IMG/VR virus record: IMGVR_UViG_2548876963_000010 | DNA length: 35,198 nt | Origin: a virus | Lineage: Duplodnaviria > Heunggongvirae > Uroviricota > Caudoviricetes | Reading direction: 5' to 3' (one strand) | In this document: piece by piece, positions 1-35,198 of the stretch | Position numbering within the stretch: the stretch's first letter is position 1 | How the letters are laid out: each line of letters opens with the position of its first letter | Made by a program: the position numbers and the translations under genes | Notes under the pieces: generated by a model | Database searches by the model: none | What the model was told of the DNA's origin: nothing | Seen by the model: only the letters and a program-made list of their open reading frames with translations

Positions 1-1200
1 ATGCTGACCGATACCAAGCTGAAAAACCTCAAAGCGCGAGAAAAACTTTATAAAGTTGCAGACCGTGATGGGCTGTACGTAACCGTATCTCCCAAGGGAT
101 TGGTGACGTTTCGCTATGACTATCGAATCAATGGTCGTCGTGAAACGTTAACCATTGGCCGCTATGGTGACGGTATTTCTCTGGCGCAGGCGCGTGAAAA
201 ATTAGTAGAAGCCAAAAAACGTGTGAATGCAGGAATATCGCCCGCTGTAGAGAAGCGTGACGGTAAAACAAAGCGAAAAGAAGAAAAGACACTCCACGAT
301 TTTACCGTCAGCTACATGAAACACACCCGGCTGGCGGACAGCACAAGGGCGATGAAACAAAGCATTATCGACAGAGACATCACGCCGGTATGGGGTCGCA
401 AGCTGCTGTCAGAGATAACCCCCTCTCTCCTGCGTGAGTATTGCGACAAGATTAAAGCGCGTGGTGCGCCAGCGACGGCGATTCAGGTTCGCAATATCGT
501 TAGTGCGGTATTTAAGTTCGCCGCACTTCACGGCGACTATTACCCCAATCCTGCCGAAGAGGTTTTACCGGCTTCAATTGCGACATTCGAAGCGCGCGAC
601 AGGGCACTCAAGCCAGAGGAGATAGGCTGGTTTTTCAATCAGCTTGAACAAACGGGTACATTACCCACCATCAAGTTGGCCATTAAATTGGTTTTATTAA
701 CGATGGTGCGTAAAGGCGAATTGCTTAACGCGCCGTGGAGCGAGATTAATTTTAATGCCTGCCTTTGGGCGATTGACGCCAGCCGGATGAAGGGGTCACG
801 AGATCATAATGTTTACCTGTCCCGGCAGGCGCAGGACATTCTGATTGCCCTGAAAATGTGCGCAGGAAGCAGTGATTGGGTTTTACCTTCATGCAATCAG
901 TCGTCGCATAAGACCATGTCGGCGGCGACCTTAAACCGGGTCATTAATCTTACGGTTAAGCAGGCGCAGGAACGGGGGATCAGGCTGGCGTCGTTTTCCG
1001 TTCACGATATGCGCCGAACGGCCTCGACGTTATTACATGAGGCTGGGTTTAATTCCGACTGGATAGAAAAGTGTCTCGCGCACGAGGAAAGAAGCGTCAG
1101 AGCCGTTTATAACAAAGCGGAATACGCAGAACAGCGCCGCGACATGTTGCAGCAATGGGCGGATATGATTGATGGATGGATCAAGCAATACCGCCCGTAA
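1..1200 (+). CDS. int: Tyrosine site-specific integrase, P4-type
   Basis: 399 aa ORF starting at window position 1; N-terminal arm-binding-like region (GLYVTVSPKGLVTFRYDYRINGRRETLTIG) and C-terminal catalytic region with HDMRRT...LAHEERSVRAVYNKAEY (R, H-x-x-R, Tyr nucleophile). Confidence 0.9.
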   Translation: MLTDTKLKNLKAREKLYKVADRDGLYVTVSPKGLVTFRYDYRINGRRETLTIGRYGDGISLAQAREKLVEAKKRVNAGISPAVEKRDGKTKRKEEKTLHDFTVSYMKHTRLADSTRAMKQSIIDRDITPVWGRKLLSEITPSLLREYCDKIKARGAPATAIQVRNIVSAVFKFAALHGDYYPNPAEEVLPASIATFEARDRALKPEEIGWFFNQLEQTGTLPTIKLAIKLVLLTMVRKGELLNAPWSEINFNACLWAIDASRMKGSRDHNVYLSRQAQDILIALKMCAGSSDWVLPSCNQSSHKTMSAATLNRVINLTVKQAQERGIRLASFSVHDMRRTASTLLHEAGFNSDWIEKCLAHEERSVRAVYNKAEYAEQRRDMLQQWADMIDGWIKQYRP

Positions 1201-1203
1201 GTA

Positions 1204-1470
1204 CTATGCCGGGATCTTGGTGCCAGAGCGCTTTGGGGCTTTGGCCAGATTCTTCTGTACCGCGTTATCAATATGGTGATGGTTATTTTCCTGCCGTGCC
1301 TTGAGCCAGCGTTCCACTTCCTCTTTGTCCCACGCGACGGCGCGCTTTGTCAGCGCAAAACGTTTGGGAAACAGGCCTTTTTGCTCCAACGCATAAATCG
1401 TACTTTCAGAGAGTGGCACCATCTGTAAAAGCACGTTTTTTCTAATGGCAATTTTCATTGTTTTCCCCAT
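1204..1470 (-). CDS. alpA: AlpA-family small DNA-binding regulator (putative excisionase-like)
   Basis: 88 aa ORF convergent with int; helix-turn-helix-like core LLQMVPLSESTIYALEQKGLFPKRFALTKRAVAWDKEEVERWL typical of AlpA/phage transcriptional regulators; true start may be the internal Met (MKIAIRK, ~1458). Confidence 0.7.
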   Translation of the reverse strand: MGKTMKIAIRKNVLLQMVPLSESTIYALEQKGLFPKRFALTKRAVAWDKEEVERWLKARQENNHHHIDNAVQKNLAKAPKRSGTKIPA

Positions 1471-1819
1471 GCCGTTCGGCGTTCAGGTGTTGCCACTGCG
1501 CTGCAATCCGCTTCATCACCGCATTTCCCTCCGGGATCACCTCCTGCGGTTCTTTCATCAACATTACCCGCCCCTGGATAACGATCAGCGCCTGTTCCAG
1601 CAGGTCATAGTCCAGATAACAGAGGTCGGGAATATCCAGTTGCCACACGTAGCCATTCCATGCAGAAAGCAGTACCTGCGCAGCCGCGCGTCCACCGCTG
1701 GTTTCTGTGATCGCAACGTCGACAAGGGCATTGACAGCAAGGCGGTATTCCTCTGGCGTTACGCAAAGTCTTTGTCGTTGGGTTTCTTGCGTTGCCAGAG
1801 CCTTAAATATTTCGTTCAT
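1442..1819 (-). CDS. Hypothetical protein (125 aa) between alpA and primase
   Basis: Intact ORF in same orientation and operon position as flanking early genes; no motif recognised. Confidence 0.5.
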   Translation of the reverse strand: MNEIFKALATQETQRQRLCVTPEEYRLAVNALVDVAITETSGGRAAAQVLLSAWNGYVWQLDIPDLCYLDYDLLEQALIVIQGRVMLMKEPQEVIPEGNAVMKRIAAQWQHLNAERHGENNENCH

Positions 1820-1828
1820 AACATTTCC

Positions 1829-4483
1829 TTATCGTTGAAAAACCCAACACTTCACCGTCGCCGGGCGGCGCGGTGCGGCAGGGTAACGGCGGTTAAATTC
1901 AGCGTTGATGCCGCTGTTAACCGTTCTGACTTCAATAAACTTGTGGGTACGGCTGGTTTTTAGCACTCGCTTCAAATCGCTGATCGGCGGGATCTGCTGG
2001 CGGCGCTCGGTAGCCAGTTGAATAAAGTGGTTAAGGTTAACGGCGATAAGCTGTTCATCGCGCGAGTGGTTGAGCTGTGGTTCGTCGTCGCCATCGAGGA
2101 AGTCGAAAATATCCCAGAACTCCTGCACCAGAGGATGGTCGGCGCTGATGGCCTGTTGGCGCTCCAGACTGAGGCGGATAAACATTTCTCTGGTCGCCTG
2201 TAGCTGCTCTTCCGTGACCGGAATAACCAGCGCCAGCGCGTCGAGCAACGCCATAAGCTGGGCGTGGTTTTTAATGATGCGGATATGGCGAATATCTGGG
2301 TGGGAGTGAAGCTGCTGCTCATATAGCGGGATCTGCCGGTTAACGCACCCCAGCACGGCCTGTTCTGCCAGCGCTGCTTTCAGCATAAAGCCAGAAAGCT
2401 GTTCCACCGGCAGGCGTTCGAGCTGCTCGGCGGCGACCTTGGTCTGGGTATTCTGACCGCTGCGGTCGGTGTACAGGTGAATAATACGTTCCAGCACCGG
2501 GTTAGAGGCGCTGACGTCGGCGTTTTGCGCAATTACAATCGCGCCCCGGAACGGCGGTTCATAGGTCTCGTTACCGCTGTTACGCAGACCGCGAGAACGT
2601 ACCGACCGCCCGTTGTAGGCGGTTTTCAGCTCTTCCCAATCAAAGCCGCGCTGTTTTGCACCCTCCTGATTACGGTCACCCTCGATCAGCACTACCGGCA
2701 TATTCGCCACCTGCGCAAAGTTGCGCGCGCGGGCGGCCAGCGTTGATTTAGACGGATCGAAACCTTCATAGTCGCGTCGGCCCAACAGTTTCCAGAGGAA
2801 CTCTATCAGCGTGGTTTTACCGCTGCCGGGTTCGCCGACGATTTCCAGAAACGGAAAGCTCTTATGCTTGTCGCGGATCTGTTCGGCAAACATCGTCCCA
2901 AACCAGAACGCCAGCGCCACAAACCCCTTTGCGCCAAACGCCTGCCAGAGTAGCTGGGGCCACTGGCTGTCCATCTGTTTTAAATTGTCGTTCAGCGTCA
3001 GGCTGACCGACTGGTTCAGGCTTTTAAGGCTGAGTTTGCCCATGTCGAAGAAGTCTTCTTCGTTGAGTGCGTACAGCCGACCATCGCGAACGGCCAGATC
3101 GTTGAACACGTAAGCGCGGTATTCTTTGCTATAGCCGATAAAATCGGTGGTCTGGACGGTTTTGATTTTGGGAAGTTGCTTGAGCAGCAGCTTATCTAAC
3201 TGCTGACTAGTGCCAGTAAAGATGCCGCCCTGTGCGATATGCAGCAGGCGCTTTTTGAATTCTGAGCCGCTGGAAAGTTGGGAGCCGGTGAAGGTGTTTT
3301 TTATCGGCGGCGTGTCGTCCGGGAAGTTAATGCGAAAGTAATACCAGCTTTCGTCGGTGATGGTGTTGGCCTGATAGTAGAGGGCGGTCGGGTAGCAGTT
3401 GGCGATCTCCACCACGGCGGACGACTCTTTCAGCGCCTTCTGTTTCAGCTCTTCTTCGCTCAGGTCGTCATTAGAGAATGAGATACTTTCATGCACCCGC
3501 ATATAGCGGTCAATATCCAGCTTGAACCAGAACAGGCGGCTGTCAAACTCGAAGTGGAACTCTTTACGCTCTGTCTGTTCGTGCATCAGCAGGGCTTTGG
3601 CGGCGGGAGAGGTGGCGATCAGCAGAGAGCCGTAGTAGTGGTATTTCTTCACTAGCTCTGGGTTAAGCCGGTCGCGCTGGTGCAAATCGTTCCAGTCCAG
3701 CTTGCTGCGGGAATGCGGCGTCTGTGCGGCGGCTGCGCTCCAGCCTTCGTCCCGGCTGCGCTTTACCCATCGCCGGGTATAGCTCATGCCCGCCTTGTCG
3801 TTATCCAGCGCCCAGACCAGTAAAGGGCGCTTTTTATCCACGAACAGAGCGGCCAGTTGACTTAACGCCTGCGCCGGATAGTTGTTGCAGGTCATCAGGG
3901 AAACGGCGGCGATGCCGTGGTGATGCAAGGCTATGGCGTCAAAAATGCCTTCAACCAGCCAGATCTCCTGCTGTTCTTCCAGCTTCAGCGTTGGCAATTG
4001 CCACCATAGCCCGCTGTAAGCGCCGTGAAAGTTGGCTTTGCGATCGCCGAAACGCTGTGGGCGGTCAACGATTCGCTCCCACCACACGCCGTCAGCCAGC
4101 GGGAAACGCACGGTGGCCGAGCCGATATCGCGCCGTGCGTCGTAGTAGTTCTCTTGAGCGTAACAGTCACGGATCAGCGAAAGGTCAAAGCCGCGCATCT
4201 CGCGCAGGTAGGCATCGGCGGCGGCCTGTGGGTTTTCCGGGGTTGGGGGATATCTGTCTGACCAGCTTTCAAATAGATCCGGGTACACCTCTTTGATATG
4301 GATTTCGGCATTGCATTTATTCAGGCGACCGCAGCGCAGTACCCACGGGCTGATGGCGTTGGTGTACAGCTCTTTTTTCTGGCAGTCCGGGCAGACGCCC
4401 TGCCGCAGCCAGTCGCCCTGTTCTTTAAAGGAAAAATCGGCTAGCAGTCGCCGCGTAATTTCCTGATGAAGTTGTGGTTGCAT
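1829..4483 (-). CDS. Primase-helicase replication protein (P4 alpha-like)
   Basis: 884 aa; N-terminal zinc-finger CPDCQKK...CGRLNKC, Toprim-like acidic motifs (WLVEGIFDAIAL, ALDNDKAG), C-terminal Walker A GEPGSGKT and Walker B-like VVLIEGD. Confidence 0.85.
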   Translation of the reverse strand: MQPQLHQEITRRLLADFSFKEQGDWLRQGVCPDCQKKELYTNAISPWVLRCGRLNKCNAEIHIKEVYPDLFESWSDRYPPTPENPQAAADAYLREMRGFDLSLIRDCYAQENYYDARRDIGSATVRFPLADGVWWERIVDRPQRFGDRKANFHGAYSGLWWQLPTLKLEEQQEIWLVEGIFDAIALHHHGIAAVSLMTCNNYPAQALSQLAALFVDKKRPLLVWALDNDKAGMSYTRRWVKRSRDEGWSAAAAQTPHSRSKLDWNDLHQRDRLNPELVKKYHYYGSLLIATSPAAKALLMHEQTERKEFHFEFDSRLFWFKLDIDRYMRVHESISFSNDDLSEEELKQKALKESSAVVEIANCYPTALYYQANTITDESWYYFRINFPDDTPPIKNTFTGSQLSSGSEFKKRLLHIAQGGIFTGTSQQLDKLLLKQLPKIKTVQTTDFIGYSKEYRAYVFNDLAVRDGRLYALNEEDFFDMGKLSLKSLNQSVSLTLNDNLKQMDSQWPQLLWQAFGAKGFVALAFWFGTMFAEQIRDKHKSFPFLEIVGEPGSGKTTLIEFLWKLLGRRDYEGFDPSKSTLAARARNFAQVANMPVVLIEGDRNQEGAKQRGFDWEELKTAYNGRSVRSRGLRNSGNETYEPPFRGAIVIAQNADVSASNPVLERIIHLYTDRSGQNTQTKVAAEQLERLPVEQLSGFMLKAALAEQAVLGCVNRQIPLYEQQLHSHPDIRHIRIIKNHAQLMALLDALALVIPVTEEQLQATREMFIRLSLERQQAISADHPLVQEFWDIFDFLDGDDEPQLNHSRDEQLIAVNLNHFIQLATERRQQIPPISDLKRVLKTSRTHKFIEVRTVNSGINAEFNRRYPAAPRRPATVKCWVFQR

Positions 4484-4571
4484 TGCCAGTACCTTTATTC
4501 AGGTAATACTTACCCGTCGCATAGACACGTTGTTTATGCGTTGTGGTTGTGAGTCTTTTATTTACTGAGCG

Positions 4572-4802
4572 TTACGCGATTTTCTGCTTTTGCAGAAATT
4601 GCCCGCGTGTGGATAGCGGTATGTGTATCTTAGGATTCGGGCAACCGCTGGGTACTACCGTTCCCATCACGGTCTCCATCGCGATAAATGAAAACGAACA
4701 GTTAACGTTCTTGCACTGGTAATAGAGCTTACGTACCAGCGGTGACATATATTCGCTGCTGCGAATTATCGCCTTACCGTCGCAGTGTGGGCATTTCATC
4801 AT
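4572..4802 (-). CDS. ogr: Ogr/Delta-family zinc-finger late transcription activator
   Basis: MMKCPHCDGKA...YYQCKNVNCSFSF matches the C-x2-C...C-x4-C Ogr zinc-finger pattern (P2 Ogr has CPLCQH...HQCQNVNCSATF); strong RBS TAAGGAGA 6 nt upstream of ATG at 4802; the listed ORF start at 4820 is a GTG inside the RBS. Confidence 0.85.
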   Translation of the reverse strand: MMKCPHCDGKAIIRSSEYMSPLVRKLYYQCKNVNCSFSFIAMETVMGTVVPSGCPNPKIHIPLSTRGQFLQKQKIA

Positions 4803-4838
4803 GTCCGATCTCCTTACCACTTTTAACTAACTGAAACA

Positions 4839-5045
4839 CTAACGCTTTTCGTTAACGGACTGACGAAATAGTGTGATGCCGTTCAAAAAAATGATTCTTG
4901 CCATGCTGGACATCGAACGGTTCTGCTCCAGCGCTAATGCTTCCAGTTCCGCGATTTCAGCGGGGAGCAGACGCATTGCCACCGGTTTGTTCGACATCAC
5001 CCCGCGGGGTGCTCGTGAGCGTAAGACGTTCTCATTTGTTTTCAT
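4839..5045 (-). CDS. Small ribbon-helix-helix-like protein, putative Cox-like early regulator
   Basis: 68 aa ORF divergent from XRE gene; segment VAMRLLPAEIAELEALALEQNRSMSSMARIIFLNGI has beta-strand/helix/helix pattern of Arc/CopG family; start uncertain (5045 or internal Met at ~4997). Confidence 0.5.
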   Translation of the reverse strand: MKTNENVLRSRAPRGVMSNKPVAMRLLPAEIAELEALALEQNRSMSSMARIIFLNGITLFRQSVNEKR

Positions 5046-5125
5046 GGTGGTATATTGTGGTTATTAACATTACACAATCTATAATTCCCTCAACTGAGTG
5101 AATTGTCAATGGTAATTATATCCAA

Positions 5126-5464
5126 ATGAAAGAATTTGGCATCCGTTTGAAGGAAGAACGTATCCGACTTGGACTTGATCAAGACGGCTTTGGACAACTT
5201 GGGGGCGTGAAGAAAAACGCACAAAGCAACTATGAGAATGGGTTGCGTAAGCCGGACAGTGACTATCTTGCTGGCATAGCGGCAGCGGGAGTTGATGTTC
5301 TGTATGTTCTAACAGGCAACCGCACGCCTGTAGTTACGTTGTCCAGTAAAGAGAGTGTGTTGGTGGAAAACTATCGTTCTGCTACGCCAGAACACCAGTC
5401 CACCCTTGACACGGTTAGCGCTGCGCTTGCGCAACCGGGAGTAGGGAAAGCAGCTAAGGGATAA
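5126..5464 (+). CDS. XRE-family helix-turn-helix regulator, putative immunity repressor (C-like)
   Basis: 112 aa; N-terminal HTH-like region with QSNYENGLRKPDSDYLAGIAAAGVDVLYVLTG; divergent arrangement with RHH gene across an 80-bp AT-rich switch region. Confidence 0.7.
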   Translation: MKEFGIRLKEERIRLGLDQDGFGQLGGVKKNAQSNYENGLRKPDSDYLAGIAAAGVDVLYVLTGNRTPVVTLSSKESVLVENYRSATPEHQSTLDTVSAALAQPGVGKAAKG

Positions 5465-5504
5465 CGAGTAGAATGAATTTGGTTATTGTCTGTATGGAGG
5501 CAAA

Positions 5505-6077
5505 ATGAAGTTGAATAATCTGGTTGCTCTTTACAGGAACATGACAGAGCAAAAATTGGATAGGGTTAAATTCCCATACAGACACAATAATTTACATTTT
5601 GATGTATTTTTCTTTATTGATGGAAAACCGTTTGAGCTTCTTTTCGGAGCATTAGGCGCTAATCTTTGCTTTCGTCTAAAAGTCGAGAAGGGATTCGTCA
5701 TAAATCCTAATCTGGGAAGTGAGACTTATAAAGAATTATGCAAGGCTCTAGGTTTGAAATATGACCCTGCCAATCCATTTAGAACAAGTAAGTTTTTTGA
5801 AGATTTTGATGGGAAAATCCCTCCATCGGTTACTGTTAAGAATAAGGCAAAATATACTGATATTGCTGTGCATGTCAGGGATGTTGAAGAAGCAGACAGA
5901 ATATATTTCTGTGGATGGAAAAACAACAATGAAGAAAAGAGTCATGTTACTGAAGATAATTTAAAGAAAACGAAAGAGTTTTTAGGGTATCAGGCTTTTC
6001 TTGTTTGTAAGGAAAAGAATATTAGCAGTAGATGGACTGATTTAGAAAATAAAGCGAAAGATTTTTATTTACCATAG
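5505..6077 (+). CDS. Hypothetical protein (190 aa), first gene of AT-rich cargo cassette
   Basis: ORF with GGAGG RBS 8 nt upstream; markedly AT-rich codon usage compared with flanking phage genes; no motif recognised. Confidence 0.6.
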   Translation: MKLNNLVALYRNMTEQKLDRVKFPYRHNNLHFDVFFFIDGKPFELLFGALGANLCFRLKVEKGFVINPNLGSETYKELCKALGLKYDPANPFRTSKFFEDFDGKIPPSVTVKNKAKYTDIAVHVRDVEEADRIYFCGWKNNNEEKSHVTEDNLKKTKEFLGYQAFLVCKEKNISSRWTDLENKAKDFYLP

Positions 6078-6091
6078 GATTGTGAGGTTAT

Positions 6092-7240
6092 ATGTCTGAT
6101 ATTTCATTAGGGTGCGTGGTTGTTCATAGGTTGATAAAAGAGCAACATAAAGATTTCGATCACTCAAAACCATATAGTCGCCGTGATACGGTTCTTGACC
6201 GAAATAATGAAATCGTAATTAAACTAGTGTCCAGTATAGCCGCATTGTATGGTAAAAAATCTAATAGCTCGCATTATGGTATATTTAATTTAGATGAAAC
6301 ACGTAGGGGGCCTTTTCCAGCGGCATTTGATAAATATCGGAATGATACATCCAAGAAGTTAGACGATGAATTGTTTATAGGATTATCAAAAAATGTTATG
6401 CATCAGTTATATATTGAGGCAAAGGATCGACCTGCTGCATCAGGAGGATTACTTCTTTTTGCTGATTATATCAGTAAATCCGTGCGTTACTTTCTTATTG
6501 CAATGATTAAGCAAAAGGAAGGTATAGTTATTAGTGATAAATTAGAACCAAAGGAGTTAGAGCATCTTGATCTGGCAAAACTAAATCAGGCGGCACGAAT
6601 AAACTATGATTTGTATGATAAATATATTTCCGCTGATGAGAATGAAAGACAGGATGTTAATTATTTAAGTTTTGTTAGTCCCAGTTCTAACCAGACAACT
6701 TCAGGGTATTTCATTACTGCCTTAGGTTGTGATAAAGGTAATACATCAACTAAAGCTACGAGTAATTTAATTAATGAATCTTTTAACTTCTTCAGAAATC
6801 ATCAAGAATTAAAGGATAATGCCCGTAAATTTAAAAATGAAATTATTGAGTATTTATTCGATTGTTCTGAGAATAACATTTCAGCTAAGCTCTCTGTTGT
6901 TAGTGAGATGGCAGCGAAGCATATGGTTAATTTAGAAGATGACATTAAAGATAAATTGTCAGAAGAATTATATGCTCATTTGAATAGTGAAAGTATTCGT
7001 GTGCCTGTGGAATTTAGGGTAAGCAAATCAGTAGTTAAGAAAAACAGAAATATTAAATATACAAGTGATAATGTTAATTTTGAGTTTAAATCTAGTTTAC
7101 TAGGCAATACGCTTGATAATGAGATATGCTATAATAAGAAAACTGGACATTTAACTTTTACTCGGATTACTCCTGAGAAAAAAAGTGAAATAGCTCAATT
7201 GCTTGATGAGTTAATAAAAGAAAGAAATAGCGAAAAATAA
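6092..7240 (+). CDS. YejK/NdpA-like (nucleoid-associated protein family) protein, 382 aa
   Basis: N-terminal VVVHRLIKEQHK (cf. E. coli YejK ALHQLIKRDEQ, recalled from memory), SIAALYGKKSNSSHYGIF (cf. ELHRVYSAKNKAYGLF) and ASGGLLLFADYISKSVRYFLIAMI (cf. [24 protein letters not shown]); RBS GTGAGG upstream. Confidence 0.6.
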   Translation: MSDISLGCVVVHRLIKEQHKDFDHSKPYSRRDTVLDRNNEIVIKLVSSIAALYGKKSNSSHYGIFNLDETRRGPFPAAFDKYRNDTSKKLDDELFIGLSKNVMHQLYIEAKDRPAASGGLLLFADYISKSVRYFLIAMIKQKEGIVISDKLEPKELEHLDLAKLNQAARINYDLYDKYISADENERQDVNYLSFVSPSSNQTTSGYFITALGCDKGNTSTKATSNLINESFNFFRNHQELKDNARKFKNEIIEYLFDCSENNISAKLSVVSEMAAKHMVNLEDDIKDKLSEELYAHLNSESIRVPVEFRVSKSVVKKNRNIKYTSDNVNFEFKSSLLGNTLDNEICYNKKTGHLTFTRITPEKKSEIAQLLDELIKERNSEK

Positions 7241-7251
7241 GGTTGCTTAAT

Positions 7252-8508
7252 ATGTCATGTTTTGAAACGGTTGTTGAGCTTTTCAGATATGTAGGGCGTC
7301 CTAAATTTGATGCTATTAATAATCGTTTTTCAGCAACTATTTCTTATGATGCTCATATATATGAACTCTTAGTTTCTTTGCAACCTCATACCGCGTGGGG
7401 AGAAATTGAAGAGATTGTCATTGATGATGTGGATATAGATGTTGATGATAGCCTTCCCGCTAAAGGAACATCAATAACACTGACAATCTCTATATCAACT
7501 GGAGCCAGTGAGTCATTTTTTATCGATATTAAAGATCTAATTCAAAAGTCTCCGATGTTAAATAGAGGTATTTTAAGAAAGTCTTTTTACTTGGTTGAGG
7601 AAGATTTTTATTTTAATGAAGGAATGGTTGAGGGATTAGCAAAAATACCAGAACTATCTGTTTTAAAAAATCTTTGTGATTTTATTTTATGTCTATCAAA
7701 AGTTGCACACTACAGCAATAGTAAAAGTGATGATGTATGCCATAAGTTAGTTTTCTTGAAAAATACTAATGCTAAGTCATTACCTTTAATTATTGAAACT
7801 AATGTTGATTATTCACTTCTTTTAACAGGTATTAAGGATTTAAAAATCATCGAATCTTTTTCTGATGAAAAAAAAGCTATAACGGATGATAATTATTTTG
7901 AGCGAAAAGGGATTTTCATTAATACGGTGGTCGATTTTCTTGAATCAATCGATGTAAAGAAACAGTTTCATTTTTTATTCTGTGAGTGGGATGAATTTCT
8001 AAAACTATACCATAATAACCTCGGTGTATATCTTAGTGGTTTTTCATTTCATAAAGTAAGAAAGGAAGTGGCAGAGGCAGAAGCTAATTTAGCTGAGCGT
8101 TTTTCAAAAATAATGTCAGACATGATAGCTAAGCTTTTAGGTATTCCTGTTTCTTTGGTTGCTACTTTTGGCATGATAAAATTAAATACCCTGCCGGAAA
8201 TGTTAGTGGTTTTTTTAGGTGTATTGCTCACGTCGATAATTATGTTTTTTATTGTAAGAAGTCAATACACACAGTTTAGGATGATTTGTGATGCTAAAGA
8301 TATTATATTTTCCCCATTAGTGAAAAAATCTGTAGGTTATACAGAAGATTTGAAAAAATTAGTATGCAATGCAAAGGATAATTTAGACAAAAATCAGGTC
8401 ATGTTAAATCGTTACCTTCTTTTCTTTCAATGCTTATGCTGGATTCCGACAGCCTTAGGTGGTGGAATGATCTTAATGGCTATTATGGTTCATTTAGGAT
8501 TACTATAA
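7252..8508 (+). CDS. Hypothetical protein (418 aa) with C-terminal transmembrane helices
   Basis: ATG at 7252 (listed ORF starts at a TTG at 7243); hydrophobic stretches IPVSLVATFGMIKL...MLVVFLGVLLTSIIMFFIV and YLLFFQCLCWIPTALGGGMILMAIMVHLGLL at the C-terminus; AT-rich. Confidence 0.6.
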   Translation: MSCFETVVELFRYVGRPKFDAINNRFSATISYDAHIYELLVSLQPHTAWGEIEEIVIDDVDIDVDDSLPAKGTSITLTISISTGASESFFIDIKDLIQKSPMLNRGILRKSFYLVEEDFYFNEGMVEGLAKIPELSVLKNLCDFILCLSKVAHYSNSKSDDVCHKLVFLKNTNAKSLPLIIETNVDYSLLLTGIKDLKIIESFSDEKKAITDDNYFERKGIFINTVVDFLESIDVKKQFHFLFCEWDEFLKLYHNNLGVYLSGFSFHKVRKEVAEAEANLAERFSKIMSDMIAKLLGIPVSLVATFGMIKLNTLPEMLVVFLGVLLTSIIMFFIVRSQYTQFRMICDAKDIIFSPLVKKSVGYTEDLKKLVCNAKDNLDKNQVMLNRYLLFFQCLCWIPTALGGGMILMAIMVHLGLL

Positions 8509-9603
8509 ACTTAATTCCATTTCTAATGCGGTGACATAACCAGTACCGCCATCCAACGTATGCACGCACCGCGTAATCACCCACGCGGTGCCGTCAATCT
8601 CCGCCTTAAACCCCTTCACCTGCACCGGTAGTTCCGGGAACAAATCGGGCCGTCCACGCGCAAGGTTCAGGCTGAACGTTGCCGCGCCGCGCTGTAGTTG
8701 CTCCCACGCGCTTTTTGCCGCTCTGTAGGCGTTATTTTTGTTGGCATAGGTGTGGCGCAGCACCTTGATATTTCCCTCTTCGCCGACCATCACGTTATCG
8801 GCGTTGAATGAGGCGTCTGACGGCGGCGATTCTGTTGGTTGCGTTTGCGGAAGGTTTTTCCGTGTCTTGCGCTTCACGTCAGTTGACTGCTTTTTAGCCT
8901 GCCGCGTATCCAGCCAGTAGGCCGTTACGCCGGTATAGGCTTCCCTGTCCGCGATGCTGAACCGGTGGCTGTCGCCGTCCTCGCGGTTAATGGTTGCGAC
9001 CGGCAGCGGCTTGCCGCTGGCGCTTTTACCGGAACCTGTCGGCATCAGCAGCAGAGCATCATTTTTCACGCAGGCGATAGCGCCGTGCATTTGCGCCAGC
9101 CGGGTTAGGAAGGATGCATCAGACTCGTTAGTCTGGTCAACGTGCTCAATGGCGATCCCAGCCAGCTCGCCGCTGACGGTTGATTCCAGCTTATGACGTG
9201 CCGCCACGGTTTGCACAATCGCGCCCAGCGTCACATCATGGTAGCTCTGTTCCCGTTTAACGTTCAGCGAATCGCGGAAATCGGCGCTGCGGGCGCGGAG
9301 GCTGAGTACGTCCGGTGCGCCGCTGTGCTCCAGTTCGTCCACTGTGAAGACATTCTGGTGCATCACGCCGTCACCCTTCCAGCCCAGAGAAACCGTTAGC
9401 TTTTCGCCCTTTGCCGGAAACGCCAGCAGGCCGTCGCTGTCGTCCAGTTCGAGCTGCAGTTCGTCGGCCTCAAAGCCCCGGTTGTCGGTGATACGCAGGC
9501 TGATTAAGCGGTTGTCCAGATTCCGCGTAATGTCCTTACCGTTCAGCACCACGCTGTACTCCGGCTGCGGCTGGGCGTTTAAGAGTGCGTTTAACATCGT
9601 CAT
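8503..9603 (-). CDS. D: Tail protein D (P2 gpD-like)
   Basis: 366 aa; position and order at the end of FI-FII-E-T-U-D tail operon; ATGA overlap with upstream U stop. Confidence 0.85.
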   Translation of the reverse strand: MTMLNALLNAQPQPEYSVVLNGKDITRNLDNRLISLRITDNRGFEADELQLELDDSDGLLAFPAKGEKLTVSLGWKGDGVMHQNVFTVDELEHSGAPDVLSLRARSADFRDSLNVKREQSYHDVTLGAIVQTVAARHKLESTVSGELAGIAIEHVDQTNESDASFLTRLAQMHGAIACVKNDALLLMPTGSGKSASGKPLPVATINREDGDSHRFSIADREAYTGVTAYWLDTRQAKKQSTDVKRKTRKNLPQTQPTESPPSDASFNADNVMVGEEGNIKVLRHTYANKNNAYRAAKSAWEQLQRGAATFSLNLARGRPDLFPELPVQVKGFKAEIDGTAWVITRCVHTLDGGTGYVTALEMELSL

Positions 9604-10028
9604 AGTCCGTCGACCATCGTGATGATGTCGCCCAGCAAGCCACCCAGCTTCGGCGGATCGACACGTTTTAACGCCAGCGTAAACTCAATGCGCCGGGCCG
9701 CACCGTCGCGAAAAAAGACGCTCCGTGTGACGTTCAGACTCTCAATCACAAACCAGCCATGCAGCGAGCCGGTGCCTTCAATCAGCGGCCACGCCATCCC
9801 CTGATCGGCCATCTTACGCAGGAAAAACAGAGTAAATCGCCCGCCGGTCAGTTCCGGCAACAGCACGCCGTTTAGCGTAATGGTTTCGTCACCCACGCCG
9901 ATAAACTGGCTGGCCGGACGTAGCCCCACGCGGGAACTGGCAGGATGCCGCCACGCTACGGCGTGCTGCATATCCTGATAGGGCAGGGTTTTCAGGCTGA
10001 AGACGAATAGCCCTAGTACCATCATCAT
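9600..10028 (-). CDS. U: Tail protein U (P2 gpU-like)
   Basis: Start placed at ATGATGATG (10028) preceded by AGGAGG RBS; the longer listed ORF to 10136 overlaps the tape-measure gene and lacks an RBS. Confidence 0.8.
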   Translation of the reverse strand: MMMVLGLFVFSLKTLPYQDMQHAVAWRHPASSRVGLRPASQFIGVGDETITLNGVLLPELTGGRFTLFFLRKMADQGMAWPLIEGTGSLHGWFVIESLNVTRSVFFRDGAARRIEFTLALKRVDPPKLGGLLGDIITMVDGL

Positions 10029-10038
10029 AAGAGCCTCC

Positions 10039-12888
10039 TTAATCAATATCGCGCAGGCTGCTGCGGGTTCTGGCGGCATTCTGCCGTTCGCGCTTGTCCA
10101 GTTCCTGCGCCACCAGTTTCGCCAGTTGTTGTTCATTCATGCCGGGAGCGGCGTGGATGTGAATAGTGACAGGCCCGCCGCTGGCTGCCGGTGCGGAAAG
10201 GGATGCTGGCGCGAGCGGGGCGCGATTATCCGGCAGGGCGGCGATAGGGGGCATGGCGACAGCGGCGGCGCTGAGCGTCAGCCCGGCACCGGCGGCGATT
10301 AACTGCTTCGAGAGTTGCCCTACGCTGGCCAGCGCCGTTTGCGTGTTGCCCTCAATCCCGACCGCCAGCCCGTCCACGGTATAGCGGCCCATTTCGGCGA
10401 ACACCCGCGACGGTGAATGAATACCGAGCTTGTCCTTAAACCAGTTGGAAATATTGCTGCCCAGATCCAGCACGCCCTGTTTAATCGCTTCCCATTTGGC
10501 AAAGATCCCCTGTTTCAGCCCTTCCATGATGTTGCCGCCGATCTCGGTAAAGCGGGTGGACAGGTTACTGAAACTGTTCAGAACGTTATCCCAGACGGTG
10601 GTAAACACCGTGGATAAATTCCAGTTGCTGAAAAAGGCAACAATGGCGTTTAGCGCGCTGCTGACGGTGGTTTTAATGCCTTCCCAGACGCCGGTGGCGG
10701 TAGTGATAATGCCGCTCCAGATTTGCCCCAGAAATGCCACCACGCTGTTCCACGCCTCAACGGTAGTCGCTTTGATGGTATCCCAGTGCTGGTAAATCAG
10801 GCCGGGCAGCGTCCAGTTCAGCAGGATATTTACCAGCCCGTCCCACACGGCAGAGAGAAAGGACTTTATCCCCTCCCATACGGTGCGCGTGGTCGTGGTG
10901 ATGTTGTTCCAGACATCGCTGCATACCTGCTTAAAACTATTCCAGAGCGCGGCGAACTTCGGCCCCAGCCAGTCCCAGTTCTGCCAGATCCAGATTGCGG
11001 CGGCGGCAATCAATGCAATGACCGCCAGAATCGGGTTAGCCATCATTGCGCGGCCCAGCCAAATTACCGCTTTTCCCGCGCCTTTAAAGGCATTCGCCAG
11101 CAGCCCCAGCGCGCTGCCGCCCTTAATACCGAGCACCGACAGGCTGAGTTTTAGCGCCGCCATCGGGCCGAGGATACCGGCCAGCGTCAGGGATATGCCT
11201 CCGAGCGCCACGGCGAACGCGCCGATCGCCATGCCAATTTTCACCAGCGTGGCGGTTAGCTGTGGGTTGGCCTTCATCCATGCGCCGATGGACTGTAAAA
11301 CGCCGGTTATGCGTTGGGTAATGCTGCGCAATGGGCTGTCTACTGATTCGAACATCTCAATACCGAGATCTTCCCACGCCGAGCCAAGATTCTGGAGGTC
11401 GCCCTTCATATTATCGGCCATCGTTTTGGCAACTTTGCCAGCGGTACCGAGGGAGGCTTTCACCTGTTCGGCATAGGCTTCAATACGCTGTGATGGGTCG
11501 AGTGACGCCTGTTTGTCGAGCAGTTCCATCATGGCGGAGGAGGCTTCCACGCCGAAAATATCTTTGATGTAGGACATTTTCTTCACGTTGCCGACGTCGC
11601 CGATCCCTTGCTTCTCAAATGCGGCGGAGATTTCTGCCAGTAGTTGCGGCATTTCTTTCATTTTCCCGGTACTGTCCGCCACCGAGACTTTCAGGTCTTC
11701 CAGCGCGGCGGCGGCTTTTTTCGGCTGTGATGCCAGCCGCAACAGCGCCATACGTAAGGATGTACCTGCCTGCGATCCCTGAATCCCCACGTTACCCAGC
11801 ATCCCGACCATCGCTGACATGGTTTCAAAGTCCTGCCCCGCAGCCTGTGCAGCCGGGCCGACGTATTTCATGGTTTCACCCAGCATCTGCAGGTCGGTAT
11901 TAGACGTAGTGAACGTGAAGGTGAGCGCGTCAGCCATGCGTTGCATCTGGTCTGCCGGGATTTTATAGGCGCTCTGAATATTGGAGGCGATATCGGAAAC
12001 CTGAGCAAGCTGCGTGTCCATCCCCGCCGCTTTCGCCAGATCCAACATGTGCGGCATCGCCTTTTCGATTTTATCTGGCGTGTAGCCCGCCATTGCCAGA
12101 AAACCCTGCCCCTGCGCCACATCGTTGGCGGTAAAGCTGGTTGATGCGCCTAAATCTCGCGATTGCGTTCGCAGCCGTTTCAGTTCATCAGAGTTTTTAT
12201 CGGTGCGTGTTAACGCCTGTACGCGCGACATGCCCACGTCGAAATCGTAGCCGGGCATCATTACCCGCGCGCTGCCGTAAAGCATACCCACGCCGGTGGC
12301 CGTCGTGGTTGCGCCGAATCCGGCCAGTTTGTTGCGGGCGTCCATTGCTCCTGCGTAGCTATTTTTTGCAGAGTTCATCCGCTGCTGCTGCCGGTTTAGC
12401 CGTTCCAGTCGCCTGCGCTGTTCCTCCACGCTACGGTTAGCACTCTCCAGTCGTTGCCGTAGTTCACTCTGGCGCTGGCTGAGATTACGGGTATCGATAC
12501 CAGCGTTGCGCAGTACGGTGCGGCTACGCTGCTGGGCTTGAGTAAGCTGACCATGCCGTTCTTTAAGTCGCCGCGCCTCCTGCTGAGCACGTTCAAACTC
12601 CCGACGCATCGCTGCCGTGGGCGCAGTGCTGCTTTGCATTGCCGTGGCCAGCGCCCGGACGCGATCCTGCGCGTTTTTAAGCTGGTTGCCGGTGACGGCG
12701 ACATCGCGCGCCAGCTTGCGGTAGCCATCGATTTGTCCGGCCTGTTTGTTCAGGTCTTTGACCTGCTGCTGCGCGGTTTTCAGCGCTCTGGCGGTTTCGC
12801 TGCTGCCCTGCGTGACGGCTTTTAGCGGGCGGGTGATTTTATCTACGGCGCTGAGTAGTACCTGTAAACGAAGGTTTTGTGTGCTCAT
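10039..12888 (-). CDS. T: Tail tape measure protein (P2 gpT-like)
   Basis: 949 aa, Ala/Gln-rich coiled-coil N-terminus and long Gly/Ala-rich hydrophobic middle typical of tape measure proteins; position after E/E'. Confidence 0.9.
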   Translation of the reverse strand: MSTQNLRLQVLLSAVDKITRPLKAVTQGSSETARALKTAQQQVKDLNKQAGQIDGYRKLARDVAVTGNQLKNAQDRVRALATAMQSSTAPTAAMRREFERAQQEARRLKERHGQLTQAQQRSRTVLRNAGIDTRNLSQRQSELRQRLESANRSVEEQRRRLERLNRQQQRMNSAKNSYAGAMDARNKLAGFGATTTATGVGMLYGSARVMMPGYDFDVGMSRVQALTRTDKNSDELKRLRTQSRDLGASTSFTANDVAQGQGFLAMAGYTPDKIEKAMPHMLDLAKAAGMDTQLAQVSDIASNIQSAYKIPADQMQRMADALTFTFTTSNTDLQMLGETMKYVGPAAQAAGQDFETMSAMVGMLGNVGIQGSQAGTSLRMALLRLASQPKKAAAALEDLKVSVADSTGKMKEMPQLLAEISAAFEKQGIGDVGNVKKMSYIKDIFGVEASSAMMELLDKQASLDPSQRIEAYAEQVKASLGTAGKVAKTMADNMKGDLQNLGSAWEDLGIEMFESVDSPLRSITQRITGVLQSIGAWMKANPQLTATLVKIGMAIGAFAVALGGISLTLAGILGPMAALKLSLSVLGIKGGSALGLLANAFKGAGKAVIWLGRAMMANPILAVIALIAAAAIWIWQNWDWLGPKFAALWNSFKQVCSDVWNNITTTTRTVWEGIKSFLSAVWDGLVNILLNWTLPGLIYQHWDTIKATTVEAWNSVVAFLGQIWSGIITTATGVWEGIKTTVSSALNAIVAFFSNWNLSTVFTTVWDNVLNSFSNLSTRFTEIGGNIMEGLKQGIFAKWEAIKQGVLDLGSNISNWFKDKLGIHSPSRVFAEMGRYTVDGLAVGIEGNTQTALASVGQLSKQLIAAGAGLTLSAAAVAMPPIAALPDNRAPLAPASLSAPAASGGPVTIHIHAAPGMNEQQLAKLVAQELDKRERQNAARTRSSLRDID

Positions 12889-13306
12889 GATTCAACACCG
12901 CTGCGCTGGCGGGCCTGTTCCCGCCAGTAAAGGGTTTCGCCAAGGGTTAATGCGTCCATCGCGGATAGCGGCCAATGGAAGATGACAGCTATGTCGCCTT
13001 GAGCCTCTTCTATGCGTCCGGGGTATTCGCTGCTTCCGGCGAGGTCTGCGGCAAAAAACCGACAAGCGCCGTACCGAAAGCCGTCAGGTCGATAAAATCC
13101 AGTTGCGCCACCTCATGCTTATTCAGCGGCGGTGCGGTGATGCGCGGCAGAACGTTGGTGAGTGCATCTACGTTAAGGCTTAACAGCTCCACCAGACTGA
13201 CACCGCGCAGGTCGCCGCCCAGCGGTTTACGGATCTGGAACTCGACAAATTCGGTTTCACCGCGTTTCAGGGGAGTATTCAGGGTAACGGTTTTACGTTC
13301 GCTCAT
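12887..13306 (-). CDS. E': Tail assembly chaperone E+E' produced by programmed -1 frameshift
   Basis: Slippery T TTT TTG (minus strand, forward coords 13053-13059) in E frame GGT TTT TTG; -1 frame continues ~58 codons to TGA at 12889-12887, which overlaps the ATG of T (ATGA). Confidence 0.7.
13010..13306 (-). CDS. E: Tail assembly chaperone E (P2 gpE-like)
   Basis: 98 aa ORF immediately upstream of T; contains slippery heptamer near its 3' end. Confidence 0.8.
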   Translation of the reverse strand: MSERKTVTLNTPLKRGETEFVEFQIRKPLGGDLRGVSLVELLSLNVDALTNVLPRITAPPLNKHEVAQLDFIDLTAFGTALVGFLPQTSPEAANTPDA

Positions 13307-13315
13307 GGTTCATCC

Positions 13316-13831
13316 TTACAGGCCAATGGCGCGACGTGCGCCAGCCAGACGGTCTTTGCCGTCGATATTTTCAATAAAGTTCACGGTGTCGATTTCGACG
13401 ATGGTTTCACCGTTGACGCTCTCTTTGTAATAGGTACAAAGGGTGCTGATTTTGGTCGCGGAGTTCTCGCCCTGCTTGTATTCGCCGCGATCCAGCTCTT
13501 TGTGGCGACCACGCACCACGATTTCCACCGCGTCGTACTCTTCGCTGTCTTCACGCTGGATTGCGCCGGAGAATCGCAGCATCACGCCGCTGATCTTCGT
13601 CCAACCGATCTGCCGCAGCGCCAGCAGCTCATAGCCGCCGATTGACCATTCCACGCTGAGCGCCTCGTCATCCAGCCCCAGATCGACATGCGCCGCGCCG
13701 TTCATCCCGCCGCCGCGATAGGCTTCCAGCTTGCGCGTCAGCTTTGCCGGGGTGAAGGACTCCACCTGTGCCAGATAGATATCGCCCTCGTTAAACAGGT
13801 TGAGGTATTTCAGTTTGCTGGGTAGTGCCAT
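13316..13831 (-). CDS. FII: Tail tube protein (P2 gpFII-like)
   Basis: 171 aa; size and position between sheath and E. Confidence 0.85.
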   Translation of the reverse strand: MALPSKLKYLNLFNEGDIYLAQVESFTPAKLTRKLEAYRGGGMNGAAHVDLGLDDEALSVEWSIGGYELLALRQIGWTKISGVMLRFSGAIQREDSEEYDAVEIVVRGRHKELDRGEYKQGENSATKISTLCTYYKESVNGETIVEIDTVNFIENIDGKDRLAGARRAIGL

Positions 13832-13845
13832 GGTGCGTTCTCCTG

Positions 13846-15024
13846 TTACACGGTGGTGGCGATGGATTCAGCCAGATTGACCAGATAGCGGTCAGTAATG
13901 CGCTGGCGGAACATCAGGTTTTCCAGCGGCGGCACCGGGGTGTAGTCGTAGTCGATATACGCTTTACCCGCTTTCAGGATGTCCGGCGTGTTGGCGGAGG
14001 GATCGAACCATGCGGAACCATCGACGATGTAGCCGTTGCCTTTCAGTTCGCGGAATTTGGCGTTCACGCCTTCGATAATGTCGCGGAACAGAGAAGCGTG
14101 TTGCGGTTTATCTACCGCCCAGAAGTGGGCGTCGGCGATGGTATCCGCCAGCACCTGCGCGGTGCGGGTGTAGTTCTCAAAGGCAAACAGCGGATCGGTG
14201 CTGCAGGTGCGCGATCCCCAGAAGCGATAGCCGCCGTTGCAAATCAGCGTGGTGACGTCGTGGCTGTTGAGGTAATCCGAATCGGTGGCGGTGGACTGCA
14301 GATCCCAGAATACGCTGCGGGAAATGCCAGTCACGCCGTTGACGTCAACGTTGGACAGCGTTTTATGCCAGCCGATTTCTTCATCAATTTTTGCACGCAG
14401 GCCCACGGCACGGGCGGTGGCGTACAGCGTGTGTTCGGCAGCAGCCTGCGTATCAAAGCCGACAAAATCCGGCCAGATAATCATCGCCTCCCGTGCGCCG
14501 AGCTGATCGCGATACAGCACCGCCTCTTCTTTGGTCTGCGCGCCGAACGCCGACAGATAGCTGAAGGCGCGAAGCTGCTGTGAAATGCTGACCAGTTCGG
14601 TGGCGACAGGCAGAGAATCCAGCCCCGGTACCGCCAGAATGCGCGGTTTTATTTTCAGTTTGGTTTGCGAGTCCAGCAGCGCCTTCATGCCGGTGTATTT
14701 CCCGGCTGGCGTGCTGCCGCCGATGATATTGGCGGTGGTTTCGGCGGCGGAGTCGCCTTCGGCTACGCGCACGGCGACTACCACCGGCTGCGTCTGGTCG
14801 GCGATGGCATCCAGAGAGTGCGCCAGCGTACCGCTATCACCGGCTTTACCCAGCGCAGATCGCACGTCGGTTAACAGTACCGGGGTATCAAGGGGAAAGG
14901 TTTTTTCATCGGCGTCTGATCCGGTGCAGACGATGCCGATCACGGCGGTGGAGATGGTACGGATCGGGCGTACGCCTTCATTGATTTCAATAACGCGCGC
15001 GCCGTGGTGGTAGTCGGTTGCCAT
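13846..15024 (-). CDS. FI: Tail sheath protein (P2 gpFI-like)
   Basis: Start placed at ATG 15024 (MATDYHHGARVIEI...) preceded by GGAGG; ~393 aa; first gene of tail operon. Confidence 0.9.
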   Translation of the reverse strand: MATDYHHGARVIEINEGVRPIRTISTAVIGIVCTGSDADEKTFPLDTPVLLTDVRSALGKAGDSGTLAHSLDAIADQTQPVVVAVRVAEGDSAAETTANIIGGSTPAGKYTGMKALLDSQTKLKIKPRILAVPGLDSLPVATELVSISQQLRAFSYLSAFGAQTKEEAVLYRDQLGAREAMIIWPDFVGFDTQAAAEHTLYATARAVGLRAKIDEEIGWHKTLSNVDVNGVTGISRSVFWDLQSTATDSDYLNSHDVTTLICNGGYRFWGSRTCSTDPLFAFENYTRTAQVLADTIADAHFWAVDKPQHASLFRDIIEGVNAKFRELKGNGYIVDGSAWFDPSANTPDILKAGKAYIDYDYTPVPPLENLMFRQRITDRYLVNLAESIATTV

Positions 15025-15087
15025 AGGGCTGGCCTCCATCAGGTCAATAAATGACGATGGTGGCACAGAGCGAAAAGGGCGGTGACG

Positions 15088-15124
15088 GCTTCCACTTGTA
15101 ACCACTGGCACTACAAGCAGAAGC
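15088..15124. promoter_or_regulatory. Late-promoter-like dyad upstream of FI operon (TGT-N13-ACA within 13-bp imperfect inverted repeat)
   Basis: gcttccacTTGTAaccactggcacTACAAgcagaagc; TGT 15097-15099, ACA 15113-15115. Confidence 0.55.
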
Positions 15125-15129
15125 GGTTT

Positions 15130-15888
15130 TTAATTCAGGATAATCAGTTCTGATGTGGCGCTGGCTGGCTTTCCGCCTACGGTATAGCGAATCCCTACCG
15201 TTGAGAATGTCAGGCCGTGGAAGATATCGCGCATTTCCGGGATGTCATTAACCGAGATAATCATCCGGCCCTGCATGGTGCGCGCCAGCTCTGCCATTCG
15301 CTGGTACTGCTCAAGGCCAAATGGTACGCCGTAGCCTTCGGTTTTCCAGTATGGAGGGTCGCAGTAGAACAGGGTATGCGGGCGGTCATAGCGGCGAATA
15401 CATTCGGCCCAGTCCAGATTTTCAATACAGACGCGCGCCAGCCGCAGATGGGCGGCGGATAAATCCTCTTCCATACGCAGCAGGTTCAGGCGCGGCGGTG
15501 AGGTGGTGGCGGTACCGAATGTGCGACTTTCCACTTTGCCGCCGAATGCCAGCTTTTGCAGATAGTAGAAGCGCGCCGCGCGCTGGATATCGGTCAGCGT
15601 TTCTTCCGGGGTGATCTGGAGCCAGCGGTACATTTCGCGGCTGACCAGCGACCATTTAAACTGGCGGACAAACTCTTCTAAATGGTGCTGGAGTACGCGG
15701 TAGAGGTTGGTAACGTCGCCGTTGATATCATTCAGCACCTCGGCCTGTGCGGGCTGTTTCATAAAGAACAACGCCGCCGCCCCGCAGAACGGTTCAACGT
15801 AGCAGCGGTGTTTGGGAAACAGCGGCAGAATGTGTTTTGCCAGCCTGCGCTTACCGCCGATCCACGGAATAATGGGTAACGTATTCAT
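15130..15888 (-). CDS. dam: DNA adenine methyltransferase (Dam/D12 class N6-adenine MTase), orphan
   Basis: 252 aa; SAM-binding motif EPFCGAAALFF and catalytic DPPY in FYCDPPYW; no adjacent restriction endonuclease gene. Confidence 0.9.
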   Translation of the reverse strand: MNTLPIIPWIGGKRRLAKHILPLFPKHRCYVEPFCGAAALFFMKQPAQAEVLNDINGDVTNLYRVLQHHLEEFVRQFKWSLVSREMYRWLQITPEETLTDIQRAARFYYLQKLAFGGKVESRTFGTATTSPPRLNLLRMEEDLSAAHLRLARVCIENLDWAECIRRYDRPHTLFYCDPPYWKTEGYGVPFGLEQYQRMAELARTMQGRMIISVNDIPEMRDIFHGLTFSTVGIRYTVGGKPASATSELIILN

Positions 15889-16352
15889 ATTGTCAATTTT
15901 CCAGATCGACTGCAGATCAGTGCATACAGCAGATTAGGTGAATAACGCCAGCTATCACGCAGATGCAGAAATTCGGCGCAGAACTCGCTGCAAAACAGGC
16001 GCTCCTGTTTGCCCTGACTGAGTAACACAAAACCAATGGCACCCAGCCAGTCGTAACCTTTATCGTCGTGCTGACGGAAAAAGGTTTCCAGTGCCAGCGG
16101 ATCGGCGTTGATCGGGAGTAAATCCCATTTCTCAATCGGCAGCGGCATTCGTTTGCTGCGCACGCCTTTATCCCGTACCGATGATGAGTAACAGATAAAC
16201 AGGCCATCCGGCTGGCGTTCGACCAGTTCGCAGTGAGAGTAAGGGCCGCGCGTGACCTGTCGCGTCAGCCAGTCGGAGAGCCGGGCAAGGCTGAAAAAGC
16301 GTTCAGCCCGGCCACGGTAGAACGCCGCGTAAACCTGACTCATGGTTGCCAT
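15885..16352 (-). CDS. Hypothetical protein (155 aa) co-located with dam
   Basis: ATGA-overlapped with dam start, 13-bp overlap with G stop; Cys/His-containing (YSHCELV, CSEFC) but no family recognised. Confidence 0.55.
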   Translation of the reverse strand: MATMSQVYAAFYRGRAERFFSLARLSDWLTRQVTRGPYSHCELVERQPDGLFICYSSSVRDKGVRSKRMPLPIEKWDLLPINADPLALETFFRQHDDKGYDWLGAIGFVLLSQGKQERLFCSEFCAEFLHLRDSWRYSPNLLYALICSRSGKLTI

Positions 16353-17047
16353 CCTGACGAGTAGTCGTAACCCATAACCGCCTGCACCTCCGTCAATACT
16401 TCAACGGCGGCAATATGCTGCTGGGCAGCGGCGAACAGGCGCATATCGTGCGCCATTGTTTCGGTTTCAAACCGGGCGGCGATTTCGTTGGTCAGTTCAA
16501 TCAGGTTGTGATTTTTGGTCTGCCACATTAAGCCTGCCGGTATTTGTTTAGCCACGCCCATTTTGGTGAGCGAGAGCTGCTGGATGCGGCTGTTAGCGTC
16601 GCTGTGGAAATGGTGATTATCGATGATGATGTAGTCGGCGGTGATTCGATCGCGATACTGCTTTATTTCTGCCACCTTTGCCTGTCGGGCTTTTTCGATA
16701 TCGGGCCGCCAGCGTTTGCCGTCCCAACGGACAAAGGCGTTATCGGGCTTCAGCAGAGTGACGTTATCCGGCAATGGCCCCAGATGATGAAGCTGTACCT
16801 CACTGCCCGCATCGGTATCAAACGCGGTTTTACCGCGATGATCTTCTACCGCAAGCCATGTTTCTCCGTTGAATGTCAGGGCAAAGCCGCTCTGGCATTC
16901 GGGCGGTTCGATAGTGGTACAGCATTCCGGTAAGCCGGTGTTGGGGGCGATATAGACGTCGCTGACGCCGATAAATTCCTGAGTATCTGCCGCGTAGTTA
17001 AAGATGCGCAGGGTTTGCGGTTCGTCGGAAAATGCGAATGTGCTCAT
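16340..17047 (-). CDS. G: Tail fiber assembly protein (P2 gpG-like)
   Basis: 235 aa directly downstream of tail fiber gene with 4-bp overlap. Confidence 0.8.
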
Positions 17048-25846: not shown

Positions 25847-26014
25847 TCAAGTGAAAAGGCTAAAACAGATCAGTACCAACTTCGTCTTGCTCATGAATTT
25901 AGAAAGCAGCTTGAAGAACAGGCTCGTAAAGATGGAGATACCTCTCTCGCAACATGGATAAAACGCGTTTTGCGTAAGGAACTTCAGTCACGAGGTATTG
26001 AACCCAAAGGATAA
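25844..26014 (+). CDS. Small ribbon-helix-helix (Arc/MetJ-like) DNA-binding protein, 56 aa
   Basis: Not in supplied ORF track (below its length cutoff); MSSEKAKTDQYQLRLAHEFRKQLEEQARKDGDTSLATWIKRVLRKELQSRGIEPKG: beta-strand then two helices as in Arc. Confidence 0.6.
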   Translation: MSSEKAKTDQYQLRLAHEFRKQLEEQARKDGDTSLATWIKRVLRKELQSRGIEPKG

Positions 26015-26115
26015 TTACGGAGATATCAAGCAGCGCTAAGAAGTTAGGATTATTTGTTCAGCCCAGATTAGTCGATATGCACTGATTAACTTAAACATTG
26101 TGTGTAGGAGGTGTT

Positions 26116-26769
26116 GTGGATATTGAATTTTTTCTTAAAGAGCGCACAAGATTCGTTACTTATTTCTATGAAACGGCTGCTGCACCATTTGTTAACATCA
26201 TGAATGATATTGAGAATGAAGTGGAACCTTATATTCAGCCGTATGGTGAGAGTGATGAACCAGCTTTTTTAGATGAATGGTTAGATGCAAAGTCGGGATT
26301 AGAAACCTGTGGGCACCATGCATTATCGATGCTTTCGTCTTCTCTTCAGTTGTACCTGAAGGCGTGGGTAGATCGCTTAGGATATCATAGCGTGAAATCT
26401 GATATAAATTTCAAGAAGGGTTGGTTTAATGGCTATCGTGAAATTTTCAACAAAATTGAGTTGGAAATGGCAAAATGTCCTGCAAATTTGGAAATAATTG
26501 AACAAATTCCCTTGGTGAGAAATCGTGTCCAGCATCCTGAGGAACTTACCTCAATTAATATTTCTCACTCAAAAAATGACTTGGAAAAATATCCTCGCCC
26601 ATACTTTATTCAGGAGTGTGAGCTACTTTTGGCTTCCGAACAGGAAGAAAAATCGTGGTTATTCCCACCTACAATATCCCCGACTAAAGAGAAAATATTC
26701 GAAGCTATCAGAAATGTTGAAATGCTGTGCTCTTGGTTAGAGTCTGAGTATTGGTCGGCTCTTGACTAA
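26116..26769 (+). CDS. Hypothetical protein (217 aa) with R-x4-H motif, possible HEPN-domain protein
   Basis: GTG start at 26116 with AGGAGG 6 nt upstream (ORF track lists 26098); AT-rich; motif VRNRVQHPEE (R-x4-H). Confidence 0.55.
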   Translation: MDIEFFLKERTRFVTYFYETAAAPFVNIMNDIENEVEPYIQPYGESDEPAFLDEWLDAKSGLETCGHHALSMLSSSLQLYLKAWVDRLGYHSVKSDINFKKGWFNGYREIFNKIELEMAKCPANLEIIEQIPLVRNRVQHPEELTSINISHSKNDLEKYPRPYFIQECELLLASEQEEKSWLFPPTISPTKEKIFEAIRNVEMLCSWLESEYWSALD

Positions 26770-26858
26770 ATGTAGAATAGAGTAAGTCAGCGTCAAATGA
26801 AAACAGCCCGACGAATCGGGCTATTATGGCTATCAGGCAAACACTACCTTCAAACTCA

Positions 26859-27095
26859 TTATGCCGCCTCAATACCCGCTCTGGTTAACATATAGTGGCC
26901 CCAGTGGGTTTTCTTCAGATAACCGGCCAGTTCCATCTGTGTCACAATAAATTCAGCGTTAACTATTTCTATATCTGCGTAGTCGGCCAGATCGCGCAGC
27001 GGCCATGTGCTGCGAACGCCGACGCTAACTATGGTATCTCTGATGCGGCGAGCGGTATCGGTCATTGGGCGGGTTCTGGCTGCCTGAATAGTCAT
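26859..27095 (-). CDS. Hypothetical small protein (78 aa), possible winged-helix DNA binding
   Basis: ATG at 27095 with GGGGAA upstream (listed ORF begins at a GTG at 27134); not part of canonical P2 L-X interval. Confidence 0.45.
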   Translation of the reverse strand: MTIQAARTRPMTDTARRIRDTIVSVGVRSTWPLRDLADYADIEIVNAEFIVTQMELAGYLKKTHWGHYMLTRAGIEAA

Positions 27096-27210
27096 GGTAT
27101 TTTCCCCTGTAAGTTCTTTCGTTGGGTCAGACACTAACTCTGGTGGGGAAGGGGCATCCAGCGTTCAGATGAGGCGATACGGTGATGCGCATCGCATATC
27201 CGTACTCTTT

Positions 27211-27678
27211 TTATACCAGAACAAACGTGCTACGCGGCTTGCCCAGAATATCCCGCACTGCGAAGCGGGCATCGCGCGCCAGATCGTCGGCGGTGCTTTC
27301 CTTTTGTTCCACCAGTTTGCTGCCGTGGGCGGTGGCATCAAAGTTACGGTAGCGTTCCAGCAGGTTTGCGTGCGTCAGGCTGTACACCGCGTGGCGGTAG
27401 CGGTGCAGGTTAACGCTTGCGCCGTCCAGTCGTTCGGTCGTGGTTTCCGCAATGCAAGTTGTGCCACGGTTTTCCTGTTCCAGCCGCCATTCCCGCAGGT
27501 CGTCGTTTACGCTGGCCAGCGCAATCAGCAGCGCCTCGCGCAGCCGTTCGTTGGTGACGGTGCTGTCCAGCCGTTGGGTCGCACGCAGATGTTGCGTATC
27601 AATATCGGGAAAGAAAGGGTGGTTGCTGATAACCAGCCCCGGCAGACTGGCGGCGGGGGCAACCTGAATAAAGCTCAT
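27211..27678 (-). CDS. L: Head completion/stabilization protein (P2 gpL-like)
   Basis: Start placed at ATG 27678 (MSFIQVAPAA...) with GGGAGAA RBS; follows M as in P2. Confidence 0.75.
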   Translation of the reverse strand: MSFIQVAPAASLPGLVISNHPFFPDIDTQHLRATQRLDSTVTNERLREALLIALASVNDDLREWRLEQENRGTTCIAETTTERLDGASVNLHRYRHAVYSLTHANLLERYRNFDATAHGSKLVEQKESTADDLARDARFAVRDILGKPRSTFVLV

Positions 27679-27763
27679 TATATTCTCCCTGTTCGGCGGT
27701 GGACGGCGGGCGTTGCAGTGGTATAACCACGCGCGGCCAGCCGTGCCGCCGGTCGTGAGGGTC

Positions 27764-28417
27764 TCACTCGGTAGGCTGACTGTTGCGAATTTGTCGCTCC
27801 AGTTGCTCAATCAGTTTTTTCACGCCGACGTTCTCATCCAGTTGTAGCGCGCGCTGGAACTGCGCCAGCGCCTCCTGCGGCTGGCTTTCGCTGTGTGCCA
27901 GCCCCAATGCCTTGTGCAGGCGGGCGCGAACCTGATCCGGCATGTCTTGGGAGGCTAACAGTCCGGCAAAGGCCAGCAGGCTGTCCAGCGCCACAAAGGT
28001 ACCGGCGGCAAGCTGTTTCAGAGCGGTGTCGGCGACCTCTTCAGCCACCATGCAGGCGGTCTGCCGTTGGTACTGATCCGGCGTTACCCAGCTGTGTTTC
28101 AGGGCGTGTTCCGCCATGGGGTAGGCAGCGGGAAAGTCGCCGGTATCCAGCGTCCAGAGCAGCACCGTCATAAACACATCGTCCTGCTGTTGGCTGTCGG
28201 CAGCCAGAACGCCGCTTATCCACGGCTGGTAATCGGGCAGCAGTTCACCCTTAACCTCGATTTTGCGTTCAATGGACTGGATCGCTTTCAGGCGGCGTTT
28301 ATCGGTTGCCAGCTTTGCCAGCATCAGTTCATAGCCGCTGGCGTAGGTCTGGTTTTCCTGTTGATTTACGGCCTGCGCCTGATGGCGCAGCAGGTGGCGG
28401 CGGGCAGGCGTCATCAT
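27764..28417 (-). CDS. M: Terminase small (endonuclease) subunit (P2 gpM-like)
   Basis: 217 aa; position after N; 4-bp overlap with N. Confidence 0.8.
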   Translation of the reverse strand: MMTPARRHLLRHQAQAVNQQENQTYASGYELMLAKLATDKRRLKAIQSIERKIEVKGELLPDYQPWISGVLAADSQQQDDVFMTVLLWTLDTGDFPAAYPMAEHALKHSWVTPDQYQRQTACMVAEEVADTALKQLAAGTFVALDSLLAFAGLLASQDMPDQVRARLHKALGLAHSESQPQEALAQFQRALQLDENVGVKKLIEQLERQIRNSQPTE

Positions 28418-29433
28418 GCGTCTTTGTCCTCAAACTTGATGTTTTCAAACAGGCAACCGCAGCCGAAGTCTTCCACCACAAAGGCATCGTTGGAAGACTC
28501 GAAGTTCTCTACCCGGTCACGTTTGGGGTTATCAATAATGGCGCGGCGGCGGGTGCCTTTCTGGACATAGATAGACAGGTTACTGAAGGCGGTGACCAGA
28601 ATGGTGTTGCGCGGGAAACCCGGCACGCGCACGGCAGGGCGACCGCCGATGGTTTTCTGGCTGACCAGAATCTGCCCCGCCAGTTTTTCGCTGTTCTCAT
28701 TGTGCTGGTTGAGGATCGGGAAGTATTTGTCGTGCAGGACGCCACGGCCACAAATGGCGACCAGATCTGCGCCGTCGACATGCCATTCGTCAATCAGGTT
28801 TTCTTCGCCGTCATTGACCATGGCGTCCAGATTCTCATAGTCGCCGCCTTTGCCAATGATGATTTTGCCGGAACCTTCCACACCTTCGTTCATGACGCGT
28901 TCCGGGGCGTGGTCGCGGTACTGCTGCAGCCAGCCTTTGTTAACGTCCTGCAGAAGGGGGTAACGCTGGAAGTCGGTCTGGGCGGCAACGAGGATACCGT
29001 TGAAGCCAATCAGGATGCGGTCTAATCCCTGTCGCCGGGTGATGCTGTCGCGCACGCGGATCTGAAAATCCGGGTGTACGGCCCATGCGTCCAGTTTGGC
29101 GTATTTCAGCGCGGTGTCGTAGTTGGTTTTTTCGCAGCGGTAACGGTTAGTCGTCATTGACGTGGGGTCTACGGGTTCACGCTCACGCTGGCTGGTATCG
29201 GTACGGCTGGCCGTCGGGCGATCAATGCCGATACCGACTTTTTCTCCTTCCTGATCCACCACTTCATGGACGTTGATTTTGGTCAGGAACTCCACGGATG
29301 CCTGAATTTTGGTTTCCAGCGTCTGCTGTACGGAAGGTTCTACCGTGAATTCGACGGCGGCGCTCTGGACGCCGGACAGCCCGGCGACGGTTTCAACGTA
29401 AACGTTGTATTTTAAGCGGGTTTCGTTACGCAT
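28414..29433 (-). CDS. N: Major capsid protein (P2 gpN-like)
   Basis: 339 aa; position between scaffold and terminase small subunit. Confidence 0.9.
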   Translation of the reverse strand: MRNETRLKYNVYVETVAGLSGVQSAAVEFTVEPSVQQTLETKIQASVEFLTKINVHEVVDQEGEKVGIGIDRPTASRTDTSQREREPVDPTSMTTNRYRCEKTNYDTALKYAKLDAWAVHPDFQIRVRDSITRRQGLDRILIGFNGILVAAQTDFQRYPLLQDVNKGWLQQYRDHAPERVMNEGVEGSGKIIIGKGGDYENLDAMVNDGEENLIDEWHVDGADLVAICGRGVLHDKYFPILNQHNENSEKLAGQILVSQKTIGGRPAVRVPGFPRNTILVTAFSNLSIYVQKGTRRRAIIDNPKRDRVENFESSNDAFVVEDFGCGCLFENIKFEDKDA

Positions 29434-29442
29434 CGGGGTTCC

Positions 29443-30270
29443 TTAACAGTCGGTTTTCAGGTCGGTGTTGCCACCGGTGGCAGGCTGGCGCGGTGGTGTG
29501 GCCGGTTGTTTTGCAAGCTGAGTTTTCAGCGTGGAATAATCGGTCTGTAGCTGCTGATGCTGCGTTTGCAGTTTAGATAGCTCCTCGCGGATTTGGTCGA
29601 TCTGCTCGCTACAGAACGTCGCCACTTCCTCCACCGCCAGATGCACGTCGTCCCGTTGCTGGTCGTCGTGGTTCTGCTTTTTACTTAACAGCGCTTTGAT
29701 ACGGGTAAACAGCGATTCGCCGCTGCTTTCCTCCACTTCTTCAAACTCCAGTTCAATCTCTTCTGCCACGCTGAAAATGTTCTCCGGCGAGCGTTTACGC
29801 GCCGCCAGCGGGTTGTTTTGCGCGCTGGCACAGAAGGAGAGCATTTCGGTGCCGAGACTGGCCGGATCGTCGGTGACTGCCAGCCCGACCAGATAGGCTT
29901 TGCCCGTGTCGGCAAATTTCGGATCGACTTCCACCGAGGTATAAACCTTCTGCCCTTTGCGGTTCATTTCGACCAGCGAATCCGTTGGGGCCAGACGCGC
30001 CAGCAGCGCCAGTTTGCCTTTCAGGGGACCGTCTTCGGCGATCTCTTCTTTCTTCACCATCGCCACGTCGCCGTAGCGCTGGAACGGGCCGTCCGGCAGG
30101 ATGCCTTTCAGGTGCTCCAGATTAATGCGCGCGCCGTACACTTTTGGGCTGTATGTATCGGCCATTTGCTCGATCCACTGGCGTTCAATAGTACGCTTGT
30201 CGCAGGTTGCGCCTTCTACGGCGATACGCACCCATTTAGAGAGCAGTTTTTTCTTTGGCTTTTTGTCCAT
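29443..30270 (-). CDS. O: Capsid scaffolding protein (P2 gpO-like)
   Basis: 275 aa, acidic/coiled-coil C-terminal half; divergent from P. Confidence 0.85.
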   Translation of the reverse strand: MDKKPKKKLLSKWVRIAVEGATCDKRTIERQWIEQMADTYSPKVYGARINLEHLKGILPDGPFQRYGDVAMVKKEEIAEDGPLKGKLALLARLAPTDSLVEMNRKGQKVYTSVEVDPKFADTGKAYLVGLAVTDDPASLGTEMLSFCASAQNNPLAARKRSPENIFSVAEEIELEFEEVEESSGESLFTRIKALLSKKQNHDDQQRDDVHLAVEEVATFCSEQIDQIREELSKLQTQHQQLQTDYSTLKTQLAKQPATPPRQPATGGNTDLKTDC

Positions 30271-30340
30271 AACGTTCAGTCCCGGCGTTGGCTAAATAAG
30301 CGAATGGTCGGGTAGTCCTCCGTTATCAGGCAACGGGCTT

Positions 30341-30368
30341 CGCTTGTAATCATCCGGGTTACAAGCGG
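30341..30368. promoter_or_regulatory. Late-promoter-like dyad in divergent O/P intergenic region (TGT-N13-ACA)
   Basis: GCTTGTAA-tcatccggg-TTACAAGC; TGT 30345-30347, ACA 30361-30363. Confidence 0.55.
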
Positions 30369-30425
30369 CATTGCTACGCGCAGGCAGTGGCTTGTTTACG
30401 CTGACGGCAGAAACGAGAGGACGTT

Positions 30426-32210
30426 ATGCCGCCAGACATCGAAAAACATCTGCTTGCCCTTCAGGACGAAGATCCACGCCGCAAAGCCCGCTATCTGTAC
30501 TGGCAGGGTTTTCGCATCGCGCGGATCGCCGAACTGCTGGGCGTAAAAGTCACCACGCTGCATAGCTGGAAGCGGCGCGACGGCTGGGATGAATCCGCCC
30601 CGCTGGAGCGAGTGACGGCGGTGACCGAGGCGCGTCTGATCCAGCTCACGGTGAAGGAAAATAAGGAGGGGAAGGATTTTAAGGAGATCGACCTGCTCTG
30701 GCGACAGATGGAGCGCGGGGCAAGGGTTGAACGCTATCAGCAGGGAGGCAATGAGGTCGACCTGAATCCTGCTCTTGCGAAGCGTAACGTCGGGTCGCGC
30801 AGACAGCCGGAAACCAACCATATCAGCGAGGAGCAGGCGGAGAAGCTGAAACAGCTATTTCTGGACGGACTGTATCCGCACCAGAAACACTGGTACCGCG
30901 CCGGGCTGGAACACCGTATCCGCGATATCAACAAGTCGCGCCAGATTGGGGCGACGATGTTCTTCGGGCGGGAAGGATTTATGGATGCGGTGGAGAGCGG
31001 GCGCAACCAGATCTTTCTCTCGGCCTCCAAAGCGCAGGCGCACCAGTTCCGCCAGTACATTGTCGATTTTGCCCGTGAGGTTGATGTTGAGTTGAAAGGC
31101 GATGTTATCCATCTGCCGCATAACGACGGGCGGATGTATTTTCTCGGCACCAATGCCCGCACCGCCCAGACCTATCACGGCAACCTGTATCTGGATGAAT
31201 ACTTCTGGATACACCGCTTTCTGGAACTGCGCCGTAACGCGGCGGGGATGGCCAGCCAGAAACGCTGGCGGCAGACCTACTTTTCCACGCCGTCCAGCAT
31301 TACCCATGAAGCCTATAAGTTCTGGACAGGGCAACTGTTCAACAAGGGCAGGCCGAAGAGCGAACAGATTCGACTGGATATCAGCCATCGGGCGCTGGCG
31401 GCGGGGCGGCTGTGTGAAGACGGCCAGTGGCGACAAATCGTCACCGTTGAGGATGCCATCAATCAGGGTTATGACCTGTTCGACCTCGAGCAACTCAGGC
31501 TGGAGAACTCGCCGGAAGAGTTCGCCAACCTGTTTATGTGCCAGTTTATCGACGATACCGCATCGGTATTCCCGCTCAGCATGTTGCAGGGGTGCATGGT
31601 CGATAGCTGGGAAGTCTGGGACGACTACAAGCCGTTTGCCCTGCGTCCACTCGGCGAACGCTCGGTGTGGGTGGGCTACGATCCTGCATTAAGCGGTGAC
31701 AGCGCCGGGTGCGTGGTGGTCGCGCCGCCGGTCATTGAGGGCGGCAAGTTTCGGGTAATTGAAAAGCACCAGTGGCACGGGATGGACTTCGCGGCGCAGG
31801 CGGAAAATATCCGCAAAATTACCGAGCGCTATAACGTGACTTACATCGGTATTGACGTGACCGGCATCGGCCACGGCGTGCATCAACTGGTGAAACAGTT
31901 CTTCCCGGCAGTGCAGGCATTCTCTTATTCCCCGGAAGTGAAACAGCGTCTGGTGCTGAAAACGCTGGACGTTGTCCGTAAACGCCGACTGGAGTTTGAC
32001 GCTGGATGGACGGATCTGGCGCAGGCATTTATGGCGATCCGCAAAACCCTGACCCCGTCCGGGCGTCAGGTGACCTTCGAGGCCAGCCGTTCGGAAGAAG
32101 TCTCCCACGCGGATCTGGCATGGGCGTGCATGCACGCCATTATCAATGAACCACTGGAAAGCTCTGGCGGCGCGAACAGCGGGCGGGGCTTAATTAAGGT
32201 GTATGGATGA
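30426..32210 (+). CDS. P: Terminase large (ATPase) subunit (P2 gpP-like)
   Basis: 594 aa; RBS GAGAGG; ATGA overlap with Q. Confidence 0.9.
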   Translation: MPPDIEKHLLALQDEDPRRKARYLYWQGFRIARIAELLGVKVTTLHSWKRRDGWDESAPLERVTAVTEARLIQLTVKENKEGKDFKEIDLLWRQMERGARVERYQQGGNEVDLNPALAKRNVGSRRQPETNHISEEQAEKLKQLFLDGLYPHQKHWYRAGLEHRIRDINKSRQIGATMFFGREGFMDAVESGRNQIFLSASKAQAHQFRQYIVDFAREVDVELKGDVIHLPHNDGRMYFLGTNARTAQTYHGNLYLDEYFWIHRFLELRRNAAGMASQKRWRQTYFSTPSSITHEAYKFWTGQLFNKGRPKSEQIRLDISHRALAAGRLCEDGQWRQIVTVEDAINQGYDLFDLEQLRLENSPEEFANLFMCQFIDDTASVFPLSMLQGCMVDSWEVWDDYKPFALRPLGERSVWVGYDPALSGDSAGCVVVAPPVIEGGKFRVIEKHQWHGMDFAAQAENIRKITERYNVTYIGIDVTGIGHGVHQLVKQFFPAVQAFSYSPEVKQRLVLKTLDVVRKRRLEFDAGWTDLAQAFMAIRKTLTPSGRQVTFEASRSEEVSHADLAWACMHAIINEPLESSGGANSGRGLIKVYG

Positions 32211-33187
32211 ATAACGCAATGGCTTTCACCTTCGGTGAACCCGAAGCCCTGCTGGACAGGCGGGAAATACTGAACTATCTGGAGTGCGTGGACTTTGGTA
32301 AATGGTATGCGCCGCCGGTGGATTTTAACTCGCTGGCGCTGTCGTTCCGCGCTTCGGCGCATCATACCAGCCCGATCTGCGTGAAGCGCAATGTGCTGGT
32401 TGGTACCTTCATTCCTCATCCGTTGCTAACCCGGCAGGCGTTCAGCCGCCTTGCGCTGGACTATCTGGTGTTCGGCAACGCTTATCTGGAGCGGCAGGAT
32501 AACCGGCTGGGCCAGCCGTTAACGCTGGTGCCTGCGCTGGCGAAGTATGTCCGCCGCGGTAAGGCGCTGGAGAACTATTTCTTTGTTCAGCCCGGTCGTG
32601 TGGATCATGAGTTTGCGCCGGGAAGTATCGGCCACCTGCTGGAGCCGGATATCAATCAGGAAATCTACGGCCTGCCGGAATATCTCTCTGCGTTGAACGC
32701 GGCATGGCTGGATAACTCCGCCACGTTGTTTCGTCGCCGTTACTACAAGAACGGCAGTCATGCCGGGTTCATTCTCTACCTGAGCGACCCGGCTCATAAT
32801 GAGGCGGATATTGAAGCACTGCAAGTGGCGCTGGCGAACAGCCGTGGCCCCGGCAACTTCCGCAATTTGCTGATGTATTTGCCGAACGGCAAGCCGGACA
32901 GCGTAAAGGTGATCCCGATTGGCGAGGTGGCGGCGAAAGATAACTTCTCCGATATCAAAAGCGTCAGCCGTGACGACCAGCTAGCCGCGCACCGGGTACC
33001 ACCTGCGCTCATGGGCGTGGTGCCGAGTAACGCCGGTGGCTTTGGTGATGCCATCAAAGCGGCGAAGGTATTCAACTGCAATGAGATCGAGCCGCTGCAG
33101 GAACGCTTTAAGGAACTGAACGACTGGTTGGGGCTGGAGGTTATTCGCTTCAAAAAGTACCGCCTTGCCGACGACGATTCAGAGTAA
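32207..33187 (+). CDS. Q: Portal protein (P2 gpQ-like)
   Basis: 326 aa; translationally coupled to P. Confidence 0.9.
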   Translation: MNNAMAFTFGEPEALLDRREILNYLECVDFGKWYAPPVDFNSLALSFRASAHHTSPICVKRNVLVGTFIPHPLLTRQAFSRLALDYLVFGNAYLERQDNRLGQPLTLVPALAKYVRRGKALENYFFVQPGRVDHEFAPGSIGHLLEPDINQEIYGLPEYLSALNAAWLDNSATLFRRRYYKNGSHAGFILYLSDPAHNEADIEALQVALANSRGPGNFRNLLMYLPNGKPDSVKVIPIGEVAAKDNFSDIKSVSRDDQLAAHRVPPALMGVVPSNAGGFGDAIKAAKVFNCNEIEPLQERFKELNDWLGLEVIRFKKYRLADDDSE

Positions 33188-33233
33188 CCCCACCAATGAC
33201 CAACTCTCCGTCAGCGCCACCACGCGCCATTCA

Positions 33234-33256
33234 GCCCGCTTCCTGCGGGTTTTTTT
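33234..33256 (+). terminator. Rho-independent terminator after Q
   Basis: CCCGC-ttcct-GCGGG followed by TTTTTTT. Confidence 0.6.
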
Positions 33257-33292
33257 ACGCCTTCTCACCGCCAGAATCTCCAGCCAGCACCG

Positions 33293-33311
33293 CCAGCGCG
33301 CGGTTGTGACC
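33293..33311. other. Candidate cos site (cohesive-end sequence)
   Basis: Reverse complement reads GGCGTGGCGGGGTCACAAC; first 12 nt match the GGCG(A/T)GGCGGGG start of the P2/186 cohesive ends as I recall them. Confidence 0.4.
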
Positions 33312-33510
33312 CCGCCACGCCTGCGCAGTAAATAGATCGCTTTTTTTGCACTGGTGCGTAAGCGTCGGAGCGGGCCATAACGGGAGGGCGTGGTCGGGTT
33401 GCGGGTGCAGCAGAATCATGCGGATTTATGCGCCCTGTGTATGCGCCAGAGACGATCGGGAGGACAATGCCACGATCCTTTCGGTATTTTTGGATCGCCT
33501 GTCGGGAAAA

Positions 33511-33786
33511 GGTAACCTCAGTAATTGGCAGTAAAAATAATGCTTATTCTATTGTTTATAAAAGAGAAATTTGGTTACCCATAAAAGGTAATCTGAGGTA
33601 ACCCAAAAGGTAACCTGTTTTATATTTTCATATAAATCATAATGTTACCAATTAGAAGAGATCACTATTATAAAAGGTAACCTGATTACCCTTTGGTTAC
33701 CAGAAGATTACCTTTCTCTGTTTTTGAAAAATCCTTTTTATTCATTAAGTTATTTTGATTTTTCGTTGCAGGTTACGAAGGTTACC
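33511..33786. repeat. Cluster of GGTAACC/GGTTACC heptamer repeats (consensus AAAGGTAACC) in both orientations
   Basis: Exact heptamers at 33511, 33573, 33597, 33609, 33676, 33694, 33780 plus variants (GGTAATC, GATTACC, GTTACCA, GGTTACG) in ~280 bp of AT-rich non-coding DNA. Confidence 0.8.
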
Positions 33787-34056
33787 TTTTTCCGAAGCCC
33801 CCACGGACTTTGGTATATATAGATAGGTTAAAAAGTAGCCATTATGTTTGCCTGCTATTTACTTCCCATTCTTCCACTGGCCAGCATGTTAATATGCCCG
33901 GTAATGATAACTCGTTGCCGTTGGGTTACTTTCTTCTGTGGACGGTAAAACTGACGGTAAATTGGGTAATGTGTCTCTATTTAGACTATGAAAATCAAGT
34001 AATTAAAGTGATTGTATATAATCGAGTGGGAATGATTTGACCCTGCACTATGAATG

Positions 34057-34089
34057 AACAAAACCCTCTGTTACTACAGAGGGTTTTTT
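34057..34089. terminator. Bidirectional rho-independent terminator
   Basis: AACAAAA-CCCTCTG-ttacta-CAGAGGG-TTTTTT; downstream of minus-strand gene ending at 34128. Confidence 0.75.
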
Positions 34090-34127
34090 ATACTCACGAA
34101 TCATAGGATTGAAGTTACTAACATCGA

Positions 34128-34667
34128 TTAATTAAACCAGCTGTCCGATTTGTTCTCTTCTGCTTTGCCCACGCTTTTCATCAGATCTCGACCGCCCTCA
34201 GTCATATTCCTGTTTGCGTCAGCTTCAGATTGCACCACATCGGTTTGCGCAGCTTTGTGCTTCAGTTCCTGATCGATAAATTCGTTTTCTCGCTTAACGC
34301 GGGCTTCTTCTTTCGCCAGCGCCAGTTTTTGCTTCTGAATCTCTAAGCTACGTAGCTCATCTTCATAACTTTGATCGCGTTTTTTGTCCGCAGTGGCTTC
34401 GGCGTCCAGTTTATCCTGACGAGCTTTCTTATTCGCTGCTGCCGTTGCCGCTCTTTTATTAGCCGCGGCCTGGGCGTTTGCGCGACGTTGCTTCTCTTGC
34501 TGGATTTCCCTGTTGCGCTCCGCGACCCATTCGTCATGCTGCCTTTGCTCTTCATTTTTACCTTGCTGTTCCGCTTCTGCGACAGCCGAGAGTTGATCCT
34601 GCAATGATGAGGCGATAGCCGGATAGCTTAAGGAGGCTAAGATGGCGCAAAGAAAAACTTTCTTCAT
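34128..34667 (-). CDS. Secreted Lys/Ala/Glu-rich coiled-coil protein (likely host chromosomal)
   Basis: 179 aa with N-terminal signal peptide (MKKVFLCAILASLSYPAIASS); outside prophage. Confidence 0.65.
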   Translation of the reverse strand: MKKVFLCAILASLSYPAIASSLQDQLSAVAEAEQQGKNEEQRQHDEWVAERNREIQQEKQRRANAQAAANKRAATAAANKKARQDKLDAEATADKKRDQSYEDELRSLEIQKQKLALAKEEARVKRENEFIDQELKHKAAQTDVVQSEADANRNMTEGGRDLMKSVGKAEENKSDSWFN

Positions 34668-34682
34668 GACTCCTCCTGATTA

Positions 34683-35198: not shown

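Follow-up and report, generated by a model that had tools for sequence, protein, structure and literature searches.

A P2-like prophage of probable phiCTX/RSY1 type in guaA, its early region and a candidate replication origin

How does a phage that carries a P2-type late gene set govern lysogeny and replicate when the canonical P2 early genes are missing? The question is raised by IMG/VR record IMGVR_UViG_2548876963_000010, a Caudoviricetes DNA of 35,198 nucleotides, the whole of which is referred to here as the window. A first-pass annotation had named a P4-type integrase, AlpA, a small ORF, an 884-aa primase-helicase and Ogr within positions 1-5464; these ORFs are real and lie where it placed them. 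Its statement that the canonical P2 early genes are absent also holds, as homologues of P2 A, B, C and cox number zero in the window and tblastx of the early half of P2 (24000-33593) against the window matched ogr alone. We propose that the window carries one apparently intact P2-like (Peduoviridae) prophage of about 34 kb and of the phiCTX/RSA1/RSY1 type, inserted in the 3' end of the Escherichia gene guaA, and that 1-5464 is its native early, lysogeny and replication region, a reading that we hold with high confidence.

The left flank is the host gene guaA, located immediately left of int, as seen in a contig whose int-alpA DNA was compared over 1300 nt and proved 100% identical, while the right flank consists of host yfgI/yfgH, with phage-free E. 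coli genomes aligning from about position 34014 onward. P2 A, B, C or cox just outside the window would indicate a satellite adjacent to the phage; when these were looked for, guaA was found on the left and yfgI/yfgH on the right instead. Because both flanks are host genes and P2 A/B/C/cox are lacking, the element is taken as a single complete prophage and not as a satellite beside a phage, and the earlier description of the early region as non-P2-type and the phage's own is borne out. The att core occurs once in the window, with one att pair overall, and the GC content is continuous between the early and late regions, unlike in the cargo blocks. The element is rare in E. coli, being present in 4 of 5426 complete genomes. 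A megablast search of the phage collection gave no match to the early region, the best phage terminase match being 64% identical.

The late genes agree with the annotation of the element as a full phage. The P2-type set for virion, lysis and packaging is complete from D through Q (8503-33187) and comprises Q, P, O, N, M, L, X, the lysis genes, R, S, V, W, J, I, H, FI, FII, E, T, U and D. By tblastn of every ORF against P2, phiCTX and RSY1, identities are 40-70% overall (for Q P O N M L, FI FII E T U D and V W J I H, each 40-62% to P2 and 44-70% to RSY1). The dyad TGTA-N11-TACA occurs four times in the window versus 0.16 expected, a number reached in 0 of 100 shuffles, and all four copies are upstream of late operons: at 15097-15115 upstream of FI (a presumed Ogr site); at 21435-21453 upstream of V, at a distance from its start codon (56 nt, measured from the dyad centre) that equals that of the P2 pV activator site; at 25146-25164 upstream of X, the lysis genes and R/S; and at 30345-30363 between the divergent O and P, in parallel with the P2 pO/pP activator site. 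In the window, neither the strict P2 pattern (TGT-N12-ACA) nor that of RSY1 (TGTTGT-N13-ACAACA) was enriched. Ogr would switch on the four late promoters bearing the TGTA-N11-TACA dyads. The cos regions of P2, phiCTX and RSY1, reverse-complemented and aligned locally to the window, place the cos core at 33290-33345, and the alignment predicts a cohesive end at about 33302-33320; packaging would involve a cut at this P2-type cos site adjoining attP.

The integrase (1-1200, plus strand, 399 aa) is a P4-type tyrosine recombinase with PF13356 (Arm-DNA-bind_3), PF22022 and PF00589 domains, which shares 30% identity with P4 Int (over 410 aa, E 2.6e-39) and in which the catalytic residues R237, H335, R338, H361 and Y370 are invariant in an alignment with the P4, RSY1 and Edwardsiella integrases. 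The block had been described as ending in this gene, and it does; int lies on the strand opposite to the early operon, its transcription pointing away from attL and converging on alpA. The last gene of the operon encodes an AlpA/Vis-like small HTH protein (1204-1470, minus strand; PF05930, E 8e-13) that is 39% identical to P4 ORF88 (Vis) and 38% identical to RSY1 ORF48; its matches are to phrog_66 and phrog_2790, families that bear an excisionase annotation, and it is presumed to be the excisionase (directionality factor). The small ORF (1442-1819, minus strand), directly downstream of the primase gene, encodes a DUF7673 protein (PF24720) that is kept in the Edwardsiella and Erwinia relatives and whose family includes phiCTX orf38. 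The attR core ATCGAGTGGGAATGATT (34021-34037, plus strand) is a copy of the last codons of guaA and its stop codon. It has 13 bp (GAGTGGGAATGAT) in common with attL at the guaA 3' end, attL being located outside the window and read from near-identical contigs (L001 and L042). Two tandem GACGGTAAA repeats in the P arm (33941-33961, plus strand) are presumed Int arm-type sites; in L001, L042 and the Edwardsiella prophage, the attL-side DNA that separates the att core from int has further copies. Integration would proceed by recombination at the core of 13-17 bp, itself a copy of the guaA stop region, catalysed by the P4-type Int with the assistance of the GACGGTAAA arm sites.

Two genes at 4839-5464 went unmentioned in the earlier gene list, which was otherwise right about the genes that it named. 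The first gene of the early operon (4839-5045, minus strand) encodes an Arc-like ribbon-helix-helix protein (phrog_3431 'Arc-like repressor', E 3e-24; the RHH_5 match is weak) that is kept in Edwardsiella (84%) and Erwinia (76%) and is presumed to be a Cro/Cox/Apl analogue. The second (5126-5464, plus strand) runs opposite to the operon and encodes a cI-like HTH repressor of 112 aa (HTH_3/HTH_31; phrog_8 and phrog_4 repressor families) without a peptidase domain, 41% identical to RSY1 ORF38 and 49% identical to the phiCTX ORF at the same position. Between them, the region 5046-5125 contains a dyad, TGTGGTTATTAACATTACACA, and face-to-face promoter-like sites; these sites, located by a promoter consensus scan, are TTGACA-17-AATTAT on the minus strand (5109-5081) and one on the plus strand (5029-5056). 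From these motifs we infer that the region acts as a promoter switch. In the lysogen, the cI-like repressor would keep the early promoter shut; upon derepression, the operon would express, in this order, the Arc-like Cro/Cox analogue, Ogr, the primase-helicase, the DUF7673 protein and AlpA. Ogr, an Ogr/Delta-type zinc-finger late-gene activator (4572-4820, minus strand; PF04606, E 1e-19) with a visible C-X2-C-X22-C-X4-C motif, sits inside the early operon; it shares 47% identity with RSY1 ORF40, 42% with P2 Ogr and 32% with P4 Delta. The location of ogr on the early-gene strand had been pointed out; it is real, and is also the published arrangement of the phiCTX/RSA1/RSY1 group.

The primase-helicase (1829-4483, minus strand, 884 aa), the presumed replication initiator, has a Toprim_2 domain and a Walker A motif (GEPGSGKT), and matches phrog_1139 over its full length (1264 bits). 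Full-length identities to proteins of isolated phages are 58% (RSY1 ORF47), 52% (Escherichia phage ESSI2_ev239) and 49% (phiCTX orf37), and the family of the phiCTX orf37 type has at least 1911 members. The protein is composed of a Zn finger, a DnaG-type Toprim primase, a Cch/SaPI-Rep-like AAA+ helicase and a C-terminal helix-strand domain that is predicted to be winged-helix-like (residues 784-883, helix-strand-helix-helix-strand in the predicted structure). Foldseek comparison of the AF2 model (pLDDT 85) yielded Cch (PDB code: 5dgk; 3e-14, TMt 0.55), SaPIbov1 Rep (PDB code: 8tch; 1e-11) and DnaG (PDB codes: 2au3 and 5w33). The model suggests that the C-terminal part has a Cch/Rep-like AAA+ helicase fold with a C-terminal winged helix. 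Membership in the P4 alpha family was considered and rejected: neither BLASTP nor tblastn gave a significant match, hhalign aligned the Toprim region alone (85.6% probability), and none of the Pfam domains Zn_Ribbon_Prim, Toprim_3, D5_N, DUF5906 and Pox_D5 scored above threshold.

Comparison with known phages places the gene arrangement. According to the published description of Ralstonia phage phiRSY1 (Peduoviridae, Arsyunavirus), int and att are beside cos, orf40 is an ogr homologue that belongs to the early region, and the primase ORF47 is of the DnaG type (PMC5694545). RSY1 resembles the window in its P2-type late genes, in the primase followed by an AlpA-like ORF48 and a convergent Arm-DNA-bind_3 integrase (ORF49), in the Ogr homologue within the early operon, in the related repressor ORF38 that faces the other way, and in an attP beside cos with GGTAAY repeats in between. 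In contrast to the window, RSY1 integrates in tRNA-Ser, has an Int of only 26% identity, lacks a DUF7673 gene, contains more small early ORFs and carries other cargo (a Vgr-like gene by cos). The phiCTX phage of Pseudomonas (Citexvirus) shows the same order of cos, Q to D, repressor side, early operon, int, attP, repeats and cos, with an ogr-like orf34, the primase orf37 and the DUF7673 orf38 in the early operon; it differs in an integrase with the PF12167 arm-binding domain that is transcribed toward attP, in having no detected AlpA gene, in its insertion in tRNA-Ser and in its cargo (ctx). The synteny FI to D, cI, arc, ogr, primase, DUF7673, alpA, int is also found in Edwardsiella ictaluri, where guaA is again the insertion site. 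An Erwinia MAG shares it up to DUF7673; alpA and int have no match there. P2 shares with the window the full late set, an Ogr homologue, a homologous cos core, activator dyads upstream of late operons and, by inference, face-to-face switch promoters, whereas the A nickase (PF05840), B, C, cox, P2-type int (PF24624), tin and old are absent from the window; in P2 attP adjoins ogr, which has its own promoter after D, while in the window att adjoins cos.

The earlier note had regarded the block as an unusual satellite module grafted onto P2, and a recent chimera of a P4-like early module (int, AlpA and an alpha-type primase-helicase) with a P2 late set would take this form. The identities of Int and AlpA to P4 Int and Vis agree with such an origin, as do the domain order of the primase (Zn finger, Toprim, P-loop NTPase, C-terminal DNA-binding domain), which parallels that of P4 alpha, the hhalign result for the Toprim region, and the occurrence of the primase family in a satellite-like E. 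coli island, in which no terminase was annotated or matched. However, P4 alpha consists of Zn_Ribbon_Prim, Toprim_3, D5_N, DUF5906 and Pox_D5 (an SF3-type helicase) and shares the Toprim region alone with the window primase. In tblastx, P4 matches the window only in int, ORF88/vis and delta (the Delta/Ogr Zn finger being shared), and the only P4-family proteins proper are Int and AlpA; "P4-like" was accordingly apt for these two and not for the primase. P4, with 11.6 kb and no virion genes, has sid, psu, epsilon, cII and gop/beta, all absent from the window, there is no GC discontinuity, and the module is common to isolated full phages of Pseudomonas, Ralstonia, Stenotrophomonas and Halomonas, a deep and phage-wide distribution. 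Since the layout is already known from phiCTX and RSY1 and was published for phiCTX, RSA1 and RSY1 (PMC5694545), the element is not a novel P4/P2 hybrid, and a recent chimera is quite improbable. It is scarcely credible that 1-5464 is a satellite or island in tandem with a P2-like prophage whose early genes were lost or lie elsewhere. Low-GC cargo (5505-8508) does separate the early block from gene D, and a P4-type int with AlpA is typical of islands; however, the att core is present once in the window and once at guaA, the remainder would be devoid of repressor, replication genes, integrase and late activator, and the order D, cargo, cI, early operon is kept in phiCTX, RSY1, Edwardsiella, Erwinia and IMG/VR contigs.

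A cryptic prophage, no longer inducible and with an early region intact in sequence but non-functional, is compatible with the gene identities on which our reading is based. The repressor lacks an autocleavage domain, and there is therefore no obvious SOS induction route; the rarity of the element among complete E. coli genomes points the same way. Against this, the expected genes are all full-length with conserved catalytic and motif residues, att, cos and late promoter sites are present, and the exact primase protein occurs in 77 collection blocks, which makes loss of function unlikely. The gene identities, the synteny, the fold and the sequences of att, cos, the repeats and the dyads come from computation. 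For annotation, a single, apparently intact phage means that a P2-like prophage without A/B/C/cox is not to be called defective or split into 'satellite plus phage'. The analysis also documents, among phiCTX/RSY1-type phages, a rare Escherichia/Edwardsiella lineage whose target is the guaA 3' end.

In this prophage, an AT-rich block between cos and attP (33507-33795) contains 11 RGGTAAY repeats (Poisson P ~9e-10 versus the window background) in opposed sets about the AT-rich centre, and is a candidate replication origin. Among the named elements compared (most IMG/VR loci were retrieved without the cos-proximal region), the cos-attP interval has GGTAAY repeats in phiCTX (14 GGTAAT repeats, annotated 'R3 repeats', with IHF sites), RSY1 (10) and Halomonas phage 4908 (8), and Smp131 has 11 near the end of its record. 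We use the cluster as a mark of the phiCTX/RSA1/RSY1 type as a criterion of this analysis, not as an established definition. The SaPI Reps bind 5-6-nt iterons, which number 6-12 and form opposed sets on the two sides of an AT-rich centre; in SaPI/Cch proteins, a primase is joined to an initiator helicase, and the winged helix at the C terminus of the latter binds the short repeats on either side of such a centre (PMC9371898). The anatomy of 33507-33795 agrees with this layout, and SaPI Pri/Rep (PriRep5, Rep1, SaPIbov1 Rep) and SCCmec Cch are the best structural matches to the C-terminal ~550 residues of the primase, although no sequence similarity is detectable and these are proteins of Gram-positive islands. 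The conserved GGTAAY cluster and the SaPI-Rep/Cch-like helicase fold suggest that the cluster is an origin bound by the primase-helicase. Unlike the SaPI origin, which is directly downstream of rep, the candidate origin lies about 2.3 kb away, across attP and int. As the cluster is always near cos in full phages, a role in packaging is possible. P4 offers a functional analogy, with a primase, a helicase and an ori-binding protein acting at repeats (ori/crr).

The proposed mode of replication is as follows. The primase-helicase would be a DnaG-type primase fused to a self-loading initiator helicase of the Cch/SaPI-Rep kind, and theta-type replication, for which the GGTAAY cluster between attP and cos is the likeliest starting point, would replace the rolling-circle system of the P2 A nickase. 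No origin assignment for the phiCTX/RSA1/RSY1 group was found in the literature searched, and the conserved repeats together with the helicase fold provide a testable proposal for the start of replication in the whole group. In the satellite-like E. coli island, 14 CGGTTACA repeats that share a GTAACC core are located about 1.3 kb from the primase gene. In its general form, our proposal is that the phiCTX-family protein is a primase and self-loading initiator helicase of the SaPI Rep/SCCmec Cch kind, that its origin is the GTAAC-core cluster (GGTAAY in the phages, CGGTTACA in the island), and that a large P2-like branch uses an island/satellite-type theta replicon mobile between helper-type phages and satellite-like islands; we regard this as evenly poised between right and wrong. 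It also suggests that phage and satellite replicons are linked and should be of moderate interest to phage biologists.

ESSI2_ev239 (Evevirus) has a primase of the same family, and the DUF7673 position after it is occupied by a small gene, whereas its int, repressor and Cox-like genes are arranged in the P2 style and its late genes are far more distant (25-59% where detected, most tail genes being unmatched). Despite a 52%-identical primase, the GGTAAY cluster was not found in the DNA examined of ESSI2_ev239 and of a Pseudomonas group (L012), and the identity of the C-terminal domain does not cleanly split elements with the cluster from those without it. GGTAAY repeats beside cos are seen in phages of Escherichia, Pseudomonas, Ralstonia, Stenotrophomonas and Halomonas.

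The early region (1-5464) carries all the genes that the first-pass annotation had named, as confirmed by the ORF map and the Pfam and PHROG scans. The integrase (1-1200, + strand), with Arm-DNA-bind_3, Phage_int_M and catalytic domains, is followed on the minus strand by AlpA (1204-1470), a DUF7673 protein (1442-1819), an 884-aa Toprim/Walker-A primase-helicase (1829-4483), which matches phrog_1139 over its full length (1264 bits), and Ogr (4572-4820). Two genes were missing from that description: one at the head of the leftward operon, for an Arc-like ribbon-helix-helix protein (4839-5045, - strand), and one for a cI-like HTH repressor (5126-5464, + strand), despite lying within the coordinates assigned to the module. 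The late genes form a complete P2-type set that runs from D (8503) through to Q (33187), and their proteins are 40-70% identical to those of P2, phiCTX and RSY1. The absence of the P2 early genes was correctly recognized, as ogr is the only match in a tblastx comparison of the early half of P2 with the window; P4 compared in the same way matches only at int, ORF88/vis and delta. The GC content stays level from the early block (50-57%) into the late gene set (51-59%), while the cargo blocks are at 30-40%.

The proposed resemblance to a P4-like satellite module stands for two of the proteins. Int (30% identity to its P4 counterpart over 410 AAs, with conserved catalytic residues) and AlpA (39% identity to P4 ORF88/Vis) both genuinely belong to P4 protein families. 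The primase-helicase falls outside the P4 alpha family: BLASTP against alpha gives matches at the motif level only, a profile comparison aligns the Toprim domain alone (85.6% probability), and the Zn_Ribbon_Prim, Toprim_3, D5_N, DUF5906 and Pox_D5 domains of alpha are absent from it in the Pfam scan. The likeness to a satellite module is thus functional (a primase, a helicase and a DNA-binding initiator), not one of family.

The primase-helicase belongs to a family that counts at least 1911 proteins, uniformly ~890 AAs long, and shares 58% identity with RSY1 ORF47, 52% with the Escherichia phage ESSI2_ev239 primase and 49% with phiCTX orf37; Smp131, Halomonas phage 4908 and others are also matched. 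In RSY1, as in the window, the primase gene is followed by an AlpA-like gene (ORF48) and a convergent Arm-DNA-bind_3 integrase gene, the early operon includes an Ogr homolog (ORF40), and a related repressor has the opposite orientation. The early third of the RSY1 genome was described as markedly unlike P2, with int and att beside cos rather than beside ogr, orf40 as the ogr homolog and ORF47 as a DnaG-type primase (PMC5694545). The order in phiCTX is likewise D, repressor side, ogr-like orf34, primase orf37, DUF7673 orf38, int, attP and cos. The same synteny is found in Edwardsiella and in IMG/VR contigs, and in an Erwinia MAG it extends up to the DUF7673 gene, alpA and int being without a match there. 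Since RSY1, phiCTX and their relatives share this layout, an ogr on the early strand together with a P4-type integrase and a primase is normal for the branch, and the idea of an unusual P4/P2 hybrid is not borne out: the architecture is already known from phiCTX (1999, record annotation), RSA1/RSY1 and Smp131. Lysogeny modules are swapped around a conserved replication gene, which is ordinary phage mosaicism; ESSI2_ev239 pairs its related primase with a P2-style int/repressor/Cox set and phiCTX pairs its own with an Arm-DNA-bind_2 integrase. Modestly new are the presence of the lineage in Escherichia and Edwardsiella and its attachment site, guaA. The lineage is rare in E. coli (4 of 5426 complete genomes) and its closest matches in the phage collection are distant: positions 1-5500 give no megablast match, the best terminase match is at 64%, and the late-region DNA is covered to ~5% at ~73% identity. 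The endolysin (23609-24199, - strand) follows the phiCTX/RSY1 type (55% identity), and P2 K is not matched, one more feature that links the phage to the phiCTX group and not to P2.

Recognizable yfgI and yfgH genes identify the right end of the window as host DNA; 5422 of the 5426 complete E. coli genomes match from ~34014 on, the phage part being present in only 3-4. The left flank, which lies outside the window, was taken from a contig with an identical primase (100% identical across the compared 1300 nt of int-alpA) and from an E. coli chromosome at 97% identity. In both, guaA ends ~220 bp ahead of int. The last codons of guaA (ATTGAGTGGGAATGAT) occur a second time at 34021-34037 and nowhere else in the window. 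P2 A, B, C and cox homologs, which would have marked the early block as a separate satellite, are not found in the flanks, and the att counts together with the conserved synteny make a satellite in tandem with a phage very unlikely. The flanks and the att copies thus define a single prophage of ~34 kb, with attL in the 3' end of guaA and attR at ~34030. A related prophage of Edwardsiella ictaluri ATCC 33202, with Int 88% and primase 90% identical, is also inserted in the 3' end of guaA (locus L008, 15338-15580), with an identical core and identical TGACGGTAAA arm repeats; guaA is therefore the conserved attachment site of this integrase lineage across genera. A terminator-like hairpin of phage origin, AACCGCCTTGATTTTAAGGCGGTTTTTT, follows closely on the att core (5779-5850 in contig L001, with an equivalent in L042), so that the integrated prophage replaces the end of guaA, last codons and terminator alike.

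PDB searches with the primase-helicase sequence and with its profile gave nothing significant, while a fold search was informative. In an AlphaFold model built from 27 homologs (pLDDT 85), the N-terminal part matches the zinc-binding and RNA-polymerase domains of DnaG, and the matches of the C-terminal part (~550 residues) are the SCCmec helicase Cch (PDB code: 5dgk, E 3e-14) and the SaPIbov1 initiator Rep (PDB code: 8tch, E 1e-11). The last ~100 residues show a helix-strand pattern typical of winged helices. SaPI Rep proteins, structural relatives of the primase-helicase, use a C-terminal winged helix to bind iterons of 5-6 nt, which are present in 6-12 copies (PMC9371898).

Between cos and attR, an AT-rich block (33507-33795) contains 11 RGGTAAY repeats, against a background of 0.79 per 300 bp, in opposed sets around an AT-rich center, an arrangement like that of the SaPI iterons (PMC9371898). 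The same hexamer is clustered, between attP/int on one side and cos or the ends of the record on the other, in phiCTX (14 copies, labeled only as "R3 repeats" with IHF sites in its record), RSY1 (10) and Halomonas phage 4908 (8), near the record ends ~2.3 kb beyond attP in Smp131 (11), and in those IMG/VR contigs where cos-proximal DNA was retrieved, most of the 80 loci ending at the prophage boundary just past the primase gene. P2 and P4 have no such cluster. A ~12-kb satellite-like island in E. coli JP538 (locus L007, 13009-24884, in the hpt-gcd interval) carries a phiCTX-family primase gene (48% identity), two integrase-like genes, an Icd-like gene, an ogr/Delta-like gene and a gene for a 423-aa P2-family capsid protein. 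It also has 14 CGGTTACA repeats (16262-16537) with the same GTAACC core, in opposed sets around AT-rich spacers and ~1.3 kb from the primase gene. Similar partial primase matches occur in ~28 complete E. coli genomes.

From the shared clusters, the JP538 repeats and the analogy with the SaPI Rep iterons, we propose the RGGTAAY cluster as a candidate origin used by the primase-helicase, a reading towards which we lean slightly. Int arm sites were rejected as an explanation, because the arm-binding domain of the phiCTX Int differs while the repeats are the same, and because of the distance from attP in Smp131; moreover, a separate repeat, GACGGTAAA, lies on either side of the att core and is conserved along with int in Edwardsiella. 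That the repeats are terminase sites serving packaging is less likely. The cluster is always near cos in full phages, which is compatible with packaging and counts against an origin; however, the P2 terminase is equally related and P2 lacks the repeats, and the JP538 island has similar ones with neither terminase nor tail genes annotated or matched. Also against an origin, the DNA examined from ESSI2_ev239 and from a Pseudomonas group, each with a related primase, contains no GGTAAY clusters, and identity in the C-terminal domain of the primase fails to separate cluster-bearing from cluster-free groups. The literature searched assigns no origin for phiCTX, RSY1 or Smp131, and the candidate origin, with the helicase fold suggested by the model, is the most interesting by-product of this analysis.

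Four TGTA-N11-TACA dyads (0.16 expected for a pattern that came from reading the intergenic regions) precede the F, V, X/lysis and O/P operons, at distances from the genes resembling those of the P2 activator sites. The P2 consensus TGT-N12-ACA and the RSY1 motif TGTTGT-N13-ACAACA were rejected as late promoters, being neither enriched nor intergenic. Consensus matches in 5046-5125 suggest that the repressor gene and the early operon are driven from face-to-face promoters; Ogr from the early transcript would activate the dyad promoters, and AlpA would act as the excisionase. The cos core (33290-33345) aligns with those of P2, phiCTX and RSY1.

A low-GC (30-41%) three-gene cargo block (5505-8508) lies between the repressor gene and D. 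Its products are a DUF6037 protein, a nucleoid-associated protein resembling NA37/YejK, and a protein of 421 AAs (phrog_5023) whose C-terminal part is hydrophobic. The block is kept in near-identical E. coli prophages, a ~2 kb gap without matching genes occupying its position in the Edwardsiella relative, and could be a lysogenic-conversion or anti-phage module. PADLOC gave no match in this block, its sole match among the cargo genes being a Type II/orphan DNA methyltransferase (15130-15888, - strand; PDLC03253, E 2.8e-115) directly upstream of FI, whose late-promoter dyad adjoins the 3' end of the methyltransferase gene. An E. coli relative, H4, has an additional DNA adenine methylase gene within the early region. 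A HicA toxin/HicB antitoxin pair (21495-22090, - strand) is inserted between the tail genes S and V, where P2 has the nonessential orf30. A second low-GC insert (25703-26858, ~40% GC) lies within the head/lysis operon, with ORFs of 56 (25844-26014, + strand) and 223 (26098-26769, + strand) AAs that have no Pfam or PADLOC match and are preceded by TGTAATTACA palindromes. The insert interrupts the operon, a break that a late-promoter dyad of its own at 25146 may offset.

Follow-up and report, generated by a model that had tools for sequence, protein, structure and literature searches.

Gene content and base composition of the cassette

The window, by which we mean the whole 35,198-nucleotide stretch of viral DNA that was analyzed, carries a block of three genes in a P2-family E. 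coli prophage, in a slot that runs from an XRE repressor gene to tail gene D. We confirmed the presence of three co-oriented open reading frames at positions 5505-6077, 6092-7240 and 7252-8508, separated by intergenic gaps of 14 nt and 11 nt. For convenience, we refer to the first gene as module A and to the other two, p2 and p3, as module B. The genes and predicted features of the slot are as follows.

5126-5464, plus strand: XRE/HTH_3 repressor-like gene, left edge of the slot (112 aa; Pfam HTH_3, E 3e-5; PHROG transcriptional regulator/repressor families)
5505-6077, plus strand: DUF6037 gene, module A (190 aa; Pfam PF19503)
6092-7240, plus strand: YejK/NA37-like gene (p2), first gene of module B (382 aa; Pfam NA37)
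7252-8508, plus strand: effector gene (p3), second gene of module B (418 aa; DS-1B/Pag2B-like)
7252-7986, plus strand: N-terminal alpha/beta domain of p3, residues 1-245 (acidic; AF2 model)
8122-8268, plus strand: hydrophobic helical hairpin of p3, residues about 291-339 (predicted transmembrane; Kyte-Doolittle)
8428-8505, plus strand: C-terminal hydrophobic helix of p3, residues about 393-418 (Kyte-Doolittle)
8503-9603, minus strand: tail gene D (late control D family), right edge of the slot (ORF, PGAP; Pfam Phage_GPD in a sibling locus)

The G+C content of the block is 0.284-0.348 in six successive 500-bp intervals between positions 5501 and 8500, while the intervals to the left of it have values of 0.466-0.472 and those to the right 0.562-0.612; most of the window lies at about 0.55-0.61. 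A drop of this size over 3 kb is not a chance fluctuation. The initial annotation, which was made from the sequence alone, had described a tightly spaced, co-oriented and AT-rich trio of about one-third G+C; the open reading frames are as it gave them, and a G+C content of 0.28-0.35 against about 0.57 in the flanks agrees with its estimate made by eye. Its placement of the trio between the XRE repressor and tail gene D is likewise borne out by the open reading frames, Pfam and PGAP. Read from a TTG start, the third gene spans 7243-8508 (421 aa), and an ATG at 7252 gives a product of 418 aa; this ATG is the start used by PGAP, and it also fits the N-termini of the protein family. The stop codon of the third gene overlaps that of the convergent tail gene D. 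A ribosome binding site, GTGAGG, lies upstream of the p2 ATG. A tRNA scan of the whole window found none. Many weak minus-strand matches to promoters and terminators appear in the AT-rich sequence, and these were disregarded.

The prophage slot and the DUF6037 gene

An early operon with, among others, an Ogr/Delta-like gene and a gene for a toprim primase is oriented divergently to the XRE gene, and a promoter-like site is found upstream of the XRE gene at 5029-5056. A promoter and terminator scan found neither a terminator-like site between the XRE repressor gene and the DUF6037 gene nor a convincing plus-strand promoter or terminator inside the cassette. Transcription of the cargo is thus probably by read-through from the XRE repressor gene, in which case the repressor promoter would drive the cassette in the lysogen. 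We compared the slot with those of two sibling prophages by blastn and identified the following replaced segments, neither of which has a strand.

5438-8534: segment replaced in sibling prophage L002 of E. coli L725 (backbone identity of 97-98% on both sides, ending at 5437 and resuming at 8535)
6077-8548: segment replaced in sibling prophage L015 (exactly the p2 and p3 pair)

The segment replaced in L002 takes in all three genes and also the final codons of both the repressor gene and gene D, and the cargo that L002 holds in the same slot is an NA37 gene with a RelA/SpoT toxSAS gene, which is a type-I-PANGU-like arrangement. Homology to L015 is about 86% and is unbroken from 4400 to 6076, including the DUF6037 gene, after which it stops and resumes at 8549; in place of the pair, L015 carries ThsB-TIR, a caspase-like protein, PDC-M11A and ASCH. 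These comparisons support the view that foreign cargo makes up the block and that the prophage slot is variable, siblings holding other defense-type cargo there. Since the L015 junction falls at the 3' end of the DUF6037 gene, the pair has been exchanged independently of DUF6037.

The product of the first gene matches Pfam DUF6037 (PF19503) with an E-value of 2.5e-31 and 109.7 bits, against a gathering threshold of 28.8, over residues 1-186 of 190. The initial annotation had called this protein an unknown of 190 aa; the length is correct, but the protein does belong to a catalogued family. Its AF2 model has a pLDDT of 92 and a pTM of 0.86, and the predicted fold found no match in the two structure libraries searched. 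A literature search on DUF6037 returned no paper. DefensePredictor lists exactly this DUF6037 protein as a defense gene, as a prediction only. The gene occurs on its own in Ralstonia, Yersinia-type and other prophages, and L015 has an 89% identical copy that is followed by different cargo. DUF6037 without the pair was found in five contexts. It is missing from 23 of the 24 loci that carry the pair, and its HMM finds nothing in loci L019-L036. DUF6037 is an autonomous prophage "moron" gene, a separable single-gene cargo with no recognizable fold. In all likelihood it is one more gene that is expressed in the lysogen and serves host benefit or defense. A narrower proposal, which we regard as possible though rather doubtful, is that it encodes an autonomous single-gene prophage protein for anti-phage defense or superinfection exclusion, with a new fold, stacked behind the repressor and upstream of the PANGU-like pair. 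If this were true, the cassette would hold two independent defenses, one of which, DUF6037, would be wholly uncharacterized in kind. A confident orphan fold, recurrence in prophage moron slots and a defensive flag from machine learning make DUF6037 an attractive candidate, and it is easy to test.

The p2 and p3 proteins and their pairing

We next consider p2, which matches Pfam NA37 (PF04245) from residue 10 with an E-value of 5.7e-46, in agreement with the earlier view that the 382-aa protein is YejK/NdpA-like. Its score against NCBIfam YejK (NF001557) is 108.8 bits, below the equivalog cut-off of 341. Against NCBIfam DS1_1_antiphage (NF053868) it gives an E-value of 1.2e-22 and 80.5 bits, below the cut-off of 330, and in BLASTP it is 26% identical to DS-1A over 214 aa (E 4e-9). 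The p2 family profile aligns with the solved YejK chain 9be2_A over its full length and both domains (E 1.2e-32). At the positions of the YejK N-domain residues R173, R176 and K177, the share of p2-family members with a basic residue is 7%, 27% and 0%, and at those of the C-domain residues R276, R280 and K284 it is 73%, 47% and 7%. The transfer of the YejK DNA-binding residues to p2 is therefore partly supported, and DNA binding by p2 is putative, because the N-domain basic cluster has been lost and the C-domain cluster partly kept. We consider p2 a putative PagA/DS-1A-like sensor.

The third protein scores 70.4 bits against NCBIfam DS1_2_antiphage (NF053869; E 1.5e-19), below the cut-off of 315. 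Alignment of the p3 family with DS-1B by hhalign gives a probability of 96.4% over 261 columns, and DS-1B matches the p3-family HMM with an E-value of 1.3e-33. A word-indexed search had found 9 clusters, to which a profile search added none, as though p3 were a very rare protein; an exhaustive HMMER scan found 994 representatives at 50% identity, and the idea was rejected. The AF2 model of p3 has a pLDDT of 84 and shows an N-terminal domain of mixed strand and helix. The net charge of residues 1-245 is -14, and all 20 of the 20 family members have values from -8 to -24 there. By analogy with the data on Pag2B, this presumably cytosolic N-terminal domain is a candidate NAP-binding ("DNA-mimic"-like) domain. 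The segment at residues about 291-339 reaches a Kyte-Doolittle 19-residue maximum of 2.94, with a peak of at least 1.94 in all 20 homologs, and the one at residues about 393-418 reaches 1.92, its C-terminal helix being kept in most homologs. These two hydrophobic segments agree with the C-terminal transmembrane helices previously proposed for the 418-aa protein. Disrupted alleles of the effector are in circulation, namely H2 and the truncated cluster P0005. The CorA/ZntB/Mrs2 family of divalent-cation channels has the CorA fold and is defined by a conserved GMN motif where the first transmembrane helix ends; p3 was considered as such a channel and this was rejected, as its "FGM" is not conserved in the family alignment.

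An NA37-like open reading frame lies directly upstream of a p3 homolog of about 410 aa, on the same strand, at 24 of 24 independent loci, which comprise the window locus, L003, L005, L006, L017, L018 and 18 genome loci. All 18 genome loci, which were found using alignment A4, tighter than the 60-sequence alignment A3 whose diversity was too great to derive patterns from, are paired, and they span Gammaproteobacteria, one Bacteroidota MAG and one CPR MAG. The spacing of the pair ranges from -23 to +39 nt across loci and is 11 nt in the window. The pairwise identities of p2 and p3 are correlated (190 locus pairs, r = 0.88; Mantel p about 5e-4). Around the other pair loci, prophage and RM/Septu genes are abundant. 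Against a phage collection, megablast gave no match, and tblastn matched Klebsiella phage P7641 and an Acinetobacter phage.

Two elements of the initial annotation are not upheld by these results. It had proposed a three-gene unit, and the pair recurs without DUF6037 at 23 loci, DUF6037 recurs alone, and the junctions separate them; the trio occurs together in 2 of 5,426 complete E. coli genomes, in this prophage lineage only, and so does not recur in unrelated contexts. It had also proposed an undescribed system, but p3 falls in the DS-1B superfamily and the pair is built like type II PANGU. Searches with HMMs and structures yielded Pfam, NCBIfam, DS-1 and YejK matches for p2 and p3 and left the DUF6037 fold unmatched. 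PADLOC-DB 2.0 (2023), another resource that had been suggested, gave no match for any of the three proteins. The initial failure to match a known system is explained by the lack of a model in PADLOC-DB 2.0 and by a literature that dates from 2026.

Interpretation and comparison with known systems

Taken together, we interpret the block, with a probability of about 70%, as two cargo modules that are stacked and exchangeable independently of each other, in a P2-family E. coli prophage defense hotspot, 6092-8508 being an abortive-infection pair of the NAP-sensor class. Module B has the architecture of type II PANGU within the DS-1 superfamily, and its anti-phage function is suggested by its relation to these relatives. 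DS-1 (DefensePredictor system D390; PMC13092281, Science 2026) is a validated two-gene system made up of DS-1A (WP_000355468.1) and DS-1B (WP_000150292.1), and it reduced plating by a -log EOP of 7.6 for Bas1, 2.7 for Bas26, and 1.7 each for Bas3 and T3 (Table S7). According to the PANGU preprint (bioRxiv 10.64898/2026.04.06.716658, April 2026), the nucleoid protein of type II PANGU is freed upon degradation of host DNA by a phage and then activates a membrane effector, which aborts infection. The same text gives a KD of 19 nM for Pag2A and the Pag2B N-domain, reports that T4 infection moves Pag2A out of the nucleoid and into the cytoplasm, and places escape mutations in the T4 intracellular nuclease gene denA. 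It further reports that PANGU-Ecu behaves as an abortive-infection system, its cells ceasing to grow at high MOI, and that it restricts T4 and Bas34 but not T1 and T5; its authors leave the activation and action of Pag2B undetermined.

In a healthy lysogen, p2 would be held on chromosomal DNA as a YejK-like dimer. Degradation of the host genome by an infecting phage would free p2, which would then bind to the acidic N-terminal domain of membrane-anchored p3. Such binding would switch on the C-terminal helices of p3, probably through oligomerization into a leak or pore, and the infected cell would die or arrest ahead of phage release. From the present analysis, this scheme draws on the strict pairing, the co-divergence, the homology to DS-1A and DS-1B, the acidic N-domain with transmembrane segments and the hotspot context; from the literature on relatives, it draws on the anti-phage phenotype, the release from the nucleoid and the binding of the NAP to the acidic domain. 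That the divergent pair works as its relatives do, and the role given to the membrane helices, we infer by analogy. The original suggestion of a nucleoid-binding protein and a membrane protein forming an abortive-infection module matches the experiments on these relatives.

Several other readings of the block were weighed. The trio could be one undescribed three-component system in which the NAP-effector pair could not do without DUF6037 as its sensor or regulator, as the tight spacing of 14 and 11 nt, the common orientation and AT-rich composition, and the joint replacement of all three genes in L002 might suggest, along with Cluster 4 of the PANGU preprint, where the NAP gene has a conserved hypothetical gene upstream of it. 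We judge this quite improbable, given the absence of DUF6037 from 23 of 24 pair loci, its solitary occurrence in other prophages, the unrelated cargo that follows it in L015, where homology ends exactly at its 3' end, and the ability of DS-1 and PANGU to function with two genes. Phage restriction was the readout for DS-1, and the slot otherwise holds defense-type cargo; both points argue against a toxin-antitoxin-like addiction module stabilizing the prophage, with a toxic membrane protein, an NA37 protein that acts as antidote to it and no dedicated anti-phage role. This reading is unlikely, even though it would accommodate the bicistronic layout, the co-evolving partners, a membrane protein able to harm the cell, the location of the pair on mobile elements and the disrupted effector alleles (H2 and P0005) expected of a costly gene.

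It is also conceivable that the membrane protein constitutively blocks phage DNA entry at the envelope, as a superinfection exclusion factor that neither kills the cell nor senses damage. Exclusion functions are often encoded by prophage cargo near the immunity region, as in the lysogenic-conversion genes of P2 and lambda, and p3 is predicted to be membrane-anchored and belongs to cargo that adjoins the immunity region. However, exclusion proteins normally have no need of a DNA-binding partner in the cytosol, and the abortive infection by PANGU-Ecu at high MOI and the escape of phages via denA, as given in the preprint, also speak against such a mechanism, which we hold to be the least probable. 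An NA37 protein that serves as a mobile-element nucleoid protein, regulating or silencing prophage or host genes with the membrane protein unrelated or accessory, is very improbable as well: it leaves unexplained the invariant, co-diverging partnership with one membrane protein family, the homology of the p3 family to DS-1B and the interchange with defense cargo. Such a role does have precedents in NdpA2 on the Pseudomonas ICE PAPI-1 and in plasmid-carried NAPs, horizontally acquired regulatory NdpA-like proteins are documented (PMC8565334, PMC6606824), and the AT-rich cassette resembles the target DNA of xenogeneic silencers.

The locus is thus a defense hotspot with a divergent relative of known NAP-sensor systems, and not an undescribed three-gene system. 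As a cassette that would be expressed in the lysogen, it provides a native example of NAP-sensor immunity in a prophage hotspot. Since siblings swap type-I-like (toxSAS) and type-II-like (membrane) versions, the idea of "one sensor, many effectors" can be tested near-isogenically. The p3 family also represents an annotation gap, with about 1,000 clusters at 50% identity that PADLOC-DB 2.0 misses and that fall below the NCBIfam DS-1 cut-offs. Finally, the p2 branch has lost half of the known DNA-contact residues of YejK, which bears on how the sensor reads genome integrity.

Like P2 old, tin and fun/Z and the P2/P4 hotspots, the slot holds foreign, AT-rich, lysogen-beneficial cargo in a fixed position with alternatives in relatives. 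It differs in its position, from the XRE repressor gene to gene D, and in its early region, where a toprim primase gene and an Ogr-like gene lie beside the switch; we know of no sequence relationship of the cassette genes to old, tin or fun. The p2 family aligns throughout with chromosomal YejK/NdpA, an E. coli nucleoid-associated DNA clamp (PDB 9be2), and partly keeps its C-domain basic patch. Unlike chromosomal YejK, p2 is always operon-linked to an effector, is found on mobile DNA and has lost the N-domain residues R173, R176 and K177.

With DS-1, whose source is also E. coli, the pair shares a NA37/YejK-like gene followed by a gene for a protein of about 400 aa with an acidic N-terminal part and a hydrophobic C-terminus, and the order of NAP gene and effector gene is the same. 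At the level of sequence homology, p2 and p3 belong to the DS-1 superfamily. The window pair is about 26% identical to DS-1 and reaches about a quarter of the NCBIfam equivalog cut-offs; because both scores are far under these cut-offs, we regard it as a divergent subfamily and not a DS-1 equivalog. Unlike p2, which begins directly with the NA37 domain and whose DS1_1 match begins at profile position 58, DS-1A carries a CxxC...CxxC zinc-ribbon extension at its N-terminus, and the C-terminus of DS-1B is less hydrophobic than that of p3. No mechanism has been published for DS-1. The pair matches type II PANGU, the likeness being one of architecture: an adjacent operon with a gap of 11 nt, where the preprint takes gaps under 40 bp to mark an operon, an NA37 protein as PagA, and a PagB with an acidic N-domain and C-terminal transmembrane segments. 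Type II PANGU is also found in E. coli and in defense or mobile-element contexts, as is the window pair, and the available preprint text describes neither a prophage-hotspot setting nor an upstream DUF6037 gene. Since the phages affected by DS-1 (Bas1, Bas3, Bas26 and T3) differ from those restricted by PANGU-Ecu, triggers may differ within the class.

Layout of the cassette and its host prophage

The initial annotation described three same-strand, AT-rich genes between a putative repressor gene and tail gene D, and both ORF calls and GC content in 500-bp windows agree with this description. The foreign-looking cassette is therefore real, and it comprises the last three of the following features.

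5126-5464, + strand: HTH_3/XRE gene, 112 aa, upstream of gene 1
5505-6077, + strand: gene 1 (p1, DUF6037), 190 aa
6092-7240, + strand: gene 2 (p2, NA37/YejK-like NAP), 382 aa
7243/7252-8508, + strand: gene 3 (p3, predicted membrane effector), 421 aa from TTG or 418 aa from ATG

The intergenic gaps are 14 nt (genes 1 and 2) and 11 nt (genes 2 and 3). Across 5501-8500, the six 500-bp windows have a GC content of 0.284-0.348, compared with 0.47 in the window to the left and 0.56-0.61 in those to the right. Tail gene D is the convergent gene downstream of the cassette, and a leftward operon divergent from the XRE gene encodes a small, weakly RHH-like protein, an Ogr/Delta-like zinc-finger protein and a toprim primase. 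The entire window is a P2-family prophage. Of 5,426 complete E. coli genomes, only two contain near-identical copies of the cassette (99.4-99.8%); in H1, the one of the two whose wider context was examined, the prophage is integrated beside guaA.

Two other regions of the prophage are also AT-rich. An island in the late region (25844-26769; GC 0.38-0.43) holds a 223-aa ORF for which Pfam, NCBIfam and PADLOC searches returned no match. Since a relative in E. coli GMF054 has a Doc-family toxin gene in the matching position, the island appears to be another variable cargo slot. Downstream of the portal gene (33188-35198), the segment 33501-34000 has a GC content of 0.35 and contains no ORF of at least 90 aa; two DUF262 genes replace the content of 33188-35198 in GMF054, indicating that the right end differs between hosts. 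The GMF054 prophage also has an annotated DNA adenine methylase gene within its tail-gene block (L016:15369-16127). The genes in these two regions of the window are listed below.

26098-26769, + strand: island ORF, 223 aa
34128-34667, - strand: DUF5384 gene
34683-35198, - strand: glycine-zipper/TraT-like gene

The exchanged unit and its slot

The three genes had been proposed to form a single unit, a proposal that fails on three counts: the p2-p3 pair recurs without DUF6037, DUF6037 recurs without the pair, and exchange junctions separate them. Homologs of p3 (33-68% identical) occur in a Serratia prophage, a lambdoid Q/lysis slot, a D5-primase island and Klebsiella phage P7641, and all four loci have an NA37 gene directly upstream and lack DUF6037. 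Likewise, a more distant homolog in an Acinetobacter phage (24% identical) has an annotated ndpA gene directly upstream, and searching this locus with p1 gave no DUF6037 match. A genome-wide search added 18 pair loci, from Xenorhabdus, Providencia, Proteus, Pantoea, Halomonadaceae, Pseudomonas, Vibrionaceae, Pseudoalteromonas, a Lewinella MAG and a Moraniibacteriota MAG. An NA37-like ORF lies directly upstream of the p3 homolog in every one of them (18/18), with a spacing of -23 to +39 nt, and a DUF6037 HMM scan matched none (0/18). Across 20 loci, the NAP and the effector co-diverge (r = 0.88, Mantel p ~5e-4). Lone DUF6037 homologs are found as opposite-strand morons in the tail region of a Ralstonia prophage and in lambdoid holin/Q regions.

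Junction mapping in two sibling prophages leads to the same point as these surveys, namely that the unit consists of two genes and not three. In the comparison with L002, whose backbone is 97-98% identical, homology stops at 5437 and restarts at 8535, such that all three genes are exchanged. In the comparison with L015 (backbone ~85%), homology spans DUF6037 before stopping at 6076 and restarts at 8549, so that the exchanged unit is the NAP and effector pair only. A categorically new three-gene system is very unlikely, since the pair and DUF6037 occur and exchange separately.

The slot between the XRE repressor gene and gene D is a defence hotspot. Its cargo in L002 (E. coli L725, NZ_CP036202.1; L002:6394-8480) is an NA37 protein (362 aa), only ~20% identical to p2, and a RelA/SpoT-domain protein (333 aa) that also matches PADLOC PDC-S33. 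In L015, the more distant sibling (Logan ERR3479927 contig; L015:6001-9414), the slot opens with a DUF6037 gene that is 89% identical and continues with a ThsB-like TIR, a caspase-like peptidase, a PDC-M11A candidate (E 2e-126) and an ASCH protein. The flanks of 17 diverse pair loci are prophage-rich (antiterminator Q, DUF968, S24 repressors, lysis genes, integrases) and also contain RM and Septu components. At a Xenorhabdus hominickii locus, a protein with a Tad2-like (Thoeris anti-defence) domain and DUF7823 is encoded on the opposite strand, ~700 bp upstream of the pair (L019:148-867).

Sequence and model features of the three proteins

Gene 1 matches Pfam DUF6037 (E 2.5e-31) and gene 2 is NA37/YejK-like (E 5.7e-46), scoring below the cut-off of the housekeeping YejK equivalog (108.8 vs 341 bits). 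Gene 3 matched no family in a Pfam search and matches PHROG 5023 (E 3e-52). PADLOC-DB 2.0 gave zero matches for the three genes.

The p2 family can be aligned with the solved YejK structure along its entire length (E 1.2e-32). We tallied the experimentally supported DNA-contact residues of YejK (PMC11229321) in p2 (window 6092-7240) and in an alignment of 15 paired NAPs (A5). The positions of R173, R176 and K177 are S, Q and T in p2, and a basic residue occurs there in only 0-27% of family members; those of R276, R280 and K284 are basic in 73%, 47% and 7%. Judged from this alignment, the N-domain DNA-contact cluster is lost in the effector-linked NAP lineage and the C-domain cluster is partly kept. 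We therefore regard p2 as a putative DNA-binding protein. In the Serratia marcescens locus (AP021873.1; L003:6866-7999), the NA37 gene is called as two fragments of 233 and 105 aa and its tblastn alignment to p2 spans the whole length; this sensor gene may be frameshifted.

In the p3 model (pLDDT 84), very long helices follow an alpha/beta N-domain that spans residues 1 to ~245. The net charge of this N-domain is -14, and the corresponding values are -8 to -24 in 20/20 homologs. A neutral to basic C-terminal part contains a strongly hydrophobic hairpin and a terminal hydrophobic helix. In the second genome with the cassette (E. coli 24A16CRGN010, NZ_CM148325.1; L037:2453-3708), the effector gene is split into ORFs of 209 and 193 aa, and a truncated 249-aa form (P0005) has 47 member sequences, versus 32 in the full-length cluster. 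Such forms may reflect either inactivation of the allele or sequencing errors in homopolymers.

The AF2 model of DUF6037 is confident (pLDDT 92, pTM 0.86). Among the invariant residues are D39, N152, K155, T156 and two cysteines, together with a C-terminal N-I-S-S-x-W motif that runs from N172 to W177. A literature search found no paper naming DUF6037. The DefensePredictor model reportedly takes neighbouring genes as input too, so its score for DUF6037 is not context-independent. In its tables, exactly the window protein (WP_024247617.1) is a "predicted novel defense gene" with a mean log-odds of 8.0, and it lies outside the tested units (PMC13092281).

Relation to DS-1 and PANGU

The DefensePredictor study validated 42 transcription units, among them DS-1 (working ID D390). 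In DS-1, WP_000355468.1 (DS-1A, 391 aa, with a YejK domain) precedes WP_000150292.1 (DS-1B, a hypothetical protein of 404 aa); the main text gives no mechanism for it (PMC13092281). Two DS-1 entries of NCBIfam release 20 are hit, "DS1_1 nucleoid-associated anti-phage protein" by gene 2 (E 1.2e-22) and "DS1_2 anti-phage protein" by gene 3 (E 1.5e-19). Each score is roughly one quarter of the curated cut-off. By BLASTP, p2 is 26% identical to DS-1A over 214 aa (E 4e-9) and p3 is 26% identical to DS-1B over 68 aa (E 2e-7). The p3 family aligns with DS-1B over 261 columns in hhalign (96.4% probability), and an HMM of 140 family members matches DS-1B with E 1.3e-33. Because these comparisons are significant and the scores reach only about a quarter of the cut-offs, the pair is placed, at the sequence level, in the DS-1 superfamily but not as a DS-1 equivalog.

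PANGU, described in an April 2026 preprint (10.64898/2026.04.06.716658), is a two-gene operon that couples a YejK-like NAP (PagA) to an effector (PagB). In type I the effector is a GRel toxSAS; in type II it is Pag2B, in which an acidic, "DNA-mimicking" N-terminal domain precedes a C-terminal TM domain. Both genes are required, neither is toxic alone, protection is apparently abortive, and denA (EndoII) mutations let T4 escape. Pag1A binds long DNA, Pag2A-GFP departs the nucleoid upon infection, and the KD between Pag2A and the Pag2B N-domain is 19 nM; the authors leave the mode of Pag2B activation open (10.64898/2026.04.06.716658). The acidic N-domain and hydrophobic C-terminus of p3 fit Pag2B, and the match of the p2 family to YejK fits PagA, whereas the changed DNA-contact residues of p2 do not fit. 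In architecture, the pair thus resembles type II PANGU and is a candidate member of it.

The phage spectra of the two validated systems differ. In the portion of Table S7 of PMC13092281 considered here, DS-1 lowers plating (-log EOP) of Bas1 by 7.6, Bas26 by 2.7, and Bas3 and T3 by 1.7 each, with values of 1.0 for T5 and 0.9 for T7; part 1 of 9 of that table contains no T4 row. PANGU-Ecu, in contrast, acts on T4 and Bas34 and has no effect on T1 or T5 (10.64898/2026.04.06.716658). Given this difference, the trigger may not be uniform across validated NAP and TM systems.

Thus, the proposed defence role was largely right as regards a NAP and membrane effector pair of the 2026 class, and wrong as regards a three-gene system. 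Nor is the system "undescribed", its class and mechanism having appeared in the April 2026 preprint (10.64898/2026.04.06.716658) and DS-1 having been validated (PMC13092281). The cassette is a divergent member of this published two-gene class together with an independent gene, DUF6037. What remains new is DUF6037 itself, the disappearance of half of the YejK DNA-contact residues in the p2 sensor lineage, and a natural swap at a single prophage slot between the cargo of L002, whose architecture is that of type I PANGU (NAP and toxSAS), and the type II-like pair of the window.

Follow-up and report, generated by a model that had tools for sequence, protein, structure and literature searches.

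We herein propose that two adjacent plus-strand genes of the window (the whole 35,198-nucleotide stretch of DNA that was analysed), located at 6092-7240 and 7252-8508, probably constitute a two-gene abortive-infection system with a nucleoid-associated protein (NAP) as its sensor, similar to DS-1 and type II PANGU and carried as lysogenic prophage cargo. What we observe is the homology of both proteins, the strict pairing of their genes, their domain make-up and their setting on mobile elements and in a cargo slot. An earlier note had viewed the gene at 6092-7240 singly; it is indeed a member of the NA37 family, but more is learnt from the operon partner at 7252-8508, by which it is always accompanied. 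This partner, a membrane protein, has an acidic domain at its N-terminus, and we therefore regard the two genes as a two-gene sensor-effector system. We place more trust in the defence role than in the details of the mechanism.

The NA37 protein and its membrane partner

The gene at 6092-7240 (plus strand) starts with ATG and encodes a 382-aa protein related to YejK, which would be the DNA-clamp sensor of the pair. The protein scores 157.8 bits (E 5.7e-46) with Pfam NA37 (PF04245), whose gathering score is 24.6, and its residues 10-361 cover positions 1-322 of the 325-position profile, a near-full-length alignment, which bears out the claim of the earlier note that a YejK/NdpA-like homolog is encoded here. 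It is also matched (1.3e-63) by PHROG 3767, a 'nucleoid associated protein' family filed under DNA metabolism. The 382-aa protein alone retrieved E. coli YejK (9be2) from the PDB chains at 1.7e-9 (phmmer), and the comparison of a 22-member family profile (A2) with 9be2_A gave an E-value of 7e-27, with profile positions 3-367 corresponding to chain residues 5-332 and both YejK domains covered; the similarity thus extends far beyond the chance motifs to which it might have been confined. Moreover, the three segments pointed out in the earlier note do align with YejK, namely HRLIK (aa 12-16) with HQLIK, YGIF (aa 62-65) with YGLF, and GGLLLFADY (aa 118-126) with GGFVLFCHY. Judging from these alignments, the 382-aa protein is a two-domain member of the NA37/YejK family along its whole length. 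Against the YejK equivalog model (NCBIfam NF001557) it scored 108.8 bits, below the cut-off of 341, and on this profile evidence we regard it as a paralogous or xenologous subfamily and not as YejK itself. While the protein shares with YejK/NdpA (PDB 9be2), a chromosomal clamp, the HxLIK, YGxF and GGxxxFxxY motifs and a C-domain basic cluster, its gene differs from yejK in being coupled in an operon to an effector gene, horizontally mobile and AT-rich, and in having S/Q/T aligned with R173/R176/K177.

When its N-domain triad R173/R176/K177 is mutated, YejK no longer binds DNA (PMC11229321), and mutation of K200/R203/K204 in the PANGU protein Pag1A, which are spaced like the YejK triad, has the same effect (10.64898/2026.04.06.716658). 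Unlike the PANGU NAP (Pag1A), the window subfamily appears to be without this N-domain basic triad. The N-domain loop aligned to it (6677-6697, plus strand; aa 196-202, SPSSNQT) contains zero basic residues, and in the HMMER alignment to 9be2, in which the loop could be shifted, R173, R176 and K177 are placed against S198, Q201 and T202, respectively. The same loop has only 0-1 K/R in 22/22 family members. The C-domain basic cluster aligned to YejK R276/R280/K284 (7025-7057, plus strand; aa 312-322, KSVVKKNRNIK) is kept, with 2-5 K/R across the 22-member family; in the window protein the three YejK residues align to K312, K316 and N320, and R319 and K322 are close by. Further conserved basic residues of the NA37 protein are K140, K142, R169, R186 and K215. 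The apparent lack of the N-domain triad may indicate weaker or different DNA binding, or it may merely reflect a shifted loop alignment.

The partner gene (7252-8508, plus strand), the putative effector gene of the pair, encodes 418 aa from the ATG at 7252, which leaves 11 bp between the NA37 stop and this start. The ATG at 7252 is the start in homologues and in RefSeq, and the TTG at 7243 is probably not used. No Pfam domain was detected in the partner and its phmmer search against PDB sequences returned nothing significant; it is matched by PHROG 5023 (3e-52). In the AF2 model of the partner (mean pLDDT 85), very long helices follow an alpha/beta domain at the N-terminus. The alpha/beta domain (7252-7986, plus strand; aa 1-245) is acidic, with a net charge of -14 and a pI of 4.8, and by analogy with the systems discussed below the NA37 clamp may dock there, with the domain as a candidate DNA mimic; the N-terminal part is acidic in partner homologues and in DS-1B too (-7 to -14). 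The most conserved motif of the partner, NNLxxYLSGFSFHKxxxEVAEAE (8017-8082, plus strand; aa 256-277), contains the invariant columns of our alignment (A1) and lies on a long helix just ahead of the first hydrophobic segment. A C-terminal membrane region (8122-8505, plus strand) was delineated by a Kyte-Doolittle scan, which places hydrophobic segments at about aa 291-309, 311-339 and 394-418, together with the long helices of the AF2 model. At 50% identity, the partner family falls into 1032 clusters (E<=1e-3); its 150 best hits are mostly about 400-430 aa long and give near-full-length matches.

Distribution of the pair and its prophage cargo slot

Using family HMMs, we found the partner family directly downstream of the NA37 gene at 32/32 species-level loci, which were drawn from GTDB representative genomes. 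The pair is intact in 30 of the 32 loci, and still recognisable pseudogene fragments are found in the other two (L034 and L043). These loci range over Enterobacterales, Pseudomonas, Halomonas, Dyella, Stenotrophomonas, Noviherbaspirillum, Phenylobacterium and a Desulfosarcina MAG. In Salmonella lambdoid prophages the pair is located between Q and holin, it is also present in E. coli lambdoid prophages and in Klebsiella phage P7641, and in a Rheinheimera island it lies beside AbiE and a type I R-M system. The window NA37 protein is 47, 47 and 43% identical to the Salmonella, E. coli lambdoid and Rheinheimera copies, respectively, and the window partner 34, 37 and 29%; the identities of the two proteins fall in parallel across those copies. 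Among the neighbours of the family, a Pfam scan detected prophage Q, lysis, DUF968 and methylase genes, integrases, TniQ, TraG and type I R-M. Given these prophage, integrase, TniQ, TraG and R-M neighbours, we conclude that the pair moves on mobile elements. PADLOC analysis of 146 neighbouring ORFs returned mostly prophage methyltransferases and was uninformative on defence islands.

The window itself is a P2-family prophage of E. coli. Its genes include an integrase at 1-1200, a toprim replication protein and an Ogr/Delta zinc-finger gene, while the tail genes D (gpD) and U (gpU) and the tape measure gene are found on the minus strand. A prophage of E. coli GMF054, which is ~97% identical to the window, is integrated beside guaA and possesses a P2-family capsid and terminase. 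The pair resides in a variable cargo slot (5438-8534) between the 3' ends of a repressor-like gene and tail gene D. Three co-oriented plus-strand genes occupy this slot, encoding a DUF6037 protein, the NA37 protein and the 418-aa partner. The GC content of 5505-8508 is 32.2%, compared with 54.8% for the remainder of the window, and the description of the gene as phage cargo in an AT-rich cassette is thus confirmed, the phage being of the P2 family.

A comparison with the prophage of E. coli L725 revealed that the slot content is exchangeable. The L725 prophage aligns to the window with 97.8% identity until 5437 and again from 8535 with 96.2% identity, and between those points it contains a different, 2.2-kb cassette. 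In both L725 and CEC15, with flanks 96-98% identical, the slot holds an NA37 gene (Pfam, 9.5e-15) together with a gene for a RelA/SpoT-domain protein (1.7e-18), a pair that matches the architecture of type I PANGU. The L725 NA37 protein is only remotely similar to that of the window (20% over 172 aa, E 0.002). One slot of a P2-family prophage exchanges two alternative NAP-based systems, and the slot is a probable defence hotspot. Since two alternative NAP-based systems occupy one slot, the defence role gains strong contextual support. The exchange, in which the putative membrane effector of the window has an alarmone synthetase as its counterpart in L725 and CEC15, would also offer a natural experiment in sensor-effector modularity.

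The complete DUF6037-NA37-partner cassette is present in 2 of 5426 complete E. coli genomes. The exact protein sequences are on record on 167 (NA37), 244 (DUF6037) and 178 (partner) contigs. At identities of at least 90%, the cluster of the partner also has members in Salmonella houtenae and Morganella, and that of DUF6037 in Salmonella houtenae, Edwardsiella and Klebsiella.

Relation to DS-1 and PANGU and the proposed mechanism

Two kinds of published system resemble the pair. DS-1, i.e., the DefensePredictor system D390, consists of WP_000355468.1 (391 aa, zinc ribbon and NA37) and WP_000150292.1 (404 aa), and is among the transcription units that cut phage plating in E. coli MG1655 (PMC13092281). 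The 'YejK nucleoid-associated domain' is listed among the newly validated defence domains of that study, and the predicted defence genes of its Table S10 include a 382-aa 'nucleoid-associated protein' as well as WP_024247617.1, which is the GMF054 annotation of the DUF6037 gene (PMC13092281). The NCBIfam model DS1_1_antiphage (NF053868) matches the window NA37 protein at 1.2e-22 (80.5 bits, below the equivalog cut-off of 330), and DS1_2_antiphage (NF053869) matches the partner at 1.5e-19 (70.4 bits, below the cut-off of 315). Profile alignment with hhalign gave a probability of 97.2% over 294 columns for the NA37 protein and DS-1A, and of 96.7% over 254 columns for the partner and DS-1B; the pairwise identity to the DS-1 proteins is only about 26%, over partial lengths. 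On these scores, both proteins are best described as remote homologues of the DS-1 proteins that belong to a different subfamily. PADLOC v2.0.0, whose library is older than DS-1 and PANGU, gave zero matches for the DUF6037, NA37 and partner proteins.

DS-1, which also originates from E. coli, and the window pair are collinear, with the NA37 gene first and a partner of ~400 aa second, and the N-terminal part of DS-1B is acidic (net -8), like that of the window partner. The TM-aligned region of DS-1B matches the first hydrophobic segment of the window partner, and the hydropathy scan detected no TM-like segment in DS-1B. The two systems differ in their sensors: DS-1A begins with a zinc ribbon of the form CxxC...CxxC (MDITCLECG...CDKCG), and its NA37 domain follows from residue 42, whereas the window protein is devoid of a Cys pair and its NA37 domain begins as early as residue 10. 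Moreover, the window pair has an adjacent DUF6037 gene, unlike DS-1. The mechanism of DS-1 is absent from its paper (PMC13092281).

More is known about PANGU, a group of bicistronic operons encoding a YejK-like NAP and an effector (bioRxiv 10.64898/2026.04.06.716658). In type I, the NAP Pag1A is paired with Pag1B, a GRel alarmone synthetase (toxSAS), while in type II the NAP Pag2A is paired with Pag2B, which possesses an acidic, DNA-mimicking N-terminal 'DMK' domain and a C-terminal TM domain (10.64898/2026.04.06.716658). Both genes are required, neither protein alone is toxic or protective, the phenotype is abortive infection, and T4 escapes via mutations of EndoII (10.64898/2026.04.06.716658). 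The NAP sits on host DNA and signals its destruction, and does not sense foreign DNA; on infection (T4) it leaves the nucleoid in both types (10.64898/2026.04.06.716658). The type I NAP binds long DNA via basic residues lining its pore and forms an activating complex with the DMK domain of the effector, whereas for type II it was reported that Pag2A binds the isolated DMK domain with a KD of 19 nM, the activation step of Pag2B being not yet known (10.64898/2026.04.06.716658). We liken the window pair to type II by architecture: both are bicistronic, with a YejK-like NAP and an effector that has an acidic N-terminal and a TM C-terminal part, and both are found in E. coli in association with mobile elements and defence loci. 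Type I has a sensor of the same family, but makes use of an alarmone synthetase as its effector instead of a membrane protein.

In the light of these systems, the earlier proposal of a repurposed DNA-binding sensor agrees with the studied relatives; 'foreign DNA' as the thing sensed does not, since the PANGU NAP signals the destruction of host DNA, and we obtained no support here for the alternative suggestion of a nucleoid remodeler. Nor is the occurrence of the family in a phage cassette unexpected, as had been stated, because the YejK-domain system DS-1 has been validated (PMC13092281), NCBIfam models of DS-1 exist and PHROGs has a phage NA37 family. The novelty is modest, given that this kind of system was published in 2025-2026, and by comparison with these reports the pair would best be filed as a divergent predicted member of an already published defence class and not as a new discovery. 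This assignment would place a previously unnamed family (~1000 partner clusters at 50% identity) in the class of NAP-clamp sentinels of host-genome integrity. The subfamily may depart from the published systems in two points, the apparently missing N-domain triad and the recurrent DUF6037 neighbour. In annotation, a prophage 'nucleoid-associated protein' of such type would be better described as a 'probable anti-phage sensor' than as a housekeeping NAP.

For the defence phenotype, as well as for DNA clamping, release, acidic-domain binding and membrane action, we reason by analogy with these relatives. The lysogen would transcribe the pair, probably together with the repressor gene, and the NA37 protein would dimerise into a YejK-like clamp held on chromosomal DNA. 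Degradation of the host chromosome by an infecting phage would free the clamp, which would then exchange DNA for the partner's acidic N-terminal domain as its ligand. The C-terminal transmembrane helices of the partner would then damage the membrane, so that the infected cell stops supporting phage growth.

Other explanations of the same observations have to be weighed. We consider it unlikely that the window encodes a three-gene system in which DUF6037 is integral (e.g., regulating the pair, acting as another trigger sensor or silencing the pair as an inhibitor), and which would work unlike the two-gene DS-1 and PANGU. The DUF6037 gene is co-oriented with the NA37 gene and ends only 14 bp upstream of it, it is itself a predicted defence gene (DefensePredictor), and the order DUF6037-NA37-partner recurs in a Salmonella lambdoid prophage (39, 47 and 34% identity, respectively), where DUF6037 belongs to a different clade than in the window, so that the juxtaposition may have arisen twice. 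However, DUF6037 was found within 5 kb of the pair at 0/32 species-level loci, and none was called or annotated beside the pair in the E. coli lambdoid prophages, the Rheinheimera island or Klebsiella phage P7641. Moreover, DUF6037 is found solo in at least three other prophage contexts (Yersinia-type, metagenomic and Ralstonia), on the strand opposite to the phage genes, and both DS-1 and PANGU function as two genes. It is also rather doubtful that the pair is a distinct NAP-based system that has lost the triad and responds to a trigger other than bulk chromosome loss, perhaps with DUF6037 as a third component in the window and Salmonella prophages; its trigger might be a protein of the phage, DNA in a certain form or competition for the acidic domain.

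Two further explanations are in our view improbable. The NA37 protein could be the prophage's own accessory nucleoid protein, which has no part in immunity but compacts, silences or tethers the DNA of the phage or the host, perhaps using the partner as a membrane anchor. YejK is indeed a genuine NAP, the filing of PHROG 3767 under DNA metabolism would suit such a function, and NA37 genes are annotated in isolated temperate phages, e.g., Pseudomonas F116-like ones, without a known defence role; nevertheless, the F116-type proteins are only 22-24% identical to the window NA37 protein, while the subfamily studied here is strictly tied to a membrane protein and moves among unrelated prophage types, islands and slots. 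The pair is an AT-rich moron on the strand opposite to the phage genes, a pattern typical of cargo and not of a core phage function; its slot is interchangeable with NA37 plus RelA/SpoT, and homologous pairs have a demonstrated defence phenotype. The remaining explanation is a prophage-stabilising addiction module or a superinfection exclusion system, in which the membrane protein alone acts (e.g., by blocking injection) and the NA37 protein only regulates expression. A membrane-protein effector in a prophage is typical of Sie systems, and lysogenic co-transcription with the repressor is plausible. However, both proteins are needed in PANGU, in which neither alone is toxic or protective, and the strict 1:1 co-evolution seen in the parallel identities suggests that the two proteins interact physically rather than that one regulates transcription of the other; furthermore, a Pfam scan of the NA37 protein found no HTH or other regulator-type domain.

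The DUF6037 gene and expression of the cassette

The DUF6037 gene (5505-6077, plus strand) encodes 190 aa with a pI of 8.9 and is a neighbour outside the conserved core, be it independent cargo or an accessory gene. Inheritance of the DUF6037-NA37-partner trio as a block was rejected as a simple explanation, because the window and Salmonella DUF6037 genes share only 39% identity with each other, but 52 and 57%, respectively, with solo copies of DUF6037. Most likely, the DUF6037 gene is a separate cargo gene that usually occurs as a solo prophage moron. Its structure was modelled with a pLDDT of 92 and a pTM of 0.86; the model has no structural relative in PDB or BFVD, the phmmer search against PDB sequences gave nothing significant, and a literature search for 'DUF6037' returned no paper. 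Some sources label DUF6037 as 'RloE protein', a name that presumably recalls the R-linked ORFs of Campylobacter type I R-M loci; the literature search for 'rloE' yielded unrelated matches only.

A co-oriented HTH repressor-like gene (5126-5464, plus strand; 112 aa) lies 40 bp upstream of the cassette. Its product matches Pfam HTH_3 (3e-5) and HTH_31 (2.7e-5), and is annotated as a helix-turn-helix protein in GMF054. This gene is preceded by a promoter-like site (5029-5056, plus strand; TTCTCA-16-TATATT with an extended-10 TG), which is a consensus match only. According to the consensus scan, the stretch from the repressor stop codon (5464) to the start of DUF6037 (5505) contains no plus-strand promoter-like or terminator-like sites. 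The site at 5029-5056 would be the likely source of a lysogenic transcript running on into the cassette, and, as far as consensus scans indicate, the lysogen probably expresses the three cassette genes. A GGAGG sequence is present ahead of the DUF6037 start.

NAP-based pairs and the DUF6037 gene in the cargo slot

The flanks of the cargo slot (window 5438-8534) are 96-98% identical between the window and prophages that hold a different NAP-based pair. In the prophage of E. coli L725 (NZ_CP036202.1), the equivalent slot carries, at positions 3494-5580 of the comparison locus L001, an NA37 protein of 362 aa together with a RelA/SpoT-domain protein of 333 aa, an architecture that matches type I PANGU, the published defence class that combines a YejK-like NAP with the GRel alarmone synthetase. 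The NA37 proteins of L725 and the window are barely alike (20% identity, E 0.002).

The DUF6037 protein encoded in the window slot (5505-6077), which some sources name 'RloE protein', is among the predicted defence genes of the DefensePredictor study (PMC13092281), and in other prophages its gene occurs as a solo moron. The AF2 model of the protein is of high confidence; a search of the PDB and BFVD for structural relatives of this model found none.

Decayed and distant copies of the NA37-partner pair

Two of the comparison loci, L034 from the Pantoea symbiont of Euschistus servus (4980-7274) and L043 from Shigella flexneri (4920-7324), hold a pseudogenised NA37-partner pair, split over several ORF fragments, which fits decay in host-restricted lineages. 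In the protein clusters that hold DUF6037 and the partner (P0164, P0178, P0125; members at least 90% identical to the cluster representatives), a 190-aa DUF6037 protein, present on 366 contigs, and a 193-aa truncated partner fragment, present on 377, are each commoner in E. coli than proteins with exactly the window's sequence. Their wider spread hints at a putative common, decayed version of the cassette.

An NA37-partner pair with 43% identity was also found on a 330-kb contig (JAUSNP010000006.1; locus L024) that is assigned to a CPR bacterium and comes from a MAG labelled Candidatus Moraniibacteriota. This reflects either long-range transfer of the pair or mis-binning of a proteobacterial contig.

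Further variable stretches and the right end of the window

A second AT-rich variable slot (25774-26857; GC about 40%) contains a 223-aa ORF on the plus strand (26098-26769) with no match in Pfam or NCBIfam; at this position the GMF054 prophage, a relative of the window that is elsewhere 95-97% identical, carries a Doc-family toxin-antitoxin pair. Additionally, window 21408-22214 gives no megablast-level alignment to the GMF054 prophage, while the surrounding tail/baseplate region is otherwise collinear.

The last phage-like gene identified is a portal-like ORF (32207-33187), downstream of which GC falls to about 40% (33200-35198). This stretch may represent the prophage end or additional cargo. 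Its two ORFs are both on the minus strand: 34128-34667 encodes a DUF5384 protein, and 34683-35198, which continues beyond the window edge, encodes a lipoprotein of the glycine-zipper/TraT-like type.

Follow-up and report, generated by a model that had tools for sequence, protein, structure and literature searches.

The DNA analysed here (IMGVR_UViG_2548876963_000010; 35,198 nucleotides, hereafter the window) is a P2-like prophage, a near-identical copy of which (99.5% identity) adjoins guaA in Escherichia coli GMF054; a megablast search against a phage collection returned no match. The integrase gene (1-1200), which adjoins guaA in the E. coli record, is not on the minus strand, unlike the run of genes from the AlpA-like HTH gene to the cox-like gene. 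In this minus-strand run an AlpA-like HTH gene and then a DUF7673 gene are located between the integrase and primase genes, followed by genes encoding a Toprim primase (1829-4483), Ogr (4572-4820) and an Arc/RHH cox-like protein (4839-5045), the last two assigned from Pfam and PHROG matches. A C-type HTH repressor gene (5126-5464, plus strand; HTH_3/HTH_31 and PHROG transcriptional repressor families) faces the cox-like gene and ogr and heads the rightward (lysogenic) operon, in which three plus-strand cargo genes come next. These encode a DUF6037 protein of 190 residues (5505-6077; Pfam DUF6037, 2.5e-31), an NA37/YejK-like nucleoid-associated protein (NAP) of 382 residues that we regard as a putative sensor (6092-7240; Pfam NA37, 5.7e-46; PDB YejK entry 9be2, 1.7e-9), and a membrane protein of 418 residues (7252-8508), which we refer to as the effector. 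The intergenic gaps along these four co-oriented genes, from the repressor gene onwards, are 40, 14 and 11 nt. Beyond the cargo lie the minus-strand late genes D, U, T and others; tail gene D (8503-9603, 366 aa; Pfam Phage_GPD, 6.4e-23, and the annotation of locus L001) is the last gene of the late tail operon.

The cargo forms a sharp island of low GC content (approximately 31%, compared with approximately 57% for the backbone). It is present in two of 5,426 complete E. coli genomes, and the backbone carries other cargo in two more. Elsewhere in the window, a second low-GC island (approximately 38%) at 25844-26769 contains plus-strand ORFs of 56 and 223 residues amid minus-strand late genes and is probably another cargo site; neither ORF matches Pfam, and the larger has no NCBIfam match. 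The portal gene ends at 33187 and the last two ORFs (34128-35198, minus strand) resemble host lipoprotein genes, which places the right prophage end at approximately 33.2-34.1 kb, inside a low-GC stretch at 33.5-34.0 kb.

The reading frame of the effector runs from the ATG at 7252 to the TAA at 8506-8508, as initially annotated, and its start agrees with RefSeq in the 99.5%-identical prophage and with the initial methionine of homologs. At the local GC content of 31.5% (stop probability 0.081 per codon), 418 open codons would arise by chance with a probability of about 5e-16. The protein matches phrog_5023 (3e-52) and has no Pfam match, and none of the three cargo proteins is matched by PADLOC-DB v2. 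In the AlphaFold2 (AF2) model (pLDDT 84; N-domain alone, pLDDT 88 and pTM 0.84) an acidic alpha/beta N-domain (residues 1 to approximately 245) leads, via a long stalk helix (246-295), into the hydrophobic helices of the C-terminus. The N-domain has a net charge of -14 and a pI of 5.0 (family median charge -12, range -23 to -7). No solved structural relative of this domain was found, and a search of PDB sequences with the family profile gave nothing meaningful. Similarity to alpha-pore-forming toxins was considered and rejected, as the Foldseek match was not significant (E approximately 0.5). Judged by the hallmarks of CorA/ZntB/Mrs2 channels, namely a cytosolic alpha/beta domain of the CorA type and a conserved GMN motif closing TM1, the effector was likewise not assigned to that family.

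Hydropathy and the AF2 model agree with the initial description of a soluble N-terminal part, here put at approximately 290 residues, preceding a hydrophobic C-terminus, but the count of two hydrophobic helices has to be raised, since three segments are conserved in hydropathy across 39 family members. Segment 1 (residues 291-310; 8122-8181) is of moderate hydropathy, contains conserved K294, P299 and S301 and corresponds to AF2 helix 297-310. Segment 2 (residues 316-337; 8197-8262), the strongest transmembrane candidate, has a Kyte-Doolittle peak of 2.94 (family peak 2.56) and lies within AF2 helix 314-362, and segment 3 (residues 389-412; 8416-8487) contains a conserved W397-x-P399 motif and is covered by AF2 helices 365-395 and 398-415. 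An amphipathic helical hairpin of about 50 residues separates segments 2 and 3. The number of membrane spans is judged from hydropathy and the AF2 helices. In a putative topology, segments 1 and 2 would form a hairpin, a helical hairpin (338-388; family net charge +1.7) would lie in the cytoplasm, and a final span would leave the C-terminus outside the cell.

A word-indexed search identified nine relatives of the effector. With a profile, a search of 1.84 billion cluster representatives yielded 994 clusters (50% identity) at E<=1e-3, nearly all of them full-length at 400-430 residues, and 198 clusters at E<=1e-30. We used the effector or the family profile to fetch 45 loci (24 GTDB genomes, 17 IMG/VR contigs and four contigs encoding database homologs), and in every one of these an NA37 gene is located immediately upstream of the effector homolog on the same strand. 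The GTDB and IMG/VR loci derive from Xenorhabdus, Pantoea, Halomonadaceae, many Pseudomonas, Pseudoalteromonas, Vibrionaceae, Desulfobacterota, a Moraniibacteriota MAG and a Methanosarcina MAG contig. The context of the pair varies: in Serratia it lies on a P4-like island, in a lambdoid prophage it takes the Q-holin moron position, and elsewhere it is found in chromosomal islands. These differing contexts, taken with the invariant adjacency of NA37, indicate that the conserved unit is the pair of NA37 and membrane protein. Full-length pairs are present on the Methanosarcina contig (L008, 6.3 kb) and in the Moraniibacteriota MAG (L010); these archaeal and CPR examples could represent either real horizontal spread or mis-binning. 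Some loci are decayed. In Serratia (L003/L004, 6866-7999) the NA37 gene is broken into ORFs of 233 and 105 residues beside an intact effector gene, the pair of a Pantoea insect symbiont (L030, 4864-7140) is fragmented in both genes, and the effector gene is split in two Pseudomonas loci (L026 and L029).

The NA37 protein of the window is a diverged paralog and not the housekeeping YejK, as judged from its sequence: it scores 108.8 bits against the model for chromosomal YejK (NF001557), for which the equivalog cut-off is 341. One of the nearest characterised counterparts of the pair is DS-1, a two-gene E. coli system that is among the anti-phage systems validated in the DefensePredictor study (DeWeirdt et al., Science 2026, PMC13092281). 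Its first gene encodes a YejK-domain protein of 391 residues (DS-1A, WP_000355468.1) and its second a protein of 404 residues (DS-1B, WP_000150292.1; PMC13092281, Table S8). As in the window, an NA37/YejK protein is encoded first and a protein of about 400 residues with C-terminal hydrophobic helices second, and both systems occur in E. coli. The NCBIfam model for the first component, NF053868 (DS1_1_antiphage, "nucleoid-associated anti-phage protein"), matches the window NAP at 1.2e-22, and that for the second, NF053869 (DS1_2_antiphage), matches the effector at 1.4e-19. Both scores fall far below the curated cut-offs for DS-1 equivalogs (80.5 bits against 330, and 70.5 bits against 315, respectively), which places the window pair in a distant clade. 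Nevertheless both proteins are detectably homologous to their DS-1 counterparts, in the same order: the NAP is 26% identical to DS-1A over 214 residues (BLASTP, 4e-9), and hhalign aligns the family profile with DS-1B at 96.4% probability (E 1.4e-9) over 261 columns that include the lead-in to the first membrane helices. The two systems differ in that DS-1A carries an N-terminal zinc-ribbon extension, its NA37 domain starting at residue 42, whereas the window protein begins directly with this domain, and in that the window pair is prophage-borne and located behind a DUF6037 gene. Among the novel defence genes predicted in the same study (PMC13092281, Table S10) is one from E. coli for a "nucleoid-associated protein" of 382 residues (WP_120130707.1, 1149 bp), which is equal in length to the product of the window NA37 gene.

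The pair also resembles the PANGU systems described in a recent preprint (Li et al., bioRxiv 10.64898/2026.04.06.716658, April 2026). Type I PANGU pairs a NAP with a GRel toxSAS protein (Pag1A and Pag1B), and type II pairs the NAP Pag2A with Pag2B, in which an acidic DNA-mimic domain at the N-terminus is combined with a C-terminal transmembrane domain. Both type II genes are needed and the phenotype is Abi-like; neither gene is toxic alone or together with the other. During T4 infection Pag2A leaves the nucleoid, and T4 escapes by mutation of denA (EndoII). The sensor is described as being freed by phage degradation of the host genome, whereupon it activates the membrane effector; the DMK domain binds Pag2A with a KD of 19 nM, and the mode of action of Pag2B-type proteins on the membrane is not established in the preprint (bioRxiv 10.64898/2026.04.06.716658). 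The window encodes a YejK-like NA37 NAP and, 11 nt downstream and co-oriented, an effector with an acidic N-domain and, according to hydropathy and AF2, a C-terminal membrane domain of three conserved hydrophobic helices, a likeness to type II PANGU in architecture. Both occur in E. coli, and the window family extends across phyla, as the preprint states for its "Cluster 2". The type II systems of the preprint are bicistronic operons, in contrast to the window pair, which is embedded in a four-gene prophage repressor operon. No homology was detectable between the N-domain of the window effector and the toxSAS protein, the PANGU complex 9UFP was not recovered in the PDB search with the window NAP, and the PANGU preprint was all that a literature search for the RefSeq accessions brought up. 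Considering both comparisons, the window pair is most likely a further, distant member of an already described type of NAP/membrane-effector system.

The DUF6037 gene is a separate item of cargo and does not form part of this pair. It is absent from all 45 fetched pairs and recurs as a single gene that has no NA37 gene in its vicinity, both in lambdoid prophages (including that of Yersinia ruckeri) and in one of Ralstonia. In these loci (L048 and L050-L053) it is a recurrent single-gene moron on the strand opposite to its neighbours, flanked by the Q antiterminator region and the holin gene in the lambdoid prophages and in the tail region of the Ralstonia prophage. A version that is 89% identical to that of the window occupies the first position of the corresponding interval in a sister prophage (L062), where it precedes ThsB-TIR, caspase and ASCH genes. 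A literature search on DUF6037 found no paper. The effector, initially annotated as the third cargo protein of a trio, is therefore third by position only, and what appeared to be a three-gene cassette resolves into two modules.

As the initial annotation proposed, the effector and D genes overlap convergently by 6 bp. The hexamer CTATAA (8503-8508) holds the stop codon of D (CTA on the plus strand, 8503-8505) as well as that of the effector (8506-8508), and a consensus scan of both strands, together with visual inspection, found nothing terminator-like at this junction. The nearest plus-strand terminator candidates, at 8748 and 8817, are weak and lie inside D; a perfect 7-bp stem (CACCGCG...CGCGGTG, approximately 8566-8589) was rejected as a terminator, having no U-run. 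Composition and pairwise alignment with an allelic prophage (L002) delimit an exchangeable low-GC cassette at 5437-8550 that extends into both flanking genes. Nucleotide homology with L002 stops at approximately 5437, nine codons before the repressor stop, and resumes at approximately 8535-8551, 11-16 codons before the D stop. The last eight codons of D (ALEMELSL; 8506-8529, minus strand) belong to the imported segment and have a GC content of 25%, compared with 58% for the whole gene and 54-58% for the corresponding ends in L002 and L056 (...AVECELGL(E)D), although the D C-terminus is still homologous at the protein level (...TRCVHTLD..GY.T..E.EL.L). The exchanged segment thus takes in the end of D, and the overlap arrived with the cassette. 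In a diverged copy of the locus (L063), in which the trio recurs with an effector 86% identical to that of the window, both the AT-rich end of D and the 6-bp overlap are retained, with approximately 92% nucleotide identity over the 381-nt stretch aligned across the junction. This retention indicates that the arrangement is stable and is not a fresh accident.

In this P2-like lineage, a hotspot for cargo separates the repressor gene from D. This interval spans 5437-8550 in the window, 6460-8600 in L002, 8104-9970 in L056, 8003-9978 in L057 and 5960-9437 in L062. At exactly this position the allelic prophages of E. coli L725 and CEC15 (L002/H4) carry an NA37 gene paired with a RelA_SpoT gene, a type I-like arrangement. 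The cargo of L056 comprises WYL-TM, ThsB-TIR and caspase genes, that of L057 WYL-TM and DUF3644 genes, and that of L062 DUF6037, TIR, caspase and ASCH genes. Type I PANGU would share its sensor logic with the window pair, but its effector is an alarmone synthetase and not a membrane protein. The NAP of the NA37 and RelA_SpoT pair is only approximately 20% identical to that of the window, which led us to reject the notion that a common sensor had merely acquired different effectors in the type I and type II cassettes. Cargo at the hotspot is always of low GC content, is encoded on the repressor strand and meets D tail to tail. The gaps between cargo and D are -6, -4, +2 and +25 nt, and since the last three of these occur with unrelated cargos, tight junctions are a property of the hotspot.

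Likely expression of the cassette can be gauged from gene spacing and the consensus scan. Face-to-face promoter-like sites are located between the cox-like and repressor genes (5029-5142), with a candidate Pc on the plus strand (5029-5056) and candidate Pe sites on the minus strand (5142-5115 and 5109-5081), in an arrangement that would be analogous to the convergent Pe and Pc promoters of P2 and 186. From the repressor gene to the first 700 nt of the NA37 gene the scan detected no plus-strand promoter-like site, promoter-like matches inside the NA37 and effector genes are 9-of-12 only, and the sole plus-strand terminator-like hairpin within the cassette, inside DUF6037 at 5806, is weak. Given the small gaps and the lack of a strong promoter or terminator between the genes, expression in the lysogen is plausible, and the cassette is probably transcribed from the repressor promoter in this state, running antisense into D. 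Late transcripts that continue past the D stop would be untranslated, C-rich and G-poor (skew 0.21) and are therefore likely to be Rho substrates. With a switch of the P2 type, the repressor operon is active in one state and the Ogr-dependent late operon in the other, so interference between them is possible but is not implied. Of the two alternatives initially drawn from the overlap, transcriptional interference or a very tight insertion, the latter is the better one, given that homology breaks within the 3' ends of both flanking genes and that the D tail has a distinct composition; interference as a necessary consequence is not upheld, in view of the opposed switch states, the tight gaps that are usual at the hotspot, and the conservation of the overlap in L063. 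The best explanation for the stop/stop overlap is that it is a by-product of cassette exchange within the 3' end of D.

From these sequence comparisons we consider it probable that the effector and the NA37 protein constitute a two-gene anti-phage system of the DS-1 or "type II PANGU" kind, located in the hotspot between the repressor gene and D, and that the overlap arose from an exchange that included the last codons of D. The initial suggestion that the effector has the architecture of membrane-disrupting effectors accords with this proposal, as the protein is membrane-anchored and the validated relatives of its family (DS-1B and, probably, Pag2B-type proteins) are anti-phage effectors. Several other readings have to be weighed against it. 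The three genes might constitute a single cassette with three components, whose overlap with D causes functional interference with the late tail operon. Their common orientation, the 14- and 11-nt gaps and the recurrence of the trio with the same overlap in L063 are compatible with a single cassette, as is the lack of any terminator-like feature at the junction with interference. We nevertheless consider this unlikely: the absence of DUF6037 from the fetched pairs, its solitary occurrence in lambdoid and Ralstonia prophages and its position ahead of TIR and caspase cargo in the same hotspot all argue against a single unit, and both the usual tightness of junctions at the hotspot and the opposed activity of the two operons count against interference.

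A toxin-antitoxin-like module, in which the membrane protein would be constitutively toxic and the NA37 protein would serve as its antitoxin and not as its activator, could account for the strict pairing and tight coupling of the genes, and loci with a decayed NA37 or effector gene are reminiscent of degenerating toxin-antitoxin loci. However, the Serratia loci with a split NA37 gene and an intact effector gene are hard to square with an essential antitoxin, and the PANGU genes are non-toxic singly or jointly, with the NAP activating the effector (bioRxiv 10.64898/2026.04.06.716658), so that we regard this reading as distinctly improbable. It is more doubtful still that the prophage carries the effector for metabolic or virulence purposes unrelated to defence, whether as an ion channel or transporter resembling CorA or as a pore former of the ClyA/AhlB kind; we judge this very improbable. 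Least probable of all, in our estimation, is that the membrane protein works on its own, independently of the NA37 protein, in superinfection exclusion or in a holin-like role. Its hydrophobic C-terminal helices and prophage moron position would suit such a role, but the NA37 gene co-occurs in all 45 loci and the large conserved cytoplasmic domain (approximately 290 residues) is unlike those of holins and Sie/Imm-type proteins.

If the pair is indeed a two-gene defence system of the DS-1 or type II PANGU kind, its action can be envisaged by analogy with these systems. In the uninfected lysogen the NAP would sit on chromosomal DNA, and degradation of the host chromosome by an infecting phage would release it. 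The released protein may then bind the acidic cytoplasmic N-domain of the effector, whose C-terminal helices would damage the inner membrane, and the infected cell would cease to support phage growth (abortive infection). Cassettes at the hotspot are probably exchanged through recombination events that fall within the two flanking genes, at the 3' end of the repressor gene and at that of D.

The location of the pair recalls other prophage-encoded defences. The rexAB genes of phage lambda lie downstream of the repressor gene in the immunity operon, and one membrane component aborts infection. The window pair resembles rexAB, and the tin/old and Z/fun cargo of P2, in being a putative prophage-encoded defence, with rexAB also downstream of a repressor gene, but it has no sequence relationship with any of these and would employ a different sensor; its hotspot lies between the repressor gene and D, with the integrase gene elsewhere. 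Kiwa comprises a membrane protein, KwaA, and a DNA-binding protein, KwaB. On paper this is a similar pairing of a membrane protein with a DNA-associating protein and may be an analogous one, although gene order and domains differ and none of the PADLOC models for Kiwa matches.

A more far-reaching interpretation is that the clade, which comprises approximately 1,000 clusters (50% identity), is covered by no Pfam model and has an N-domain lacking a solved relative, represents a mechanistically distinct branch of NAP/membrane-effector systems that is wired into the immunity operon and is on only in lysogeny. DUF6037, the 6-bp overlap or both would then provide regulatory coupling, for example through antisense read-through into D or through silencing of the cassette during the lytic growth of the prophage itself. 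We hold this to be a speculative proposal with a small chance of being correct. As regards the features that first drew attention to the locus, the main value of the analysis is negative, as nothing out of the ordinary is needed to explain the "odd" overlap or the "third cargo protein". On the positive side, the analysis locates a probable NAP-based defence pair within the repressor operon of this P2-like prophage and flags DUF6037 as a recurrent single-gene prophage moron that is worth testing. The hotspot itself, at which type I-like and type II-like NAP systems alternate with TIR/caspase and DUF3644 cargos, provides a natural allelic set for tests in the native context.

Follow-up and report, generated by a model that had tools for sequence, protein, structure and literature searches.

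Four TGT-N13-ACA inverted repeats as probable operators of an Ogr-family activator at late operons of a P2-like Escherichia coli prophage

The inverted repeat CTTGTA-N11-TACAAG (equivalent to TGT-N13-ACA) is present in exactly four perfect copies in the window, the whole 35,198-bp stretch of DNA analysed here. Each occupies an intergenic gap that precedes a late gene, FI (sheath), V (spike), X, or the divergent pair O (scaffold) and P (terminase), and together they cover the starts of all late operons (head, tail and lysis); the gene assignments, made in a preliminary description of the sequence, are upheld by Pfam. We consider it highly probable that the four dyads are operators of the prophage's own Ogr-family activator. 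Their earlier interpretation as putative Ogr-activated late promoters gains in silico support from the presence of an Ogr/Delta gene, the placement of the dyads, the site shared by O and P, and P2-like distances to start codons. The relevant features are the following:

4572-4802, minus strand: ogr-like gene, 76-aa CX2CX22CX4C zinc-finger protein (Pfam PF04606, Ogr_Delta, E = 9.8e-20)
15057-15065, minus strand: predicted extended -10 of P(FI), TGcCACCAT
15095-15117, minus strand: putative late promoter dyad of FI (FI-FII-E-T-U-D tail operon), CTTGTA-N11-TACAAG, centre 15106
21433-21455, minus strand: putative late promoter dyad of V (V-W-J-I-H-G operon), centre 21444
21459-21480, minus strand: intrinsic terminator with 9-bp stem and T-run, ending the X...S-hicAB transcript and abutting the V dyad
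25106-25114, minus strand: predicted extended -10 of P(X), with the same sequence TGcCACCAT as in P(FI)
25144-25166, minus strand: putative late promoter dyad of X (X-holins-endolysin-LysB-R-S-hicAB), centre 25155
26802-26825, minus strand: intrinsic terminator after L, which would end O-N-M-L ahead of the cargo separating L from the X dyad
30304-30309, minus strand: predicted -10 of P(O), GACCAT, at +45..+50 from the dyad centre
30343-30365, no strand: dyad common to the divergent putative promoters P(O) and P(P), centre 30354
30397-30402, plus strand: predicted -10 of P(P), TACGCT, at +43..+48 from the dyad centre

The TGT-N13-ACA cores occupy 15097-15115, 21435-21453, 25146-25164 and 30345-30363, precisely where they had been reported, and all four also match the longer palindrome, which has 12 specified bases. 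With the base composition of the window, 0.0016 exact matches to it are expected in 35,198 bp. Allowing up to three mismatches yields five matches in the whole window against 10.2 expected; the only one that is not a dyad has exactly three mismatches, which is chance level, and nothing intermediate exists. Bare TGT-N13-ACA occurs 13 times (5.7 expected), the other nine occurrences being devoid of the extended arms. Symmetry reaches beyond the core to different extents: the X dyad is the middle of a perfect palindrome with 13-bp arms (25137-25173, positions 6-18 from the centre), the imperfect extended FI palindrome (15088-15124) pairs at 11 of the 13 positions 6-18, and the O/P palindrome pairs at positions 5-13. 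A position weight matrix scan, suggested in the preliminary description and performed with a matrix built from 127 sites of other genomes only, ranks exactly the four dyads at the top (21.1, 18.5, 17.3 and 13.5 bits; next site 6.6), the 13.5 bits of the V dyad falling inside the range of best chance scores in shuffles (maximum 14.5). Because the family sites were gathered with a regular expression derived from the window dyads, some circularity attaches to this matrix and to the family logos; it affects neither the spacing control nor the positional clustering described below.

The four dyads imply five promoters, as the O/P site counts twice: P(O) would read leftward into O-N-M-L and P(P) rightward into P-Q. 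The FI dyad lies 12 bp past the stop codon of a D12 methyltransferase gene and is centred 82 nt ahead of the FI ATG (15024), with the hexamer CACCAT at +44..+49 from the centre and a predicted transcription start at about 15049-15051. The X ATG (25071) is at +84, with a start predicted at about 25098-25100. At the shared site, the O reading frame opens at +84 (ATG at 30270) and the P frame, whose ATG (30426) follows the Shine-Dalgarno sequence GAGAGGA, at +72, with the P(P) start predicted at about 30409-30411; the family-conserved CGTTGCC is found on the O side at +19..+25 (30329-30335). The V ATG (21388) is already at +56, with a -10-like hexamer AATGAT at 21395-21400, and V mRNA is therefore predicted to be leaderless. 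At each dyad the predicted -10 hexamers start +43 to +45 from the centre; they are weak, and at O and P they sit one base out of register. None of the four dyads has a predicted sigma-70 consensus promoter downstream.

Palindromes of this kind could also act as RNA hairpins in read-through transcripts, that is as attenuators or as processing or stabilising stem-loops. The predicted FI and X hairpins are indeed stable (-19.5 kcal/mol, z = -4.0, and -25.1 kcal/mol, z = -7.5, respectively), and the FI dyad is probably transcribed by read-through because it lies so close behind the upstream gene with no terminator between them. The O/P fold, however, is no better than shuffles (z = -1.8), the V dyad is located directly downstream of a true terminator, and the X and V dyads are preceded by unrelated, variable sequence. 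No U-tract follows any of the four, on which ground a terminator reading was rejected as well. The loop is constant at exactly 11 nt, and the TGTA/TACA bases of the arms are invariant over 131 sites in 52 of 80 gpV-related loci with no compensatory changes. We regard this explanation as very improbable.

The candidate activator gene lies at 4572-4802, and its proposed identity is confirmed by a match of 70.7 bits to Ogr_Delta (cut-off 26.3). It belongs to the early leftward operon, where its neighbours on either side are a 68-aa ORF (4839-5045) and the primase gene (1829-4483); the HTH repressor gene (5126-5464) is oriented divergently, and the early gene order around it is the same as in KL3, RSA1 and phiCTX. 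The CX2CX22CX4C pattern is invariant in an alignment with P2 Ogr, 186 B, RSA1 ORF38 and phiCTX orf34, and overall identity to any characterised homologue is only 30-39%. This distance from P2 Ogr, together with the several small DNA-binding proteins encoded in the window, would leave room for late-promoter operators bound by another phage regulator, be it the 68-aa product, the AlpA-like protein or HicB. We find that very improbable, if slightly less so than the hairpin explanation. TGT-N13-ACA sites are present also in RSA1, phiCTX and Acica, all of which have an Ogr homologue; close relatives that retain all four dyads have other cargo in place of HicAB; and a centre near -55 and a shared O/P site are experimentally tied to Ogr/B in P2 and 186 (PMC3152322).

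The dyads had been described as apparently spaced one base wider than those of P2, and this is correct. The consensus given there, TGT-N12-ACA, corresponds to the published one for P2-type late promoters (PMC3931495); we checked it directly on P2 and 186 sequences, which are N12, mostly in the form TGT-N12-CCA. SEN1 and Yersinia phage YenM06.16-2 likewise use N12. N13 is used by phiRSA1, phiCTX, Acica, the KL3 V site and 52 of 80 gpV-related prophage loci, and TGTTGT-(X)13-ACAACA has been published for late promoters of phiRSY1 and phiRSA1 (PMC5694545), a spacing we verified in the RSA1 and phiCTX genomes. All four window sites thus differ from the TGT-N12-ACA operators of P2, 186 and P4 and agree with the TTGT-N13-ACAA pattern found at O/P, V and FI in phiRSA1 and phiCTX; within the Peduoviridae, N13 characterises the operators of the branch that comprises phiRSA1, phiCTX and KL3-like phages. 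A PDB search with the Ogr protein returned no match, and no homologue structure is present there that could give the spacing a structural explanation.

In 1.57 Mb surrounding gpV homologues, TGTA-N11-TACA occurs 131 times at the N13 spacing, against 0-17 times at any one of the remaining spacings between N9 and N17. A typical locus has three sites, one each at O/P, V and FI. The family logo contains a conserved -10-like CACCAT/GACCAT/CAGCAT at +44..+49, and start codons cluster at +56/57, for V in 31 of 42 relatives and for P in 35 of 41 loci. Among the 80 loci, only the one from Edwardsiella (L002) carries four sites. In loci lacking TGTA-N11-TACA, an unbiased search for palindromes with 5-bp arms and spacers of 7-17 was overwhelmed by GC-rich noise and revealed no operators. 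An exact scan of IMG/VR for GCTTGTA-N11-TACAAGC found 120 loci, nearly all with single, presumably chance, sites; the sole locus with two (31.5% GC) has no homology to the late proteins of the window, and the scan is not informative on satellites or relatives.

Among 5,426 complete E. coli genomes, four carry the lineage, which also occurs in Edwardsiella ictaluri. When the late region was compared with a phage collection by megablast, nothing beyond short stretches of about 74% identity to the sheath gene of Ralstonia phages came up; the lineage thus has no available phage isolate. The FI dyad is conserved in the Edwardsiella and E. coli relatives, and the X dyad recurs in Edwardsiella and in two E. 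coli relatives. Natural mutagenesis is seen at V, where the dyads of the window, of two E. coli relatives and of Edwardsiella have identical arms and spacing but four unrelated 11-bp spacers and differing flanks. Homology to Edwardsiella starts at the X and V dyads, upstream of which the sequence is unrelated and the cargo varies among the four relatives; PADLOC found no match among the cargo ORFs. These breaks, including the replaced V spacer, might mean that the dyads are primarily recombination or module-exchange junctions for cargo swaps and only secondarily associated with promoters. We give this no more credence than the RNA hairpins, as the FI and O/P dyads are away from mosaic junctions, the distances of the motif to -10-like elements and to start codons stay constant across distant taxa, and no recombinase is linked to the dyads. 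Junctions adjoining conserved promoters are, moreover, to be expected because selection preserves the promoter.

Taking the dyads as Ogr operators, we propose the following scheme, in which Ogr binding, the start positions and the contact with the alpha subunit are inferred; the biochemistry it borrows comes in its entirety from the N12 sites of P2, 186 and P4. Ogr would be made from the early leftward operon (small ORF, ogr, primase) once the prophage is derepressed. As a symmetric oligomer, it would bind CTTGTA-N11-TACAAG at sites whose centres lie about 55-56 bp ahead of each start and, in analogy to P2 Ogr, use the alpha subunit to bring sigma-70 RNA polymerase to promoters without a usable -35 and with only weak -10 hexamers (CACCAT, GACCAT, AATGAT, TACGCT). 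Five late transcripts would result: FI...D, V...G-methylase with leaderless V, X...S-hicAB, O-N-M-L and P-Q. The X promoter would re-prime late transcription past the cargo hotspot and the terminator, which here break what is a single O-to-S operon in P2.

Late activation by Ogr is a well-known mechanism, which our results leave unchanged, and the N13 spacing has already been described for Ralstonia phages; the sole local novelty is the putative X promoter, which follows a variable cargo hotspot. It would illustrate how a late operon can be re-primed past a cargo and defence hotspot. The predicted late transcription units also make up a full and testable map for a lineage of E. coli P2-like prophages that had not been characterised, and the results show that the textbook TGT-N12-ACA consensus misses much of a family in which TGT(A)-N13(11)-(T)ACA is widespread. 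With an N13 Ogr/operator pair residing in E. coli beside the well-studied N12 systems, this host lends itself to the questions of how small zinc-finger activators recognise half-site spacing and whether the two regulons cross-talk. Tentatively, and with the odds somewhat against it, the N13 operator and its Ogr may form a switch orthogonal to the N12 switch of P2, 186 and P4 inside E. coli, with N13 as the common state of Peduoviridae and spacing as insulation against satellite piracy; if so, there would be no trans-activation in either direction with co-resident P2-type helpers or P4-type satellites.

The likeness to P2 noted in the preliminary description holds for the shared O/P site and for the V and FI distances; it does not extend to X, for which P2 has no promoter. 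Both phages have a zinc-finger Ogr/Delta activator and TGT/ACA inverted repeats, centred at about -55 in P2 and, by prediction, here, without a consensus -35. P2 late promoters PP, PO, PV and PF are activated by Ogr and also by P4 delta (PMC3152322, PMC3931495). Ogr binds inverted repeats centred near -55 and requires the RNA polymerase alpha subunit (PMC3152322), activation by P2 Ogr requiring contact with its C-terminal domain (PMC3152322, PMC11434276). One annotated activator site serves P2 pO and pP, with starts at +/-55.5 bp. The start codons of V and FI are 56 and 82 nt from the dyad centre here and about 57 and 82.5 nt in P2, where the V transcription start is annotated on the V ATG itself, and the P2 PF -10, GAAAAT, lies at +44.5..+49.5. 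The terminator at 21459-21480 has its analogue in the terminator of the P2 O operon, which precedes pV. P2 differs in its imperfect N12 half-sites (TGT-N12-CCA at PO/PP and PF; PV reads TTGT-N11-ACAA), those of the window being perfect, and in the location of ogr, which follows D and has its own promoter. Phage 186 resembles the window in its annotated B sites upstream of late operons (p12/pV, pJ), the p12/pV site being common to a divergent pair, and its B protein is 33% identical to the window Ogr, but its sites read GTTGTG-N-TCCA, i.e. TGT-N12-CCA.

In spacing the window agrees with phiRSA1 and phiRSY1, which have N13 and a TTGT/ACAA core at O/P, V and FI (PMC5694545), the RSA1 motif being itself a sequence prediction. 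Their arms are TGTTGT/ACAACA instead of CTTGTA/TACAAG, they have three sites with none at X, and they infect a different host phylum branch. RSA1 has the closest Ogr among the aligned homologues (39%), an ogr gene likewise placed in the early operon upstream of the primase gene, and a sheath gene 74% identical at the DNA level. In phiCTX and its relatives the X site is also absent; the group differs further in its GC-rich spacers, in the CGCGCGCG tract ahead of the -10, and in P, which is usually leaderless at +56/57 there. At O/P, V and FI, phiCTX itself carries TTGTAG-...-TACAA with N13 spacing. Its relatives among the prophages of Pseudomonas, Halomonadaceae and Azotobacter share with the window the same TGTA/TACA half-site, over the 131 sites, and CACCAT at +44..+49.

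Four perfect copies of the dyad CTTGTA-N11-TACAAG, which corresponds to TGT-N13-ACA, are present in the window, at FI, V, X and between O and P, just as the preliminary description claimed, while base composition predicts 0.0016 exact copies of this palindrome. The prophage is integrated beside yfgI-yfgH in a chromosome of E. coli type and most of its late genes lie on the minus strand. Portal Q, capsid N, L and S were confirmed by Pfam together with the late genes listed here, and late-gene start codons agree with the PGAP starts in a near-identical E. coli prophage.

Late genes (assigned by Pfam) and dyads of the window; + distances run from dyad centre to start codon
1-5464, early/lysogeny module: integrase, AlpA-like, DUF7673, Toprim primase, ogr, 68-aa ORF and divergent HTH repressor
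13846-15024, sheath gene FI
15095-15117, FI dyad; FI at +82; predicted -10-like element TGcCACCAT
20789-21388, spike gene V
21433-21455, V dyad; V at +56; predicted -10-like element AATGAT
24868-25071, gene X
25144-25166, X dyad; X at +84; predicted -10-like element TGcCACCAT
29443-30270, scaffold gene O
30343-30365, O/P dyad; O at +84, P at +72; predicted -10-like elements GACCAT (O) and TACGCT (P)
30426-32210, terminase gene P

The bare motif TGT-N13-ACA occurs 13 times in the whole window against 5.7 expected. When up to three mismatches to the palindrome are allowed, a single extra site appears, with exactly three mismatches and at chance level; the dyad signal is all or nothing. The X dyad has perfect arms of 13 bp, GCTTCCGCTTGTA, the FI dyad pairs at 11 of the 13 corresponding positions, and the O/P dyad over positions 5-13 counted from the centre.

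The candidate activator gene (4572-4802, minus strand) encodes an Ogr/Delta zinc finger (PF04606, E = 9.8e-20) with the signature CX2CX22CX4C. It belongs to an early leftward operon, flanked by the 68-aa ORF and the Toprim primase gene and divergent from the HTH repressor gene. The gene order of this early module is that of Burkholderia phage KL3, phiRSA1 and phiCTX, unlike P2 or 186; ogr would therefore be expressed from the early operon, without a promoter of its own after D.

Ogr binds inverted repeats centred near -55, and the alpha subunit of polymerase is needed (PMC3152322, PMC11434276). In the P2 record one activator site (3057-3087) is common to pO and pP, whose transcription starts flank it at 55.5 bp, and one B-protein site is annotated for the divergent pair of 186; likewise, a single dyad lies between O and P in the window. 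P2 transcription of V starts at the first base of its start codon, a geometry reproduced by the V ATG at +56. The -10-like hexamers begin 43-45 nt from all dyad centres, comparable to the P2 PF hexamer GAAAAT at +44.5, the PF start itself being 57-58 bp from the dyad centre. No sigma-70 consensus promoter was predicted downstream of any of the four dyads. A strong terminator (21459-21480) adjoins the V dyad, paralleling the O-operon terminator ahead of pV in P2. The shared O/P dyad, the position of V and the hexamer spacing agree with the P2-like late-promoter organisation proposed earlier. Within its limits, sequence analysis supports reading the dyads as Ogr-dependent late promoters, and the mechanism would be the established Ogr-type activation, with Ogr binding, start sites and alpha contact all putative. 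A D12-class N6-adenine DNA methyltransferase gene (15130-15888, minus strand) closes the V operon. Its end and the FI dyad are 12 bp apart and no terminator separates them; read-through of V-operon transcripts into the FI operon is therefore probable.

The family was surveyed with a gpV-based scan, one genome per species, yielding 80 loci and 1.57 Mb. TGTA-N11-TACA is present there in 131 copies, and the same arms at each other spacing from N9 to N17 in 0-17. At least one site was found in 52 of the 80 loci and exactly three, at the O/P, V and FI positions, in 32. A weight matrix built only from these foreign-genome sites, none from the window, ranks the four dyads first in the whole-window scan called for earlier (21.1, 18.5, 17.3 and 13.5 bits; next 6.6), with the qualification that its training sites were gathered with the motif itself, which makes logos and matrix partly circular; the spacing control and positional clustering are free of that circularity. 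Alignment on the dyads reveals CACCAT/GACCAT/CAGCAT conserved at +44 to +49. On the O side, CGTTGCC at +19 to +25 ranks with the best-conserved positions of 43 related O promoters and is unchanged in the window (30329-30335, GGCAACG on the plus strand, CGTTGCC on the minus); it may act as a -35-like TTGCC element of P(O) or be recognised by another factor. The ATG stands at +56/57 for V in 31 of 42 loci and for P in 35 of 41, as expected if transcription commonly began some 56 nt from the centre and late mRNAs were often leaderless; recurring in most related prophages (loci L003-L081), these V and P starts imply that leaderlessness would be a family trait. The window V gene (ATG 21386-21388) keeps this arrangement, whereas its P gene differs, with a predicted 5' leader of about 15-17 nt and a Shine-Dalgarno sequence.

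The lineage is present in 4 of 5,426 complete E. coli genomes. The same four dyads are carried by two of the four relatives in E. coli that were examined and by an Edwardsiella ictaluri prophage with 90% identical gpV; homology to the latter begins at the X and V dyads. The 11-bp spacers of the V dyad are unrelated in four genomes (ggataatgggc, tattaagttat, ttgtggatttt, atccagatgat). Because spacers, flanks and upstream cargo vary while arms and spacing stay identical, selection would seem to act on arm sequence and spacing, as for a protein operator. The same variation among relatives argues against an RNA hairpin, even if the dyads at FI and X would fold well: the arm bases never change, a U-tract is absent after every dyad, and shuffled sequences fold as well as the O/P hairpin.

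Two slots ahead of putative late promoters carry variable genes.

Cargo regions of the window and of two related loci, L211 and L212
21495-22090, minus strand, HicA/HicB toxin-antitoxin pair between S and the V dyad; L211 7813-8718; L212 7759-8214
25186-27100, second hotspot, from L to the X dyad; L211 11824-14529; L212 11279-12987

In the S-V slot, E. coli L725 has an AbiTii-like "abortive phage resistance protein" and GMF054 a hypothetical gene. The slot is a cargo hotspot immediately ahead of a putative late promoter. In the window, the L-X hotspot contains a pair of small minus-strand ORFs preceded by a near-consensus sigma-70 promoter (25821-25850, 11/12 matches), and a plus-strand ORF (26098-26769) for which a family search gave no match; in relatives, RelE/ParE or Doc toxin-antitoxin genes occupy this place. 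Elsewhere, a three-gene cassette of 32% GC (5505-8508, plus strand) separates the repressor gene from tail gene D, coding for a DUF6037 protein, an NA37 (NdpA-like nucleoid-associated) protein and a multi-pass membrane protein. PADLOC returned no match for it; judged by where it lies and by its composition, it may be a moron or a candidate defence cassette.

In P2, 186, RSA1 and phiCTX, X is transcribed inside the O operon, whereas the window has a separate X dyad, a fourth site that recurs among the 80 loci only in the Edwardsiella relative. In the window a terminator (26802-26825) comes after L, and the cargo region and the X dyad come next. Since the outer arms GGAAGCC and TGTGCCACCATC are common to both, P(X) may be a copy of P(FI), restoring late transcription past the hotspot.

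The suspicion that half-site spacing is one base longer than in the published consensus proved right: it is N13 in the window versus N12 in P2 and 186 (TGT-N12-CCA; P2 PV is TTGT-N11-ACAA). N12 is also found in Salmonella phage SEN1 and a Yersinia phage, the latter with a perfect TTGT-N12-ACAA, and PMC3931495 quotes TGT-N12-ACA as the published consensus. N13 is found in phiRSA1 (TGTTGT-N13-ACAACA) and phiCTX (TTGTAG...TACAA), in both at O/P, V and FI, in the Acica sites and at KL3 V, and the motif is in print for phiRSY1 and phiRSA1 (PMC5694545). The window element therefore falls in a described operator subtype, and N13 spacing is a known lineage variant. A more novel reading, on the less likely side, is that the N13 regulon would be insulated in this host from its N12 counterpart in P2, 186 and P4. 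P2-like Shewanella phage M16-3, in the regions inspected (around 23459-23610 and upstream of V), is without a TGT/ACA dyad at late promoters. Between its O and P genes stands GGTAT-N10-ATACC, a sign that the half-site sequence of Ogr-type operators, and not their spacing alone, has probably diverged. The only local peculiarities are the perfect site symmetry, the extra putative X promoter and the fact that an operator of this type occurs in E. coli.

Follow-up and report, generated by a model that had tools for sequence, protein, structure and literature searches.

A P2-like E. coli prophage adjoining guaA, contained in the window (the whole stretch of DNA analysed here, 35,198 nucleotides), carries two accessory genes between its tail fibre assembly and tail sheath genes. 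One encodes a small protein, here called X, and the other a DNA methylase. The reading that we consider probable is that X, as part of the tail fibre cassette, is an NlpC/P60 enzyme in circularly permuted form and that the methylase is an independent, orphan m6A enzyme, both being expressed late from the 3' end of the V-W-J-I-H-G operon. Both ORFs are genuine genes that are conserved and evolve under purifying selection (dN/dS of 0.16 for X and 0.03-0.11 for the methylase). A word-indexed search retrieves 46 homologues of X and an exhaustive search 4630 cluster representatives (about 4600 clusters at 50% identity), which disposes of the concern, raised in the initial annotation, that the small ORF might not be conserved.

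The slot between the assembly and sheath genes

The coordinates, together with the Pfam matches of the sheath and assembly proteins (Table 1), agree with the initial annotation in placing the two genes between the tail fibre assembly gene and FI, the equivalent of the Z/fun slot. We take it from the established gene order of P2 that this phage carries Z/fun at the G-FI junction, where P2-like phages are known to take up genes by horizontal transfer. The X/methylase pair shares this slot with the Z/fun moron but is made up of different genes, with no sign of homology. In contrast to an AT-rich, independently transcribed moron, the pair is encoded on the strand of the late operon, is coupled to it and has a backbone-like GC content (54-56%). 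Accessory hotspots within tail genes have been mentioned (PMC13586616), and the papers on P2/P4 hotspots do not specifically discuss the G-FI slot or methylases.

Table 1. Genes and spacer of the fibre-sheath region of the prophage.
Feature	Position	Strand	Basis or remark
Tail fibre (P2 H equivalent), 627 aa	17044-18927	minus	ORF; 'phage tail protein' in annotated relative
Tail fibre assembly protein (P2 G equivalent), 235 aa	16340-17047	minus	DUF4376, 3.5e-12; Caudo_TAP at threshold
X (small ORF), 152 aa	15885-16343	minus	Alternative upstream ATG at 16352 gives 155 aa
Methylase ORF, 252 aa	15130-15888	minus	ORF list
Spacer, 105 bp, methylase stop to sheath ATG	15025-15129	minus	Sequence
Tail sheath (P2 FI equivalent), 392 aa	13846-15024	minus	Phage_sheath_1, Phage_sheath_1C, Gp18_domIII_N

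The small ORF was initially described as encoding 155 residues. The ORF itself stands, but the length most likely has to be corrected to 152 residues, translation starting at the second ATG (M4 of the longer version). This codon is preceded by AGGA 8 nt upstream and overlaps the stop of the assembly gene as ATGA; moreover, X homologues, as well as RefSeq WP_000084748.1, begin at the corresponding position. The ATG of the methylase overlaps the TGA of X in the same way (ATGA). Because of these overlaps, the fibre, the assembly protein, X and the methylase can be regarded as one translationally coupled string. The co-expression of the two accessory genes, already proposed in the initial annotation, is thus very probable, and their co-transcription is what we infer from this arrangement. 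Since X and the methylase appear to be appended to the 3' end of a P2-type late tail operon, their operon position suggests that they would be expressed late, by translational coupling.

The sheath gene, with which the next operon opens, bounds the cargo slot on its downstream side. Its ORF was listed as 13846-15111, but translation actually begins with the ATG at 15024, which is preceded by GGAGG at a distance of 7 nt and agrees with the 392-aa RefSeq annotation of a 97%-identical E. coli prophage. The spacer contains an inverted repeat, TTGTA-N11-TACAA (15096-15116), which, judged by what is known of the late promoters of P2, may be an Ogr-type late promoter element serving the sheath operon. 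Nothing resembling a terminator turned up in the spacer, and a promoter/terminator scan gave no signal above chance. A sigma-70-like match at 15896-15869 was discarded as a promoter of the methylase, since its -10 element is part of the methylase coding sequence and such matches are as numerous as chance would produce. A megablast search of the region against the phage collection gave no match, only protein-level searches being informative.

An orphan adenine methylase of the B3 ORF48 family

The methylase is assigned, from its sequence, to the D12-class (alpha-group) N6-adenine DNA methyltransferases, as an orphan enzyme of the family of phage B3 ORF48. It matches Pfam PF02086 (D12) over residues 9-225 with 101.7 bits (cut-off 22; E 7.5e-29), the phrog_56 DNA methyltransferase profile at 2e-97, PADLOC MTase_II (PDLC03253) over its full length at 2.8e-115, and D12 sequences of the PDB at E values of about 1e-13 to 1e-14. 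Motif I (EPFCGAAA, residues 32-39) precedes motif IV (DPPY, residues 177-180) and both align to the motifs of E. coli Dam; class and motif order are thus common to this enzyme, E. coli Dam, T4 Dam and DpnM. These matches bear out the initial description of a DPPY-type adenine methyltransferase.

The qualification "Dam-type" holds at the level of the class but not in the sense of a GATC-specific Dam orthologue. The enzyme scores below the NCBIfam cut-offs for Dam (106.4 versus 114.85 for TIGR00571 and 62 versus 441 for NF008152). Besides, the residues N120, L122, R124 and P134 of the GATC-reading hairpin of E. coli Dam correspond to G116, K118, E120 and S130 in an alignment whose reliability in the loop is modest. 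Two further candidates for orthology were rejected: M.EcoGII, which is a beta-class enzyme, and M.EcoGIX, which is plasmid-borne and specific for single-stranded DNA. The neighbours of the methylase are X and the sheath gene, so no cognate restriction endonuclease adjoins it, as the initial annotation had noticed. A type II restriction-modification system was likewise rejected, because these neighbours are a papain-like protein with no PADLOC match and a sheath.

The family comprises thousands of homologues, the best-scoring of which are about 72-81% identical, and the prophage enzyme appears to be an ordinary member of this very large group carried by mobile elements (B3 ORF48, phiE125 gp27, VP882). 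It is 66-73% identical to the methylases of phages B3, VP882, phiE125, KP12 and PhiKM. Those of B3, phiE125 and VP882 (66-67% over the full length) are also D12-class, orphan phage cargo. In B3, the homologue (66% identity over 100% of the query) comes after Com and is likewise inserted inside the tail gene cluster. Copies with 44-56% identity are found in Neisseriaceae prophages behind a Com-like ORF, 3' of the tail fibre genes. Other homologues lie in places where X is absent: adjoining ArdC-type genes on a Salmonella contig (72% identity), in a Pectobacterium Mu-like prophage, and 3' of an assembly gene in Chromobacterium. A Com-like ORF is present in 7 of 13 B3-type methylase loci elsewhere. 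Unlike B3 ORF48, the prophage methylase has neither a Com gene nor a separate promoter region and is coupled to X instead: no Com zinc-ribbon ORF lies directly upstream, there being no room for it because the methylase ATG overlaps the X stop.

A similar logic is seen in Hia5, Hin1523 and Nma1821, non-specific m6A methylases that occupy the mom slot in Mu-like prophages (PMC3299994), in that an orphan adenine methylase replaces Mom after the tail fibre genes. Hia5-type relatives also occur downstream of X homologues in 19 loci. However, the prophage methylase belongs to a different subfamily: no tblastn match at 1e-3 links it to the SuMu or Haemophilus (Hia5-type) copies, and B3-type and Hia5-type enzymes form separate hit sets (17 versus 26 ORFs). 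The non-specificity of the Hia5 type is therefore not transferable by homology. The activity of B3 ORF48 had not been tested as of PMC3299994, and no experimental data on the specificity of the VP882, phiE125 or B3 methylases were found in the literature.

An anti-restriction role of the methylase is plausible, and the settings of its homologues, behind Com or a Com-like ORF or adjoining ArdC-type genes, fit with it. Made late, the enzyme would transfer methyl groups from SAM to adenines (m6A) of the replicated phage DNA ahead of packaging, and the DNA so modified would be less exposed to restriction in the next host; Mom has such an effect in Mu, and the same is proposed for the Hia5-type enzymes of Mu-like prophages (PMC3299994). 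The part of the Com regulator would be taken here by the coupling to X. In itself, the methylase is routine, being one more prophage-borne orphan adenine methylase that is already so annotated in RefSeq.

Protein X: predicted fold and position in the tail fibre cassette

The initial annotation saw no obvious role for the small protein and called for a structure prediction. The predicted fold is papain-like and, together with the residues predicted to be catalytic, it makes X most likely a circularly permuted NlpC/P60 enzyme (YiiX-like, PPNE), so that "no obvious role" no longer describes it. As a single sequence X finds no match among PDB sequences, the profile of the family being required; this profile matches 3kw0 at E 8e-5. 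His37, Cys118 and Tyr97 (numbering of the 152-aa protein) are invariant among homologues. His37 aligns with His49 of BcPPNE and Cys118, at the start of a predicted helix, with Cys154 of BcPPNE (Cys128 of YiiX; numbering from PMC3142127). Tyr97, within a YDW motif, aligns with Tyr115 of YiiX, 13 residues before the catalytic Cys of that protein (PMC3142127). The His precedes the Cys, which is the circularly permuted order.

X and the PPNEs YiiX and BcPPNE thus have in common the His-before-Cys order, the aligned His, Cys and Tyr residues and a small soluble single domain, X showing no predicted signal peptide, transmembrane segment or cell-wall-binding domain. There are also differences. X has about 150 residues, versus 180-200 in PPNEs. 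At the position aligned with Glu64 of BcPPNE, the third residue of the triad, the X family has a variable Ser/Ala, with the invariant residues E39, S53, S55 and D58 nearby. In addition, X has invariant motifs of its own (YSHxE, SxSxRDxGVRxK, YDxxG and FCSE), and its phage-borne location, fixed behind tail fibre assembly genes, is a context not described for PPNEs. X gives no match with Pfam, NCBIfam or PADLOC, and 31 diverse homologues compared with Pfam at E<=1 have no meaningful match either, to PF05708 or to any other model. As X itself does not match PF05708 (Peptidase_C92) at E<=0.1, it is filed as a separate member family of the superfamily and not as C92. The structural neighbours of X in BFVD are all uncharacterised proteins.

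The genomic context of X was surveyed in 80 loci collected with a 15-sequence alignment, a sample biased toward the TRGxYSHCE / CYSSSxRDxG subfamily. In 66 of the 76 assessable loci, a same-strand tail fibre assembly ORF ends at the start of X, and in 59 of these 66 its end lies within -5 to +10 nt of that start. The ORFs upstream of X include 30 matches to DUF4376 and 7 to Caudo_TAP. X occurs in P2-like phages, in Mu-like ones (SuMu, Uruburuella), in P1-like ones and in the Mcat phages of Moraxella; in 7 of the loci the sheath gene lies directly downstream of X. Two distant homologues do not visibly adjoin fibre genes. Classic P2, Mu and P1 are absent from the phage records matching X, and hence fibre assembly does not require it.

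The comparison with the sister prophage L102 indicates how X has been inherited. The identity between both prophages is 68% for X, 82% for the assembly protein, 96% for the methylase, 93% for the sheath and 97% for the tube. At the nucleotide level, identity is 0-79% over 18100-17100 and 55-77% over X, while the flanking genes show 88-92%. The mosaic block thus comprises X and the C-terminal halves of both the fibre and the assembly protein. An accelerated evolution of X was rejected: its dS to L102 is 1.5, versus 0.3-0.6 for the flanks, with the low dN/dS given above, and it follows that X is an old allele imported by recombination. In these sequence comparisons, X was exchanged as one block with the tip of the fibre and its assembly protein, the methylase being left in place, and it appears to belong to an exchangeable host-range cassette of fibre tip and assembly protein.

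The X family, which is widespread in phages, lacks a Pfam model and has been mislabelled as enoyl-CoA hydratase, now finds its place among the permuted NlpC/P60 enzymes. Its genes are nearly always tied to tail fibre assembly genes, whether the phage is P2-, Mu- or P1-like, and the hosts are Enterobacteriaceae, Pasteurellaceae, Neisseriaceae and Moraxellaceae. X matters for annotation and for the engineering of swapped tail fibre cassettes because a third gene accompanies the fibre tip and its chaperone. The family is a modestly novel lead.

Possible functions of X

X would be a soluble enzyme with an intact predicted catalytic site. By analogy with PPNEs, Cys118 would form an acyl-thioester, activated by His37, and Tyr97 would stabilise the carbonyl; the reaction would end in the hydrolysis or transfer of a fatty-acyl-type group, with a lipid, or a lipidated or acylated molecule, as the substrate. 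PPNEs for which lipid or acyl activities are known or proposed include YiiX (with a bound fatty acid), LnsA, LRAT/PLAAT, MARTX RID and Cln5 (PMC3142127, PMC7387801). The Cys-His acyl-thioester mechanism of LRAT/PLAAT (H-rev107), S. aureus LnsA, MARTX RID and Cln5 is the chemistry proposed for X, but its similarity to them is remote and structural, with no relationship at the sequence level, and no membrane anchor or partner comparable to LnsB is evident for it. Our best guess for the substrate is an envelope lipid, an LPS or lipoprotein component, or the complex of fibre and assembly protein, because X is inherited with a receptor-binding module. The activities of the cited enzymes thus hint at a lipid- or acyl-directed step tied to the phage adsorption machinery. 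A point against is that a cytoplasmic X would have no obvious access to outer-membrane receptors.

A bolder version, which we hold to be possible but rather unlikely, is that X represents an undescribed family of phage enzymes, Cys-His acyl-hydrolases or -transferases, that acts as a functional third component of the host-range cassette. X would then co-vary with receptor specificity because of this function. It would (de)lipidate the fibre/assembly complex, modify the LPS/LOS receptor, or strip a host modifier from tail proteins. In the second case, superinfection and the loss of progeny on debris would be stopped, and in the third X would serve counter-defence.

Fairly improbable is that X works as a cysteine protease or deconjugase, either trimming or releasing the fibre/assembly complex while the fibres mature or, in counter-defence, freeing tail proteins of a modifier attached by the host, such as a ubiquitin-like tag. 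In favour of this are the tight coupling of X to the assembly gene and its inheritance along with the fibre tip, and the conjugation of ubiquitin-like proteins to phage tail fibres is a known host defence. However, the closest structural relatives of X are lipid-binding PPNEs and not deubiquitinase-type enzymes, many related phages assemble their fibres without X, and X accompanies assembly proteins of several families (DUF4376, Caudo_TAP and unassigned ones). No defence or anti-defence model matched X either.

Tail-linked NlpC/P60 domains exist in phages, lambda gpK being an example, and X could in principle be a classical NlpC/P60 peptidoglycan hydrolase, an endopeptidase of the tail or an accessory of lysis that would help the phage to cross or dissolve the cell wall. 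Cleavage of cell-wall peptides is indeed what most characterised bacterial NlpC/P60 enzymes do (PMC3142127), but in X the order is the permuted one, His then Cys, and YiiX and BcPPNE, which it matches best, have hydrophobic S1 pockets judged unsuitable for peptides (PMC3142127). As the absence of a predicted export signal, membrane segment or wall-binding domain in this 152-aa single domain also counts against it, and the prophage already has a holin, an N-acetylmuramidase and LysB/LysC, we give this function little credit.

An equally low likelihood is attached to X and the methylase forming one functional two-gene module, in which X would be a cofactor, a regulator, a second DNA-modification enzyme (a Mom-like, acyl-type adenine modification) or an effector controlled by methylation. 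The ATGA overlap of both genes is found in this prophage and in L102, and SuMu, Uruburuella and Salmonella show the same gene order. In 32 of the 75 loci counted (about 43%), a D12-type adenine methylase is located at most 1.3 kb downstream of X, these methylases coming from two distant subfamilies (13 B3-type and 19 Hia5-type); this share is large enough to leave a functional link some slight probability. However, the remaining 57% of X loci have no methylase, the closest enterobacterial relatives included, as well as the 7 loci in which the sheath gene follows directly. The methylase family, thousands strong, lacked X in the three other contexts sampled (3/3). In Mu-like phages a gap of 100-400 bp, often with a Com-like ORF, separates X from the methylase, which suggests a separate com-methylase unit. 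The 43% figure would mostly be explained by such a Mu-like com-methylase slot following the tail fibre genes. Moreover, X was exchanged without the methylase in L102, and its fold is papain-like rather than that of a nuclease or a GNAT protein. The partnership between both proteins supposed in the initial annotation is consequently not upheld, their recombination histories being separate.

The PHROGs label "enoyl-CoA hydratase-like" looks wrong for X. The main text of the SuMu paper makes no mention of gp51, one of the proteins bearing this name. That X could be an auxiliary metabolic gene of the enoyl-CoA hydratase/carnitine racemase type has practically nothing in its favour beyond the label itself, carried by phrog_1128, SuMu gp51, Pm86 ORF70 and Ralstonia RP12, since neither X (Pfam, NCBIfam) nor any of the 31 diverse homologues scanned with Pfam matches a crotonase model, the predicted fold is papain-like and not that of a crotonase, the protein is far shorter than a crotonase domain, and the name was apparently taken over from the annotation of a Haemophilus parasuis genome.

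Gene order and coupling at the G-FI junction

[quoted passage not shown] The order of the late tail genes, all on the minus strand, confirms that two ORFs lie at the G-FI junction, as the initial annotation proposed. In the gene order of phage P2, this is the position of Z/fun. The first ORF codes for a small protein, here called X, and the second for a 252-aa methylase. Both genes are real and constrained.

The ORF of X, described at first as encoding 155 aa, is genuine and conserved, but its start is most likely the second ATG (16343), which would give 152 aa. This ATG has an AGGA 8 nt upstream, overlaps the stop of the assembly gene as ATGA, and coincides with both the starts of the homologues and the RefSeq start. 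The stop of X (TGA) and the methylase ATG overlap in the same way. These overlaps indicate that the late operon closes with four cistrons (fibre, assembly protein, X and methylase) coupled in translation as a single string. Neither terminator-like nor convincing promoter-like sites were found within the string, the scan counts being those of chance. The GC content of the X and methylase genes (54-56%) is similar to that of the backbone, in contrast to the AT-rich islands elsewhere in the window. The spacer before the sheath gene contains an inverted repeat, TTGTA-N11-TACAA, whose centre is 82 nt from the sheath ATG on the upstream side. Its resemblance is to the Ogr-dependent late-promoter dyad of P2, TGT-N12-ACA, with a spacing here of N13.

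Features of the window discussed in the text
Feature	Position	Strand	Remarks
Integrase	1-1200		
DUF7673 segment	1463-1829		
ogr	4575-4802		
AT-rich island	5126-8508		
421-aa ORF	7243-8508		
Tube	13316-13831	minus	
Sheath	13846-15024	minus	
Spacer	15025-15129		105 bp, between methylase and sheath
Inverted repeat	15096-15116		
Methylase	15130-15888	minus	252-aa ORF
X	15885-16352	minus	small ORF
Tail fibre assembly protein	16340-17047	minus	DUF4376, Caudo_TAP
Tail fibre	17044-18927	minus	
gpI	18924-19538	minus	
HicB/HicA	21498-22090	minus	
Second AT-rich patch	25500-27000		
YlcI-like match	25850-26008		
223-aa ORF	26098-26769		

Neighbours and inheritance of X

A set of 81 non-redundant loci, drawn from one-genome-per-species collections and from others, was used to survey the neighbours of X; 76 were assessable upstream and 75 downstream (within 1.3 kb). 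In 66 of the 76 loci, the X start is where a same-strand ORF of the tail fibre assembly family ends, and in 59 of these the end of that ORF falls within -5 to +10 nt of the start. In a separate Pfam scan of 62 ORFs upstream of X, DUF4376 was found in 30 and Caudo_TAP in 7. The order fibre-assembly protein-X is present in P2-like prophages, Mu-like phages (Haemophilus SuMu and a Uruburuella prophage), Moraxella Mcat phages, Pasteurella Pm86 and the end of another prophage; a P1-like element shows the order R, S, U-like, X. Sequences with 56-66% identity to X, the assembly protein and the methylase of enterobacteria are also filed under Gram-positive labels (a MAG labelled Bacillota and Bacillus phage vB_BpuM-ZY1), and these labels are probably binning or host-assignment errors.

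Downstream of X, a B3-type adenine methylase is found in 13 loci (with a Com-like ORF in between in 7), a methylase of the separate Hia5-type subfamily in 19 (Com-like ORF in 10), the sheath gene, that is, the bare P2 slot, in 7, and something else in 36 (Com-like ORF in 3). The frequent presence of a methylase is best explained as a consequence of Mu-like genome architecture, since the Mu-like com-mom slot directly follows the tail fibre genes. In Mu-like loci a gap of 100-400 bp, often containing the Com-like ORF, separates X from this slot. The closest enterobacterial homologues of X (Lelliottia, Serratia, Superficieibacter and Phytobacter) have no methylase. In the Mu-like prophages of SuMu, H. 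influenzae (one locus) and Neisseria (two loci), an X homologue lies just upstream of a com-methylase unit of the Hia5/Hin1523/Nma1821 type, a non-specific adenine methylase. The available text of PMC3299994 treats the com-methylase slot only.

A sister prophage with the same backbone, L102, served as the reference for mosaicism. Its amino acid identity to the window is 90% for gpI, 93% for sheath, 97% for tube and 96% for methylase; the assembly protein shows 82% and X 68%. Nucleotide identity is 88-92% in backbone genes, 0-79% in the C-terminal half of the fibre gene, 75-78% in that of the assembly gene and 55-77% across X, and is back to 82-92% at the X 3' end and into the methylase. The dS of X is 1.5, versus 0.3-0.6 in its flanks, with a dN/dS of 0.16. 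Hence the fibre tip, its chaperone and an old but functional allele of X came in jointly by import, while the backbone kept its methylase. Judged from these sequence comparisons, X is evidently inherited with the assembly gene to which it is translationally coupled, and forms part of a host-range cassette that excludes the methylase. The initial annotation regarded X as the partner of the methylase, but a functional pair is disfavoured by their independent distributions and separate recombination histories.

Fold and proposed chemistry of X

X matched no model in Pfam, NCBIfam or PADLOC, and its sole match in the sequence libraries was phrog_1128, labelled 'enoyl-CoA hydratase/carnithine racemase-like'. 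An alignment of 28 homologues shows an invariant His, Cys and Tyr and several charged residues in common, and the AlphaFold2 model built from it is confident (pLDDT 89, pTM 0.86). The fold relatives of this model (scores in brackets) are E. coli YiiX (2if6; 11.9), the B. cereus 'cysteine peptidase' BcPPNE (3kw0; 11.0), Aichivirus 2A (7.6), TseH (7.4), MARTX RID (6.6), PLAAT4 (6.4), a PPPDE deSUMOylase (5.9) and Cln5 (5.3). The X family profile also matches 3kw0 by sequence (E 8e-5). When this alignment is mapped onto the residue numbers of Xu et al. 2011 (PMC3142127), the catalytic His49 and Cys154 of BcPPNE correspond to His37 and Cys118 of X (152-aa form), and Cys128 and the signature Tyr115 of YiiX to Cys118 and Tyr97. 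The position aligned with the third triad residue is not fixed in the X family; the invariant E39, S53, S55 and D58 are nearby. As modelled, X has the fold of the circularly permuted, YiiX-like NlpC/P60 enzymes (PPNEs) with the catalytic His, Cys and Tyr, and it is apparently an active member of this superfamily.

None of 31 diverse members of the X family matched Pfam, Peptidase_C92 included. An exhaustive search (E<=1e-3) retrieved 4630 cluster representatives; nearly every match listed is a single-domain protein, with lengths of 132-187 aa. By sequence, X represents a separate family within the superfamily, which is new, uncurated and mislabelled. The association with a tail-fibre cassette is previously undescribed for permuted NlpC/P60 proteins.

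A role as a classical cell-wall endopeptidase is disfavoured, because the affinity of X is to permuted PPNEs, it carries no export signals, and a complete lysis cassette is already present. A protease or deconjugase acting on tail proteins has a low probability, and the annotated crotonase (enoyl-CoA hydratase) identity is refuted by the fold.

Among the PPNEs cited here, those with known or proposed activity have lipid or acyl-group substrates. RID and Cln5 act on acyl groups as well. In the crystal structure of YiiX a fatty acid occupies the S1 pocket, which is hydrophobic, and the enzyme was proposed to act as an amidase towards lipidated substrates (PMC3142127); LnsA is required in lipoprotein N-acylation, and LRAT/PLAAT proteins are phospholipase/acyltransferases (PMC7387801). 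On this basis, X is proposed to be an acyl-thioester enzyme: an acyl-thioester would be formed on Cys118, and a fatty-acyl-type group would then be hydrolysed or transferred. Because X is inherited along with the receptor-binding module, its candidate targets are the complex of fibre and assembly protein and, in the envelope, a lipid, LPS or lipoprotein component. Since X has no signal peptide, any envelope target would be reached from the cytoplasmic side.

The methylase and other cargo of the window

The claim of a DPPY adenine methyltransferase was borne out. The methylase can be assigned to the D12-class, alpha-group N6-adenine DNA methyltransferases by its matches to PF02086 (101.7 bits), phrog_56 (2e-97) and, over the full length, the PADLOC type II methylase model PDLC03253 (2.8e-115), and by its motifs I (EPFCGAAA) and IV (DPPY). 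The term 'Dam-type' holds for the class but not for orthology with Dam: the protein scores under both NCBIfam Dam cut-offs, and residues N120, L122, R124 and P134 of the GATC-reading hairpin of E. coli Dam align with G, K, E and S.

The family is very large and well conserved (at least 7931 proteins at E<=1e-10). Near-identical E. coli copies aside, the best-scoring homologues among the matches listed are ~72-81% identical and come from Beta- and Gammaproteobacteria; phage homologues at 66-73% identity include those of Escherichia PhiKM, Klebsiella KP12, Vibrio VP882, Burkholderia phiE125 (gp27) and Pseudomonas B3 (ORF48). A dN/dS of 0.03-0.11 indicates that the gene is maintained. It is of a known kind, is already annotated as 'DNA adenine methylase', and holds little surprise for a phage specialist; X is the concrete, testable lead.

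In phage B3, ORF48 follows the Com translational regulator, and the pair is inserted inside the tail cluster; Drozdz et al. (PMC3299994) give ORF48 as a predicted methylase in place of Mom. Three other contexts of the methylase were sampled: a Pectobacterium Mu-like prophage (between lysis and early genes), the end of a Chromobacterium prophage (directly 3' of the assembly gene) and a Salmonella contig (beside ArdC-type genes). X and a nuclease are both absent from all three, which points to free-moving orphan cargo, and sequence relationships place the methylase as an orphan member of the B3 ORF48 family. Mom and the Hia5-type enzymes offer an analogy that makes an anti-restriction role plausible. 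Hia5, Hin1523 and Nma1821 lack sequence specificity, a property that is not transferable to this methylase because they are of another subfamily. Expressed late, as the final cistron of the tail operon, the methylase would modify progeny DNA prior to packaging and thereby reduce restriction in the next host; coupling to X would replace the Com control of B3 and the Neisseriaceae loci.

In the 97%-identical E. coli relative, L001, the segment 3413-4828, between an integrase-side HTH gene and the toprim primase, contains a complete DUF7673 gene and another DNA adenine methylase, which has 270 aa and shares 32% identity with that of the tail slot. The window has, in place of this ~1.4 kb, ~0.37 kb with only a 125-aa DUF7673 remnant, and the tail-slot methylase is thus its only one.

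Between ogr and gene D there is a 3-kb AT-rich island (28-35% GC versus ~57% in the backbone) encoding an HTH protein, a DUF6037 protein, an NA37 nucleoid-associated protein and a 421-aa protein with no family match. No PADLOC model matched the island beyond weak HTH matches; it may serve as cargo or in defence, in a manner not yet characterised. In the window the 421-aa ORF is intact; at the corresponding place in L001 (10254-11509) the annotation shows two ORFs, one of 209 aa and one of 193 aa. The translations part after '...SFSDEKK', as would be expected from a frameshift in the L001 copy. The second AT-rich patch (38-43% GC) differs between the two prophages: L001 encodes YlcI/YnfO and a Doc toxin, and the window no more than a YlcI-like match (57% identical) and a 223-aa ORF that matched neither Pfam nor PADLOC. 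Another cargo slot of the tail cluster, between baseplate gene V and the genes for tail completion, is filled by the type II toxin-antitoxin pair HicB/HicA, 100% identical to that of L001.

Follow-up and report, generated by a model that had tools for sequence, protein, structure and literature searches.

A heptamer array between cos and the attachment site of a phiCTX-like prophage as a candidate iteron origin of replication

At one end of a prophage of P2 morphology, the DNA between the predicted cos site and the host junction carries a dense cluster of GGTAACC heptamers, and the question raised by this locus is which protein would read them. A preliminary description had offered three roles for the cluster: binding sites for integrase or excisionase, recognition sites for the terminase small subunit, or origin iterons for the phage primase-helicase. 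The locus was analysed in its window (the whole 35,198-bp stretch of viral DNA) and compared with the corresponding regions of related phages. The third role was supported and the first two were disfavoured. The array at 33505-33795 is probably an iteron origin of replication, with about 11 iterons in four groups.

The array and its surroundings

The window represents a phiCTX-like prophage whose insertion site is the 3' end of guaA and whose P2-type structural genes were recognised by annotation and Pfam. The portal gene ends at 33187, and host DNA (yfgI, yfgH) begins at about 34014-34024. Both the insertion site and the identity of GAGTGGGAATGATTTG as the att core were deduced from the duplication of the guaA end by GAGTGGGAATGATTTG, together with the position of guaA directly upstream of int in E. 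coli CEC15, whose prophage is 97% identical. A tRNA scan of the window found none, the att site being the guaA 3' end and not a tRNA gene. Three cis modules lie side by side at this end of the prophage: cos with its flanking repeats, the heptamer array and the attP arm (Table 1). The array lies 190 bp to the right of cos and 240 bp to the left of the att core. The preliminary description had therefore placed it correctly, between cos and the host junction, in a cos-proximal position that abuts int in the circular form. In the circular phage, the primase gene is followed by DUF7673, alpA, int, attP, ori and cos, so that integration puts the initiator gene and the proposed origin at opposite ends of the prophage.

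Table 1. Coordinates of features in the window and of repeat arrays in related phages.
Genome	Feature	Position	Strand	Remarks
Window	Tyrosine integrase, Arm-DNA-bind_3 domain	1..1200	+	Follows att core in circular form
Window	884-aa primase-helicase, phiCTX orf37 family (PHROG 1139), proposed initiator	1829..4483	-	
Window	Predicted 19-nt cos overhang, GGCGTGGCGGGGTCACAAC on minus strand	33303..33321	-	Matches Smp131 and phiCTX cohesive ends; DNA matches to Pseudomonas phage genome ends
Window	YATGCGS x3, cos flank, probable terminase-recognition part of cos	33417..33446		Distinct from iterons
Window	Whole iteron array, proposed ori	33505..33795		Four groups of AAAGGTAAYC-type sites; collinear arrays in relatives
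Window	Iteron 1 (gaaaaGGTAACCtc), exact	33511..33517	+	Invariant in the four relatives
Window	Iteron group 2	33573..33615		33573(-) GGTAACC, 33587(+) GGTAATC, 33597(+) and 33609(+) GGTAACC; 10-14 bp apart
Window	Central AT-rich spacer, candidate unwinding region	33616..33675		Holds weak non-conserved copy 33643-33649 (-, GGTAACA)
Window	Iteron group 3	33676..33712		33676(+) GGTAACC, 33684(-) GGTAATC, 33695(-) GGTAACC, 33706(-) GGTAATC; 8-11 bp apart
Window	Iteron group 4	33771..33786	-	33771 CGTAACC, 33780 GGTAACC; ends in GTTACCTTTTTCCGA
Window	Two direct GACGGTAAA repeats, probable integrase arm-type sites, int-distal arm	33941..33961	+	Same repeat between guaA and int in CEC15
Window	Exact IHF consensus AATCAAGTAATTA	33993..34005	+	Between arm sites and core
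Window	attR core GAGTGGGAATGATTTG, 16 bp	34024..34039	+	Duplicates guaA 3' end
Ralstonia RSY1	Array	16-316		cos ~513
Smp131	Array	33053-33325		cos 33525
Halomonas phage 4908	Array	192-467		cos ~650
L107 (metagenomic phage contig)	Iteron GGTAATA			
L109 (metagenomic phage contig)	Iteron GGTAACA x11			
L070	Iteron AAAGGTAATATT x5			
2F_1 (skin-virome phage)	Variant iteron TTGTAACY			

Seven exact copies of GGTAACC/GGTTACC and five one-mismatch copies were counted on both strands of 33511-33786, in agreement with the earlier statement of at least seven exact heptamers plus variants, in both orientations, within ~280 bp. The claim that this density is beyond chance was borne out as well. In 20,000 dinucleotide-preserving shuffles of 33500-33800, the mean number of exact copies was 0.058 and the maximum was 2, versus the 7 observed; positions with no more than one mismatch numbered 12, versus 0.84 expected from the same shuffles. 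The background count that had been proposed as a check gave nine exact copies of GGTAACC (either strand) in the whole window, seven of which fall inside 33511-33786, with a mean of 2.84 in whole-window shuffles.

The array is AT-rich non-coding DNA, as had been described. Its GC content is 30-31%, versus ~57% in the neighbouring phage genes, and no gene was annotated by PGAP at the equivalent region of the CEC15 prophage. Scans of the region detected no sigma-70-like promoter, terminator or Rfam family. No exact IHF consensus lies inside the array, the sole nearby exact match being that of the att arm.

A small gene was considered as an explanation of the cluster and rejected: the ORF at 33346-33534 overlaps the first site only and has no annotation in CEC15. 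A known non-coding RNA was rejected likewise, with no Rfam match in the array.

The heptamer frequently occurs in the extended form AAAGGTAAYC(T), as the preliminary description had also noted. Because GGTNACC is an odd palindrome, the orientation of each iteron is set by its central base and its A-tract flank. Iterons of the left half are mostly on the plus strand (rightward) and those of the right half mostly on the minus strand (leftward). They fall into four groups (33511; 33573-33615; 33676-33712; 33771-33786) with AT-rich spacers of 55-60 bp between the groups and a spacing of 8-14 bp within them. Two features looked for in an iteron origin were therefore found here: a short repeat (5-8 bp) present about six times or more in a few hundred non-coding base pairs (11 conserved sites in 276 bp), and iterons that flank an AT-rich segment in opposite orientations (three spacers, GC 0.30).

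Conservation of the heptamers was assessed in an alignment of the window, CEC15 and the viral contigs L084 and L087 (portals 95% and 88% identical), which were the only two useful close relatives in a portal scan of viral contigs. Among these four related prophages, 7 of 77 columns (9%) varied within sites versus 87 of 202 (43%) within spacers (Fisher p = 1.6e-8). Judged from this alignment, the heptamers are under selection. Most of the variant copies listed earlier held up in the comparison. The exception is the copy at 33643, in which 4 of 7 columns vary among the relatives; it is probably not a real site, and because it is not conserved, about 11 sites remain.

A conserved block at 33791-33830 adjoins the array on its right. 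A distant-mode DNA search with 33190-34130 against phage records matched nothing beyond host DNA and, in Pseudomonas phages, the cos core; the array is therefore too diverged for blastn.

To the right of the array, the GACGGTAAA arm sites, the IHF site and the core would make up a complete attP arm without the heptamers. In CEC15, the interval from guaA to int has 2-3 copies of GACGGTAAA, and an inverted pair of this repeat lies within the first part of int. To the left, the gap of ~190 bp between array and cos is filled by separate short repeats that are similar in kind to those of P2. Comparable repeats of the cos flank are TGCATAA (four copies) in RSY1, ATGCR in L109, a TGCATT-type repeat adjoining cosR in P2, and R4-R6 in phiCTX. 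Roles at att and at cos are thus already covered by other, separate repeats, which was counted in favour of the heptamers being an origin.

Arrays in related phages and alternative readings

GTAAY arrays in AT-rich DNA were found in eight relatives: phiCTX, RSY1, Smp131, Halomonas phage 4908, L107, L109, L070 and 2F_1. The first six are collinear with the array of the window. All eight carry an orf37-type primase that is 42-58% identical to that of the window, and they differ in integrase, att site and host. Irrespective of the integrase, a GTAAY array was present in every examined phage that has an orf37-type primase-helicase of at least 42% identity and for which the att-cos region is sequenced. 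The records of BpuM-ZY1 and L108 are without the att-cos region and were left out of the array comparison. Of 80 viral-contig loci around the primase, nearly none reach the far end of the prophage, and only L070 was informative. The L109 array is collinear with that of the window group by group and has the end motif GTTACCTTTTTCCGA in common with it, while the spacers are unrelated; GTTACCTTTTTCCGA is also found in RSY1, and nearly so in phiCTX.

Phage phiCTX is reportedly the subject of papers by Hayashi et al. from 1993 and Nakayama et al. from 1999. Its record (NC_003278/AB008550) lists int, R1/R2 repeats around attP, R4-R6 repeats around cos, and a 290-bp region (35100-35390) with "R3 repeats" and two IHF sites, to which no function was assigned. 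R3 is (A)AAGGTAAT, with ~12-16 copies in both orientations in AT-rich DNA. The array ends 176 bp from cosR, and its ends form a 45-nt inverted repeat; the layout in opposite orientations holds there too. The two phages are alike in their order (int, attP with its own arm repeats, array, ~180 bp, cos), in their core repeat (AAAGGTAAT in phiCTX, AAAGGTAAC in the window) and in having a primase-helicase of the same family (48.5% identity). They differ in the last base of the iteron, the window heptamer being an odd palindrome, and in host, integrase and att site (tRNA-Ser in phiCTX, the guaA 3' end in the window). The window array shares the defining traits of the R3 region, with GGTAAY-type repeats in both orientations, a position between the attP arm and the cos flank, and an orf37-type primase in the same phage. 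A literature search found no mapped origin or functional assignment for the phiCTX-type array.

Phages that replicate by gpA gave a different result. No GGTAAY was found within 800 bp of cos in P2, and the 186-like prophages L110 and L112, whose portals are 62-63% identical to that of the window, have the cos core and no array. L110 and L112 replicate with the gpA protein, and P2 does likewise. P2-type gpM proteins are 46-50% identical to that of the window (46-48% for those of Wphi and PSP3), versus 41% for the gpM of phiCTX. Because gpA phages with similar packaging genes are without an array, its presence in the genomes compared tracks the replication protein rather than those of packaging.

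Pseudomonas phage phi3 resembles the window in having a homologous primase-helicase (33.5% identical) and in the arrangement of its iterons, which face both ways around an AT-rich core. The iteron is different, with 16 copies of GGAACA of which 9 are CCGGAACA, and so is the position: the array fills a 440-bp gap directly downstream of the primase gene, far from int, cos and att and more than 3 kb from the portal. As the phi3 array adjoins the primase and has a different iteron, both the location and the sequence of the array go with the primase.

Three other readings were weighed against an origin. It is unlikely that a different DNA-binding protein, from the phage or the host, uses the array as a platform in a non-replicative role, such as that of a transcriptional silencer, a boundary or a centromere-like site. 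Arrays of short repeats in AT-rich DNA do serve such roles in plasmids and phages, and the conserved block at the right edge would suit one, but there are no partition genes in the prophage and no promoter-like sites in the region. The primase-helicase is the only early protein in all of the array-bearing phages and changes with the repeat sequence, whereas repressor, AlpA/Cox and cargo differ among them.

A role as an accessory packaging site, at which gpM, perhaps with IHF, would position or stimulate cos cleavage in the manner of cosB beside cosN in lambda, is quite improbable. The main point in its favour is distance: in seven genomes (window, phiCTX, RSY1, Smp131, Halomonas phage 4908, L107 and L109) the array lies 176-270 bp from cos, a fixed position that fits a packaging-linked function and counts against an origin. 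We attribute this constancy to the cos flank of P2-like phages, whose separate set of repeats intervenes. Insertions of cargo are found to one side or the other of the unit formed by array and cos and never part the two, and the depositors of phiCTX annotated IHF sites inside the array; a packaging site would be consistent with both. However, the array does not accompany homologous terminase and cos throughout, being absent from P2, L110 and L112, whose gpM or portal proteins are at least as similar to those of the window as are those of array-bearing phages and which have the same cos core, and the equivalent array of phi3 is placed beside the primase gene and away from the portal. Terminase small-subunit sites, as first suggested, are disfavoured on the same evidence, with the array missing from P2 and the two 186-like prophages in spite of similar packaging genes and with a separate set of repeats in the cos flank.

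Evidence bearing on the integrase came from several genomes. Both attP arms carry GACGGTAAA, adjoining an IHF consensus and the core, and GGTAACC does not occupy both, none being present in the int-proximal arm, the 225-bp guaA-int interval of CEC15. GTAAY iterons accompany unrelated integrases, with arm repeats of GTTCCCA in phiCTX and CCCGACTAAATC in L109, and the integrase that accompanies the L070 array has an identity of only 24% over 153 residues. The Smp131 array is ~2.2 kb from attP, with 1.9 kb of cargo in the interval. The array and the conserved block on its right are kept in L087, in which the sequence is unrelated from ~33850 on; as the array was kept beside a non-homologous att arm, a recombination junction separates the two. 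It is therefore highly improbable that the heptamers are integrase arm-type or AlpA-like excisionase sites extending the P arm of attP, even though the array falls on the same side of cos as att, at 240-510 bp from the core, an arm-binding domain is present in the integrase and GGTAA is common to GGTAACC and GACGGTAAA, for the repeat did not change with the integrase or att module.

The primase-helicase as candidate initiator

With the array read as an origin of replication, the proposed initiator is the 884-aa primase-helicase encoded at the other end of the prophage. It is 58% identical to its homologue in RSY1 and 45% to that in Smp131. More than 1,900 homologues were found, in Pseudomonas, Ralstonia, the Burkholderia group, Stenotrophomonas, Vibrio, Halomonas and enterobacteria. 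Residues 1-300 comprise a DnaG-like zinc finger and a Toprim domain, and residues ~500-700 a P-loop ATPase with its Walker A motif around G550-K556. Structure prediction was needed for the C-terminus because sequence searches of Pfam, NCBIfam, PHROGs and the PDB recognise the Toprim/DnaG part only.

A full-length AlphaFold model was obtained from an 81-sequence alignment (pLDDT 88). It predicts a beta-rich middle domain between the primase and the ATPase and, over residues ~700-884, a helical bundle followed by a winged-helix-like C-terminal domain. The C-terminal domain was modelled with a pLDDT of 94 and has an end unit of the order strand-helix-helix-strand-helix-strand. The best Foldseek matches in the PDB were Cch of SCCmec (5dgk, E = 1.7e-15) and the Rep of SaPIbov1 (8tch, E = 1.6e-12). 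Further top matches included PriRep1 with dsDNA (7pds), PriRep of SaPI5 (7ola) and, at the N-terminus, DnaG RNA-polymerase domains. The predicted fold is that of a DnaG-type primase fused to a self-loading initiator helicase of the SaPI-Rep/SCCmec-Cch type. Judged by the predicted fold, the array-bearing element has an initiator gene of its own, whose product combines a helicase ATPase with a C-terminal DNA-binding domain.

Iteron binding, melting and origin activity are what we infer for this pair of protein and array. After infection or induction, the primase-helicase would bind the iterons through its winged-helix-like C-terminal domain and assemble as hexamers on both halves of the array. 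The bound protein would melt an AT-rich spacer and load itself as the replicative helicase, and its fused N-terminal DnaG-type primase would make the first primers.

If the C-terminal domain reads the iterons, the two might be expected to change together. Two phages with an orf37-type primase and no GTAAY array have other repeats, TGTGACGG in six copies at 28384-28658 in ESSI2_ev239 and CTGACAG in ten copies at 813-1082 in UFJF_PfPro, each of which is a candidate origin only. The ESSI2_ev239 primase is 52% identical to that of the window overall and 33% over the last 64 residues, a stretch over which GTAAY phages with an intact annotated C-terminus are 43-61% identical. A motif, [TE]S[RK]xxKF, at residues ~843-849 was found in 9 of 9 GTAAY phages and in 0 of 3 others, in a small set of 12 genomes that are phylogenetically non-independent. 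The window protein has TSRTHKF at 843-849, and the three phages with other iterons have NGNERRF, DCRAHHC and RSETYPF. Covariation of the iteron sequence with the C-terminal motif in these non-independent genomes is suggestive. Against it, head genes are also more divergent in the three phages whose iterons differ.

Comparison with known origins

SaPI Reps read their origins through a C-terminal winged-helix domain, which recognises 6-12 iterons of five or six nucleotides. The two flanks of an AT-rich centre carry about half of these iterons each, in opposite directions; no loader is needed for the Reps to load themselves, and in SaPI5 the initiator-helicase is fused to a primase (PMC9371898). 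The window array resembles a SaPI ori in this anatomy, with iterons of opposing directions to either side of AT-rich DNA. There are several differences. In SaPIs the ori is immediately downstream of rep, whereas in the circular form of the phage the array is ~2.3 kb away from the initiator gene with int and attP between them. In the prophage the two are ~30 kb apart, at opposite ends, and this separation counts against the array being an origin. Unlike the SaPI and Cch proteins, the primase part of the window protein is of the DnaG/Toprim type, and HMMER detected no similarity of the protein to PDB sequences. SaPIs are satellites, whereas the element in the window is a complete phage of P2 morphology.

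The alpha protein of P4, reportedly studied by Ziegelin et al. in 1993 and by Yeo et al. in 2002 (PDB 1KA8), is said to combine primase, helicase and origin binder, with its C-terminal domain as the reader of TGTTCACC octamers. Two iteron regions, ori and crr, lie apart from each other in P4, and the P4 ori is remote from the alpha gene. An ori next to its initiator gene is therefore typical of SaPIs and not universal. P4 is like the window in having a multifunctional primase-helicase, P2-type cos packaging and a P4-type integrase. It is unlike the window in that the window holds one array only, and no sequence relationship of the window protein to alpha was detectable. The origin-binding domain of alpha was not among the top structural matches.

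Iteron origins read by initiator-helicases are already well known, and no new principle is proposed; the repeats themselves are known from the phiCTX deposit. New here are the enterobacterial array and a concrete candidate origin for the widespread phiCTX-like group. These phages are common prophages with P2-type particles, in which a large primase-helicase replaces the A protein of P2. The candidate origin comprises ~290 bp and 11 iterons, a motif near the C-terminus of its initiator, within the C-terminal domain, is a candidate determinant of specificity, and the predicted structure would link this primase family to the self-loading helicases of SaPI and SCCmec. The array marks a cis element to keep or remove in phiCTX-derived vectors and engineered phages. 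Its delimitation also separates the adjacent att arm, ori and cos flank, which are otherwise confusable when prophage ends are annotated.

A further idea, to which we give little credence, is that attP, array and cos form a conserved and never-interrupted hub, at which the bound primase-helicase may couple the start of replication to packaging or excision. If so, the ori would lie at the prophage-host junction, where firing in situ would amplify cos and the neighbouring host DNA, and integration would deliberately part the initiator gene from its origin.

Conserved sequences around the iteron array

The GTAAY iteron array, the proposed replication origin, was bordered on both sides by conserved sequence (see the table of repeats and sites). 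The block ATTTTTGGATCGC, immediately left of the first iteron (33454-33500), was kept in all four close relatives. The phage also encodes a Dam-type methylase (15130-15888), and three GATC sites lie within 33454-33500. On the right, the CTTTTTCCGAAGCCCCCACGGACTTTGG-TATATATAGATAGGT block was kept even in L087, a closely related viral contig, despite its unrelated att arm; a simple promoter scan of this block (33787-33845) found no promoter.

Short repeats adjacent to cos, comparable to YATGCGS in the window, were also found in P2 (TGCATT-type), Ralstonia phage RSY1 (TGCATAA, four copies) and a metagenomic phage contig with a GTAAY array (L109). Repeats of this type likely represent the terminase-binding part of cos, and are likely the reason that the spacing between array and cos stays constant.

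Repeats and sites in the window and in related elements
Feature	Element	Position	Location
YATGCGS repeats (3)	Window	33417-33446	cos flank
Inverted repeat CGATCC...GGATCG with 3 GATC sites	Window	33454-33500	Left of first iteron
CTTTTTCCGAAGCCCCCACGGACTTTGG-TATATATAGATAGGT block	Window	33787-33845	Directly right of array
GACGGTAAA direct repeats (2)	Window	33941-33961	int-distal arm
Exact IHF consensus AATCAAGTAATTA	Window	33993-34005	Flanked by arm repeats and att core
GACGGTAAA exact inverted pair	Window	259-267(+), 301-309(-)	Within int coding sequence, first 310 bp
GACGGTAAA copies (2-3)	CEC15 prophage (L001)	4348-4420	guaA-int interval
TGTGACGG array, dense (6)	ESSI2_ev239 (L097)	28384-28658	
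CTGACAG array, dense (10)	UFJF_PfPro (L103)	813-1082	

The att arm

The element GACGGTAAA is probably an integrase arm-type repeat, and the inverted pair inside int might provide extra arm sites or serve autoregulation. The IHF site listed is one of only two exact consensus matches in the entire window.

Arrays, cargo and annotation in related phages

The GTAAY array was absent from ESSI2_ev239 and UFJF_PfPro, both of which carry the same primase family; the dense arrays listed for these two phages may be their respective origins. The iteron TGTTCCGG of Pseudomonas phage phi3 (L102, 7402-7715) is similar to the P4 type I iteron, TGTTCACC, a likeness that could be due to chance.

In the viral contig L070 (17330-22685), the integrase, cargo of defence type and a tRNA 3' fragment were followed by an array of five AAAGGTAATATT copies, beyond which lay further cargo of this type (AAA_21/RloB) as well as a gpV gene. 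This region has the appearance of a second phiCTX-like element, tandem or degraded, with the att site in common.

Cargo differed between the window (5505-8508 and the 26098-27134 region) and the CEC15 prophage. Between its early genes and its tail genes, the window carried DUF6037, a nucleoid-associated protein of the NA37 type and a protein of 421 aa, whereas the CEC15 prophage carried a gene for AbiTii in the V-S interval, plus a RelE/ParE pair.

In Smp131 (L099, 27600-28210), the conserved C-terminus of the primase (...ESKRHKF...VKCWVFQK) was found in a different frame from the annotated CDS, which appears to be frameshifted close to its 3' end.
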